Shown here: positions 1 to 64,000 of the stretch, one piece after another
Numbering within the stretch: position 1 is the stretch's first letter
Layout of the letters: each line of letters starts with the position of its first letter
NCBI GenBank assembly: GCA_010093605.1
Contig: MU004193.1
Location: 1,309,520-1,373,519, forward strand
Direction: 5' to 3'
DNA from: Lophium mytilinum
Lineage: Eukaryota
Length of the DNA stretch: 64,000 nt
Translations under genes and position numbers: made by a program
The notes under the pieces: model-generated
Database searches by the model: none
Seen by the model: the letters and a program-made list of their open reading frames with translations, nothing else
Told to the model about the DNA's origin: nothing

Positions 1-148
1 TCAGGTTTACGATGTTTGAGAGAGAGGTTGCATTATCCACTTGATCTCAAGCCGGAACCGGGTATCCATCTCCACCAAGCCCAATATCAGCACTGCTCCA
101 CCACCACATCTCCACCCCAGAACACTCACCAGAAGCGCCTCAGTCTGC

Positions 149-1716
149 TCAGAGCTCTCCCAAGACCAGGTCGTGCTCGGCCGGGATCATCGGGTGGAAG
201 ACGTCCTCGTGGGAGAGACGGATCTCGTCCACGCAACCGCAGAACTTTGTCTCCACGCCGCGTACGCGCTTGACCCCATTTCGCATCAACTCCCCACGCT
301 TCGGGTCCAACTTTGGCAGCACCGCGTGGACGCATTCGTAGATGCTGTCGTCCACCGAGGCCCCATGGAGCGCCATTGCGTCTCCACCCTTCTTGACGAG
401 GTACTCGTAGTAAATGGCCGTAAGAGTCTCGTCAGCGTCCTCTGGCATCAGTTGCTTGTACCCGAAGAACCCCTCCGGGCGCAAGTCCTCCTTCTTCGAG
501 ATGACGTACTGCTTGAGGTACCACACCGCCTGGTGGAACTCTCGACTGAATAGGACCGTCTCCACGTGAGGAAAGCCCTGGAGGGGGCCATCGAGGCCCT
601 TTGACTTGAACAACGTTACCAAGGCGGGCTCGTTGCCAGGCTCTGGGCGCTTGTTGTTGTTGTTGGCGGCTTCGACGAATTGTCGGAAGTTGCACTTCTT
701 CATCAGCTCGATGTAGAGCTTGCCGAGATCCGTGATGTTGGGGTGTTGTGTCATGTTGCAGACACAGAAGGCAAAGAGGCGGTACGTCTCCTCGGTGACA
801 TCAGGCGCCATGCCGTAGAAAAGCTTGTAGAACAGCATGTAGCAACGAGCCTCGGTGTCGGTCCAGGCGCTCGTGATTGCTGCGTACTGCTGCTGGCTCT
901 GGACTTTCGGTAAATGAAGACCACGCCACGCCGTCAGATGAGTGTCATGTTCCTTGGTTTCTAGATCGAGGATGTGGGTGTTCTTGGTGAACCAAGCAGA
1001 GAAGCGGGGTTTGCAGTCTGGATCTGCAAGAAGAAGCTCACAGGCGGCCTGAACCTTCTCTTTCATGATGCGCTTGTTGTGCCACTTGAGTATGTCGTCG
1101 GTCGTGATGTTGAGTTCTTTGGCGTCCAGGATCTCCAGGTAGACTTGACGAAGACGCTCCGCATCGCCTCCGGTGGTCGCCTTGGAGAAGCCGAACATTC
1201 GATAAATGCTCGAGTACCATAGTGGTTCACCGTACCTCAGGACGTTCTCAAAGCGAGCCGCGAAGGACATGCTACAATTCTCCTTGTGCTCCTTTCGCCA
1301 CATCTTGCTCTGACATTCCGTGCCACAGTATCTGACCGCCTTGCACTTGACACAAGCCTTGGAGTTGGGTTTGCCGCAATTCTGGCAGCCGGTTGCGAAA
1401 ATCTCGCCGGTCGGGCTCCACGAGTAGGAAGAATTGAGACAGGTTTGAAAGTCGATGTCTGGACTGAACGACTCGGGGCCAACGAATGGATGAAGCGGAT
1501 CGAGATCGGGAGGAGTAGTGTCGCAGACTTCGGAGTCGGTGGTGCTGGCTGTGGTTTCTTCGACATACCGAGAGCTTGTAGCGGGAGTAGGAGATCTATA
1601 GCGAGAGCTGTGAGCAATTGAAGGACCGTGAGACGATATGGAGGGACCTACCTAGCTGTACTAGTCATCTTGAGCTTCCTCAACCCACCCGCTAAGGTTT
1701 CCGTCGCGTCGGACAT
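149..1716 (-). CDS. MYND-type zinc finger protein (2 exons: 1716-1652, 1595-149)
   Basis: The frame of ORF 149..1303 stays open upstream and reads GCQNCGKPNSKACVKCKAVRYCGTECQSKMWRKEHKENC, a MYND pattern. A GTAGGT...TAG intron at 1651-1596 joins it in frame to the ATG at 1716 (MSDATETLAGG). Confidence 0.8.
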
Positions 1717-2654
1717 GATGTCGCTGGTCTGTCTGATTGAACTGGCACAATTGACGATTAGCCCAGAGGTTCGCTGCGGTCGTGAGTATGCGCGCGTTAG
1801 TGACGGTCACGGCGTGCGAGTCCTCGAGGAAGAGGCGCGACACGAGGCAAGCGTAGCAACGGTTTGGTGTTGACACGGGCGAGCTGGAGGAGGAAGCTTT
1901 GGCGGGGCGCGGGGTTTTGTAGCTGGGGAGATCTTGCGGCCAAGCCGCTAGGCAGATGGATCTTCCGCGGCCGCCAATCGGAGGATCTCAGGTGGGGCAA
2001 CCCTATTTCTAGCCTTCAGCCTCGCAGTCCGAAGCATCAACCTCCGTCGCGCCATATCGGACTTCATATCACACTGTCAGCTCGCGTACTACCCAATCGT
2101 ACTGTGGTCCCGTGGTACTCACCGAGGGACTGGTAGCCCCCACTCCGGGAACCATCCGCTCAACGTGGAAGCCAGGCTGTTGGATTCCATGCGGAATGAT
2201 GCTAGGGCGCCCTCTGGTCGGTTTCCTTCCCGTTTCCTCTCTGTCGAACGTATGGACGCTCTTTTCAATCTCTCGAAGTTCGATTGTGTTTTCAATATGT
2301 TTAGTCCAGTGGCGTGCATAAGTTCCGAAAAGGTCGTCATATCTTCAAGACTATTCAAAATCAATCTTCTCTGAACTACTGAGCCCTCAAAGCATCACTC
2401 CCACGCATTAGATCCCCACTAACTATCTTCCCTGTCCGCAACGTGGGTGATCGACCGAGGTCAGATTTTGGGGAAGATGCGCTTTGGTGGTCGAGTCCGG
2501 TCGGATGTCACTCGATCCTCGAGGCGTCCTGAGCTCCGTCCGTGGCGGTCTCCATAGCCACACAGCGTCATGCTCTGCATATCCTTAGGCGACCCCTCGC
2601 TCTCGTGGCAATCTTGTGAACCTCGAGCTTCAACAATCTTGACTACTCGCAACC

Positions 2655-4259
2655 ATGCCTATGTCAAGGGAGACGGCCGCAATTGTTACTGCGGTTGTCT
2701 TGCTCGCCGTATCAACTACGTTCGTCTGGTGTCGTCTTGCCATCCGGTTCTTTATGGTACGGGCTCCTGGAAAAGATGATCTCTTTTGCTTCATTGCTAT
2801 GGTGGGTGGCCTCTGGGTGGAAAATATCCTATGCTTGCTAAGTACGATCAGCTGTTCAATATCCTCGAAACAATTTCCATGTTTTACGGTAAGTGCTGTT
2901 GAACTTGAGGGATTGACAGCCTCCCAAGGATCAGTCTCGAAGGTGATCCATCGCTATGACCCCCGGCTAACAAAGTTATTGTCATAGAAATCAAATTCGG
3001 CAGTGGCAAACATATCTGGCAGCTTTCCCCAGAAGATATCCGGAATCAACTTTTGGTAATTCCATCCTGGCTTCAAGAGTTCTACCGCTAACAAAAGCAA
3101 GGCGGTCTTTATTAGCCAGCCTCCCTACATCCTATGCCTTGCATTTGTCAAGTTCTCAATCCTTTGCCAATACCGTCGTGTGTTCTCAACCTTCATTCGA
3201 CGAATATGTCTCGCGATGCAGGTTTTCGTTGGTGTCTTCACCATCGCATTCTGCTTCCTCTTCGCATTCCAGTGCACTCCAGTCAAAGGGTTCTGGGATG
3301 TCAATGCTCGACATCACTGTTATGACCTCGACACTGTTCAGTTCATCTTCGTCGGTATAAACGTCGCCACGGATCTCGCACTCCTCGCCATACCAATGCC
3401 AATCTTCAGAAACATGAAACTCCGGAAAGCAGAAAAGCGAAGCCTGATCGTTATTTTCGCCCTAGGTGGCTTTTCGGCGGTCACCTGTCTCCTGCGCGTA
3501 CCATACATTGTTCTGTCCACCCACTCCGTGGATTCAACATACCAAAACCACGGACTCATCATCTGGTCTCGGGTCGAGCTGAACGTGGCTATTTTCTGCG
3601 CCTGTCTCCCAGCCCTGCGTGTACCACTTGCACGCTGGTTCCCGAAGGTGTGGCGCCGGTCCTCGGAAATTCTTTCATCCCGCACCCGTCGTTCCACATA
3701 TGGAGGAGGTACGACACTGAACAACACGACTATCAATACCGGCTCAACTCCCGAGATGTCGGAGGAGGACGACTTCGACCTTAGCGGCCTAAGCAAGCTG
3801 AAAAGAGCAAACCACTGCCGAGTTCGAAGCGACGAGCACGATCGAGAGGATCTAAACGTCATTGTAGGAGGGAATCGCCAATCCGACTATTTCAACGGAG
3901 CGATTCATCCAACGCCTCCGAATAGTTTGATGGGCGTTGAATCAATACACATCTTCACAATTATGGAGCAGAGAATAGAGACGAGAGAGAGCCGGCCCAC
4001 ATCAGACGGTTCGAGGGGGATGCCAATGGGATGGAGTGAGCCAGGGAGTCGAAGTACAAGCCGAAAGCCTGGTTCAACGAGGTCGCCCATCATCAGCCAG
4101 CAGAGCAGCCCAGCAATACCGCAAGCGAGTGCTTGGAAGTGGAACGTAAACCGACGAAGCTCAGGCTCTATGACGTGCGTAGATGAAGACGACATGTGGT
4201 GGAAGCAGGAGAAGAGGGAGTCCTTTCGTAAGTCATTACCTCCGGAAGCGTACTTATGA
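2655..4259 (+). CDS. PTH11-like integral membrane protein / GPCR (fungal rhodopsin domain, no CFEM), 4 exons
   Basis: Motifs RLAIRFFMVRAPGKDD, GSGKHIW, KFSILCQYRRVF, FQCTPVKGFWD, NVATDLALLAIPMP and WSRVELNVAIFCACLPALR. Three short introns lie between ~2802 and ~3101, followed by a long polar C-terminal tail. Confidence 0.88.
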
Positions 4260-5885
4260 TCATACTGATAAGAGACTGCCAGTCAACGCGTGGGCTCTGT
4301 ACATCACCTCTGCTTTCGGCCTCAATAGCGCTGATAACCCGACCCTCCCTTCAGAGCCACTGTCCACGTACAATCCGACAACAATAACTTGGCAATATCC
4401 GCAACGGAGACGGAGATCTCGGAGATATTCTCTGTGTAGCGGAGATGGGCTTACGCCGTAATTTTATCAATGTCAACATATATCTAATGTTGTCGACAGC
4501 TTGTGAAGGTCAAAGACGCGTGACCCTTGGATACCTAACCTCTCTGGTAAATGATGAACAGGTCGCCTCACGTGAGGCTAGATCCGCCCCAGAAATTCCG
4601 GTTTTGTCTAGGTATAAAGCGCACGCGGGGACTGCCTTTCTCTGTGGTGAGAGCTTCTCGGGTCTACTGAAGAACTTCATCGACAGATCGACCTATTCAT
4701 CGCATCGTTGTCGCTTAGCGCTTCGAAAAAAGTGGCAGGCCAGGGCAATGAAATAGTGTGAGTTTGGGTGGATCAGATCAAACACCCAGTCGCACCCTAC
4801 CATATAGAGGCTCCGTCGTCGCGACTAAACGATGATGATACTCAATTCCTACGTAGGTAGGTTCTTCTTAGTCTAAAAAGTGCCTATGCTCTGCTCTATC
4901 GACAAAAACAGATACTCAACACCACCACTATGAAACGGACTTAATACTTCAGTCAGTATCTAGTTGCTTCACTGTTCATCACCACCATTTGATCACTGAA
5001 ACCGCCAAACCTCCACCAACCATTGTTTCGTCCAATGCCGATTTTGCACTCGACTCCCGCCAGTCCTCCAGACCATGGCATTGTTGGATGTTGTTGGACT
5101 AAGATCCGCACAAGGACTTCCGAGGGCATCACACAGTATCTCGATGATTGTTGATCTCCCAAGGCCCACAAGGCCAAGCCTTCTCACATCTTCCGATTTT
5201 GCAATGAACTTCAACGCGCCTCCTTCCTGTCCAGGAATCTAATTGCAAGCGGACGATTTATACCCCTCCACCAGAAGTTTTGAGAAAGGATTCGTCAGCG
5301 CTCACATGATCCTAATCACATGCTCGACTACCTCGTTACCATTACGGCGGAATACTTCTAAATGGGAAGGTCACGAGTGTCACTTTGCATTAGTTCAGTG
5401 CTACGAGTACAGGGATATATTCTGAATATAAGAGGATATTCGAGGGGTCTTTCCTTACTCTACATACTCTAGTTTCTCAGGGGAATGGCGTGTTCGATGA
5501 AAATGGCGTGTCAAGGTCGACGATCACCTAGCCAGCGAGAGAGATCCTATAGTGCAAAGAATCTCTATTTCTTATTCAGCGCTCACGTGCGCATCACGTG
5601 ACGCAATGATCCTAATGGTCTCCAGGTCAATCTTCCAGAGGTCTACTCTCAACACGAAACTATTTCAATCAAATGGTGGACTTGTCAATCCGGCTTTCTT
5701 TTCTGTTGCACGGAAACAAGAGAACCTCGTTGTCGGTACATGAATCCCGAGGGAGGGGTAACCCAGCGGCTTGAGCCCTGAGCGTACTACGTACCTCCAT
5801 TTAACACCGGCGTCTTTCGAAGATTGATCTAATCAGCTCCGGGGACCTTGTACCGTCTTAGGCATCTTAAAATACTATTTTTACC

Positions 5886-7419
5886 ATGGCAGACCACACC
5901 CTGCCGGACCCCCAGGCCATTGCGCAAACGGTAGCCGCTGCGCAGGCCGCAGAAGAGCAGCTAGTCGTCGACGAGCAGCAGAACACGGCCGGGGAGTACG
6001 ATTCTCTGGATCATTCCAGTCTTGTAGGAACGGAATTAGAGGTAGATGTATGGCCAATCCTACTCCATATAAATTAAGCACGGGCGAGCTTATTTGGCTA
6101 GTCTGCGGGGGACAAAGATTCGACGCTTGGAGATGAACTCAACTCGTGCGGACTTCCTTGATCTTTTGAATGAGACTTTTAGTAGTTGACTTTTGAAAGT
6201 AATGCCACCTCTGTAGCCAGTTCGGTGTTGCAGGGAAACTGGGAGCATGGAAGAAGGTATCATTCGTACAAAACTGGCAGTAAGGTTTCATAGTTTCCCT
6301 GTTGGGCCTTTGCTACTGACGCGATATCAAGCATACTTCATTCCTAACGACGATGTATGTAATCTTCTATCTCAACTTTTCGTTTGCTTACGTTTTGCCA
6401 TAGGAAGAGAAAGATCGACTTGGTATGATCCGTACAACTATCTTCTCATGTACGACCCTGACGGTCCCCTAGAGCTTCAGCATAAGATCTGGTACATAGT
6501 CCTCAGCGGTAGACTGTACCTTGCTCCTCTCAATCTAGACACCCTCCACAATGCGCTTGACCTTGGTTGCGGAACCGGCGGTACTTCTCAAACTCTACAT
6601 TCATCAATATCACATCTAACTTCATACTAGCATGGGTCATGGACTTCGCCGACGCCCACCCCAAATGCAAGATAGTCGGGACCGATCTCTCGCCCATCCA
6701 GCCCACCGCCGTGCCCGAAAACGCCGAGTTCATAGTCGACGACGCAAGCTCCGACTGGGCCTTTGGCAAGAAATTCGACTACATCCACACCCGCTCCATC
6801 ACCTCGGGCATCAAAGACTGGGATCGCTTGTTGAAGCAAGCTTTCGACCACCTGAATCCAGGCGGCTGGGTTGAGCTTCATGAACTGCACATGCCTATCA
6901 AGTGTGATGACGGCACCGCCTCTCCGAACTCTGCGATTATCAAGTGGAGTGTCGAGATCTATGAAGCGAGCTTGAAATTTGGCATTGACATGCTCGCGAG
7001 CTTGAAGCACGCAGAACGCTTGCGGGAAATCGGGTTTACGGAGGTCCAGGAGACGCATATCAAATGGCCCATCGGACCGTGGCCGAAGGGGAATAAGGAG
7101 AAGCAGATTGGTGCTATGTTCCAGCAAGACATTGCTGGGAATCTCAAGGGCGTTAGCCAGAAGCTTTTCACGCAGGTTCTGGGGCAGTCGCAGGAGGAGT
7201 TTGAGGTGTTCATCAACCAGGCGCAGGATGACATGTATAACCCAAAGGTACGTTCGTGGTTTTCCTGTGTCGCCAAAGTTTGCAGTGGCTAATCGTGAGA
7301 ATAGATTCATACGTATTTTCCAGTGTAAGCCAAATTTCCCCGCGCTACAATTATGTTCCGCGACGTACTAATCACCTATCTAAATCAGTGACATTTTCTG
7401 GGCCCAGAAGCCGTTTTGA
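5886..7419 (+). CDS. LaeA-like/TAM-type SAM-dependent methyltransferase, many short introns
   Basis: Motifs EHGRRYHSYK, ALDLGCGTG, IVGTDLSPIQP, FDYIHTR, LNPGGWVE and KWPIGPWPK. The spliced end reads IHTYFPVDIFWAQKPF-stop at 7417-7419. Confidence 0.9.
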
Positions 7420-7650
7420 GGGGTTGGCGCATCATCCTTCTGTAAATGTCAATGTCCCACTGTCTAGTTAAACTAGCATACTTTAGAAACTGTTAACAAG
7501 TCGTTACGTAGCGTGGATGCAACTTCTCAATGAATGATAGAATCAATTCATGGACGACGGCTTCTTTTAGACTAAATATACTGACTGCGGTGTCTCGTCA
7601 GAGATATCTGCACTCGTTCCTGTAGCACGTGCAGTGTTTCAATGTACAGT

Positions 7651-8030
7651 GACAGGCCACAAGTCTGGGCACACTGGTATGCCACTGCTTGGGGTACCCC
7701 ACAGGCTTTCGAGGACTCAGGGGCGATGTCAAGCTTCAAGCAGTGCAGATTTTACTGCCTCTTGACTGATTGCCTGCTCAGCAACCAGGCTCCCCCTTGA
7801 AGTGGTGTCTACATAATGAGCGATATTTGAACCAAAAATAAATAAAATCGTGGGCCTCGACTTATGGTTTGTCAGTTAGTGATAGGCCAGAAGTCCGCAC
7901 ACTGCTTTACCACTGCTTGGGGTACCCCCATAGGGTTTCGAAGACTCGACGGCAATGTCAAGCTTCAAGCAGTGCAAATTAGACTGCCTCTTGACTAATT
8001 GCCTACTTAGCAGCTAGGCCGCCCCCAACA
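7651..8030. repeat. Degenerate ~150 bp direct repeat, two copies (7651-7800 and 7881-8030)
   Basis: Shared blocks CCACTGCTTGGGGTACCCC, ATGTCAAGCTTCAAGCAGTGCA and ACTGCCTCTTGACT. Confidence 0.9.
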
Positions 8031-8241
8031 GTAGTGTTGAGTGGGCAAGTTGGAGCCGGAAGTCGTGGAAGGTGCACTTCGTCTCATTTATGCTCACATA
8101 TCGACATTTTCTCACTTTCTCTTCTCAGCCACAACACTCCGACTCACTAACCCCATCCTTCCTCCACCTCATCTCTCGGCTCTCGATTGTCTTAAGAAGC
8201 GCCCAACTATCCTCCACCGTCTCCGATATCGATAGTCTACT

Positions 8242-8712
8242 ATGGCTATCGGCCGCCGCGACAGGATACGTACAACACTCGCGCTCCTTTTGACAATCGG
8301 AATCCTCGGTGTGGCCACAGTTGCGGTACTTGGTGCACTCCATTTCTTCAACAAAGACGCTCACTCGCACATTTCCTGCCATGGCCTGCTCCTCACTAAC
8401 TGCAGTGGGCTCTCGATGAACTGCAGTAGCCTATTCCCCATCTACAACAGCTCGCTCCCCATCATCAACAACTCGCTCCCCATCAACAACAACTCGCTCC
8501 CTAAAGCCTGCACGTACTCGCTCTCCACGGACTACGCATACTGGCTCCCTGCAAACTGCACATACTCGAACCGAACGAAATACGCATACTTGCTCCCCGT
8601 GGACCGCGAATTCTGGCTCCCCACAAACTGCACATACTCGCTCTCTTCAAAGTACAGTGGCCTTGCGGCTACATTCAAGCATATTGGTAGAGTTGAACCT
8701 CCTCCCTTCTAA
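8242..8712 (+). CDS. Small predicted type II membrane glycoprotein with internal repeats (156 aa), unit 1 of the array
   Basis: Basic N-terminus, one hydrophobic helix (TLALLLTIGILGVATVAVLGAL), then NNSLPI and (N)CTYS repeats with 8 N-x-S/T sequons. Confidence 0.55.
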   Translation: MAIGRRDRIRTTLALLLTIGILGVATVAVLGALHFFNKDAHSHISCHGLLLTNCSGLSMNCSSLFPIYNSSLPIINNSLPINNNSLPKACTYSLSTDYAYWLPANCTYSNRTKYAYLLPVDREFWLPTNCTYSLSSKYSGLAATFKHIGRVEPPPF

Positions 8713-8965
8713 TTCGGCGAGGCACTATAAGCAGTGGAGAAAGAGCTGGGGAGTCGTGGAAGGCGCACGTCTTCTCACACCTCGTCCTTCCTGAATATTC
8801 TCTCTCTCTCGCCTTCTCTCCCTCAACATCATCACCTCTATTCAACGACAGCGCCCTTGATACGCCTCATCTCTATTTTACTCTGGGTCAGATTAACCTA
8901 GCTCGCTTATCTTGAACGGACCCAATCATTCCTCGCCGTACTCTTACCGAAATCCGAAGTCTATC

Positions 8966-9076
8966 ATGGCTAGTGGCCGCTACATCGAAAGACGCATAGT
9001 GCTCGGAACCTTTGTGACACTCTGGACCATCGGCTTTATCACTTTGGTGATACTGAGCTTGGTTCTCTTTCTGTAG
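8966..9076 (+). CDS. 36 aa single-TM microprotein, unit 2 (MASGRYIERRIVLGTFVTLWTIGFITLVILSLVLFL)
   Basis: Hand translation. The start context is paralogous to those at 8242 and 9434; the ORF is below the ORF-track size cutoff. Confidence 0.45.
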   Translation: MASGRYIERRIVLGTFVTLWTIGFITLVILSLVLFL

Positions 9077-9433
9077 GACGCAGACACACCCACTCGTCCG
9101 CTGGCTGCAGTAGCCTCGCAACTCCACCAGTTTCCCAAGTTGGTAGAGTTGAACAGACATCCTTCCATTTCGGCATGGCACCCTATGCAGTGGCAGGAAG
9201 TGCTGTGGAGCCGTGGAAGGTGCACAACCCTCACGCCTCATCCTTCCTGAACTTTCTTTCTCGCCTTCTCACTCTCTCCCCAACATCATCACCTCTCCTC
9301 GACATCATCAGCTCTCCTCAACGACAGCACCCTTAGGACGCCCTATCTTTACTCTACCCTGGTTCACCTTAGCTCGCTTATTTTGAACGCACCCAATCAT
9401 TGCCCATCGCACCCTCGCCGATATCCGGCGTCT

Positions 9434-9550
9434 ATGATGGCTAGTGGCCGCCACTACAAAACAGGCCGCAGAACACGGATAACAGCCGCGATCCTCGTGT
9501 CCGTTATTATCGCACTCATCGCAATCAGCGTACCTGGCAGGCTCCTATAG
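9434..9550 (+). CDS. 38 aa single-TM microprotein, unit 3 (MMASGRHYKTGRRTRITAAILVSVIIALIAISVPGRLL)
   Basis: Hand translation. Paralogous start context; the TAG stop is in frame with the downstream GH64 ORF. Confidence 0.45.
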   Translation: MMASGRHYKTGRRTRITAAILVSVIIALIAISVPGRLL

Positions 9551-9586
9551 GATTTGACCTTCAAGCACACTTTTCCATATCCAAGC

Positions 9587-10855
9587 ATGAAGAGATTCCT
9601 TCAGAAGCTAAGCTCTAAAAACGAGTCCCCCTCCGATGACGTACCTCAATCCGATGGCCCTTCAGACGACTCTCCTCAATTCGTACAGCGAGCTGCAACC
9701 GGGAACCAGCAAGTTCTGGCAGCAGCTTCAGGAACACTGAACATCGCTCTTCAAAATCGAACTTCTTCGAACACGGTGTATGCATACATCACTGGACTGG
9801 CTCTTCAGAAGAACAACGCCCCGCTTTTCATAGAATCTGATGGCAGGACGATATACTACCCCAAATCACCATCCTCACCTGGGGCGTCGCTGGCGGCGAA
9901 CTGTGCCATTCGTCTCGGAGCACCAGGATCCACCACCACCGTCAACATCCCCAAGATAGCAGGCGGCCGCATCTGGTTCTCAGTGAACGCACCCCTCGTC
10001 TTCAAGATCAACCCCGGCCCAGCGATCGTGGAGCCCTCCGTGACCAACCCCAGCGATCCAAACATCAACCTCTCCTGGGCCTTCTGCGAGTTCACCTACA
10101 ACGACTCCCAACTCTTCGCCAACATCAGCTACGTCGACTTCGTGAGCATCCCCGTCTCCCTCACTCTCACCAACACCTCCAACGTCACCCAACACATCTC
10201 CGGCATGCCCTCCAACGGTCTCACCACCGTCATCAACGGCCTCCGTGCCCAAGCCGCCAAAGACCACCAGCCCTGGGACCAGCTCGTCTACAGCCACAAC
10301 GGCACCCCCCTCCGCGTGCTAAGCCCCAACAACCTTCTCGTCGAGCACCCCTCCGCCTTCCAAACCTACTGGACCCCCTACATCCAAAGCGTCTGGGCCA
10401 AGTTCTCCGCCGCACCCATCCACATCAACTCCCAAGCCGCGTTCGGCACCGTCTCCGGCAGCGTCGCCAACCACCAGCTCAGCCTCGGCGCCGCGGGCTC
10501 CTTCGCGCAGCCCTCCGCGCGCGACATCTTCACGTGCAGTACTGGCCCGTTTGCGACGGGGTCGAATGCGGAGCGCAACACGGTGATTCCGAGGTTGTCG
10601 GCGGCGTTTAATCGTAGCACGTTGCTGTTGTCGGATACGTTCCCAAATGGTGTGAGTCGCGGGGAGTATTATCAGAATCCGGTGACGAATCATTATTCGC
10701 GCGTGGTGCATGCAGCGAATTTGGATGGGAAGGGGTATGCGTTCCCGTATGATGATGTTACGCCGGATGGGGGCGTGGATCAGTCGGGCGCGGTGATGGA
10801 GGGGAGTCCGAAGTTGTTTACTGTGGCGGTTGGGGGTGGAGGGGCGCATACGTAG
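9587..10855 (+). CDS. Glycoside hydrolase family 64 beta-1,3-glucanase
   Basis: Motifs GGRIWFS, EPSVTNPSDPN, FCEFTYN, ANISYVDFV, TNHYSRVVH and GYAFPYDDV. Intronless; the first ATG is at 9587 and there is no signal peptide. Confidence 0.92.
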   Translation: MKRFLQKLSSKNESPSDDVPQSDGPSDDSPQFVQRAATGNQQVLAAASGTLNIALQNRTSSNTVYAYITGLALQKNNAPLFIESDGRTIYYPKSPSSPGASLAANCAIRLGAPGSTTTVNIPKIAGGRIWFSVNAPLVFKINPGPAIVEPSVTNPSDPNINLSWAFCEFTYNDSQLFANISYVDFVSIPVSLTLTNTSNVTQHISGMPSNGLTTVINGLRAQAAKDHQPWDQLVYSHNGTPLRVLSPNNLLVEHPSAFQTYWTPYIQSVWAKFSAAPIHINSQAAFGTVSGSVANHQLSLGAAGSFAQPSARDIFTCSTGPFATGSNAERNTVIPRLSAAFNRSTLLLSDTFPNGVSRGEYYQNPVTNHYSRVVHAANLDGKGYAFPYDDVTPDGGVDQSGAVMEGSPKLFTVAVGGGGAHT

Positions 10856-12111
10856 TGGTGCGCGGCGGCAGTGTGTATGTTTGACTTTGTGTAAACGCCT
10901 GTGTACTTGGTCTTGTGTAGGTGAAGTCGGAGGTAGACTGGTCTTTCGTTAACTTGGCCTTCTGGGATGGATGTCCGGATTAGACGAATGGTTAGGAATG
11001 GAATGCGTTCATTTTTACTTCAGTGACTGCTCGTCTCTTACTGCAAGTCCCCTGATGCCTGCTCCATGGGTTTGCCTTCGAGAGAATCCCTCGCATCAAA
11101 CGCCCTATTGCTCCCAAAAACCGCCCTGCAAACCTCACATCAGGCAATACGTATCGTAACAGCAAGACGACTACGAGGCGAAATAGTTAACGAATAAGTC
11201 GACGAGCGCGATGGCTCCTCCTCCCATCATAGATTAAAGCCAGCAGAGGAAGCCCCTATCATGTTAGTCGTGAAGCCATGCTACACAGGCGGCTACGCAA
11301 GGGATTTCATGACTGCTACAACTACCAGTGATTCGAAAATGATATACTCTCCTATTCTTAAGAGACTTAAGAGTATCCAAGAGAACACAGGGTCACAGAG
11401 AAATTTACAAACCCGATGAAAAACGAGATAGCACTAATAGTGCTACAAAACTGGCATGACGAATTGACATCCTGCACTTGAAACAGGAAGAGCGCAGACG
11501 TCAGGAAGAAGCACAAAATGGAGATTACTTTAATCCCACACTTCGAGGTAAGGCTGAGGTACGAGATGACGGCGCAGTGGTCATTTTCGAGGCGTCTGCA
11601 TAAGGTACCACTCGGGTGCCACAGCCGCTTTCGTGTCGATTATAATTGAAAGCGCCGTTTTGGGGTCCATGATGGCTGAGGAAGCATTGCTACACGAATG
11701 CAAGGGGATTAGCTTGCTTGTTACGGTCTATGCTAAATCGTGTGGTCTAGGCACAGTCGAAGCATGGAAATCGTGATCTGATGGCAATGGCGGACTGTGG
11801 ATGATTGAAGGATGAGGAAGATAGGTGTGGACGTCGAACTCATAAGCGTGCCAAGAAAGGATCACGTGACTTGACTATATGTAGGTTTACACCCTGAATA
11901 TTCATTCAGTGGTCTGTCAGTCTTCATTACGTCCTGTATACGTTATCGTTATAGATACCGCTTGCTTTGAAACCCCCACGGCAATGATTCCTGTGACATC
12001 TAGGCCATGGTTCTACACCTATCGAAGCACTCCCAAATATCAACTCCAAAGCAATGCCTGTAATCCCAAACCCCGATTTTGCGCTCACAAGTACGACATT
12101 CAAGTCCATAC

Positions 12112-13501
12112 CTACTCTCGATACTCCTTATTGAATGCCCGCCCTATCACCATCCTCCTAACCTCGCTCGTCCCAGCACCGATCTCATACAGCTTCGCAT
12201 CCCGCAGCAACCTCCCTACCGGGACCTCATTCATATACCCCATCCCACCCATGAGCTGAATGGCATCTAGCGTGCATTCTGTCGCGCGCTCAGCAGCGTA
12301 TAGAATGGCGCCTGCGCAGTCCTGGGTTAAAATGGGCTGGCCGTTGTCTACCGCTGCGGCAACGGCGTAGGTGTAGGAGGAGGCCGCTTTGTACTTGGTG
12401 TACATGTCTGCGAGCTTTCCTTGGACGAGCTGATTGTGGGCGATTGGTGTGTTGAACTGTTTGCGAGTGTGGGTATACGGGAGAGTGACGTCGAGAGCGG
12501 CTTGCATGAGACCTAGCGGTCCAGCACTCAGAACGAGTCGCTCGAGGTCCAGTCCCTCCATCAGTACGGTCACACCCTTGTTCAAGGCTCCCAGCACGTT
12601 CTCCTTCGGCACGAATACGTCGTCGAAGACTAGTTCCCCGGTGTTTGAGCCCCGCATTCCTAGCTTATCGAGTTTCTTCGCGCAAGAAAAGCCTTTGGTG
12701 GTAGTCTCAACGATGAATGCCGTTATACCCTTACTCGCTGCATCCGGTACCGTCTTAGCATAGACGATGATATAATGCGCATCCGGACCCTAATCAAATC
12801 AGCAACCCATCCTCTCTAAACCAAACCCCACCCTACTCACATTCGTAATCCACATCTTCGTCCCATTCAGCAAATACCCCCCATCCACCTCCTTCGCCGT
12901 CATCTTCATACTCACCACATCCGACCCCGCCGAATGCTCCGACATGGCCAACGCCCCAATCTTCTCCCCCGCAATCAGCCCCGGCAGATACTTCGCCTTC
13001 TGCGCCTCGGACCCATTCAGCATGAACTGGTTCACGCACAGCTGCGAGTGCGCGGCGTACGACAGCGCAATGCTGCCCGACGCCCGGCTTATCTCCTCCA
13101 TGATCACGCAGTGGGCTTGGTAGCCCATCCCCAGGCCGCCGTAGGCCTCGTCGGCCGTCACGCCGAGGAAGCCGGCTTCGCCTAGTTTTGGCCATATCTC
13201 GTTGGGGAAGGCGTTGGAGGAGTCGGTTTTTTGGGCGAGGTCTTCGGGGATTTCGCGTCCTGAGGGTGCGTTTAGCTTGGGCCACAGATGTTATATTTAA
13301 AGTGGAAATCGGGGGCTTACTCGTAAACTCCTGCACGCTCTCCCGGAGCTCATCCAGCTCCTCCTTCGCCGGCGCGACGAAGCCCTTCGGATGCTTGGAG
13401 CTCGCTGCTCGCCGCGTGTTGAGGGGTGTGAAGGCGGGTCTCTGGCGACTTAGCTGGCGGACGCTGCGCGCGAAGAGTCGGGGTGGTATTATGGCGGCCA
13501 T
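12112..13501 (-). CDS. ivdA: Isovaleryl-CoA dehydrogenase, mitochondrial (3 exons)
   Basis: Presequence-like N-terminus. Motifs [50 protein letters not shown] and [18 protein letters not shown]. Confidence 0.95.
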
Positions 13502-13937
13502 TGTGGTTGTGAGGGCTGATGCGGCGAGTTTGTGATGGCGTTGCGTCTTAAAGATGCGGAGGTGAAAGTGTGGGGTCGGCCAGTGTCGGCGTTAGGTTTT
13601 CGCAACTCGGAGCGAGGCTGAGATGTGTGAATTACCTGCCGGATACCGGATGGTGCATTTTGGATGTTTCTGTGTTAGGCGTGTGGTGCCGTGGCATCCG
13701 AGCTGTTTTTGCTGTGATGGAGTTCGTTTAGGCTTCAGAGGAGTTAGGTGTATCCATGGATTTAGCTGAATACGACCTGGGAATCGAGAATTGCATGTAT
13801 CAACGCTACCATGAAAATGATAGTCCTGACACTTTGAATTGATATTCTAGACTATCATCCCGTTTATATACCCACTTCTTAGAAGTTCCCGCACGCTGTC
13901 CCATTCACTATAGCCTCCTACCAAACATCTTCACCCT

Positions 13938-14531
13938 TCACGCCCCCTTCACAATCTCCTCCACACTCTTCATCTTCCCCCCATTATTCTCCCCCACATC
14001 CAACGCCACCAAAAACCGACTCACGCAGTTATACCCCGCCACTACCGCCGTCAACTCCACCACATCCCGCTCGCCCAGCCACTTCTTCACCTCCCCAAAC
14101 ACCCCCTCCTCCACCACCACCCCTCTCGTCATCTGATCTGTATAAGCCACCACCGCCCACTCTCTCTCCGTCAACCCCCCTTCTCCCCCTGTACCCCCTT
14201 TCCCGACATCCTCCCCTCTCAGCACTGTCGCTAGCCCCTCGGCCTTTATTCCGGCTTTGAAAGCGAGCGGCGCGTGCGAGTTCCACTCGTGCACGGCGGA
14301 GTTTAGCACCGCGACGCGGGAGATGGCGAGTTCGCGGATGGAGGCATCGAATTGGGTCTGTGTGCGCAGCGCGCCGATGAAGGAGTTCCAACCGTCGGCG
14401 ACGGGTGGGGAGTGGAGGAGTGCGAGGTCGAGGGGGATTAGAGGTCGTGGAGCACGCCGGGCGGCGATGCGGCTGTAGACGGGCTCGAGGGAAGGCGAAG
14501 GAGGGGTTTTGGGGGCGTAAGGGAGGCGCAT
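13938..14531 (-). CDS. AhpD-like / carboxymuconolactone decarboxylase family protein
   Basis: Motifs LDLALLHSPPVADGWNSF, RELAISRVAVLN..HEW..H, AYTDQMT and VELTAVVAGYNCVSRFLVAL. Confidence 0.85.
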   Translation of the reverse strand: MRLPYAPKTPPSPSLEPVYSRIAARRAPRPLIPLDLALLHSPPVADGWNSFIGALRTQTQFDASIRELAISRVAVLNSAVHEWNSHAPLAFKAGIKAEGLATVLRGEDVGKGGTGGEGGLTEREWAVVAYTDQMTRGVVVEEGVFGEVKKWLGERDVVELTAVVAGYNCVSRFLVALDVGENNGGKMKSVEEIVKGA

Positions 14532-15019
14532 TGTGGGGTTCGCGGGTGTGTTGTAGGTACTGGGGCGGCGTGTGGTTGAGGTTGTAGTCGGTGGGGTTGA
14601 GAAGGATGAGAGCTCGGAGGGAAGAGCGAGAAGAGGTGGGATCTAGCTGGGTTTAAGTACTTGTAGTTCATACGCGTTAGTTAGGTATCGGCATTTCAAG
14701 ATGACTGTTGCGGCATCGAAGGAGCATTGCGGCGCTCCGATACTCGGATTGCTGAGATCTAGGTAGCTCGTTCTAGAGCTATATATTACAATGAGATGGT
14801 GTTATCGGTGGGCTTAAAAGTGCCCCGTTCTAGAAATTCAAATGTGGTTCATATACAGTATATACATGATTCAATGAAGTATGTAGAGGAGAGGAAATCG
14901 TCTGAAGAAGTCGCTCTCCCGGAATGCATAGCTGACTAAGCCACCCATCTCTCAGACTCAGGAACCAAAACGCAAACTCCATGCAAAATCATCGCTACAT
15001 TCATCATGCTTTATCAAAT

Positions 15020-16028
15020 CTACAACCGAGCAACGCCTTCCATGGGCGCAGTCTTTTCTCCCCGCGGTGCTAATCTTATGTTATATTCAAGATCAAGCTT
15101 GGCGTTGGGGTCCTTGGAAGGATAGAAGTCGATGAGCAAGTCGTCCTTGACGGCAAACACAGTGTCGTTGGAGACATATGGGTCATCGCGGGGATATAGC
15201 TGGGTGGTCACGGGCTTGTATCCTTCGGCAGTCATCTGGAAATGGTATTAGCAGCCAAATTCAAGATATATCTCGATTTGGAGCCACTTACCATCAAGTG
15301 AATATGAGCCGGCCTCATCGGATGACGATCCAATGCTCGGAAAATAGCACCAGCAGCACCATCAGTAGGGAGGGAGTACGCAGTCGGCTTCAGGCAGTAA
15401 AACCAGTATTCGCCCTTCTCGTTGCACCTGAATTTTCCCCTCAGGTTATTGGGCGCCTGGTTGTCTGGGTCTTGGAAATCGTATTTGCCATTGGCAGATG
15501 CTTGCCAGATGTCGATAACAGCTCCGGGAATAGGCTTCTTGGTGTCAAGGTCGGTAATCACGCCATGCATAAGCGTCTTCTGCCCATTCGGGGGAGCGTT
15601 TATGATGATAGAGCCGCCGTTCTCGCGGAATGGAGCATTGGGGCTCCAGAAGGGGCCCAAGATAGAGGAGGAGGTGGGTTCTTCGCCAGATTCGTTGATG
15701 TGCTTGTGTGCGATCTCGTCCACCAGTCTTTGTCTCTTTATCAGCGAAGTCGCAAGTCTACGCTCACGGATACTCACGATTCAAGACCAACAACGTCGGA
15801 GACGCGATGGGCTTCGTTCCTCGTAGCAGTCGAAGTTTGACCGATTAAATTAACAAAGGCGACACCGGCCATCCACTCGTCAACAGTAAGCTCAACCTCT
15901 CGGGTAAAGTCGTGGAGATGCTTGATCAATGAGGCCATGATCTCCCTGGTGCGAGGGTCGGTCTTGGGCCCCATCGCGTCAATGACGCTCTGGGTGAAGT
16001 GTGGGTTGAATCGCTCAGATCCGGACAT
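15020..16028 (-). CDS. prcA: Intradiol ring-cleavage dioxygenase, fungal protocatechuate 3,4-dioxygenase type (3 exons)
   Basis: Motifs [53 protein letters not shown] and RPAHIHLM (Tyr/His iron ligands). Resembles Aspergillus PrcA as I recall it, and is adjacent to the carboxymuconate cyclase gene. Confidence 0.88.
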
Positions 16029-16619
16029 GTTTGCGGTAGTGAGTATGAGCTGTGTTGACAAAGTGACAAGGGAAATGCTAATGCAGCAATGGTAATATGA
16101 AATGATGTTGAAGTAACAATGCTTTGTTCGAGGACTATTCCACGACCAGCCGTCTATATTATATTCTCTCCCCCATTGCACGATCCCGTCACAGCCGTCC
16201 CTCTTGGCCGGTGTCAGGTCACAAGTGCTACGAATCATAGCTAGAAGCTGGCGGCATATCAACCGGCTATTCGACCGGATCCCTTAGGCTTTCGTGAAAA
16301 CCCCTCGATCCCCCAGAACCCCACATCTGGGGCAGCTACTACCCAATCAGAAGAGCGGCATTGGGGGTAGGAATAATCATCCCTGGATGAATGCTTTGCC
16401 GGTCGTGTTCCCGTCCTTGCACCCCGCACACTACCACTAGACCCCCACTAATGATGCGGGTGCTAATTCGGTATATACTTTTTTTCTACTCGCGTTTTAT
16501 TTACTTTCAATTCCGAGCACAGCTTCCGAGTCGGATTATCCGGGAGTCGAACCATGCTGACATCTTTGGTCGCAAGATCGTGCTGACGTTCTACTTGCAT
16601 TGCTTCACATTTCAGGAGA
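16029..16619. promoter_or_regulatory. Probable bidirectional promoter for the dioxygenase and cyclase genes
   Basis: Divergent start codons ~590 bp apart, with CGG/CCG triplet pairs near 16525-16545 (TTCCGAGTCGGATTATCCGG). Confidence 0.5.
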
Positions 16620-17848
16620 ATGAAGCACCACTTGATGATAGGGACTTGGACCCCGCCTGGCAGCATCTATACCGTGGAGTTTGACGATGAAGCTCTCAGT
16701 ATAACTTTGATCAAAACGACCAATATCCCAGAAGATGAGCCGATATCATGGATGACTTTTGATGTAAGCTGCTATTAAAAACGCGAAGCAACCGCTAACA
16801 TTCCGCAGCATGCTCGAAAGAACATCTATGGAGCTTCAATGAAAAAATGGTCGAGCTATACTGTGAAGAGCCCTACTGAGATTATACACCATGCTTCGCA
16901 TCCCCTAGGAGGCCACCGTACGTCCAACTTCGCCCCTTTCGAAGAGCTGGCTTGACCTCAACTCCTCCAGCGAAAGCGGCCTCTGCCGATACCAAAACGC
17001 GGGCCATATTTGTCCTTGCTTCTAAGAAGCCGCCTTACCATGTATACGGGAACCCATTCTACGACTATGCAGGGTACGGCAATGTCTTTTCCGTGAACAA
17101 AGATGGAGGTCTGGAATCGAATGTCCAAAACTACGAGTACTCCGAGAAGTCAGCGATCCACGGCATGGTCTTTGATCCTTCAGAGTCATATATTTACTCC
17201 GCAGATATGTGGGCCAATAAGATCTGGACGCACAAGAAGGACAGCGAAACAGGTCATCTGACACTCGTTGGTAGCGTTGATGCGCCAGCTTCAGGGGACC
17301 ACCCGCGCTGGGTTGAGATACATCCTAGTGGGAAGTATCTGTACGCGCTGATGGAGGGAGGGAACAATCTCGCGGTATACGTGATTGACGAAAAGACACA
17401 CATGCCCGTGTTCACACACATCACATATCCCCTCATACCGCCAGGTACGCCGCCCCGATTTTAGGGCTAGATTCAAATTGACCGTGGTATAGGCATCCCG
17501 AATCCCAAAATATACCGCTCCGACGTCGTCTTCCTGACACAGAGTAGCAAGTATCTCTTCGCAACTTCCCGCGCCAACTCCTTTTCCCTGACTGGCTACA
17601 TCGCCGCCTTCAAGCTGAACTCAGTTGGCGCAATCGAGCGCCAGATCTGTCTGAACCCTACCCCGACCAGCGGGGGTCACTCAAACGCCGTGAGCCCTTG
17701 TCCGTGGACTGATGAGTGGCTGGCTTTGACGGACGATGAGAAGGGTGGTGTAGAGATCTATCGATGGAATGAGGAATTCCTTGCGAGGGTTGGGAGGCTC
17801 GAAATACCAGAGCCAGGATTCGGTATGAACGCTATCTGGTATGACTGA
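16620..17848 (+). CDS. cmcA: 3-carboxy-cis,cis-muconate cyclase (lactonizing enzyme), 4 exons
   Basis: MKHHLMIGTWTPPG, EPISWMTFD, IHGMVFDP, DHPRWV, PTPTSGGHSNAV and the EPGFGMNAIWYD end match the Neurospora CMLE family. Confidence 0.95.
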
Positions 17849-18430
17849 GGTTGCTCAGGCGAGTTACTGGCTGCCTGTATAGAGTCGTTGAGGGTTGCTC
17901 TGTATGCTTTGAGCTCGATGCTGAGCTGCAATGATACCATATGCACAGTAGTCTTGTTGATAGTAAGCTATCAGAACTAATGAAAAGAGTGCTTGTCTAC
18001 TTACTTGGGTACTCGATTGACCCAGGGCTTTACATCTCCCTTCTAGACCTCGGAAGGCTGATATGTATTTTGACATTATGAATTACCCGCAAATCTAACT
18101 ACGTTCACTCCAATCAGTGCTAGCTATGAGTTACAAACTCTCAACACTAAAGCGATTATAGTATTCATCCAAGTTCCTCCAGCAATGCTTCACCATTCTC
18201 GGTAAATCTACACTCCGGCAAAGTTCCTGATCCGAGCTGGCCTGCAAGCTACCATCCCAATTCATCAACCTAGGTACAGGAATACCCCGGAAACCCAGAA
18301 GCCGAAGCTAGCCGTCCCCGCGTTTTCGCGATCCATCAAGAACAACCTCACCCTCAGCAACCTTCACACTTTTCAAGCTTCAAAGCTCTGTACTTCCCAA
18401 CCTCTCCTACTTCCCAGGCCGTCCGCAACA

Positions 18431-20410
18431 ATGGCCACCGCAATCCCTTCCCGCGAGCTCCTCCACCTCTTCCGCTCCTCCCTACGCAGCTCCCCCGCCC
18501 GCCCTCACCTCCGCCTGCACCCCCGAACCTGCGCACGCGCAATCGCAACGCACACGCACTCGCAGCATGCCGAAGCCATCTCCATCCTCCCGACCGCCGT
18601 CGACACCAGCTCCGCGGACTTCAAGGAGAACAAGCGGCAGATGGACGAGCTGATGGGCAAGATGACGGAGCTGCACACTAAGATCGCGCGGGGCGGGCAC
18701 GAGAAGGCAAGGGCGAAGCATGTAGCCCGCGGGAAGATGTTGCCGAGGGACCGTGTCACGGCGCTTATAGACCCGGGGACGTCGTTTCTGGAGCTCTCGC
18801 AGCTCGCGGCGTATGAGGTGTATCCCGGGGAGGATGTGCCGGCGGGTGGGATCGTGACGGGAATAGGGACGGTGGAGGGGGTGACGTGTATGATCGTGGC
18901 GAATGATAGCACGTAAGATGTTCAGAGGGAATTTTTGGGGAATTGGGAGCTGACCGGGTGTGTAGGGTTAAGGGTGGGACATATTATCCTATCACTGTGA
19001 AGAAGCATTTGAGGGCGCAGGCGATTGCACAAGAGAACAGTAGGTTGATTGATCCTTTCGGGGGGGTGGGCTGCTAACGTGTGTAGGGCTACCTTGCATA
19101 TATCTGGTTGATTCGGGAGGAGCCAATTTGCCTCATCAGGCGGATGTGTTCCCTGATCGTGATCATTTTGGTCGTATTTTCTTCAATCAAGCTCGGAGTA
19201 CGCAATGCCTTCCTCTCTCTATGCTTCAATGCTGATATCATTCAGTGTCTTCCATTGGAATACCCCAAATCTCCGTCGTAATGGGTCCCTGCACAGCCGG
19301 AGGTGCCTATGTCCCCAGCATGTCCGACGAATCCATCATTGTCGCCGAACAAGGTCACATTTTCCTCGCCGGGCCTCCGTTAGTAAAAGCAGCCACCGGC
19401 GAGGTTGTCAGCGCAGAAGATCTCGGTGGCGGCAAACTTCATAGCGAAATCTCAGGTGTAACCGACTACCTAGCTGTCGACGACGCCCACGCCCTCGTTC
19501 TCGCTCGCCGGAGCATCAGTAACCTCAATTGGATCCGAGGCCAGACACCTCCCTCATCCGCAGTCGCCAAAACCTACAAAGAACCCATCCACGACCCCGC
19601 CGAGCTCTCCGGCATCGTCGGCACCAACCTCCGCCGCCAGATCCCCGCCCACGAAGTCATCGCCCGCATCGTCGACGGCAGCGTCTTCGCCGAATTCAAG
19701 CCAAACTACGGCTCAACCCTCGTAACTGGCTTCGCGCAAATCTACGGCCACCGCGTCGGCATAGTCGCCAACAACGGCATCCTCTTCTCCGAAAGCTCGC
19801 TCAAGGGCGCCCATTTCATCCAGCTCTGCGCTAAACGGCAGATCCCGCTCGTGTTCCTGCAGAATATCTCAGGCTTCATGGTCGGCGCGGACGCGGAGAA
19901 GGGCGGCATTGCGAAGAATGGCGCGAAGTTGGTTACGGCGGTCAGTTGTGCGGAAGTGCCGAAATTTACCGTTGTGTTTGGGGCTAGTGCGGGCGCGGGG
20001 AATTATGGCATGTGGTGAGTACCTTGCTGATCTCCTTTATCCCGATCTTGTGTCGACTTCTCTGTTTAACGTCAATTGCACATGGTCTTGATGGAGTCAC
20101 GTGGCTAACGTATTATAGCGGTCGCGCGTACTCTCCTCGCTTCCTTTGGACATGGCCAAATGCTCGAACCTCTGTCATGGGACCCGAGCAACTTTCGTCG
20201 GTCATGGAAGCGGTTGGCAAGTCAGTAGATCCCGATTTAAAAGCAAGAATCGAGCGCGAGAGCGAGGCGACGTTTGGCTCAGCGAGGCTCTGGGACGACG
20301 GTGTCATTCCACCAGAGCACACCCGGAGAGTTCTCGGAATGGGGTTGCAAGCTGCGATGGGCGGGCAGGCGAAGGAGGTGGAGACTACCTTCGGCGTGTT
20401 CAGGATGTAG
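18431..20410 (+). CDS. mccB: 3-methylcrotonyl-CoA carboxylase beta subunit (5 exons)
   Basis: Motifs [61 protein letters not shown] and [10 protein letters not shown], ending FGVFRM. Confidence 0.95.
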
Positions 20411-20639
20411 AGGCCATGCAAGAAAAAGAGCGCGTTTGTATTTCATAACGACACTTGGCGGGGCTTAGATCATGCATATCATCGTGCTTTCGCATTTTAG
20501 AGGAAATTTAATGTTCAAAAATTATGTTAAGGATGAATGGAGAGGTACAGTTATAACACTTATAACCAGTATGAATAGCCGAAGTAGAATCAATCCAACG
20601 TACCTCTCTTCCTTGCCGTCCCAAGTCCTTTCGGTCACT

Positions 20640-21246
20640 TGTACGACCCTCGAGTCTCAACGGTGAATGCTGAAAGTCCTAAAAAATCGAAAAGCAAAAA
20701 ACCACGACTGCCGCGCCTTTCGAACCAGCGGTCCCATAGGACACAGAGGGTTCGATTATACCAGCGGTCCCAGAGGACACAGAGGGTAAGGTTGCACTCA
20801 TCGGGGGGCCATTGGGCCACATTGGTGAGCGAGTCACGTAGTCATGATTCTGAAACCTTGCTAAGTTTAAACTTCATATGTAGGCTCTCCACGCTTATGT
20901 AATTCACAGCACTGCCCTACTAGATTATCGTACCGGACTTTTATGCTTTTCTCATTTCATCCCGCTCTAGTTCGTAGGAGGTGAAGTAAAAATGAAAGAT
21001 GGCGAGGGGATCAGATGTGGTACCATCATCGAGACTGGAAGTGCACCGAATGCGACTGTACCTACGCGTGCGATTCAGAATCTTACCTCAATCGGCATAG
21101 TCACGAAAAGCATCCTGCCAACCCAGCGCAAACGTACGCATGTGCCGAGCGGTATTGTCAGAAGTACGGTCATGTTCGATCGTCGGGCCAACTATAAGCG
21201 GCATTGCCAGGCTTACGCTGAGTTCCATGGTCATGATTTCGGCTGA
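20640..21246 (+). pseudogene. Degraded or frameshifted gene with two C2H2 zinc fingers
   Basis: Finger 1 is WKCTECDCTYACDSESYLNRHSHEKH (C-x4-C-x12-H-x4-H). Finger 2 is split across frames at ~21175 (YACAERYCQKYGHV / FDRRANYKRHCQAYAEFH). An upstream duplicated 27-mer has TAG in one copy and GAG in the other. Confidence 0.55.
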
Positions 21247-21597
21247 GCTTAAGACTTGGTTGAGGGTTGGTTGGATGTAATGCCAGATACGACGCCCCTT
21301 ATCATTGAAACCCTGTTTATTTGCTGCGAGTACAATGCCATTTAACCTACAATACTCGCATAACTGTTCTTAGCTGTACCCCTCTTAGGACCTACTCTGG
21401 TACTTTCGCCGATCCCCTCGCATTTTGCATCCGAAAAGGGCAATTCCCGCAAGACCGAGCACTTGTAAAACCAACACTTTCAGCTACATAGCCTTGCGTT
21501 CAAGTCTTTATATACTTAGCTCCCCTACTCACCCTCTAAGCCCTCACAACTCCACCCACCACCTCTTCCTCTCCATCCCCCCCCAAACCAATCAACT

Positions 21598-21910
21598 ATG
21601 TGCCTCCTTCTTCTTCTAAAATGCTTTAAGAAGAAAAAACCTGGTGCCGCGATGGATCAATACCCACAGATGCAACACGCCGACGTCCAATCAGCGCCCT
21701 CGACCGTCCCACTCCCGCGATCAAGAATCCAACGCCGCAAATATGAGGAAGATCTTCGGAACTATGGCCCAGCAGTTGCGCAAGCGAATTGGGAGACTAG
21801 AAAGAAGAGAGCGGCGGGGGCTGTGAGAGCTTCGGCGGGGGCGGGCGGCGGGTGAGTTGTTGTTTCTGAGGTGGTGGGGTGACGGGGTGCTAATGGGGGA
21901 TAGGTGTTGA
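21598..21910 (+). CDS. Small basic protein (86 aa) with Cys/polybasic N-terminus and GGGC C-terminus
   Basis: Starts MCLLLLLKCFKKKK. Intron 21852-21903 (GTGAGT...GCTAAT...TAG) adds a 7-nt last exon, giving ...GAGGGC-stop. Confidence 0.6.
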
Positions 21911-22189
21911 GTAGAGGTTGGTGGGTTGGGTAATGGGAGGCTAAGGCGGGAGGCTAGAGGGGAGACGATAGGAGAGCTTTGTAGCTGTGGCGCTTAGCAA
22001 GGTGGTGTTGAGGATGGTCTCCCTTGGTCGAGGCGGGAAGAGAAGGGCAGCTGGGATTTTAGTGTGGGCTATAGAGGTGTCGGTCAATACGTTAGTCGAA
22101 TATAAGGGATAAAGTCTGCTATATTTGAAAAGAATGTTTGCGTTTGAGAGTTGGGAAAGAATATATGCCCCTTTGAGATAACCGAGGTT

Positions 22190-25100
22190 TTACAACGTCC
22201 GTGCCATGGAAAGAGAAGGTGGACTAGGCTTCCCTGACCTCCTCCTGATACCCTTCGGCTTCGGTGGAGCAGGGCTGGGCTTCGGTCCTTTCGTCTTCTT
22301 CTCCAGCGATATCCTCGCTCTAGATACAAGATCCATTTTATCCTTGCACGACGTCTCCATTCGTAGCACAGTCTCGCGGTACAAGGTGCCACTTGTCCAA
22401 TCGTAGCTGCAGCCGACAGCGCGTTGCATGCCGCCTTCGCTACCGAGAAGCAGGAAGCAAATGGGAGGTCGAGCGGCTTCGAAGAGGGTCACTGTCATAG
22501 TGTTTGTGTCGACGAGGGTAAAGATCTAGGTGGTTTAGCTTGGTCTACGAAAGGTACCATACGAGAGACGAAAGTGTTGCAACACAGTAGAGTGGAATAG
22601 ACATACCTTCTGTTCCCCTAACTGGCTCTTCTGTGCTCTCTCCACCAAATCCCGTACGTCTGCATGCGTAGTCGGATCGACGGCAATGCAGTGGCCATCC
22701 TCGTATTCGTCATCAACTTCATGGCGTGAGAGCGGAGAGCCAAAGGGATGCCATCGAAGTCGACCTTTTCGGTCGCCAAAAATGAGAAATTCAATTTGGT
22801 CGATCGGGAGATATCCTTCAAAGCCGAAGAGCCATGGCTGAGTATTCCACAGCTTGCCCCCATACAGAGTGTGGATAAGCTTTGGAGCCACGAACAACAT
22901 TGGGACGGAGTAAAGAACGAAGACGATGCCCCAGCCTTTGATGACACGGTCGTCTATGATAAGTCGTACTATGTACTGAACGAGTTCAAATGTTCTTCGT
23001 TCGCGAGAATCAGTAGTCACCCCCCATGGAATGGTGTAATGATCCGCGATCCAATGCTCGTCCTTCTTAAGTCGATGGGCAATCCAGAGCATAACACCAC
23101 CAATAAGCACGGCGAGGGACGCGGTGTGTAGCATGAGCCGGACGAGTAATCGAGTCCAGGACCAGCGACGGCGGACGTTTACGGAGGCGAATGATTTCCA
23201 GCGGACGTTTGCGCCTCGAGCACCGTCTACGATGATTGTATTGTCTTCGCCGATCCCAGCGATCTGGCAAGTTGGGTATATGTCCCAAAGATTGACCTCG
23301 TATGCGTCGTCCATGTTGTGCCATGCCTGTGTCGGGTTCTTAGGTAGGATGCAAGCTAGGCGTTCGAGGAGGAGGTCGCTATCATTTGCGAGAGAAAGCC
23401 TATGCGAAGCGATTATATTAGTGCATTGTAGGGTTTCGAGCCTGTCTGTGGTTTAATACCTAGCAAAAGCCTGGAAATCGCTATCCGTCTGATCCACTTC
23501 CGGTCGCACTCGAAGGAGCCCCATCAAAGCATATGAGTGGTCTCCTTGCATATATTTGCCATGCTGCCGCGAATATAGGCACTGCAATCCAAGGGTGACC
23601 AACTCTAGCCTGCTGAGAATGAGATTACCCTCATAATGGTCGATGAGCTGCCGAGATGCGTTCTGGTCCTTCCAAACTAATGGGGCAAGTTGGTTCTTCT
23701 CCAGAATAAGCGGAGACGAGTGGTCATCTAGATCATCCGCAGTGTAGACTACGATCGGTTTACGAGCGGGGCTAAGGAGAACTTCCGGAAATGTCCATAA
23801 GCGCTCCCCCCATTGCCGTAACATGATGTCTCTGGTTGGCAATGGCATCCTAGGGTCATGGTCCGCGTGAGGTCCGACAATAATTGCTACTGCCTTGGCT
23901 CCACGAATGACATCGCTGAGACGGAAGATCTACGGTCGAGTTAGTACCACCTTAGCTTAATTACTTTCTGGAAGAGTGAGGAACATACGTCGTCTTGAAG
24001 TTGATCGGAATCTGGCATGCAGGAACATCCGATCCAAAAGGCGGAAAGACCTTCGGCTCGAGCGGCTTTCTCGGCGATATCAATCAGCAGTTGACAGTGG
24101 CTCTGAGATTCGCTGGGAAACTGCCCCGTGAAGTAGGATATGAAAAGATATGGCAACGGGCCCTTGTTGGATTGGTTCTCGGCGATCCAATCATCCACAG
24201 ACACTCTGTCGACCTCACCGAGGGTGGGTGAGGCTAGGTCTCGAATCACACAAAGATAGCGTGGGTGTAAGAGACGATTAGAGACTGGGTTTGTCTTTTG
24301 AGGTGCATGGTCTGTGTGCTTTTTCGCCGCTTTTTCTTCGAGCATATTTCGCGCCACCTAAGATGCGGTCAGAGAACTATTTCAAGATGAAAGGGATCAT
24401 GCTAAACGCGCCTTGGAGTAGCCGTGGAATTTGTATGGGAAGCAATCGTAACGACCTCCGTTGCGGACTTCGCCTTCAACATTTCCCGGAAAACCGATCT
24501 ACAGCTGTTGGTTAAATGTTTCCCAGAATGACCTCTTTCGGACATACCACTAGTACCAAAGCCATCGCAGCAGGTAGGTATTTCAGGCATAAAAGAGCTA
24601 GCTGTGTCTTTGTCACCTTTTCCGCATCGTATGGGATGTGACTCGCGGGCCAATTGGCAATACGTAGATGGAAGGGGCTGATGTTGCGTACGAAGGTACG
24701 GTTCCATGTTGCATGGCTAGACGAATCATCGTAGATAGTATCCACCGCTTGGACAGTGAGCTTTTCCGTTCGGCCGTTGAATGGTGAGATGTATCTGTCG
24801 TCGAGCTTGCCTTGAGCCATATAGTTAGCAGCTATGGTTATATTCGGTCAGAAGCTTCCAACCTTCCCGGTATCTCAACATAGAGTCTTTATTTCGGTAA
24901 GTTGTCGCTCCACCATATACCCACTGGGATGGTTTATAGAAGTGAGGATGTTTGAATTGGATGGAGCTTTGGCTGCTGAAGATGTGAAGGTACCCTTTTA
25001 GCGGAATTTCACGTTTCGGCTAGACATGCACGAGTTAGAACACGATATCGATTCAGGAACAGGTTTGAAGAATATAATCATTTTCGAAGAGACATACACC

Positions 25101-25692
25101 GTAAGATTCGTGATTCTCATCCGACTCGGGCCTTTCTGCCGGATTAATGAAAGTTCCCTTCTCGGCATCATCACCCCTCCGCCGGAACATCTGGTCGAAA
25201 CATCAATAGATACTCAACGAGCAAACATATTGACTACCTTTACTAGACGGCTTTCTCTCTTAGGTGCCACTGGCGCGGCTTGAACTGTTTGCGGAGTGCC
25301 CATTTGAAGCATTTGACTCGGTGGATACTGCTATACCTTATTGGGACGACCTCGTTAAAAGCCACCAGCGGACTCACATTCTGATAGTAATTATTCGCAC
25401 CGTATTGAGCGTATGCCGGATATTGGGCTTGATATGGGCCTTGATATGGGGCTTGATATGGGGCCTGATATGGGGCCTGATATGGGGTCTGATATGGGGC
25501 CTGATGTGGAGACTGTTGGCCAGAAAGTGGCGGGCTTTGATACATGTTTGATGTGGGATACGGACTGCCGTATATAGGCTGACCTTGTGACTGGGGAGGA
25601 CTCGTTGGAGCGAATTGCGTATTAGAACTTGGCGCACCGTAGCTACTTTGATATTGCGGTTGTGATGTCTGAGGGGGCGGGTAAGAGTTCAT
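22190..25692 (-). CDS. Multi-exon membrane protein with a divergent HET-like domain and QAPY-repeat N-terminus
   Basis: ORF pieces join through introns. Motifs in order: YLFISY, FWIGCSCM, LSDVIRGA, WGERLWTFPEVLL, DHSYALMGLL; then two TM helices and GSEGGMQRA..CSYDW..TLYRETVLRM. Confidence 0.75.
25420..25505 (-). repeat. 12-nt coding tandem repeat, ~7 copies, encoding QAPY
   Basis: TGATATGGGGCC-type units on the + strand. Confidence 0.9.
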
Positions 25693-26960
25693 GCTCGAGT
25701 AAGGCTGTGCATAAGCGTGTCTGTTTGCAGGATCGAAGCCTCCACCATGAGCCTATTTAGAGCAAGGTTAGAATCTCTCGATAAGACACAGGCGATGTAT
25801 AGACTCTAAACTTACTGCATCTGTGTTTGATGAAATTGGTGAAACATTGCCTGGGACATGCCCACCTCCATGCCTTCTTGGTGCTGCCATGCTAGAGGAC
25901 TACAATACAACAAAAGATGTTCCAGTCTTTGGGTAAGTTTGAGATAGAGGTGCGTTGAAAAGTGACGGTAGATGGTCCCCGAGGTGCGGCAGAACCCGAG
26001 GGCTGTCGCTCAACTCGGCTCTTGATATATGCCATTACACCCGCCTCTTCTTATTTCGTTGTCTCGATGTCAAAGGCGGGGGCGGAGTGTTACCATTGGT
26101 GCCCCATGCGCGAAATGTGAGTCGGGGGAACAGATTGTGATAGAATGCGGAAGTCTGCATCAGGCTGAGCCTTATTTTAGGGTGCATTTCGGTCCGAAGA
26201 GTGCAAACATAGAAATGCTGAGCCCGTGCTATGCTTGCTCCTGCCTATCATACTTCCCATCACTATCATATGACCTTGCCTTTTACGCCCCATTTTACAG
26301 AGGCTATCAGCTTCTCGGCTAGAGAACGAAGCCACGATGCTGACCTTCCATGTACTTATCACTCATTGCCATGCATATGGATCCTGTGATCCGTGAGAAA
26401 GTCCAATAGCCACAGACACCATGCAACGAGGTTTCCGTGCTTCTGAACGCGTTGTTTGCAACCTGGAGCTCGGCGTAAACGTAAGATTAGGAGCGCCCCT
26501 GAGTGTCCGCCTGAGTAAGATGAAATCTTGAGAACTGTATGGTGCAAAGGCACCGCAGCTCTCTAACTGGAGTTTGCAAGTGAGGAGACTCAACGGCTGA
26601 TGGCGATATTCCTGGCAAGGCTGAAGGGTTGCATCGTGCCCCAAAGGTCGGAGAGGAGGTGGGGAAGCGGACCATGCAGCTAGCAAAATGGCGCTTGCTG
26701 AATCCGGCCTAGCAGTGTACTTTGCCCACACCTCAACCTCAGCCTTCCTGCACTTGTCGCCATGTCACCACACTTGCATGTTCTCCTTCGTATCAACTCG
26801 CCGCCATCACTGCAGCCTAGTGCTGGCCGGTTTCCTGGCCTCTCTTTGGGAGGCAGTGATCAGCCGTGAAGCACAGCCGAGTGGCTCGCATTCAAGTCCA
26901 AAGCCCCCAGCACATGCAGTATCTATTCCCCTGCCTAGGTCACTTCTTGTGACTGAAAAT

Positions 26961-28757
26961 ATGTTCGCAAATCACGAAGTGGGGTATGTCTTGCCGGCTT
27001 GGCCTTAGACATCGTTTCCGTCTGTAAGAGAGCTGTTCATGAGGAGATGCTTCCATTACACACCCAACGCCCATACCATCTTATTGGTTGGCGGTATGAG
27101 CACCGTCACTCAGAATGGAACAGAGCTTGCCGCACTATGCAGTAGCAACAACAATACCCAGGTGTCTGATGATCTAGCTCTGGATGTGTTCCAATGGAGT
27201 CAAGGTAGGCATGCTCACAGCCCGGAATGGGTATACTTTGTACACCTCGCTGATCCGATATGTCTGAGAAGGGGTTCAAGTCGGGCAATATTATAATTTG
27301 CAACAAGTGTCTTTGTTAGGAAGCCTCCCACCGTGTGACCTTAGAGTGATGTATGCTCACATTAATGAAGCCACCGCGGCAGAGGCTAATCTAAACGATT
27401 TAGACTTGCACCTCTGGATATCCAATTCAACTATGAAACGAGAGGTCTACCAGCACTATTCAAGTATTATGAATTTCCAGAATCGTTCATTTTAGAAAGG
27501 AAACACTCCGTCACGCAAGCTTTCGGCACGAATGAATGGAATGATGGCGCGATGTGTAAGTCGATCGCAGAACCACTCCGGCGGCATCTTTAATACGTTA
27601 CTCAAACTACGCTCCTAGGCTCGTGGCTTCATTTCCTGTGTAAAAACATTCACATCGACCGCACAAGTTCTCCAGGTAACCCCGACAAGTGCGAAATCGT
27701 AAACGTCATCCCAAACACTATCGCACTTAGACAAGCGGATTATAGCTGGCTACGTTCAGGCTACCTGCTCAAACGAGTACCTCGGGTTTCCGCTAATACC
27801 TCTATCAATGGCAGCTCATCCAGTTCTGCTACAGTTCAGCCCCTCCCAGATCTCGTGACCCTCATATGCTTCGGAGCTCCAGACTCGCTCAAGCAAAGGT
27901 GCAATCGGCTGTTGCGAGGGCAACTATGGGAGAACTTCCTGAGTGATCCGTACGCCCTCTTCACTATGGTCATCGAAGAACTCTTTTTCCAGCTTGACCA
28001 TTCCGCCTGGAATCTTTCCGATGCATTCGGCACCATAGAACATGTATGCCGATATAAGTTCACAGATTTGCTAAATCGCCCTTTGGCTAATCATCAATCC
28101 ACAGCGAATTTTGACGAGCGTAGACCGTCCAGGACAAGCGGCAGATCACGTAGATTTCGTCTCCCTCCACACCATTGCTAAAGCCATCACCTACCTTAAT
28201 GAAGGAGTTGACGCTATGCTACTGACGCTAGAAGACATGGCAGCAACATACGATGAGAAAATGAGCCAGCCGGCCACTACATCCGCCATAAATTTGAAAG
28301 CTGAAATTCGCCATCGCCGCGGACTATTTCGGAGCACCCGATTGCGTTTACAAAGCCTCGAGAAACGCATGTCTAACATTATCAATCTAGTAAGCCAAGA
28401 CTACACTTCATCAACTAAGCCCATACCCCACTGATACACCCTGAGTCTTTCAATCTAGTCACACAGCAAGACAGCCGCGTCGTCCAGCGCGACAGCAGCG
28501 TAATGAAAATTATCGCCGTCGTCACGCTTTTCTTCCTCCCTTCGTCAACCATAGCTACGATTTTCGGTACTCAATTCTTCAATTTTGGGGATTTCGGCAA
28601 TGGGACGCCCGAGTTCAAGGTCAGCTCTTATTTCTGGATCTTCTGGCTGGTCAGCATTTGCACTACTGGGGCTGCGTTTGTGGTATGGTGGTTTTATTAT
28701 CGACGCATCAAAAGAGTGATTCAGAAGCGGGATGTGGCTCGTCAGAGCGGTGTGTGA
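26961..28757 (+). CDS. Fungal CorA-like (Mg2+ transporter superfamily) membrane protein, multi-exon; start uncertain
   Basis: Spliced exons read SWLHFLCKNI, RQADYSWLRSG, VTLICFGAP, RLQSLEKRMSNIINL, FNLVTQQDS and MKIIAVVTLFFLPSSTIATIFGTQFF, then a second TM helix FWIFWLVSI. Confidence 0.8.
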
Positions 28758-29233
28758 GAGGATTGAGATACGCTCCTTTTCATTCAAGCAGCCTTATCGA
28801 GCATCTATTTTGACTACGCTCATATTGGCAGTTCAATGCTTCTTCGTTCAAATGTCATTACCGATTCGGAGGACCCAACTTAAGCTATTGAATCGAATCA
28901 GACCGCCGTCATTAGTACGCTGCGTTCAGATTTCTTGCGTTCAGCTGCCACGACTGTTTTCTTGGAATGCGAACCTCAAAAGTTCGTATTGAGTTTCCAA
29001 GTACACTCGCGGAGCTTTCTCTACATTAGTCTTCCCGAATCCCAACGAGCGGATTGTGAGTATGGGTGGTATAGGGTGAGGGTTAGTAATCATATCCGAC
29101 TTTGAAGTAACACGATACGTCAATAGTAATCAGGCCGACTGTCTTTACGTCTCTTCTAAACTCACTTCCCTAACACATGTATGCCTCCATACTTCTACTC
29201 ATGAAGGTTCCAGCAGAGTAAGGTAAACCCGCA

Positions 29234-30318
29234 ATGTGGGATCCCAAGGAGATCAAAAACGTCGTCGTCTTCGGCGGCACCGGCGCGCAAGGCAAATCCG
29301 TCGTGAAGCGTAAATACTCCACAAATATCTTCCACAAGCACCTCTAAACCTAGCAGAACTTACCGCTACGGGACTCTATAACATCACAGTTCCAACCCGC
29401 AACCCCTCTACCCCGGCTGCTCTAGATCTCCTTACTTACAACAACACCCGCCTCCTCCAAGCATCCTACACCACCGCATCCGGCCTACACGCCATCTTCG
29501 CGAACCAAGACGCCGCTTTCATATCCTTCAACTCCTTCGCCCTCCGCGAACCAGACGAACTCTACTGGACCATTCGCGCCTACGAAATCGCCGCCGCGAG
29601 CGGGGTGAAGCACTTCGTCTACTCGGGTGCGCCGAATCGGCTCGCGGCGCACGGCTACGACGAAAAGTTCAGGAACGCGCATAATGCGGTCGCGGGGCAT
29701 TTAACGAGCTGGCTGGAAGCGCAGCCGACGACGCAGATGGCGTGGACGGTGGTTACGGGGGGCGTGTATATTGAGATGCTGGGGTCGCTGCTGAAGCCTG
29801 TGCAGGCGGGGGATGGGACGCTTGTGTTTGCGGCGCCGATTGGGGAGGGCAGTGTGCCGCTGATGCCGTTGGAGGATTATGGGGCGTTGGTTAAGTGGGT
29901 GTTGGGGCATCCGGAGGAGAGTGTGGGGAAGAGAATAGCAGGGGCGCCGTTTGTGACGTCTTGGCCAGAGTTGGTGGAGGCGTTTAAGGAGGCGACGGGG
30001 TTGGAAGCGGTGTTCAGGGATTTGACGAAGGAGGAGTGGTTTGAGGGGATTAAGGGGTATGTTGATCCTGACGAGAGGATGCCGAAGGGGGTGGCGGAGG
30101 ATGATGAGACGGCGACAACGTTTAAAAAGAGCTTTGGGGCGTGGTGGGATTTGTGGAAGTTCAATGAGAGAGATGTGGAGGTGGAGAGGAGGCAGAGGGA
30201 CTTTATGGAGGCAGTCAATCCGGGGAGGCCAAAGTCTGTTGCGGATTGGATGAAGAGGACGGGATATGACGGGGGATTGAAGGAGGCGTTGAAGATGAGG
30301 AAAGATGAGGAAGCGTGA
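29234..30318 (+). CDS. NmrA-like NAD(P)-binding protein (2 exons)
   Basis: VVVFGGTGAQGKSVV Rossmann motif; E.YWTIRAYEIA, VKHFVYS and LVFAAPIGEGSVP. Confidence 0.88.
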
Positions 30319-30673
30319 TTGATCGTGATGCTGGGAGGTGCCAACTGGCCGCCTCCTGTTCTAAATCTCTCTTGAAGACTTCAGTTATGTACCTGTAGTC
30401 GGGGAGCTCTTTGGTAAAGTGTGCGGGACTGCCGAGCTATATCGAGCATAATCTTCCGCTGATTGAACATGGCAGTTTGAGCTGCTTGTATAGCGATTGA
30501 TAATTGCGAAAATTAGGACGTCGACCGAAGGAAGGGATGGGAGATCTGACGCTAATACTATTACGGTTAGTACGCCAAGACAGCTTGCCTCGCGTGCCTC
30601 AAAATCCTTAAATATCGCACACGGACCTCATCACAACAACCACCTCCAACGACAACACAGGAACGCTTCGAAG

Positions 30674-31649
30674 ATGAGCAGAGGCAGCGCGTCAACGCGC
30701 AACAAGAAGAACCAGGCAAATCATGCTCGAAAGCAGCTCCGCAAGATGAAACTCAAGATCATGATCGATCACAGCGTCAAAACCCGTGACAGAAGGTGGT
30801 CGAAACAGCGGAGGCACCAATGGGTTGACAAGATTAGACACACCGAGGAAAAGGAAACCATGAAGTTCTTGTTGATGCAGCGGGTTAACGAGGACGTTCG
30901 CGCAGGCCGTGGGTACCCAGACTCGCACCTGCTCGGGATCCCGCGCGAAGTCCGCCAGCAGATCCTTCTTCACGTCATTCCACCCGACGTCCTTACCGAC
31001 GTCACCAACCTACAGCTCCGAAAGTTTTGCGCTATCCTCGCCAGTATCCATCCCAATGTTCGGGACGAGATGCCTTATGTCTACAAGCAATACGAGCGAG
31101 AGCGAGCCGAACTCGTGCAAACCCGCAACCGGAACCGCATCGTTTCTAGCCGCCTCATCACCGAGCTAATCAATCCTATTGCGGAAAATAGCATGCCCCA
31201 GAATAAGAAAGGCTCAGTCAAGTTCTGCAAGTTGAAGAAGCAGGGGAGGGTTAGATATCAACGTTGCTGGAAGTGTGGATATAGGCACTACGGCAACACT
31301 GTCGTGTGCAAACCGTACAAGAAACCCGAGGACGACGAATTGGGAGGATGGGGAAGTTATATAAGGGTCTCGACTGCAAATCAGATCGATAAGTGGGGTG
31401 CTGACGAGTGGCTGGCAAAGCTGAAGGTAGATGATCGGCTACGTCAAGGATGAGTAGCTTTACTGAAATATGACTGACCATTTCTAGGAGCGACCTGTAG
31501 GAAATCATCCGGCTCCGGGCGGGTTCGGAACCCCAGGAGAATTTGAAGGTCCACCCCCAGGAGGGTTCGGACCACCAGGTTGGGTTGGACCATCAGGATG
31601 CTTTGGAGGACCACAAGGCGGACCAGTGCTTTCAGGACCCGACGAATGA
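30674..31649 (+). CDS. Hypothetical basic protein: F-box-like motif, CCHC-like knuckle, Pro/Gly/Phe tail (exons 30674-31426, 31488-31649)
   Basis: Motifs LLGIPREVRQQILLHVI and RCWKCGYRHYGNTVVC. A phase-0 intron (GTAGAT...CTGAC...TAG) leads to an exon encoding PGGFGTPGEFEGPPPGGFGPPG. Confidence 0.65.
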
Positions 31650-32685
31650 ACAAATATCTGGTTGGATGCATCACTTGTAACCAATTGGATTGAGATTCAA
31701 CCAATAGTATCGGGGTTCTGTACAAATACCAACTCATGGTTTACACACTATCCTATATCACGTGACATCCGCTTCACTGAAGTCCTTTTCCACCATTCTG
31801 GCTCTGCTTAGCGTCCCTCATCATATTGACCAAAGCGTAGCGCATTGTACCATGTTTACTATTCATGTAGACCTACCAGACCTCCGTTGGGGTGGCTCTT
31901 GATGCTCACCTTCTTGTGTCAATTCCGTTGGCTATTCTAACAATGCTGCATGCTAAGCTATCTGTGTAAGAGATCCACGTCAATTCTACACGAAAGATAG
32001 TCCTAGGTATGAGGTGGCAAGGAAACCCAGAAACAGGTTACCTTGTGAAAGTGATAGCGGTAGTGCATAAGTACGCGCAGTCATATAGACTTTCGCTGGT
32101 TGTTCCTAGCTCGTGAAACACGCGACTGAAACTTAGTTTGACTGAGGCTGGCAAATTTATTTTATTAACATGGACACAAGTTTCTAGGGACATTCTGTCA
32201 CAGCAGCTTTGTTCACCATGTGCAAGAAATATTGGCGGTCCGGGTGGAATGTCCGGATCCCTAGCCGCGAAGGCGTAAGCAGCCAAGCAAACCGGGGGGC
32301 ACAGCGACCAGTCAGGCTCCGCGTTCACTGAAACTTGCAGTTCGCCTAAGCCAGTGCGGAGGACTGCCCCTTCTTGTGACGCCGAGCCTGCTAGTCAACC
32401 TTTAGATCTGAATTTGGACGTGAATCGATGGAAGATACGGCAGCGATCGTATGAGCAGTACAGCGACCAGCTCCGCCGCATGCAAGCCACCACTCGGCCA
32501 TTCGAGTACCCATTAGCAAAAAGAGAGATTGCAGAGCCGCCCACATAGGCAAATGAGTTGCTGTACGGGAGGCCCGATGCTGAACTGGGAGGCCGCCCAG
32601 GCTCTTCCTGTCTGCAGGACTTCTACATTATTTAAACACCTGCAATACCCGATAGAGCTCGAGCGAAAAGCCGACCACGATCTTA

Positions 32686-32791
32686 CACTTCAGTCTTGTC
32701 AATCACACTTAAGCTTTGTCGCACTTCAGCCTCGTTGCACTTCAGCCTCGTTGCACTTCAGCCTTGTCGCACTTCAGCCTTGCCGCACTTC
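32686..32791 (+). repeat. 16-nt minisatellite GCACTTCAGCCTYGTY, 5 good copies plus 2 degenerate, just upstream of the ATG at 32842
   Basis: Read directly from the sequence. Confidence 0.9.
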
Positions 32792-32841
32792 AATTTCTAA
32801 TACTACACTTTCAGCTTTTTTCCTCGACCGAGAGTAGAAAC

Positions 32842-35800
32842 ATGGCCGAAGAATGCATCAACCGAATCCCAGACGCTTCGGAGTCAAATAATCTACCAGG
32901 AGGAGGCCTCGGCCCTCGACTGGAATCCACCGAGGCATTTCAGGAGCCTCCTGATATCGAGGACGTCGAGTTCCGCTATTCTCTTCTTGGTGGGTCTCTT
33001 TGCCAACTTATGCCCCTCTCAATACCCCTACCTAAGTGATACTAGATAAGCTAAAGTCGGAGGAATGCATCTCAATACCTGAAGAGGCAAAGCAAAAGTC
33101 CAGGGATCCATACCCATATGTATCGTTTGGGGACGAAGGTACAACCGGAAGTGTCACCGCATACGGAGATCTCATGCAGATCACTCAGTTTCTCGAGTTG
33201 AGCCGCTCAGGTTTCTTCTCTGTGGATCTTCCTCAAGTGCCGGAGCCGTACTTCGTTCAGGATCGAACACAAACACTCATGGATATTCGCAACCGCAACT
33301 ACACAGGTATATATGCGATTTTACAAGGAGTAGACTTTCCCGATGAGTCTTCAGAAATGAAGGTAGAATTCATCCACGATCGGTGGCCACTCTTCACAAC
33401 GAAATACGACTATATCACATTCAAAATCCAACATGTCGCATTTCAAGGTACCGTCTTTCAGCAGTACCATTATTCGACGGAGAAGGAACCTTTTGTAGTC
33501 CCCTCAGGCTTCAAAGTTTCAATATCAGCGGACTTGCGAATACGAGACTTGGACTTCATCGATCCCCAATACAAATTCAACGAAGAAGACCAGCCATCAG
33601 ATAACTATTCTCATCGTCTCAGCAAGAGTAAACACGGTTTCATTCTGAAGCACACGGGCTTAGTGTCGGACGACGATTTGCAGCCGCAGAAGGGAACCAA
33701 TGATTCCGTCGCTTTGGCCGTCTCCATTTTTGTTAACGGCGAACTGCAGGAGCTTGTTCAAGATTCCGAAGAAGATTCCGAGGATTGGTATTTCACCAAA
33801 CCCGGGAAGGGGTTCTTGATGGAGCCGTCAAAGCCCTTGCAGATAACAGTGGCTTTCAAATTGCTGCCATGCAAGAAAGATTGGGATGGCGGCAATTTTC
33901 CGATCACACAGCACAGCCTTCGCGAAATGCACAAGATGTTGGAAGCAAGTTCATTTACAAGACTAAAGCTGTCAGAAAATGATCTTCACATGGACTTCGT
34001 CATGCGACGAAATTTGGAGCATATACTCTCGGTTTGCAGTACTCCAGTGCCTCATACGTGTCGAAAAGGCTGTGAGGACGGAAAGCTATGCCCAGAGAAG
34101 ACAGCCATTGCTTTAACATGTGGAGATTTGTCGGGACATCGAATCGTCACATCAGCAAGTTTGTAGGTCAGACAGGACTGCTCAATTCCTCATTTAGCTG
34201 ACTAGTCAGTTTTGCTTTCCAATTCCTTCTTTCGATGTTCAAGTACCTCGAGAAATTCCGAAATCAGGCAGCCGCAGAACGCCATCCTACTCATTGCAAG
34301 TGCAACCAAAATGACAGAGCCGCCTGCGAATGGATGTTCTCCGGCTTGTTACAACGAAGGATCAAGGAAGTATGCAGGATGCACTTAATCTGGATAGGGC
34401 AAGCTGAAATAGTTGATGCCTGTTTTGGAGCGAACTACTGGGCCACTGGCAAACAAATCGCTGCAGCAGACACCCCCAGCTTGAAAGCTCTGACGGACAC
34501 ACCATTTCAATTAATAAAACTTGCTGATTTCAGGACGATGTTCAAACATAGTAAGGACGAAAAGCTCGTTAAGGCTCTTGAGCCTCTTCTTGAGCCTCTT
34601 GTGGGGCCTTGGATCAAGTCAATAGACACTGATAACGGACGAGAGTTTTACGCGTTCCCTCATCCTACAAGTATCCGCGCTGGAGTTCAAGAATTCCGAT
34701 TAGAAGACCATGTTTGGATTTGGAGAGCCTTTCAGTCGGTCAAGAGCCTTGGCCTTGGGAGCAAGTTGGAGAATTTTGAGCGTCCCCTGAGGCCAGGTGA
34801 TCTCAACACGGAGAGAGCGGCAAAGATCCCCCTGTCCTCGGACTACTCTCCGACAGTGTTTCAACGACATGTCCTGCGACGATTCACCACAGAGAATCCT
34901 GTTTCTAGACAAAGAATGCTTGCTGTTGCACGGTCAACGTCTGATAACAGATTTTATCTCCATTCTCGAGATACTGCGTTGCTCTACACAGAAACCTCTT
35001 CATTTTTTGCCAAATCCGGCACTTTCTGGAAAGCTACTATCGATGCACAGAGATTCCATGACGAGAACCAGGATTCAAGATGGGATAACCCGTTGCGTTA
35101 CGCGCTGGCCTTCATGATGGGTAGAAAAGGCCTTCAGATCAACGACAGATTGCCGGATGATCTTTCTAATGCTGCGAAAGACCTTTTGCTGCAGAGTTCG
35201 TCTGCAAATGGGCTCTTCCCAGGCGCGCTGAACGCAGAGACCAAGGAGCCCGAGCTCTTCCGAAACGAAGCACAAAGAGACTTTTATTGGCACCGAACCT
35301 TCGAAGTTCCTTACATCCTCTGGCACTTCAATTCAGAAAACCAAAAGGCCGAGGATTTTGGGATGTCTCCACCAAATCCGAGCAACAAACCTGCTGGACA
35401 GACAAATGAAATACTAGCAATATCACTAGCCTCGGGGTTGCACTCTACTCAACTGGAGATGAAGAGATGGATGCCTTTCAATAACCTCATTGTTCAAAAG
35501 AGCATAGTTGACTTGTCGGATGAATGGTTGTACAACCTGCCGAGTTTCCTAGATTTCACGCCGTCTGTCAATGACAAAGACGATGCAGAAATTAATGAGA
35601 AAGACGCCACAGACCACCAATTCAGGGGTGTCATCATCGACATCCCCAAGACTGAGCACAACAAAAAAGGCAAAAGTCAACCATACAGTAATGAAGGTCC
35701 ATGGAGTAACTTCGAGGTCTTGTGCAACAAGGAGATGTATGAGAAGCTTAAAGAACGGCGTACAGCAAAGAGCGCCAAGAAGAGGCTTATTTGGTCTCCA

Positions 35801-37249
35801 AATGCTAACCACTCGACTAAAAGGCTCTGCTGCCTTACATCTACCGGCGATGAGAAAGAATCCTTAGGGCTGTTCTACGACAGACACCATGTTAAGCTGA
35901 AATACTTATTCGATGAAGTAACGGCAACTGCGAACCTATGGACGACCGAGTTCCATTTGTCTTCTTATGAACTGCTCAAACCTTATCAAGACAAACAAAT
36001 GACTGATCTGGTGTTTCTAGGAGGCGATAGGGTAATTAGGAAGGCAGGTACAAGCTTCCGATTCGTTGGGGACTTTTTTGATCGCTACTGGACTTGCCAC
36101 GTTCTTGAATCCGAAGAGGACCGCAATCAAGGAATTGCAACGCGCCTCAAAGAGCTTATCGAGCCGAAGAGGCTATTACCTAAGGTCGAGCGGCGCAAAG
36201 AGCCGTGGAGACAGCGGAAGGTGTTAGAACTTCTTCTGTTTGACCGAATGCTCAAGAAGATAACGGGGCGTTACGAAGACATGATTGCGGAGACGAGTAG
36301 GCGACTCAGTGATTTATTTCCGCATACGACCACTGGTAAAGACGACCCCAAGAATATCATATTAGTCTCAAATGGATTATTCTCCGCGCCGATGAATAAC
36401 GATGCCTACCTGACTTTTAGTAAGGAATGGCCTCCCTTTCAATATACTTTACAAGTCATGGAAGAAGACTTGAAGGACACCCTAGAGAAGATCGACTTAT
36501 GGAGGGACCGTGAAGTAGCTCGACAGCCTGAGAGACCGCGCTGGACAAAGAACGACGAGAGTAGATATCGGGCAACGATAACTAAGCTCACGACTTCGAA
36601 TAACAATGAGATCCGAGATTTAAATCACTACCGAGCCACCATCCAATCTCTGAGAACGTCCCTCACGAGCGGGCTGGAGTCAACACGAAACGAACTGAGC
36701 TTCCGAAGCGCAGAGAACGTGCGTTTCTTCACCTACATCACGGTCATCTTTCTTCCACTTGGATTTGCTACAGCAATTTTCAGTATGGGCGACTCTTCTC
36801 CTAAACGCAAGACCTTGAAGGCCATGGTTGTCACGGCTATCATCACTTTACTTCTCACTATTGTTGTGCTGGTCAGCGTGCACACCTTGGAAAAAGCGCT
36901 CTTTCAACCTGTTGTCAAGATTTCTCGCCGATTGTCAAGGAGGCGCGTAGCACGGCCGGACAAATCAACGCCCTACAATGGGAGCTCGTCGTTCGACTCG
37001 TTACCAGAGTTCTCGGAACGCTCATTTACACAGGATGAACGTGGGTTCCCTTGTAGAAGATCCAGTGGAACAGAGGACGTAGCATCTGAAAGTCAAGATC
37101 AACCGGATACACCTTCTGGTGGCGAGCATACTGCAGGCAGGATACCCGGGAGCTGGGGACTTTGGGTTGGAGATTCGCGAAGAAGGAGGGAAACAAGAGA
37201 AGCGAGGATGCCGGACGATCCCAGGCTTGAAGAAGGAAAGCCAAATTGA
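32842..37249 (+). CDS. Large (~1,430 aa) protein with C-terminal CorA-like coiled coil plus 2 TM helices and a large N-terminal globular region (3 exons)
   Basis: Introns at ~32990-33044 and ~34163-34209 join the 376 aa and 1004 aa ORFs. The C-terminus reads SAENVRFFTYITVIFLPLGFATAIFSMG plus a second TM helix; GDFFDRYWTC and WRQRKVLELLLFDRML are also present. Confidence 0.8.
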
Positions 37250-37654
37250 TGGAGGTATCAGCCCAGCGCTAAGCTGAGACCTAAGCAGATACTTATCACA
37301 TGACGCTAAATAAGTATAGTTCAATTAGGACTAGCGTGCTCGGCCTTATATCATCCTCGCTCGTCTATGATAAGTCCTCTTGGTCACGATGCTATAAGCA
37401 GGAATGAATACCTCTAGCCTGAACAGCTCAGTTACCGGGACGGGAAAGGAACTGCTTGGGTGCACATTATGATATCGAACTTCCTGCTGCCTGATATAAC
37501 CTTGACGCGATCGGGTGTCTCGGGAAGCAAAGGCCAAGGCAACAGCCAGTTCAAATAATCTAGCATCCATTCACATTCAAGGGCATGCTACGACACTAAC
37601 CATTATTCACCATCCACAAAGAACAGAGTTACGAGACCTTAGCGTCCGAGGAAA

Positions 37655-38715
37655 ATGGAACCCCTAGTGCCGCAGACGGACACCTCCTTCCTGAGCGGCC
37701 TCGCAAGGTCCGTTCAAGCTCTGAAATCACTCTCGGCTTTGAATGCCAAACGTCTTTTCAGGAAAGCATTCACAAATTCAATAAGCGTGGCTGAAACCAC
37801 CCAGTTTCCACAACTCTCCCCATTTCTCCGACGTAACCATCCGCCTCCTCGACGCCTTCTCTGAGCCCGTTTACTCACTCCACGCACACAAGCTGGTCCT
37901 GAGTGCACACTCGCAAATTTTTGCAAACATCTTCAACGAGGAGCTTCAGGTATGCCTTCCTGCTCCAACGTCTTCACGTACTTTCTCACGCCTCATAGCA
38001 ACGATGGGCCCCAGTAATCGACATCCACGACGACGACCCCACCGCTTTCCTGGCTATGTTAGAGTACATGTATAGCGGCAGCTACAGTATCCCCGCGTCT
38101 ACATCTAGCTCACGCAGCTCTTCCCCAACCGGATCCGCGGAAGTAGACATCTCAGCGACCGATCTGATCTTCCACACCCGCCTCCACGCCCTCGCAACCA
38201 CCTACGCCATTCCTACCCTCCAGAACCTGTGCGCTAGGAACTTCGCTCTTGCATCAACCCCACCAAAGTCACCATTTCCTACCCCAACATGGTTCACAGC
38301 CGTGGAGCTCCACTATACGCTCCTCTGCCCTTCTTCCTCTCTTTCATCATTGATGATCGACACACTGGACCCTTTGAGCCTCGCCATCGCGCGCCAGATC
38401 TACTCAAATCGCACCGTTCTTCTTCGCGCAAGCTTAGAGGCTAGGGCAATGCTGAGGGAGCTGTTGGTGCGGTTTCCGCAGCTAGGAGCAGACGTGACGG
38501 GTGAGGCGAGGAGGGCGTGGAAAGAGAGCCCAAGGGGAGGGACGTTGATCGCATGCAAAGGGTGTAGGAGGTGGGTGGTGGCGTGTGTGGCAGAGGCGAT
38601 GATTTGTTGGAGGTGTGGGGAGGGTGTCGTCGGTGGTATCCCAAATGAGGCGAGGGACGGAGACAAGAAGGTAAGTAGATTTGGTAAGAAGGGAGGGTTT
38701 GTGTTGGGGAGGTAG
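37655..38715 (+). CDS. BTB/POZ domain protein (3 exons) with C-terminal CxxC pair
   Basis: Spliced sequence reads FSDVTIRL...HAHKLVLSAHSQIF...IDIHDDDPTAFLAMLEYMYSGSY, with CKGC...CWRC near the end. Confidence 0.85.
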
Positions 38716-38935
38716 AGGGGGCTTGAGAGGAAGAGGTGACACGGTGCGAGTGGTAATTTTTAATGTCTAATCGTAATGTCTAGTAGTAATGTTCAAGCAA
38801 CAACAACCTAACGGCCTTATCGTGATCTTGAAAATCGAATAGATATTCCGTTGATTCTTTATTACTGAACTAAGATGAATGCTGTAAAAACCCCGAGCAT
38901 ATCCTATTCAAATCCTAAACTCCTGCTCCGCTCGT

Positions 38936-41900
38936 TCAAGCTCTTATCCCATCCCTCGGCAAAACCGTCCACCTATCCAAAAGCACGTCCACAATATCCT
39001 CCTCTTCCTCCTGTTTATCTTCCGGTTCATCTCCAATTGTCATACTTCCGCGAGAGTACGCCGACAACGGACCAAGCAGCCCTTGTCCGACGTCCTTGAC
39101 CAAGTCACGCTCTTCCACCACCGTCTTCTCACTAGTTCCTCGATCCTGTTCGGCATCAACCTTCTGTCGTTTCAGACCCCCTTGGGGGAAAGAGCCCTCC
39201 TCTGGCTCCACCTCCGCCACCCTCTTTGTAGCTTTCCCCTCCTTCTTAGCCTTGTCCACACGAATTCCAGTAATTTCATCTCGCCTTACAGGCGCCAATT
39301 TCGCATGATCAAACCCAGTCGTCTTCCGTAACGAAGGGCTTTCCGCATGAGGATTGGAAGGCGCAACGTTCTCGCCAGAAGTGCCGCTGCTGCTCCTCAC
39401 GTCCTCGATTTGCTCGGCTGCACGTGCAATAACAAAGCCAGTACTCGATTCGCGCCTTGCCGTTGGCTCACTCGGGGTGAGGATTAGACGATCGTGTCTG
39501 GGTAGTCGAGCAACGGGGTTGGTGACGAGGTGCTGAGGTGCTATCTCCATCACGCCCGAGACGCCAGACGGCACTCTTTCGCTGGTATCTTTTTTCCTCC
39601 TTTGAGCGTCAAGGACCCGTTGGCGGAAACCCTTCATCCCCAGTGAGGAGACAGGTTTGGGATCCGACGGTATCTTGCTAGTCGGCTTGGCGTAGTGGAG
39701 CGGATCATCCTCCACGAGCTCGACATCCTGGGCGTTGATCCCATGGCCGTTCTGCTGCACCAGCGCGGACACGTTCTTGATGGAAGCCTCAGGCTGAGTG
39801 CGCTGCGCCTGTGGGTTCTGCATATGCGCCGGGTTCCTGTCCATTGGCATGCCTGGCTGTAGCCCCAAGGAGCCGAGCATCGGCCCGGCCTGATGTCTTT
39901 GCTGCGTCACCATGTTGCTCGCGGCCAGTTGCTGTTGTTGTAACTGCAGCCGCATCTGGTACTGGCGCTGGGCTTCCTGCCGTCGGCTCTGCAAGTTCTG
40001 TGAGAGCGCGACAGGCTGGACGGGAAACGAGCCACCGCCAAAGTTCTGGTTGTATCCCTGCGGCATCGGCGAGCCTTCGGTCTTGTTCTTCCGCGCCGCG
40101 TCTCGTAGTATTTCTTTGTAGTCAGAGGAGAGATGAGAATGAGAGCTGAGATGAGATCGAAGATGATCAGCCAGTGGAAAACGACGCGGACAGTAGGAAC
40201 ATTGAAATCTCTTCGTGAGGATATGTTGCTCCAAGTTGGGTGCCGCAATTAGATCGCGAGCTGGGACCGGAGGGCCTTCGGGATCTTCCATATCGAGGTC
40301 AAGGTCCTCTTCGAGGGTGTCGGCTGGTGGATCGATATGACACGAGGGAATCTTTTCCTTCACATCGTACGCCACTCGTTTCTTCACTCGGGGACTATGA
40401 CGTATTAGCAATGTGATGGGTAGGCTGAATCTTTTCAATGTTCCAACTTACTTTCTGACCTTATCTTTCATAGACTTCTTCTCTTTGCGATTTGTCGAAT
40501 CCGATATATCGTTTTGTCGCCAGATACTAGACGGCGAAGAACGACGGGGTGAATCTGCGGGCCGCGCCGATGTTGAAATATCAGACGTGGAGCGGCCGCG
40601 ACTTCGCTTACGGTTACGATCTAGAGTAAAGCAAGTCAGTTTCAAAAGACGAGCAGAGGTAGGTGTGGTATACTCACCTCGATCAGGCGGCCTGAGGGCG
40701 TCTATTCTTCTATCCAGCTCGTCGCTTGATTGACGAGATGGGGGTGCGAATTCGGTATTGACTTCCTGGGGGACTATCTCCTCCATATCTTCCTCCTCGT
40801 CGGCCTCCGAGCCAGAATCCGAAATGAGAGCTTGTTCGCCGACCAGCCGAGCTATTTCTGGCCGGTTCGGGTCCATGAAACTCATCAGAACGGTGTCTCC
40901 CTGGCTCGGACGAGTGTTGCGCCGATTAGGTTTCTTTCGCTTCACATGAACATGAGGCGAAAGGGGTCTATATGGAGCATGGCCAGCAGACAACTTAGGT
41001 ATACGCTCTTCTGTCCTAGCGTCAACTCGAAGTTCCTCTTTCTCTTCCGAAGGCCGATACTCAGGGCTAGCTAGACTGAAGGCATCTTTCTGTGTGCTCG
41101 GCTTACGAGGGGATACATAACCCGATCCTTTTCTTTGATCTGCAAGGGTGGCATCGCCGTCCATGGTCTGACTTTTGGTGATCTTTGCCCCGCGGCGACG
41201 CTTCTTCGGTACGGGCGACTCGTCGCCATCAGTGTCGATAGCGGCAAGCCACTGTTCCTCTGTAAGCGAGTCATCTTGTCTAGCCTGGGTTGTCTCGCGA
41301 GCGCCATAACTATGGTTCTCTTCGTCTCGAAGTCCTGCCTCGGGGTTGTTGCGATTTTCTTCTGCACCACTGAAATTAAACGGGCTCTTAGCTTTCAGTG
41401 TATCTTCAACGTGGAGAAAGGAGTCAAAATCGAAACTCTCGAGGACATCCGGCCCATAAAATGATGGATAGCCAGGATCGGTGAACTGATCATGGTTAGA
41501 ATTGTCCGCTCTTTTCTCGGCATGATATCTCACCTCTTCGCCAATATTTCCGAATGGGGCACTGGAACCATGCATGGGAGGTCCTGGCACTGGCGGTGGA
41601 GGTGGTGCGGCAGCAAGTGTTTGTCCCGTACTTTAGGACGTCAATAGCTGCCACGGAATCTTGCTAGAGTAGGATTTTGCATAAACTTACTGGTCTCGAC
41701 TGTCTTCGGAATTCATGACAACGTCCGTATAAGTGGATGTCGGAGGAGCTTTGAGTAGTGACGATGATTGAGCCTGATCTCTATCCGTATTAGGTGTCGA
41801 TTCTGGACCTAGTAGTAGATTCGTTTCCTCATTTCCGTCACTGATGACATCCCCTTCTTGTTTCTTGGCATCAACATCTTCGATTTCCTCAGGCCACAGA

Positions 41901-44900
41901 TCACCTTGAGTTTCGTCGTCATCCGCATCATCGGAGGTCTCGTCTTCGGATGTCATAGTCTGCATACGCTCGAAATTGCCAATAGTAGAGTTACGAAACA
42001 GGTTCGTGGGTTCTTCTCGATCCACGTCGAGGTCTTTTGATGTCGGGGCGTCGATTTTAATTCGTGAGTAATGGAACTGATAACGGGGTTCTGCTGTCTG
42101 GAAGGGGGGTAACATATGGTTCTGGCTCTGGCCTTCCGTGGTCCCATCCTGGCTCTTGAGAGGTGTCTCGACTGTTTCTAAAGCATGCTGGTCAGCTTCT
42201 GCAGGTTCGTATCAAATAGTGACACCTGGCAGCACATACGCAAACGATTCTCCAAGCTCTTAACAAATCCTCTATTGGGTCTGCTCTTCCACCGCACCTC
42301 ATCGTAGCCACATCCACGACCCCGCTTGGTGCACCTGCTGCATATGGGCCTCGCGCCATCGCAGCTTGACTTCCTCTTCCGGCATGTCATGCACGCAACA
42401 CGCTTGTATGCATTAAGTCGGTTACCCTTCAGTTCATCAACTTCCTTTAACGACTCTTTGGTACCTGCCTCGCCATTGCTGCCACGAATCGCTGAGTTAT
42501 TCGAGTCCTGGGATTGCCTGGCTCCAATTAGCGAGCTGGAGAGCTCCGCGAGCTTGTAGGTTGATCCTTCTTTCTCTGCAACGGTGGCATTCTGGTCTTG
42601 TTGCTCAAGAACACGGGATTGAATTTGATGGCCTTGCTCACGGTCCTCGGATTGGACCCTCCCGTCTGATTCTTGCCTGCTTATCGTGTAGCGTCTTAAA
42701 CCTTCTTGCTCGAGAGCCTGCAGCTTTTGTGCATATTCCATTGGCGTCCGATTCTGAAACTCGACCTCTGTATCCGGCTTTAGTAATAGTTGGCTAGGCT
42801 CCTCCCCGTGATGCGAAGCTGGACCGGTAGAAGTGTATCCGGTAGAGGAAGAATATTTTGGAGGACCACTCCATGGGTTGTTGAAATCGATACCATTGTA
42901 GCTGGTCATGCCATCGTGGACACTGGCGGGAAGAGCAGCCGACTGCTGCCAAGTAGACGCGCCGTAGGCTTGCTGCTGCTTGGTAGCATAAAAAGCTGTT
43001 TCTGATGCGCAGATGTCTCCACCCCGCCGATCTACGCGGTCTCGATCCTCCAGTGCCAATCTGAGGCGTTTTTTTTGCGACTCGAGGAGCATGAGTTGCG
43101 TTTCGTAGTCTTGTAGTGCTTGGCTTTTCGGGGCTCCAGTCTCAGGCGCATTGACTCCTGCGACTGACGCAAGGGTGGCAGAGCTTTGCCATGGACTCTG
43201 AAATACAGTTTGGGCGAGTTCAAAGCGAGAATTTGACTTCTGAGAACTCTGCAGAGGTTCCTTCTTGTTTGGGATAGCCTGCTTCCACCTTGGCACATTT
43301 GACTCAGCCTCCTGCACAGGAGAGATGCCTCCAGGTGCAGTTCCTCTTTTAGCTGCCGCGATCTCTCTCTTCGTAGGGTGCTTGAGGACCATGAGTGACA
43401 TCTGATAGTCACGGAGCGCCTGGTAATCTATAGGTCCGGGTGTATATTGAGCTGCCTGGTGGTTTATAGGTCCAGGTCTGTATTGAGCCGCCCTTGCTTC
43501 CTCTTGCTGTTGAGATTCCTTCTGGCGCTTTTTCCATTGTTGCTCGAGTAGCATGGGTTGATATGAGTCGGCTTGTTGTAAGTGATTTTGAAGCATCGGG
43601 TTCCCTGGTGATGGTAGCATTGGTGAGGTCTGTTCATACGACGGGTATGTTCGCGTTTGCTGGGTCGGAAATGGCATCGACTGATCTGGAAGCTGTACCT
43701 GGACAGCGCCAGGCAAGCTAGATTCGTTGTGATTACTCGACTGAGGGACTTCTTGCACATCTTCTATTCGTATCATCTTTAATCGCTTCTTATTCTCTTG
43801 GGGCCCACCGCAAATTAGTCTTAGCTGATACTCGTGTAACGCATGATCTTTAGCTTGAGTGTCTAGTTGGCCATGGGTGTTGCCACTCTCGTTCTCGTGG
43901 GCGTCGGCCGGCTCATGGTCTAGTGTCGCGCTTGAATTCGACATGCTCATGCGACGATCGAAGACTCGTGGTTCAGCAAAACGTGGATTAGCAAAATGTA
44001 TATCTGAGGTCCGTGGATCAGGTATTCGAACGTCAGAGGCTCGAGAGTCTGGTAGCTGGGCGCCAGGTTCCTGTGAAGACGAGCATCTTCGTTGATATGG
44101 GTCGCCACTAGACCGAATTCCAAAACCCCTGGTCGCAGTATCTAGCTCCTCATCTCTCCCCTCAGGTGGAGATTCCAGCTTATGACGTTCCAATCTCCGT
44201 TTGAGAATGCGATGGAACTGCTTAGGATTGATGAACAAGGGCGGGTCTTCTACTGGTCCATTGTTGATGCCTGTGCGCGCAGGTCTTTTGCTTTCCGATG
44301 GATCGAGACCATGAGGGTTGGAAAAGGTCACGGGAAATTCGTCGTCGCCCGATGCACCCGCCAAGAATGTATCAAAGTCGAAATTTGCGAGAACATCGTA
44401 ATCATCCGCGTTGCCAAGATCAAGGCTGGGTGCGTTGCTGGATACATTATCACTTACCTTCGAAAGAGACGCATCCATTGGCGTCAACGGTGTCGAAGGC
44501 ACAGGAGTCGGCTGGGACGCGATACGCTGAATTGCCATTTGTTGTTGCATTTGCTGGTAGGCCTGGTTGGCAGTGTATTGACTGGCATGTTGCTCAGCCT
44601 GAGCCTGGGCCTGCGCCTGCGCGTATCTCTGAGTCTGAGCCTGAATCTGAGCTGAAAATTGAGCCTGAGCTGGTTTTTGCCGCGGTCGCATCTGCATTTG
44701 TGATAACATGTGTCGTTGCTGCTGAGCCTGCGCCTGAGCCTGCGCCAGCACGTTCCTCTGTGTCTGAGCTGAAGTCTGAGATGAAGCCTGAGCCTGAGCA
44801 TACTTTTGCTGCGGTTGCATCTGCATTTGTGATGGCATGTGTGGTGGCAAGCAGCTTGCAGTCGGAGTTGGGGGCTCCGCTGTGAAACTGCTCAATAATC

Positions 44901-46397
44901 CACCTCCTCCGCTCCGCCGTCGGCCTTCCTCAGCTTCCTCTTGCGCCTCTGCCATCTTTAGTGCAGCCAGACCTGCACCTGCTTCGATATCGCTTTCGGC
45001 ATTGGTATTGTAGATATCAGGAGAAGTGTATGGCGAGATCGCCGGGGGCTTGATGGGACTGTTGTGTATATCTGGAATGAGAGTATGCGTTTTTGGGTCC
45101 ATATGCCGGGGAGATCGTGCCACGTCGTCTCCCCTTCGATAGCCCGGCCGAACTAGAGATTCCTCAGCAGGTTTCTGTTGTTGTGATAGATGCAATGCTT
45201 CTTTCTGCTGGGCAGCCGGAAGAAGGAGCCCTTGTCTCGGATTTAGCGCTTCTTCTGAACCTAAATCAACTTCAGAACGCGGAGGCACAGCGTCCATGGC
45301 GATTAGCGAGTCGATCGATGGTAGTGTTTGCTGCTGCACAAGCGACTGAGCACTGCGATAGGTTTTAGGTGAAAGGCCTTCCTCCGCCTTAGCCATAGCA
45401 GGATGACGAAGTATATCTCTCTCAATCTTCACGCAGAATCGATGATAGGCTTTATGCACGCGACGTTTCGAACGGCGAGCGGGTGTGGCCCCCTCAACAA
45501 GGCTTTGGAAAGACTGGATCCTCCTCAAAAGCTTTTGGACATGCTTGGTGCATTTTAGAAGGTCCTCGGGGGTGATTGGTTCGTCATCGCTGCCTGAATC
45601 GGACCCCCCAATGGTATCATCGGAATCGTCGGACAAAGGATCAGGGGTATTCCCCTTTAAAGCAGTAATCTTTCTTATGGAGACAGATGCTGCCAAAGGC
45701 GGATGCGCTATAAGGTTGATGGTAGAAGTTCTTGAAGGATTTGTCGAGCCGCGAAGGGTTTCGGAGTCGTCCAGAGAGATATTGTCAAGCTTTTTCTCTA
45801 GCAAGCTGAGGTTCTCCAATGATTCTTGATGACGTTTGTGAAGAGCACGGATGTTCTCTCGCTCCTCACGAAGCAGGGAGGCTTCCTTTCTGAACAGAGT
45901 TAGAATACATCTAGGCAGACACCGTGGAGTACAAACCCTCTGGCCCTATCTCCAGCAAATGAAAGCACTTTGAGAAGAAGCAACAGACTTGTCTTCAGAC
46001 TGTCTAATCGTCTCCTCATCAACTCGACTCTTTGCTCTTTGAGCGGCCATGCCAGCCGGCCGAGAGTCGTGATTGATTTCTTTCCATCTTTTCCAATCTT
46101 GGTTCGTTTTTCAACGACCTGGCGAATATCACCGAAGACAGTCTCACATCGTTTCAGGATGTTTTCTGCATCGTTCAGAGCTGCTTTCGAAGCTAAGCAC
46201 CTCGTGTCTTCCTCTTTCAGAACGTTTCCGACGCTGTCCAGCACATTGGCAGTGAGAGCAACATCACCGGCGATATCGGTGATATCCTGATCCGCGCGTG
46301 AGGATGATTCTGCGAATGTGTATAGCGTGGTAGAGAGTTTCACGCCAGCGCCTGCGATGCCAATAATTGACGCCGTAAGCCCTATCAGTTCTGCCAT
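38936..46397 (-). CDS. ~2,400 aa mosaic protein: HeLo-like N-terminal domain, Q-rich region, Zn2Cys6, C2H2 and regulator-like fragments (6 exons)
   Basis: Five canonical introns (~45935-45890, ~42239-42178, ~41690-41631, ~40678-40622, ~40450-40394) join the 165, 1213, 142, 380 and 500 aa ORFs in frame. The N-terminus is MAELIGLTASIIGIAGAGVKLS...LAWPLKEQRV..LDSLKTSLLLLL. Also CMTCRKRKSSCDGARPICSRCTKRGRGC and CSYCPRRFPLADHLRSHLSSH. Confidence 0.8.
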
Positions 46398-47113
46398 GAT
46401 TATCAGGCTGCAACCGTGCAGATGGCGCCGTCAAAGGGATGATGGCGAGGGCTAGAAGCTCCTATCCCAGCATTGTAAGGGAAGAGACACGAAAAGACAT
46501 ATTCAAATCACACTGAATGGAAACAAACTGAGAAATGGCGGTGCTCAAGGAAATTGAGAGGCGGGGAAGAGAGCTGAGGACGTTGGAAACCGGGGGCTGT
46601 GCACTTTGGACTGGATGCCTGGCGCTTCCTTGCAGTGCAACCACCGAAAGATCAAACCGTATGTAGGTCCTCGTGAAAGTGTAATAACAGCATTCTGATA
46701 GCTAGTCTATTTCTCTGGGGCTACTCGCAAACAGAGTTGCGATATACGTGGATTGAGTCGTGAGGTTGCTAGGCCTTGGCAAAAGCGGGATGCCTAGGTG
46801 AGACGGAAGGAGGTGGCAAGCACAACGACCACCGAGACTTGAGACGTCCGCCATCATGACAACGCTGTTATGGCTCCACTCCAACCTCAATACAGCTTGA
46901 TATTGCATCCAACAATCGACTGCATCACATTGAGCTACCGCAGTCGCTCCAGACGTCCTGCCATTTGCTCCTTCGCGGCCTCTGAGCCCCATCCCACTGA
47001 CTCACCAGCGACTCATCCCTCTATCACTCTAGAGCTCACCTGATTGCGCGCATCAAGCTTAGGCCTTGTTGCCACCATATAAGACCAACAGGGCCCTTCT
47101 TTCAACAGCAAGC

Positions 47114-49138
47114 ATGCCGAAGAAACACAACCCGGTCTTTGCCAAACCTCAAGGCTCTGTCCACCCTTCGCTGGAACAGCGACCGATCCTATCCAACCCA
47201 TCCGCCCCGAAGACAGTCAATGAACGGATAAACCAATTGCGTCGAGAGCAAGCGCCAAGGGCTACGGCAGAGAGGAGGAATGAGATAATAGACGTGGTAA
47301 CTCAGCGCACTGTCCCGCCGGCGTTGCGGCATATCTTGAACATACCAGAGATTGACCCTCCGAAACCAAAGCCAGGCAGACCTCAAGGACAAGTTCGAAC
47401 GCGACGTCCTCCCCCAGGCCCAGCGCCACCTGCGAGCTGGCTTAGCCAAAGCCAATACGCCCCGCCAGAAGCGCGGAAGCTTCCAACATACTCGAGATAC
47501 GGTATATCAAAATTTGGGAGACTTGCGACTACACATGATGGAGAACGGGTACGTTGGTAGCCTTGGACAAACGCACTCCTCCAGTCAATATGGATTCTGC
47601 AACTTTGGTCGCGTTCATTGCTATAAATTTGGTTGCATACAATTAACCGTGGATTCTTCCTTCATCACCAGCAATAGAACTCCCAAACAGCATCTCAAGT
47701 GCTGCAGCTTCTCAAAATCCACAGACACGGAAATATAGACCTACGTATGTCTAAGTTACTAATGTTTTCGCAGAAACTACCACAATCAAAGAGTCTCGTC
47801 GACCTATGCATGAAGACACTAGCATCCAACTGGCATTGGCTTGCAGAATTCGAGCAACATTATCTTTCCACCCTACCCATTCATCTGAAAGAGCATCTGC
47901 TTAGCTACTTGTCCCTTTACGGAGCAGAAGGGTCGCCGGACCTGAAGACTTTCAAGCTGCTCTTTCTCAATGAGACCGAAGTTGACGGAGGGACTGGTAG
48001 CAGTGAGGTCAAGCAACTGGATCTTACTGGCCTGTTGAGTGACGCACTCACATTGTCGGATATTAACAAATACATATCTCGCCAGCGCTCTGCGGTGGAG
48101 CCCTCACATGACTCAAGCACGACTTCTTCCGCTCCCGAGAATCTCGAAGACGATGTAGTAGAGTCCTGGGAAGACGAGATCGACTCGCCACATGCCACGT
48201 CACTTCAGCCTTTCCGTTTCCCAAACCTCACCCGCCTTTCTCTTGCGAACCCGGGCCATCAAGCCTCATGGACTGCGCTGCTTGCCACTTGTTCGAGCCT
48301 CAAACATCTGACCCACCTTTCACTAGCTTATTGGCCCACACCTTCAACAACCCCTAACGCTGCTACTACATCCATGGTGTCCAAACACGCGAAACCCGTT
48401 GCGCTCGGCGGAAGCCACATGTATTCTCAGCTCGATGGCGACTGGCACGAGGCAGCTAATATACTTCGCCGACTCAGCCTCGTAACATACCGCCTACGCT
48501 GGCTTGATCTGGAAGGCTGCGATTGGTACAAAGCGCTGATATGGGATTCGCCCAGTTACCAGAGTCAAATAAGGCGGGGCCAAGGGAACAATCGTCCCCA
48601 AGGGGTGCGTAGGTTTCCTGACTTCTTTGAGTCCCCCGAGAATCATCCAGACGAAGACGACTGGGATGCCAAGAATCATGGTAGTCCCGGCCCAGACTGG
48701 AACGGGGCGTGGGAGCGTGTTGAGACTCTTGTGCTCAGTCAAGGCTGGGTGCCGACCAATATCGGTGCTATCCAAGGCCTGCCGTCTAGCGCAATAGCCG
48801 TGTATCTCCTCACTTGGCTGAAGAAGAAGGAGGAGAAGCGCAAGAAAAAGGCTAGGGCGGGCCGGGAGCGAAGCTTGAGCAGTTCGATGGGGAAAATGAG
48901 TCTTTCCAATTCCTCGAGTGGTATGGATAGTAGCCTGAGTCCACTGAGAACGCCGAGTGGTATCACATGTGGGCATTGGGTGGAGAAGGAAAAAGACATA
49001 AGAAATATCGAGGACCAGATCAAGCTGTTGCGGAGAGCAGGCCGTAGCTTGAGGATCAAGTTTCTTCATGGCTGGGGCGAAGGGGACGACGATAGCGAGG
49101 ACGAGGGAGATGAGGAGGTCGGTAAGGGGGAGATGTAG
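47114..49138 (+). CDS. Conserved fungal protein with BC/SOCS-box-like motif and LRR-like repeats (2 exons, intron ~47549-47773)
   Basis: Starts MPKKH. Contains KSLVDLCMKTLA...LPIHLKEHLLSYL, then FPNLTRLSLA, LTHLSLAYWP and LRWLDLEGC. Confidence 0.7.
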
Positions 49139-49847
49139 TGATTCTAGCGGTGAGTTGCAGTATTTTGGTTGGTCTGCAGCTGTGTCCGCAGGCACTTCTT
49201 GAACCAAGCTACTAGCCTGAGATCCCTTTGCTGGCCTTATATGAAAAAAAAGTTTAGCTATGTCCTACGGATGCCACCCGGAAGTGATGTTGTCTGGTTT
49301 TGGCGCGTAGGATCAAGAGGGAGCCCCCCGCAGCACCAAAGGGGCCAATCGGCTCTTATTGAGAACACATCCGGTTGCTGTCTCAGCCTTGCAGTTGCCA
49401 AGCATCTCAGGAGCACTTGGGCGTTAAGGCCGCATGAAGGGTAGAGCTCTTGCAGTCTTGCATGGAAGGCTACGCTCCAACGAGCCATTGACATGTCGAA
49501 GTCGTGTCGCCTACTCGCTTTGTCGCTTGCGAGGCAGAATCGCTCTGCCACACACACCCTGACGCCCTCCGCTGCTGCCTGCATCCGGCTTGAACCCCGA
49601 AAGCTGAACCAATTCTATGAGTTTGACAGGCCAGGATAATTTCAAAGTTCGGTCGCACCAAACAGCTTCCATAATCCGATCACGCTCCTACACGCCACAA
49701 CTACGAGCAAGAAAGATCCTCCAGATTTAACCTCGCCGCTCGCCTGCAAAATCTCTCGCCGGCGGACATTCATCATACGAGCGACGGTCTCTGCCATCGA
49801 CTAAGCTTGCTACATCAACACACAGACGAAACACCACGCCCGACCCT

Positions 49848-52199
49848 ATGAGGAAGCGGGCTGCATCCGAGCTGCCTACCTATGAGGCCACGGCTCGTGT
49901 CAACGGAGAGCTCTCCAAAATGCTGGACCCCTTGGAAGAGCATTCTAAGCATGCTGAATCATCAGAAAGTGCCTTAGAAGCTTCTGAAACTTCTTCTGCA
50001 TCATCACCATCATCGTCATCGTCATCTGATTATCCGGAAAACTCAAAAAATGGCCCTAGACGGTCCAATACGCGTTATTGCAACGGGTGTGATTATATGA
50101 TACCCGAAGTGTACATTTCGGGTAAAGAAAGGGATATTGATCAGATCGGTACTGAAAACTTCGGGCACCTTCTTTAGTGGGGGAAGGATACGAGTCTGCA
50201 ACGCCTCAAGGACGGTGCCAGCTCTGGATGTCAAGGCTGTGAGCTATTCTCTGACGCCATCACTACGTACAAAGATGGGGGCTTGCCGCTGGCCGAGCTG
50301 ATTCAGCTGAACACCAGAGTCGAGCTTTGGAGAAAAGCAGGGGGGTATTCAATTGAAGTGATTAAGCTGCCGCTCCTTCCTTTTACTGGTCTGCGGTCGT
50401 TCGACCTGGAAACTTTCCGCGACAAATGTATGCGCACAGTGACGCTCAACGCATTCTCAACATGCGGTACCCCCCGAGGCTTTCCCATTGCTGATCAACA
50501 CATAGACTTACACGGTGCCAAAACGTGTAACGGCTCACAATACTACGATATCAAAAGTCCCTTGCCTGCAGAAGACACGTCGTCTAAACAGACTTTTCGG
50601 GCTCTTAAGGACTGGATCAGCGATTGCATACACTACCATGCATTCTGCAAACCAAGTAAAACACAGGACCTGCCAAAGCGAGTTCTTGAACTAACCAACA
50701 CCCACATTTATCTTCGCGAGCACTTGGGGATATCTCATGTTTGCGCTTGTCTTAGTCATTGCTGGTGCGCGAAAGGCCCGGCGCTCAAACTTACCAGGGC
50801 AACCACTGAAATGTTCAAATGCGGCGTGCCTGTTCGTGAGCTGCCGAAAACGTTCTCAGATGCGGTTCAAGTTTGTAGGAGACTCAACATTCACTACCTC
50901 TGGATTGACGCACTATGTGAGAGTGGCTACTGTTAGCAGTGTTGCTCTACCGCTAATCCAAGCACAAACAGGCATCCTACAAGAAGACGATCAGGATGAC
51001 TGGAAGGAAGCTGCCACAACCGTGGCTTCTATCTACGAGAATGCCTTTGTCACGATTGCTGCTTCGGGGTCAAAAAGTAGTGAATCGGGTTGCTTTTCGT
51101 GGGTCGAGCCTCAATACAAAGCCAGAAGAATGCAACATACCGGGCTGTACGTTAGGCAACGGCCCGGGAAGTTTCCACGTCCGCGAATCCCTTCGGAACT
51201 TCATGATACGGCCTCGGATTGGCCGCTATTAGGTCGGGTTGGGTGTTTCAAGAGAGACGGCTATCATCTCGAATAATCCATTTTGGCAAGAACCAGGTGT
51301 ACTGGGAGTGCAGATCCAAGTTCCTATCGGAAGACGGCTCACAAAATGGAGATAAGCCATTGACAGATGGGTCGGAGAAAGACTATTTCCTTGGTATCCT
51401 TTCTCTGAGCTACCCAACTACAGATCCTGTGACGATTTGGCAAGCAACCGTAAAGGATTATCCGATGCTGCAACTGACTTACGAGAGCGACCGCTTACCG
51501 GCTATCGCGTCCATAGTCGAGCGCATGATGCGAATTCGGAAGGGCGATTCTTACTTTGCGGGAATGTGGAAAACTAGTCTACTTGGAGATCTTGCTTGGG
51601 TCTCTCACGATGGCGGCGTTCGCCCAAGACCTTCGACATATGCCCCGTTTTGGTCATGGGCAGCATCTTCAGGGGGTATTGACTGGGAGCCGCTTTGTGA
51701 ATCAAAATCACCTACAACACAAGTAGTTGACATCAACTATACTGCTGTTGGACCCCCTCACCTCGGAGAAGTACGAAACGCCAGCATCACGCTCAGAGGT
51801 TCCACTTTCACAGCCACATATTCGAGGCTGAAATATGGTCGACCTCAAAAATTCATGATTAAGAACATTTACCCCGCGTGTGAAGTCATCAAAGTGCGGA
51901 CAGGTTTTTACGGCCCCGAGAAGGACTACGACTACTCTACAAGTGAACGGCCGGTCAAATCAGGGGATCCTGTTACAGTCTTATTCCTTGGTTTCATTAC
52001 ACCCTACACATTAGTAGGGATTGTTCTTCGAAGTTCTTCAGAGACAGAGTTTGAGAGGCTTGGGCTCCTACAACTTGACCATGTAAAAACTGAATCGCTG
52101 ATGAAGGGACCAGCAGATGGGCCCAAAGCCAAAGCTTATGAGAAGATAGTAAATGATCATATTGCGTCACTACCTATCCAGGAGCTCAGAATTATCTAG
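49848..52199 (+). pseudogene. HET-domain gene with in-frame TAG (50175-50177) and a frameshift (~51237)
   Basis: Motifs LPKRVLEL, CLSHCW, PKTFSDAV, YLWIDALC|ILQ, IYENAFVTIAAS, WPLLGR/GWVFQER (split across frames), DRLPAI and APFWSWA. Confidence 0.8.
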
Positions 52200-52714
52200 A
52201 TTGTTTGCCGTAGCAATGGGCACCGAGTGAGATGGCTCTCACGGCCGGGCAGGGAGCAATCTGGAGCAGCATCACCGCACTTGCTATCATCTCCCATTTG
52301 TTCAAGTACGGTGTAATATTATGCTACTTTGATTCGCCCTCTCTCCCTACGCACGGTAATGATACAAATCGCCGTGAGTTCAGACTTCTTCCACGCTGCT
52401 CTTGCTCCATCTTTGAGACACCTCCGATGACACCAGCTGAAAGTCTTCAACAGGAACGAATCACACGTCGGTGTAACTCAAGTATAGTATAATCTATAGA
52501 ATCTGTTGAATAGTTCTTTCCCCATACGTACAACCTCGATATTCGGTAGAATAATTACAGCGCTTACGCAGCTGCACCATGAATGCTGCGCCACCACCAG
52601 CCTGACCAAACCCTGTCACGTCCCCCAGCCTCCCGCAGACCTCCAGGCTTCCTCTACCGTTTTCTCAAGGTTCCTCGACAGTCCGATTCCTATATCCCAC
52701 AATCTTCTTCAGCC

Positions 52715-54316
52715 ATGTGGCTGCTCAACACCGACTCTCTCACCCTTGAATTTTTCGTGCCTAGCCGTGTCCCCGATTATGTCATCCTCTCGCACCGTTG
52801 GTGCGCGCAGGGCGCCGAAGAGTGTACCTTCGACGACATGACCTGGGCTACTGTTTTGAGCGAAACCAGTCCAGTACGAAAGAAAGAAGGCTTTTCTAAA
52901 GTGCAGGGCGCTTGCAGATTGGCTGCGCGAGACGGCTACGCTTGGATTTGGATCGACAGCTGTTGTATTGACAAGTCCAGTTCTGCAGAGCTGCAAGAAT
53001 CCATCAATTCTATGTGGAATTACTACGCGCAATCGAACATTTGCTATGTGTACATGGCAGATGTCCCCAATTCAGAAGTTGGTTGGGGCGAGAGCTTCCA
53101 CAGGAGCGAGTGGTTCACCCGGGGCTGGACATTACAAGAGTTGCTGGCGCCGACTTGCGTTGAGTTTTATACGGAAGACTGGGCACCTATCGGTACAAAG
53201 TTCGAAAGGCACAAGGAGATTGCGGAAATAACGAGGATTGACCCGGATATCCTCGTTCGGACCCAGGATATTGATCTATTCAGTGCTGCGCAGAGACTTT
53301 CATGGGCAGCGCATCGGAAAGTCACTAGAGAAGAAGACGAAGCATATTCACTTCTAGGCCTGTTCGATGTCAATATGCCGCTTCTTTACGGAGAAGGCCG
53401 GGAAAAAGCTTTCATCAGGCTCCAGGAAGCAATCTACAACTCCACGGCCGACCACACTCTATTCTTGTTTCGCTACAGCGCGCATCAGGACGACCAGCCT
53501 TTATTAGCGGACTCGCCGACACGCTTCTGCGAGAGGCAAGACTGTACTTCCTGCGTAGCGGACGTAGTCCAGTGTCTACCTTCGAATGAACGGTATACCG
53601 ACTTCATTGCGTCTACAAGGTGGTACCACCAAGCCCATGAGCAGATAATGACAACTGTCACGTCCTTGCGAAATGAGATTTCAACAACGCTACTACTACT
53701 GGATTACCATGTCGTTGCCGACAAACTTAAGTTTTTCGATGAGCATGATCGGCAGTCACTTGTCAGAGTAACTCATGTAGTTGTTCTCAACCATGCCCTA
53801 GAAAAATACGAGAATGGTGCCTTATGCTTACTACTCCGCCGAGGGCCATCCTTAGAAGCCTTTCGACGCATCAAAGCCTTCCCGGCTTATCTACCCCACC
53901 TCGGGGATTTTGCATCGGTGATGCAGAAAACCAAAATTCTTATTTGTCCTGGCCCAGGCACTCTGGGACAAAACAACTGCGCCAATACTATATTTTCAGT
54001 GGCAGATTCATTCCTCGTTCAGACGTGGAGTGCCAAAGGCGGTATAACCCACTCGATATTGCCCGTGCCAGGACAGCAAAACACAGACTTCGAGGTCCAA
54101 ACGGACGTTCGAACGAGGAACTATAAGAATCCAAATCTTGCGGCGGCAGTTTCGTGCTTGATTGTTGACCCTTCCGATTCAAGCTCGGTGTTTTCCGTGC
54201 GACTGATATGCACTGACAAAACGTGGTCGATTAGAGAAGTCTCTGAGACGAAGGAGGGAAAACGGCCACGGAAAAAGCGCGTCGTACTTCCTTCGACTGG
54301 TTTTGCTGATCGTTAA
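52715..54316 (+). CDS. HET-domain protein of the HET-E N-terminal type, possibly C-terminally truncated
   Basis: Motifs MWLLNTDSLTLEFF, YVILSHRW, WIWIDSCCIDKSSSAELQESINSMWNYY, SEWFTRGWTLQELLAP and REEDEAYSLLGLFDVNMPLLYGEG. Confidence 0.92.
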   Translation: MWLLNTDSLTLEFFVPSRVPDYVILSHRWCAQGAEECTFDDMTWATVLSETSPVRKKEGFSKVQGACRLAARDGYAWIWIDSCCIDKSSSAELQESINSMWNYYAQSNICYVYMADVPNSEVGWGESFHRSEWFTRGWTLQELLAPTCVEFYTEDWAPIGTKFERHKEIAEITRIDPDILVRTQDIDLFSAAQRLSWAAHRKVTREEDEAYSLLGLFDVNMPLLYGEGREKAFIRLQEAIYNSTADHTLFLFRYSAHQDDQPLLADSPTRFCERQDCTSCVADVVQCLPSNERYTDFIASTRWYHQAHEQIMTTVTSLRNEISTTLLLLDYHVVADKLKFFDEHDRQSLVRVTHVVVLNHALEKYENGALCLLLRRGPSLEAFRRIKAFPAYLPHLGDFASVMQKTKILICPGPGTLGQNNCANTIFSVADSFLVQTWSAKGGITHSILPVPGQQNTDFEVQTDVRTRNYKNPNLAAAVSCLIVDPSDSSSVFSVRLICTDKTWSIREVSETKEGKRPRKKRVVLPSTGFADR

Positions 54317-54759
54317 TCTCTTCAGCTGTTGAGTGGGAAAAGGATATTGGTTGGTCTGAGACGCCTGCCAGCGGCTTGTCGTGGTCGGAGTGGTGACGCT
54401 ATCTCCCGATACAGATATCAGATTACCGTCACACGGTTGTAGAGTGCTAAGAGTGATACCATTTGAAAGTCTTCAAGTTTTCACAAAATTTGGGTAATAT
54501 TTCAGGATTTCTAAGCTGTAGAACTAAATTAGGCTAACGTTCAATCTCTAGTTCTTTAAAACACTGCCCTACAGCATTTAGAGGCGCCGTGATACTATTT
54601 CTCACCACGAGGACCAATTTTCCCTTTGTAACATTTTTCAGATGCAAAGATCCAATGAAATATGCGTAAAGCATTACGCACATGTGACTGAGCACAGACC
54701 TCATGTTGTTGCGCCGCCTGCTTGGGGCAATACCGCAGCGCTTTCATCATGACGCATAA

Positions 54760-56252
<1,493 letters not shown>

Positions 56253-56997
56253 GCTGGCAATATGAAAAGTCTCGCGAGTCAAGGGAGATCATACGATTCA
56301 TGTTGCCCAGCTGCTGCTGTGTCGTGCATATCGAGTACGTTGTTGCTCTTGTGGCTGGCACCTGCACCGCCGTCTCGACTCTGACTACTACTTACAAGCT
56401 AAGTCTTTACAATACACCGCTCGATCGCCGAAGGATACTTCGCGAAGTTTGGTGCCATCTGCTACGTTTGCTACTCGCAAACAATGCGGCACGTTCACCA
56501 AAGACCTAAATTCAAGATATGACCATGAATTTCGAGCTTTAAAAGCACTAACCAGCAAGTGACTGACTGGCTCGCTTAGTTATGGCCACGAGAAACATTT
56601 ACTACTATGGACGGCTTCCCTTTAATCAACCAACGAAACGAACACGGTATCTCACCTTTCCCTATGTTCGACTTCTCCAAGAAATTGTACTACGCTCACG
56701 TTAGTATAAGCAGTAAGCTTGGAATATCTCGAGCAGTCTTTCTACAGGGGCCTAATACTATGCCGTGCTTATGGGCTTATGGAGCGAGCTAACGATCCTA
56801 GGGAAGATCTTCCGGTGTACTAGTACCTGAACTCTATTTAATCTCGAAACCCCGCACTTCTCTTTCCGAATCCCTGACGGAATTTCTTAGATACCCTCAA
56901 CATCGTTGCCTTTCCTTTCTTCTAGATCTCGCCTCCGTTCATTCATACCTCTTTCCGTCAGCACGACTCCTCCTTCATTAGCGTCCTCTCCCTCAAA

Positions 56998-57936
56998 ATG
57001 ACCACAACTCAGGCCAAATCCCACCCACTCCCCACCTATCTTCTCATCAAAGTCCTCGCTACCATTCTTCGCACAATCTACGCCCTTTTCCTCGCCTCTC
57101 CCAGCCCAAAACCAACCTCCACGCTCTTTATTCCATCCCGGAACTCTAAACGCACTATCAAAGTCCACGTCTACGCCCCTCCTTCCCCCAAACCCACCAA
57201 AGCTCCCCACCCCGTCCTCCTCAACTTCCACGGCTCCGGCTTCGTCGTTGACATGCACGGCTCCGATGCCCCATTCTGCCGTCAAATCGCCTCTGCAACC
57301 GGCCTCACCGTCCTCGACTGCGACTACCGCAAAGCGCCCGAGCACCCCTTCCCCGCCGCCCTCGAAGACGTCGAGGACGCGATGCGGTACGTGCTCAGTC
57401 GACCAGAAGAGTACGACGCTACTCAAACCCACCTCTCCGGCTTCAGCGCTGGTGCGAATCTCGCGTTAGCGGTGTGTGGCGTACCTCTCAGAGATTTAGG
57501 GACGGGTTTCATTAGGGAGAGAGTGCGGAAAGTAGTCGCGTTCTACCCGCCTTTAGATCTGGCTACGAGTCCTGCCACAAAACGGGCGCCGGATGGGAGT
57601 GCGGGCACGCTGCCGGTGCCGGTGGCTAAGCTCTTTAATACGTGCTATATTACCCCGGGGCAAGAAGCGACGGATCCGAGGATTTCGTGTAAGAATATGG
57701 CGCCGGAGGCGTTTGCTAAGGAGGCGTTCATCGTGACGTGTGGGAAGGACGATCTGGCGTTTGAGGCGGAGGAGTTGGCGAGTAGAATGGCGGAGAGGGA
57801 GGGGTGTAGGGTGGAGTGGAAGAGGGTGGAGGGGGTGGATCATGCGTGGGATAAGAGTTGCAAGAAGGGGAGTGAGGAGGATGAAAAGAGGGCGGAGGCG
57901 TATGAGTGGGCTGTGGAGTTTTTGAAGGGCGTGTAG
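56998..57936 (+). CDS. Alpha/beta hydrolase-3 (HSL-type esterase/lipase)
   Basis: Motifs NFHGSGF, DYRKAPEHPFPAALED, SGFSAGANLA, D(DL) and HAWD. Confidence 0.92.
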   Translation: MTTTQAKSHPLPTYLLIKVLATILRTIYALFLASPSPKPTSTLFIPSRNSKRTIKVHVYAPPSPKPTKAPHPVLLNFHGSGFVVDMHGSDAPFCRQIASATGLTVLDCDYRKAPEHPFPAALEDVEDAMRYVLSRPEEYDATQTHLSGFSAGANLALAVCGVPLRDLGTGFIRERVRKVVAFYPPLDLATSPATKRAPDGSAGTLPVPVAKLFNTCYITPGQEATDPRISCKNMAPEAFAKEAFIVTCGKDDLAFEAEELASRMAEREGCRVEWKRVEGVDHAWDKSCKKGSEEDEKRAEAYEWAVEFLKGV

Positions 57937-58248
57937 GAGTTTAGTAAATCAAGCTACCAAGCAAGCGCAGGATAGGGGCGATGGGTCAAAAACAATATGT
58001 CAGAGTACCAAAGTCTTAGAAGATCCAGTCCAGTGACGGTAAAGCTCAATTCAGGATAGCCTGGATTCTGCGGTCACGAACCCTAGTTCCATCTACTGCG
58101 TGTATGATGGTGAAGCGGTCGAACTCCTGTTAGCAAATTGAAAACATCAGGAAAGTATGTAAAATACATTATAATAGGTAGCGAAGACCAACCGAGATAG
58201 TGGATTTGTATTTAGGAGCTTGAAAATCCATATTACTATAGAGCGTGG

Positions 58249-59655
58249 CTAAACAGTTGCAATTGTTGTGTCCACAGCGTGTTGGAAATTGTCGCAGTGC
58301 TCTTTCTTATTCATGTACATTATACCAAGGCGACTAAACTTGTCAGCTTGCTTTAAGTCACGGCCCAATACCAAAGCATAGTGCAGCTCTTCCTCCCATT
58401 GAAGATACTGGCTCTCTTCATCTGCCTCGCTTTCTTCACATTCATCGTCCTCTTCATGTTTCTCATTATTATCATTCTCCTCGTTCTCTTCACAATCCTC
58501 ATCGCTCTTCATTTCCTTTACCCTATCTTCATCGTCTTTGGTCTGCGCAGCCGGCACGAATCCCATATACAAGCACCAGACACGTCTTACATCCCCTGAT
58601 CTGGGGTAAGAAGTACCCTCAGGCCACTCCCTGGCGGATGGTAACCATTCCCCAGCAGGGATCGTATCTAAATAGAGGCGCATGACGGAGTCTTCCAGAG
58701 AATGATCCTGTGGTTCAGATCAAATAGCGTTTGACTTGCTCAACAAACAATCTACATAAGACAGGGCAGTAGGTTGTAAGAGGTCACCTCGACTGTTTGC
58801 AACAGCGAGGGTAGATTGTGCAGGTATCCGGGAGCTGGGAATTAGACCCACGCTTTTGCCACCGATCCCCTCAAGATGATGTATCCTGCTTTGACTCCGC
58901 CGGTAGGATCTGATGTCGAGAGTGTACAGTTCGAGTCAATTAATTTGCGCCTCAAAATGGAATGATCGTTGGATAGCGTATAAGATGGGTGCATCAACCG
59001 AAGCCCAGCTCCAAGAAGGTGCACGAAACGATGGTGCTAGCGGATTCCACATTTCATGTTCGAGAGGAGCATCCACTGCTCGTTGCCACATGAGACCACT
59101 TTCAAAGTCATTTTTCCATAAGCCAGCCAGATACTCATCATCAAATTTCGATTGGAATTTCTTCGCGACTGCGGAGATTGCTGGTAGTTTGTCGGAGGAT
59201 TTGGTAAGTTGCCTTGCCGAGCATGTCCCCACGATATAGTTATACCATTTTTGATATATTGAAGGCAAGTCTTCCCCTTCGAGTAAGGCTTGGAGGTTGT
59301 ACAAATGGCCTGTTTCAGCAACATAGTCTCCAGCCCCACATTCACAGCGCCATTTCGTTTCACATTCCCAGTGAAGTTCGCGGTTGTTGAAGGAAAGGAG
59401 CCGACGTGCAAGCAATCGTTCCTGAAATGCCTATCCACGCAATGAGAGCGGCTCGTCCTCGAAGAAATGCCCATAGTGTTGAATACAGGGAGAGAGATAA
59501 ACAGGAGGCGTGTTCTTGCCGTTGGCGGTGGTGAAAGACGTGTAAAGAGAAATATCACCCGAAACGAGAGAATCATTACGCAGGCCCAGAAACCCATGCT
59601 CATCGCTAAGGGAGGAAGTAGCCTCAAACTTAAATCCTACTCGCCGACAAATCAA
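58249..59655 (-). pseudogene. 5'-truncated, multiply disrupted HET-domain gene relic
   Basis: Reads PLSLRG*AFQERLLARR, with TAG at the conserved Trp. DKLPAISAVA, YLAGLW and RAPSWSWAS follow. There is a frameshift at ~58945 and further stops at ~58842 and ~58720; the first half of the HET domain is absent. Confidence 0.85.
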
Positions 59656-60476
59656 GCCCGAGCTAGGTCACCAATTCGCGGTGGTGTATGATTCTTGCTT
59701 GTGGGTGAACGACGTTATAAATAGTTCGGGATTGTAAAACAGCGCATCTTTCAACGGCTTGTTGAATACTATACTCTAATATTCTTAGGCAAGTAACTTA
59801 TGTTCTCCAATGCGGGCAGCTGGAGTGCAAATTACAGCAGAGATTGTAGGAGGAAGCCAGCATTGGGCTAGCAACTACAGAGTCTAGTACATTAGCCAGC
59901 CTTTGCAAGAACGCTGCTAAACCTCTCTATACAAGATATTCTTTGATTCACCCACTCACGTGACACTCTGGCCCCAAATCCACGGCGCAACATCATCCCG
60001 CCTCGCTAAACCTCCCTACTTTGGCTATTCCTAAACAAGTCGACGCTGCTAGCGAGCTGCAAATACGAGGTAATGAGCTAGGAAATTTAGCCCGACTTTT
60101 AAGCGCTAAGCCTCCATAGACGAGTTAAAGACGTCACTGGGCGAATTATATGCCGCCCTACTTTTTGACTCCAGCCGAATTCCTAAAGGGATATATATAT
60201 AGATTGTATATTGCAATCCGTTCAAGTAGAATACAGTTGTGCGCCTCTCTCCAAGTTTTGGCACTGTCAGTTGATTCTCAGCAGACATCATCACCGCACC
60301 ATTTTCCGACTTTCTTGCGACTTTCAAATTGGGTGTCACCTGATACTGACAACAACTTTGAGGGATCGTCAAGACACCAAAACATCAACACTCAAGCGAG
60401 ATCCACGACAACTTCAATCAACCATTCAAAGATCCACCTATCAACCCTAAAAATCAACCCATCCAAACTCCGCACC

Positions 60477-61502
60477 ATGGCTCTCCCCACAACAATGAAA
60501 GCCTGGCAATACACCACAACCAAAGGTGGCCTCATCCCCAACCTGAAACTCAACCCTACCGCCTCCTTCCCCGTCGCAAAAGACCCCTCAACCCAACACA
60601 TCGTCCAAATCTTCTCCACCTGCCTGAACCCCGTCGACGTCAAGCCCGCCGAAGCCATGCCCTCCTTCATGCTGCCGAAACCCGCCACCCCCGGCATCGA
60701 CTTCGTCGGCAAAATGGTCGTGCCCGCCAAGAACTCGGACCTGAAGGCCGGGCAAGTTGTTTTCGGTGGCGCGGGGCTGAGTCCGTTCGCTGGTGGTGCG
60801 TGTGCTGAGTACGCCATCGTGGACATCAAAGGCGCGGCGGCCCTGCCGGCCGGCGTGAGCGAGAGCGATGCCGCTACGATCGGGGTGGCGGGTATGACGG
60901 CGTATCAGACGATCGTGCCGCACGTCAAAGCCAACGACCGGGTCTTCCTCAACGGTGGCTCGGGGGGTGTGGGCGTTCTGGGGATTCAGATCGCGAAAGC
61001 GGTAGGCTGCCATGTCACGACTGCGTGCTCGACTGCGAATGTGGAGTTGTGCAAGAGCCTGGGGGCGGACGATGTGATTGATTACAAGAAGGGTAGTGTG
61101 GTGGAGGCGTTGAAGAGCAAGCCGCCTTTCGACCATGTCGTCGACAACGTGGGCAATGATCCGAATTTGTACTGGAATGCGCACCATTATATGAAGAAGT
61201 CGGCAAAGTTTATTGGGATTGCTGGGGAGCCGACACTGAAGTTCGTTATGTTCAGCGCGAAAGTTCGGTTGTGGCCTGGGTTCTTGGGTGGCGGGAAGAG
61301 GAAGTTTGAGGGATTCTTTGCGCAGCAGAACATAGATGAGTTGATGAGGATTGCCGGTTATATGAAGGAGGGGAAAATCAGGGCCGTCATTGATGAGAGG
61401 TTCCCATTTGAGAAGGCGCCCGATGCTTTTCGGAGGTTGAAGACAGGACGGGCGAGGGGGAAGGTCATGGTTGACGTTTCAGCTGGAGGCGGGAACGCGT
61501 GA
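60477..61502 (+). CDS. Zinc-independent MDR oxidoreductase (enoyl/quinone reductase, RTN4IP1-like)
   Basis: Motifs LNPVDVK, PGIDFVG, NGGSGGVG, LGADDVIDY and GRARGKV. The likely start is MALPTTMKAWQY at 60477. Confidence 0.9.
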   Translation: MALPTTMKAWQYTTTKGGLIPNLKLNPTASFPVAKDPSTQHIVQIFSTCLNPVDVKPAEAMPSFMLPKPATPGIDFVGKMVVPAKNSDLKAGQVVFGGAGLSPFAGGACAEYAIVDIKGAAALPAGVSESDAATIGVAGMTAYQTIVPHVKANDRVFLNGGSGGVGVLGIQIAKAVGCHVTTACSTANVELCKSLGADDVIDYKKGSVVEALKSKPPFDHVVDNVGNDPNLYWNAHHYMKKSAKFIGIAGEPTLKFVMFSAKVRLWPGFLGGGKRKFEGFFAQQNIDELMRIAGYMKEGKIRAVIDERFPFEKAPDAFRRLKTGRARGKVMVDVSAGGGNA

Positions 61503-61565
61503 GGTTCAGTTGCTGTATTCTGTGTTTTGCTTTTCTGTCGTGCAGATAATTGTAGTAAAGTTTCA

Positions 61566-64000
61566 TCATATAATTCGAATAGTTTGACGCGTCCATGGCC
61601 CCGCCTCTTTTACAGCAGAGAAGACTCCTACCCTCTGAAATTCTGGCAATGTAGCCAGGGCATTTTCTGTCCTCAGTACGAGACCATATGTCTGAGCTCG
61701 TAAGTCTGTACGAGGGATGGTCAAAACCCGAAGCGCAACAAGCTGGCCTTGCTTCGAACCGGTCTCGATGGAGGTGCTATCGTCCGAGAGCCAGTCCGGG
61801 AAGAAATCGAGAATTTTGTCGTCTTGGCTCCCGCTGAACTTCAAGCGATGCTTTCCAGTGTCAAAGCGTGTGCGATGTCGTGGTTTGAGCAGGGAAACCT
61901 CGGAGACAGGACCAGTGACATCGAGCAGACCAGCATCCACTAGGCCCCTCGAGTCGATGACGTTCTCGCCTTTAGATGAAACAAGCATCTGGTTCACCGT
62001 CATCTCAACAATGATATTCTCCGCCTTGAATTTGACGTCTCCAAAGTTGATGTACGGGAGGAGATCCACGCGACCGTTCACTGAAGCCCATGACCACGAC
62101 GGAGCGCAGTAAAGTGGCTGCTTCTTTTCCAGATGTCTCACTCTCCAAAGAAGTCCCAGTTCCACGAACACCGAGCTCCACAAACCAGCAAGGTAGGGTG
62201 TCTGAGCTCTGTCCTGGACCAACTCTGCAATCCCAGATATCGCTACGAGCTTGTCGGTCGGATACGTGAGGGCCCCTTCGGAATATGCAAACACAAGGCT
62301 ATACCACCGCTGATTGAACTCGATCTGCTCCCGCAAGCCGAGTCCAGAGGCAGCTCCAAGTGATTTCAGCACATCGAGTGCTCCTCGAACGCCTCGTGAG
62401 GCAGACCGATCAATGTAGTTGTCCCTACTAAAGCCAGCAAAACTCAAAAGTCGAGTCAGGATGTTCTCGTCAACCCAATCGAATAGCCGTCCATTGTGTA
62501 CTACATACGGTAGTTTCTCATACCTGGAGCCCTGTTCATCGAACTCGGAGGCCTGCATGGTATTGCATTCGAATAAGACCACATCGGAACAGAAATGGAC
62601 CAGGCGACGCGACAGCAACCTCTCTTGGAACGCCCACGCTCGCTTGGTCAATGGCGCTGTTTCCACTCGTGTGTCGAAGAGTGTCTTGATTGACGGCTTC
62701 TGGGCCGAGAGATAGTATCTCGTCTTCCCCGAAGTGACAAGGCTCCATGTCTCTGAAGGGGCAGGGCGTTTCCGAAAGCAGCCTCCATTTGAATCCTTTG
62801 ATGCGGTCGCCGAAAGAACGCATGCTGCATTGGAATACACCAGTCTCATGGCCGAAGACTCCTTTGCCCAATCATCCTCACAGTCTTGCAAAATGCACCT
62901 GTTGAAGGTTAAGCAGAGAGCTCCACCAATCTAATACCATCCACTTACAGAGAGTCAATCCAAAGGTATGATAGACCGAGATGGCGTGTGATGTAGACGG
63001 CTTCTTGAAAGTTCTTGGAGAGTGCATCGTTGTCGATCCCTTCTCGGGTCATGGAGGGATAATTCGTTGTCTCAAGTTTGTAGTCAATATCACCTCCCCA
63101 GCAGTGTGAGAGGGCCACGAAATCTGGCGCTGGATGTTGATTAAGGTCTGCTCCCAGTACTATCCTCAGCTCAGGGATTTCGGCTGTTCCTACATAGAGT
63201 AGTCGTGTTGGGATGAAAGCGAAGCCAGGAGTGTGCGGCTTGCATAGTTCGTGTTTTCTACACTCTTTAATCCAATTTTTGATTTTTGCAATGATAGAGA
63301 GAGTTCCTGTATAATCTAGGACATCTGGCTTTTCTTCTAGAACACCTTGCGCACACTATCAGTCTATGCATCTGAGATCGGCTAGTTATTCAGCGGCACA
63401 TACCTTCCGCAATGCATAGTTCCTTAAATTGAGGGCCAATGGGAGTCTCAAGCCTGATGAGAAATTGCAGGCCATATTCCTTGCCGAACGAGCTCCCTCG
63501 ATGGAGCTTAATCGTGACATTGAGAGCCTCATCTTGATTGGCTGATGGAAGTCCAAAAGACGGTGTTCTTTGAGAGATAGTGCCATAGTTTCCATAAGAG
63601 ATTCCCGAATTAGTTTGGGTGCTTGTTTCCAGCCTCTGGCTCGATAGGGCTTCGCACAGAGGACATCCCCGCCATGAACGTTGCATCTCCTCAAGCGTCG
63701 CGTAGAATCGATGTGTTTCCTTGGTCCGAACGAACATGATCCAAGATCCGAAAAGAAGGCCGGATCGCCCGAGCACACGGCGGCAGTGGTCGCAAAGAGT
63801 AGACTTCTCGAAGGGGTCCACTCTTCGATACCGAGGTAGACGAAATATCCAATGACGAAAAGTACAAGTATAAAATATCAATGACAGCCGAGAGACAATG
63901 GCCCAGAGAATCATGCCAGTAGCTACAGCGAAAATTAGACCTCCACACATAGCATAGCTGAAGAGAAGTGGGAAGAGAGCGATGCCAAATACCCATGCCG
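61566..64000 (-). CDS. HET-domain protein with hydrophobic N-terminal segments; 5' end lies outside the window (>=3 exons)
   Basis: A middle exon missed by the ORF track (~63346-62949) reads WIKECRKHELC..PTRLLYVG..FVALSHCWG..YLWIDSL. The last exon reads CILQD..MRLVYSNA..PLTKRAWAFQERLLS..APSWSWAS. No lesions seen. Confidence 0.9.

Follow-up and report, generated by a model that had tools for sequence, protein, structure and literature searches.

Plant NLRs can carry integrated decoy domains, such as the WRKY domain in RRS1. Helical-bundle heads are found in HeLo and HeLo-like (HELL) proteins, including HET-S and HELLP (PF14479, PF17111), and in the necroptosis executioner MLKL. The HeLo-like family, with which at least part of the literature equates PF17111, supplies effectors that form pores in the signalling of fungal NLRs. 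Non-canonical domains have been reported in NLRs of fungi (PMC12258605). Here, we describe a gene of Lophium mytilinum in which a HeLo-like head precedes a long series of transcription-factor pieces. We tentatively favour the explanation that its product is a self-latched, multi-motif nuclear transcription regulator, belonging to an undescribed Dothideomycete family and made mosaic by DNA-level capture. Literature searching, within its limits, found no described system of this kind, in agreement with an earlier note made on this DNA from its letters alone.

The gene (BU16DRAFT_529203; protein P0001) occupies 38936..46397 of the window, the whole 64,000-nucleotide stretch that was analysed. It lies on the minus strand, as do all of its features given below, with its ATG at 46397 and its stop at 38936-38938, exactly where the earlier note had placed it. 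That note had joined five ORFs into one protein. The single gene stands, and the four introns implied by the ORFs are real, canonical and absent exactly from RNA contigs of run X1. The exon count and length do not: the coding region has 7 exons and 2,376 aa, rather than 5 exons and about 2,412 aa, with two additional in-frame introns inside the fourth ORF. Translation of this coding region, drawn from ORFs, splice sites and six spliced joints, is identical, letter for letter, to database protein P0001. All six introns are bounded by GT..AG, and each is supported by a joint in the X1 contigs: intron 1 (47 nt, 45890..45936; joint 45889/45937), intron 2 (62 nt, 42178..42239, immediately past ...SLENRL; joint 42177/42240), intron 3 (60 nt, 41631..41690), the two previously overlooked introns 4 (48 nt, 41486..41533, absent also from P0001) and 5 (57 nt, 40621..40677), and intron 6 (57 nt, 40395..40451), which contains the in-frame stop separating the fourth and fifth ORFs.

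Two X1 contigs cover the gene (38950-42904 and 42892-46700+), overlapping by only 13 nt (42892-42904) inside the open frame of exon 2. Because this overlap is accompanied by similar depths (99.6 and 94) and a frame that is open across the break and through the 1,216 codons of exon 2, we treat the two as continuous, and the contigs are consistent with the single transcript that the earlier note expected. The region holds a single expressed gene, whose 2,376-aa product is largely disordered.

Exon 1 (45937..46397; aa 1-153) encodes a HeLo-like (PigL_N) four-helix bundle, the first part of a conserved N-module. The HeLo-like identity proposed for this N-terminus is borne out by a PF17111 match at aa 2-139 (E 1.6e-5), at 24.9 bits just under the Pfam cut-off of 27.2. 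The same profile is also below cut-off in all six relatives that match it. In the AlphaFold2 model, the helices of the head span aa 2-31, 36-61, 71-96 and 121-152, with pLDDT mostly 83-96. The remainder of the module (aa 154-315; 45406..45889), delimited by phmmer matches, blastp and AlphaFold2, comprises a long helix (157-190), an acidic disordered linker and a helical hairpin (261-314; KHVQKLLRRI / RVHKAYHRF). MLKL (4btf_A) is among the structural matches of the head (Z 9.3, rmsd 2.4 A over 100 residues, 19% identity), behind designed helical bundles, which match best (Z 10.7), and a Foldseek search returned no match at E <= 1e-3. As had been noted, the protein has no Pfam match to NACHT, NB-ARC, WD40, ANK or TPR at E <= 1.

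On sequence comparison, the gene belongs to an unnamed and undescribed Dothideomycete family, new here. An exhaustive phmmer search gave 380 matches at E <= 1e-3; among the 150 listed, 39 align with the query only over its aa 1-~150 (170-320 of P0001), and in their own sequences the match lies at either ~170-320 or ~1-170. Compared by blastp with 23 members, the protein is colinear over aa 1-~315 at 38-53% identity, and beyond this there are only short motif matches. Named members come from Lentithecium, Cucurbitaria, Dothidotthia and Ascochyta, every one annotated as 'hypothetical'. All members begin with the N-module, some 315 aa long, in which a HeLo-like/MLKL-like helical bundle is followed by the long helix, acidic linker and helical hairpin. 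Most complete members end in DIVDxLLxxWT, and no other copy approaches the Lophium one in length. The expectation that relatives would share both ends and differ in the middle agrees with the cargo of the 39 listed relatives: Zn_clus in 9, C2H2 pairs in 5, Myb in 2, GATA in 1 and an NF-YA half in 2.

The earlier note further inferred that the gene accretes regulator fragments. On a tree of the module, cargo types fall into clades (P0001, P0002 and P0004 group with SH-aLRT 99), and members of the C2H2 clade align colinearly for about 600 aa. The cargo therefore resembles that of stable paralogous regulator subfamilies rather than the product of free accretion.

Within the Lophium protein, an acidic-hydrophobic motif found by regular expression, FDFDTFL (aa 657-663; 44362..44382), is of a type that recurs in many family members. 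Its second copy, FDFDSFL (aa 1583-1589; 41414..41434), lies in a region matching P0016 by blastp at 100% over 13 aa and P0020 at 39% over 49 aa. Between them, aa 702-728 (44167..44247) resemble the A1 helix of NF-YA/HapB. The CBFB_NFYA profile scores 29.8 bits (cut-off 27) over positions 2-25 of 56 only, and the segment aligns with residues 2-28 of HapB chain 4g91_A (E 3.2e-6). This bears out the half core recognised earlier: the half present is the one that binds a HapC/HapE-type histone-fold pair, and the DNA-reading half (profile positions ~30-56) is missing. P0004 and P0016 also carry the NF-YA half and, by eye, the next piece, an xEYQxRLxCGG...KKRLKM variant of the DYQ motif (aa 831-871; 43738..43860; blastp match to P0020 697-737). 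The LRDYQMSLMVL motif follows (aa 979-995; 43366..43416; regular expression), and no Pfam family matches the repeated xDYQxxLMxL motifs, which are the putative Som1/Flo8 motifs of the earlier note. The LQDYETQLMLLESQKKRL motif (aa 1076-1099; 43054..43125), located by blastp and tblastn, matches P0020 at 68% over 25 aa and P0035 at 59% over 27 aa.

Two further pieces have close relatives among ordinary regulators. The first (aa 1122-1177; 42820..42987) is shared with P0011, a C2H2+Fungal_trans factor, at 87% over 39 aa (E 6e-18) and 82% over the full 56 aa, and occurs in none of the other 178 proteins compared; the RNA contig break falls within it. The second (aa 1316-1380; 42149..42405), detected with Zn_clus and tblastn, runs across intron 2 and comprises a Zn2Cys6 cluster, its linker and the start of a dimerisation helix. 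All six Cys are kept (33.6 bits, cut-off 21), as the earlier note had seen. It aligns ungapped with P0117 46-110 at 60% over 65 aa (E 3e-21), in the N-terminal DNA-binding part of canonical Zn2Cys6+Fungal_trans factors, and the match extends 10 aa beyond the exon 2/3 junction. Intron 2, right after ...RL, sits where truncated models of the canonical Zn2Cys6 family diverge. In identity, the Lophium cluster is much nearer to canonical factors (60%) than to its counterparts within the family (34-41%), which favours separate acquisition over descent.

The half of the protein from aa 1381 to 2376 was compared with Pfam and PDB sequences. It contains the lone C2H2 finger (aa 1954-1976; 40139..40207) of the earlier note, with a complete C-x2-C-x12-H-x3-H pattern and a zf-C2H2 score of 20.8 bits, below the 25.2 cut-off (E 4.9e-4); its PDB matches are to generic fingers only.

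As the earlier note predicted, separate windows thus lead to distinct intact relatives: P0117 for the Zn2Cys6 cluster, P0011 for aa 1122-1177 and HapB/NF-YA for aa 702-728. By their identity, the first two trace to ordinary transcription-factor families, and the sequence comparisons together establish a mosaic origin with variable cargo. The piece common to P0011 may be a recent capture, transferred from that factor family into the Lophium gene. The regulator parts also look partly degenerate, given the missing DNA-binding half of NF-YA, the single sub-threshold C2H2 finger, and a Zn2Cys6 region with Ser-Ser in place of the Leu-Lys/Arg of canonical relatives and a proline in the first turns of its dimerisation helix.

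At the far end of the protein lies DIVDVLLDRWT (aa 2357-2367; 38966..38998), identified by alignment, pattern search and predicted contacts. In the family, the motif lies at most about 20 residues from the end and co-occurs with the N-module. The strict DIVDxLLxxWT pattern is found close to the end in 16 of 40 class-A rows; P0155 has the strict form, and P0042, P0118, P0153 and P0156 have variants. Among rows with a complete N-terminus, 11 of 18 carry the motif, and two of the seven that do not are cut-off gene models, because they end within a C2H2 finger.

Complex prediction placed this C-terminal motif on the N-module with a score of 0.69, against 0.01 for the best of three controls. In a calibration made without peptides or disordered chains, 51 of 78 solved complexes reached the mark that it passed, as did 2 of 108 mismatched pairs. 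The prediction was a single-sequence ESMFold2 job in which the N-module was given as two chains; its runs share at least 80% of contacts, with a partner pLDDT of at least 52. On the partner, the contact residues (I27, V28, L31, L32, R34-L38) are those of the conserved motif, and the docking site is a conserved groove of N-module helices 3, 4 and 5. The 18 N-module contact residues have a mean entropy of 0.97 versus 1.48 in random sets, only 45 of 10,000 of which were as low. The motif is thus predicted to fold back onto the groove, and through this putative latch a molecule would either close on itself as a loop or link head to tail with others.

We speculate that such a latch would control access to the cofactor and partner motifs of the protein. 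The NF-YA-like helix may engage the HapC/HapE histone-fold pair and, having no CCAAT-reading helix, would either compete with HapB or take HapC/HapE to other sites. The Zn2Cys6 cluster, the C2H2 finger and several basic clusters could supply DNA and nuclear targeting, and the FDFDxFL and DYQ motifs could recruit cofactors. The mosaic itself would have arisen as fragments of transcription-factor genes were captured at the DNA level, at least one of them recently.

A simpler account, which we consider rather unlikely, is an ordinary lineage-specific transcription factor family, whose N-module serves oligomerisation or partner binding, whose motifs reflect descent with loss, and in which the predicted N-to-C contact is an artefact. 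It gains from the clade-stable cargo, since the Zn2Cys6 clusters, C2H2 pairs, Myb and GATA domains of the family are intact and above Pfam cut-offs, from several NLS-like basic clusters in P0001, and from the tendency of helical bundles to yield many unspecific fold matches. The AlphaFold2 model of the short member P0015 (mean pLDDT 48, poor) gives no confident placement of the C-terminal motif, which is only helical with a small confidence bump (48 versus about 30 nearby). However, the D, V, D, L, L, W and T of the motif are invariant in 12 aligned C-termini, and this invariance, with its co-occurrence with the N-module, calls for a function tied to that module. The predicted interface also lies on the most conserved surface, and the separate acquisition of the Lophium Zn2Cys6 cluster runs against descent.

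Less probable still is a tripwire, or integrated-decoy sensor without a NOD. Here, a membrane-attacking HeLo-like death head would be held shut by the C-terminal latch, and the long loop would display regulator mimics; binding or cutting by a parasite effector or protease would loosen the latch, and the head would kill the cell. The PF17111 and MLKL resemblances, the passed latch prediction, the conserved ends around a variable middle and the degenerate regulator parts all suit this account. In this family, conservation is higher in the N-module than in the DNA-binding parts, which is unusual for transcription factors and is better matched by a sensor or executor role. The C2H2 factor family of P0011 may have given pieces to two clades, as the C2H2 pair of the Pleosporales clade shares 56-69% identity with its fingers, and three HET-domain ORFs lie 4-16 kb upstream of the gene. 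On the other side, PF17111 stays sub-threshold throughout, the fold match does not exceed that of designed bundles, and clade-stable cargo is what working regulators would show. No NLR gene was found among the 26 other ORFs of at least 200 aa scanned in the window, and a 2,000-aa tether would favour an intramolecular latch only weakly. Since the protein has no nucleotide-binding domain, the integrated decoy of the earlier note is not of the NLR type; its mosaic origin and variable cargo stand, with the cargo clade-stable, and that interpretation is partly supported.

It is improbable that the protein is mainly a dominant-negative sponge, whose NF-YA helix would soak up HapC/HapE and whose FDFDxFL and DYQ motifs would soak up cofactors, without productive DNA binding. 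The subunit-binding half of NF-YA is present alone and retained in P0004 and P0016. As reported in PMC6900064, an isolated 29-residue NF-YA peptide binds NF-YB/C (Kd 0.7 uM), and a stapled derivative prevents trimer assembly and DNA recruitment. Yet an intact six-Cys Zn2Cys6 cluster is in the same protein, genes are not rankable by contig depth, and the conserved head and latch would be left unexplained. Most improbable is a merged model of two adjacent genes, a HeLo-like gene and a Zn2Cys6 gene beginning near the contig break, as the 13-nt overlap and the usually N-terminal position of Zn2Cys6 clusters (P0117, P0124) might suggest, since the frame is open across the break, contig depths are alike, each contig links half of the repeated piece to unique flanks, the stretch common to P0011 is enough alone to explain an assembly break, and relatives have head and C-terminal motif in single proteins.

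The self-latched regulator that we favour can be set against several known systems. Like HeLo and HELL proteins, it has an N-terminal helical bundle, whose first helix is hydrophobic and rich in glycine, and a short conserved motif, regulatory in kind, at the extreme C-terminus. Unlike in HET-S and HELLP, that motif is no amyloid-forming repeat but an acidic, amphipathic helix with a predicted docking site on the head. Transcription-factor-like sequence of about 2,000 aa separates head from tail, PF17111 is below cut-off, and no NLR partner gene was found among the ORFs scanned nearby. MLKL shares the four-helix-bundle head with more helices behind it, as well as the notion that the rest of the protein keeps the head inactive; the Lophium protein differs in having no pseudokinase domain, and its structural score is not above unrelated helical bundles. 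As in plant integrated-decoy NLRs and the fungal NLRs described in PMC12258605, a defence-type module is fused to parts of cellular regulators with identifiable donor families, but NB-ARC, NACHT and repeat domains are absent, there are many pieces rather than one domain, and a bait role is hypothetical. The resemblance to NF-YA/HapB covers the NF-YB/C-binding helix as reported in PMC6900064, and does not extend to the second, DNA-reading helix. Finally, the Zn2Cys6 cluster departs from Gal4-type Zn2Cys6+Fungal_trans factors (P0117, P0124) in lying at aa 1320 of 2,376 instead of N-terminally, in having no Fungal_trans domain and in the proline of its dimerisation helix, yet it matches them through cluster, linker and first dimerisation-helix turns, and its intron after ...RL falls at the point of divergence of truncated models of that family.

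The gene BU16DRAFT_529203 occupies 38936-46397 on the minus strand, where a frame runs from an ATG at 46397 to a stop at 38936-38938. Its ORFs are interrupted by short stretches with GT..AG ends and branch-point-like motifs (CTAAC, CTGAC, TTGAC or CTAAT). In a word-based protein search the product was 100% identical to the deposited 'hypothetical protein BU16DRAFT_529203 [Lophium mytilinum]' of 2,376 aa, hereafter P0001. A single public sequencing run, X1, contains the stretch; that it is an RNA run is our guess, yet its contigs are spliced. These contigs omit six segments whose plus-strand ends, CT..AC, read GT..AG on the gene strand. All six introns are on the minus strand (45890-45936, 42178-42239, 41631-41690, 41486-41533, 40621-40677 and 40395-40451). 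Four of them had been inferred in an earlier note on this DNA and are real in the contigs, while the two at 41486-41533 (48 nt) and 40621-40677 (57 nt) are in frame and lie within that note's fourth ORF, so that the gene has seven exons. Joined, these exons give a 7,131-nt CDS that translates to P0001 letter for letter, which upholds the note's claim of one gene. Two X1 contigs span the gene, at 38950-42904 (depth 99.6) and from 42892 to beyond 46700 (depth 94). Because they overlap by 13 nt (42892-42904) within the open frame of exon 2, a single transcript is very likely, if not strictly proven at the join, and a merged gene model, for which the join leaves a little room, is very improbable. 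The second contig continues for 596 letters past 46700, upstream of the ATG, as either a long 5′ UTR or a merger with the transcript of divergent plus-strand ORFs at 47063-49138, which had no Pfam match.

P0001 belongs to a family defined by a conserved N-terminal module, or head, of about 315 residues. An exhaustive phmmer search with aa ~170-1369 as query gave 380 hits at E ≤ 1e-3, 150 of them listed. Among the matches listed, 39 are confined to the query's first ~150 residues (P0001 170-320), which they match at their own positions ~170-320, or ~1-170 where the model lacks its first exon. A further 110 of the matches listed cover the Zn2Cys6 region only, and the last is the non-member transcription factor P0011, 77% identical at query 951-1010. 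P0001 was also compared by local blastp with 23 proteins, namely 22 family members and P0011. In 12 members whose N-terminus is complete, similarity is colinear across aa 1-~315 (38-53% identity), and in 10 N-truncated models it spans the corresponding part of the module (32-56%). A word search with aa 1-330 named members in Lentithecium fluviatile, Cucurbitaria berberidis, Dothidotthia symphoricarpi and Ascochyta lentis, all Pleosporales, and a distant N-terminal match in Cladophialophora carrionii; every named member is annotated as hypothetical. Word-based searches for long relatives (2129-5000 aa and 1306-4158 aa) returned P0001 itself only, and are weak negatives because the relatives P0020, P0035 and P0036 (1,318-1,636 aa) surfaced in phmmer and not in the word search.

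Two proteins show parts of the module in other settings. The Cladophialophora carrionii protein P0176 (663 aa) is similar to P0001 by blastp over aa 1-127 only, at 41%, and carries a precomputed V-SNARE/synaptobrevin family (PF00957), so the same kind of head is joined there to a membrane-fusion part, not to regulator parts. A metagenomic protein of 1,012 aa, P0003, has a helical hairpin 56% identical over 113 columns to P0001 257-351, and the rest of its body is wholly different. With the relatives P0004 and P0020 it shares an RSLSSxDNGW motif; inspection by eye also shows a Cys/His cluster resembling a PHD, for which Pfam gave nothing at E ≤ 1e-3.

Pfam, run on the individual exon translations, matched the head to PigL_N (PF17111) at aa 2-139, covering profile positions 1-130 of 209 (E 1.6e-5; 24.9 bits, cut-off 27.2). 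The same family is found in six of 39 relatives at 22.7-26.8 bits, each just below cut-off, and the database's precomputed family list assigns it to P0015, P0152, P0153 and other relatives. In passages of the fungal NLR literature, PF17111 is called 'HeLo-like' (PMC9815663). An AlphaFold2 model of aa 1-325, built on a 55-row family alignment (mean pLDDT 77.3, pTM 0.60), places bundle helices at 2-31, 36-61, 71-96 and 121-152, followed by a long helix at 157-190, a disordered acidic stretch at 207-249 and a hairpin at 261-286 / 295-314. Foldseek of this model against the PDB returned nothing at E ≤ 1e-3. A wide structural search placed MLKL (4btf_A) at rank 13, with Z 9.3 and an rmsd of 2.4 Å over 100 residues at 19% identity, and also listed the N-terminal domain of MLKL (6ux8_A, Z 8.8) and, at Z 8.7, a plant CC domain (4m70_A). 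First in that search are designed helical bundles at Z 10.7, and scores of this size are usual for bundles of helices. Its best 50 rows include no HET-s-type HeLo chain, which implies no exclusion. The modelled head is consistent with a HeLo-like/MLKL-like bundle, with a PF17111 score that is sub-threshold and a fold score not above that of designed bundles.

The second conserved element is a short C-terminal tail. Of 40 rows, 16 carry its strict pattern, [DE][ILV][IV]D.[LM]L..WT, 14-20 residues before the end, P0001 among them (DIVDVLLDRWT, aa 2357-2367 of 2,376). When the ends of 18 further sequences were inspected, P0155 had the strict form and four others had variants: DIVDFLLGEW (P0042), DIVDMLLDQW (P0118), DIVSLLLGMW (P0153) and DIAIVLLEKW (P0156). 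Seven positions (D, V, D, L, L, W, T) are invariant across 12 aligned tails. The tail is present in 11 of 18 rows with a complete N-terminus; the tail-less P0023 and P0046 end within a C2H2 finger and are therefore cut-off models.

Because head and tail are conserved together, their binding was modelled, and the tail is predicted to dock onto the head. Complex prediction used single sequences and a split chain, with exon 1 and the first 172 codons of exon 2 set against the last 45 codons. The pair scored 0.69 and the best of three controls 0.01; swapping out the second chain abolished the score. The mark for a pass was reached by 51/78 solved complexes and 2/108 mismatched pairs, in a calibration set without peptides or disordered chains. 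The runs share at least 80% of contacts, with a partner pLDDT of at least 52. The tail residues predicted to make contact (I27, V28, L31, L32 and R34-L38) are those of the conserved motif, and on the head they would meet 67-76, 140-152 and, in the long helix, 164-171. The 18 contact residues are more conserved in the family than random sets from aa 1-199, with a mean column entropy of 0.97 against 1.48; of 10,000 such sets, 45 reached so low a value. For the short member P0015, an AlphaFold2 model (15 rows, mean pLDDT 48) has a tail helix at 572-581 with a small confidence bump, and is too poor to speak for or against the latch.

Between head and tail, P0001 is disorder-prone, as it is throughout: P, E, S, Q, K, G, R, D, N and T make up 55-79% of each 100 aa. 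This middle, or cargo, carries FDFDTFL at aa 657, FDFDSFL at aa 1583, three xDYQxxLMxL-like motifs and several basic clusters. Self-blast for internal repeats gave no off-diagonal match, the repeated motifs being too short for blast. Several of the regulator fragments described in the earlier note reappear in the profiles. Its half NF-YA core is a CBFB_NFYA match of 29.8 bits to profile positions 2-25 of 56 only, with the DNA-reading helix missing. In the solved CCAAT-binding complex of Aspergillus, this piece aligns to residues 2-28 of HapB (chain 4g91_A, 64 residues; E 3.2e-6), and it also aligns to the short NF-YA peptides in 6qmp and entries related to it. Its internal Zn2Cys6 scores 33.6 bits (cut-off 21), the six-Cys cluster being complete as CX2CX6CX6CX2CX6C from aa 1320. 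The lone C2H2 finger fared less well: one zf-C2H2 was found at 20.8 bits, under the 25.2 cut-off, and the last exon matched only generic C2H2 fingers among PDB sequences. Fungal_trans (PF04082), which the canonical P0011 has, is absent from the exon translations of P0001. No exon translation had a NACHT, NB-ARC, WD40, ANK or TPR match at E ≤ 1 in Pfam, in agreement with the note, and Pfam gave no further noteworthy match.

Different stretches of the cargo resemble different intact regulators, as the note had anticipated. Beside the NF-YA piece and its HapB likeness, the Zn2Cys6 stretch at P0001 1316-1380 is 60% identical, without gaps (E 3e-21), to P0117 46-110; P0117 is a canonical factor of 859 aa whose cluster is N-terminal. 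Among the phmmer matches listed, it is 55-65% identical to about a hundred similar sequences. It is closer to P0117 than to the clusters of its own family, where blastp gave 34-41% (P0005, P0006, P0010, P0020, P0035, P0042 and P0118). The match extends 10 residues beyond the exon 2/3 junction (LENRL/QTVETPLKSQ in P0001, LENRLAQVEELLKSN in P0117). Four of five small hits inspected (P0021, P0022, P0032 and P0047) diverge immediately after ...E[AE]RL, as expected from unspliced read-through of an intron there. We infer that a donor gene's first exon, intron and start of the next exon were copied together at the DNA level.

A second piece is probably a recent copy. Residues 1122-1177 of P0001 are 82% identical to 247-302 of P0011 (87% over a 39-aa core, E 6e-18), a 988-aa C2H2 and Fungal_trans factor of a type common in Ascomycota. 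This 56-aa piece was found in none of the other 178 proteins compared. It maps to 42820-42987, of which tblastn confirms 42883-42987. Both the contig break at 42892-42904 and a depth bump of 121.7 (bin 42705-42971; elsewhere 94-99.6) fall inside it, which suggests that a near-identical stretch exists in another transcript of the same organism, and hence that the copy is recent. A C2H2 remnant of the same capture upstream of the piece was considered and rejected, as aa ~975-1030 show no Cys/His pattern by eye. At least two of the Lophium pieces thus have separate donors. The C2H2 pair of the Pleosporales clade is likewise close to the fingers of the P0011 family, at 56-69% identity, so that one factor family has fed two branches. 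The NF-YA helix is older, since P0004 and P0016 also have it.

Across the family, the cargo differs while the ends persist. Among 39 relatives, Pfam found Zn_clus in 9, a pair of C2H2 fingers in 5, Myb in 2 and GATA in 1; two have the NF-YA half (P0004, 38.6 bits; P0016, 23.5 bits), and 19 gave no match. Past aa ~315, blastp matches to P0001 are short only: the NF-YA motif with P0004 and P0016, a DYQ motif with P0020 and P0035, FDFDSFL with P0016, P0020, P0026 and P0053, and the Zn cluster with the seven members named above. Motif order also varies. P0020 runs DYQ, FDFD, Zn, and P0001 runs FDFD, NF-YA, three DYQ, Zn, FDFD; a DYQ variant precedes NF-YA in P0016 and comes after it in P0001 and P0004. 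The earlier note's expectation that relatives would share the N-terminus and the DIVDVLLDRWT end around differing middles is thus borne out. Its view that cargo accretes needs amending, since cargo does differ among relatives and is stable within clades. Cargo types group together in a tree built by maximum likelihood from the shared aa 155-315 (quick search, 33 rows), with SH-aLRT as its only support measure: a C2H2-pair(+Zn) group, an FDFD(+DYQ) group, and P0035 with P0036. P0006 and P0010, both in the C2H2 group, align colinearly over ~600 aa at 50%. This grouping and colinearity suggest that cargo shifts between old paralogous clades, not freely among close relatives. P0001 joins P0002 and P0004 with support 99 and is the size exception, its nearest long relative, P0004, being 706 aa as modelled. 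The two have in common the module, NF-YA helix, DYQ variant and tail, and P0004 is without the Zn2Cys6, the P0011 piece, the second FDFD motif and the C2H2.

We tentatively favour reading P0001 as a self-latched, multivalent regulator. Its NF-YA-like helix would bind the HapC/HapE pair by itself; one paper gives 0.7 µM for the binding of a 29-residue NF-YA peptide to NF-YB/C (PMC6900064). Without the CCAAT-reading helix, P0001 would either compete with HapB or retarget the HapC/HapE pair. Fingers and basic clusters would provide nuclear and DNA targeting, and the latch would control access to the loop. The foremost rival is a plain transcription-factor family with no latch; we think it unlikely. 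Less likely again is a tripwire or decoy coupled to a death head, in favour of which head and tail are conserved better than the DNA-binding parts, and the Lophium pieces look partly degenerate.

More doubtful still is a guard without a NOD, in which an MLKL/HeLo-like executioner head would be held shut by its own tail, a 2,000-aa loop of mimics would serve as bait, and unlatching would kill. The mimics, in this equally doubtful scheme, would be the HapB helix, the Zn2Cys6 exon and the C2H2-factor fragment. Its trigger, no less speculative, would be a mycoparasite or virus effector that binds or cleaves the mimics and so frees the head. If true, this would make a fungal 'tripwire' family, each clade with its own bait set. 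That P0001 is a pure sponge, mainly sequestering the partners of genuine regulators, is improbable.

The gene lies among others that are ordinary. A convergent BTB/POZ gene (PF00651, 29.6 bits) at 37785-38715 on the plus strand ends ~220 nt from the gene's 3′ end, and beyond it lie a CorA-like ORF (34202-37249) and an NmrA-like ORF (29314-30318). Upstream, past unassigned ORFs, HET-domain (PF06985) ORFs lie 4-16 kb away at 50178-52199, 52583-54316 and 61566-62930, one of them minus-strand and the other two plus-strand; Dothideomycetes commonly have HET genes, so this proximity may mean nothing. Elsewhere in the window, plus-strand ORFs for a fungal rhodopsin domain (PF20684, 172.6 bits; 3060-4259) and a GH64 beta-1,3-glucanase (480.8 bits; 9551-10855) are ordinary and unrelated.

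In the immunity of fungi, plants and animals, HeLo-like and MLKL-like heads are known to execute cell death. To our knowledge, such heads have hitherto been seen only alone with an amyloid tail or fronting NLR receptors. Here, across a whole family, a head of this kind is joined to transcription-factor parts and to a tail that, by prediction, clips onto it. Such a clip, if real, would be a simple and novel means of controlling heads of this kind. Further, the gene is a clear natural case of long disordered regulators growing by exon and motif capture from regulator genes, and it suggests that an NF-YA helix on its own can be put to new use in reaching HapC/HapE. Even if the killing role has been lost, the family would still be an uncharacterised regulator class in Dothideomycetes, a fungal class with many plant pathogens.

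Literature searches found no paper with the family's motif strings, and none joining PF17111's old name with Zn2Cys6 transcription factors. In the excerpts retrieved on PF17111 or HeLo-like domains with integrated decoys, the contexts were NLRs only. The earlier note knew of no described system like this one, and the excerpts searched held none. The parts are known, and the architecture of HeLo-like head, regulator cargo and predicted docking tail, without a NOD, appears to be undescribed.

Several known systems share one part or another of this design. Unlike fungal NLR/STAND proteins, P0001 has neither a nucleotide-binding domain nor C-terminal repeats. HeLo(-like) proteins can signal with an adjacent NLR through an amyloid motif, whereas the 26 other ORFs of at least 200 aa in the 64-kb window include no NLR, as judged by NACHT and NB-ARC. 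Gal4-type Zn2Cys6 factors carry their cluster at the N-terminus, ahead of a Fungal_trans domain, in contrast to aa 1320 of 2,376 in P0001. Compared with NF-YA/HapB, P0001 keeps the helix that binds the histone-fold pair but not the one that reads DNA. As in NLR-type integrated decoys, pieces of P0001 derive from host protein families.
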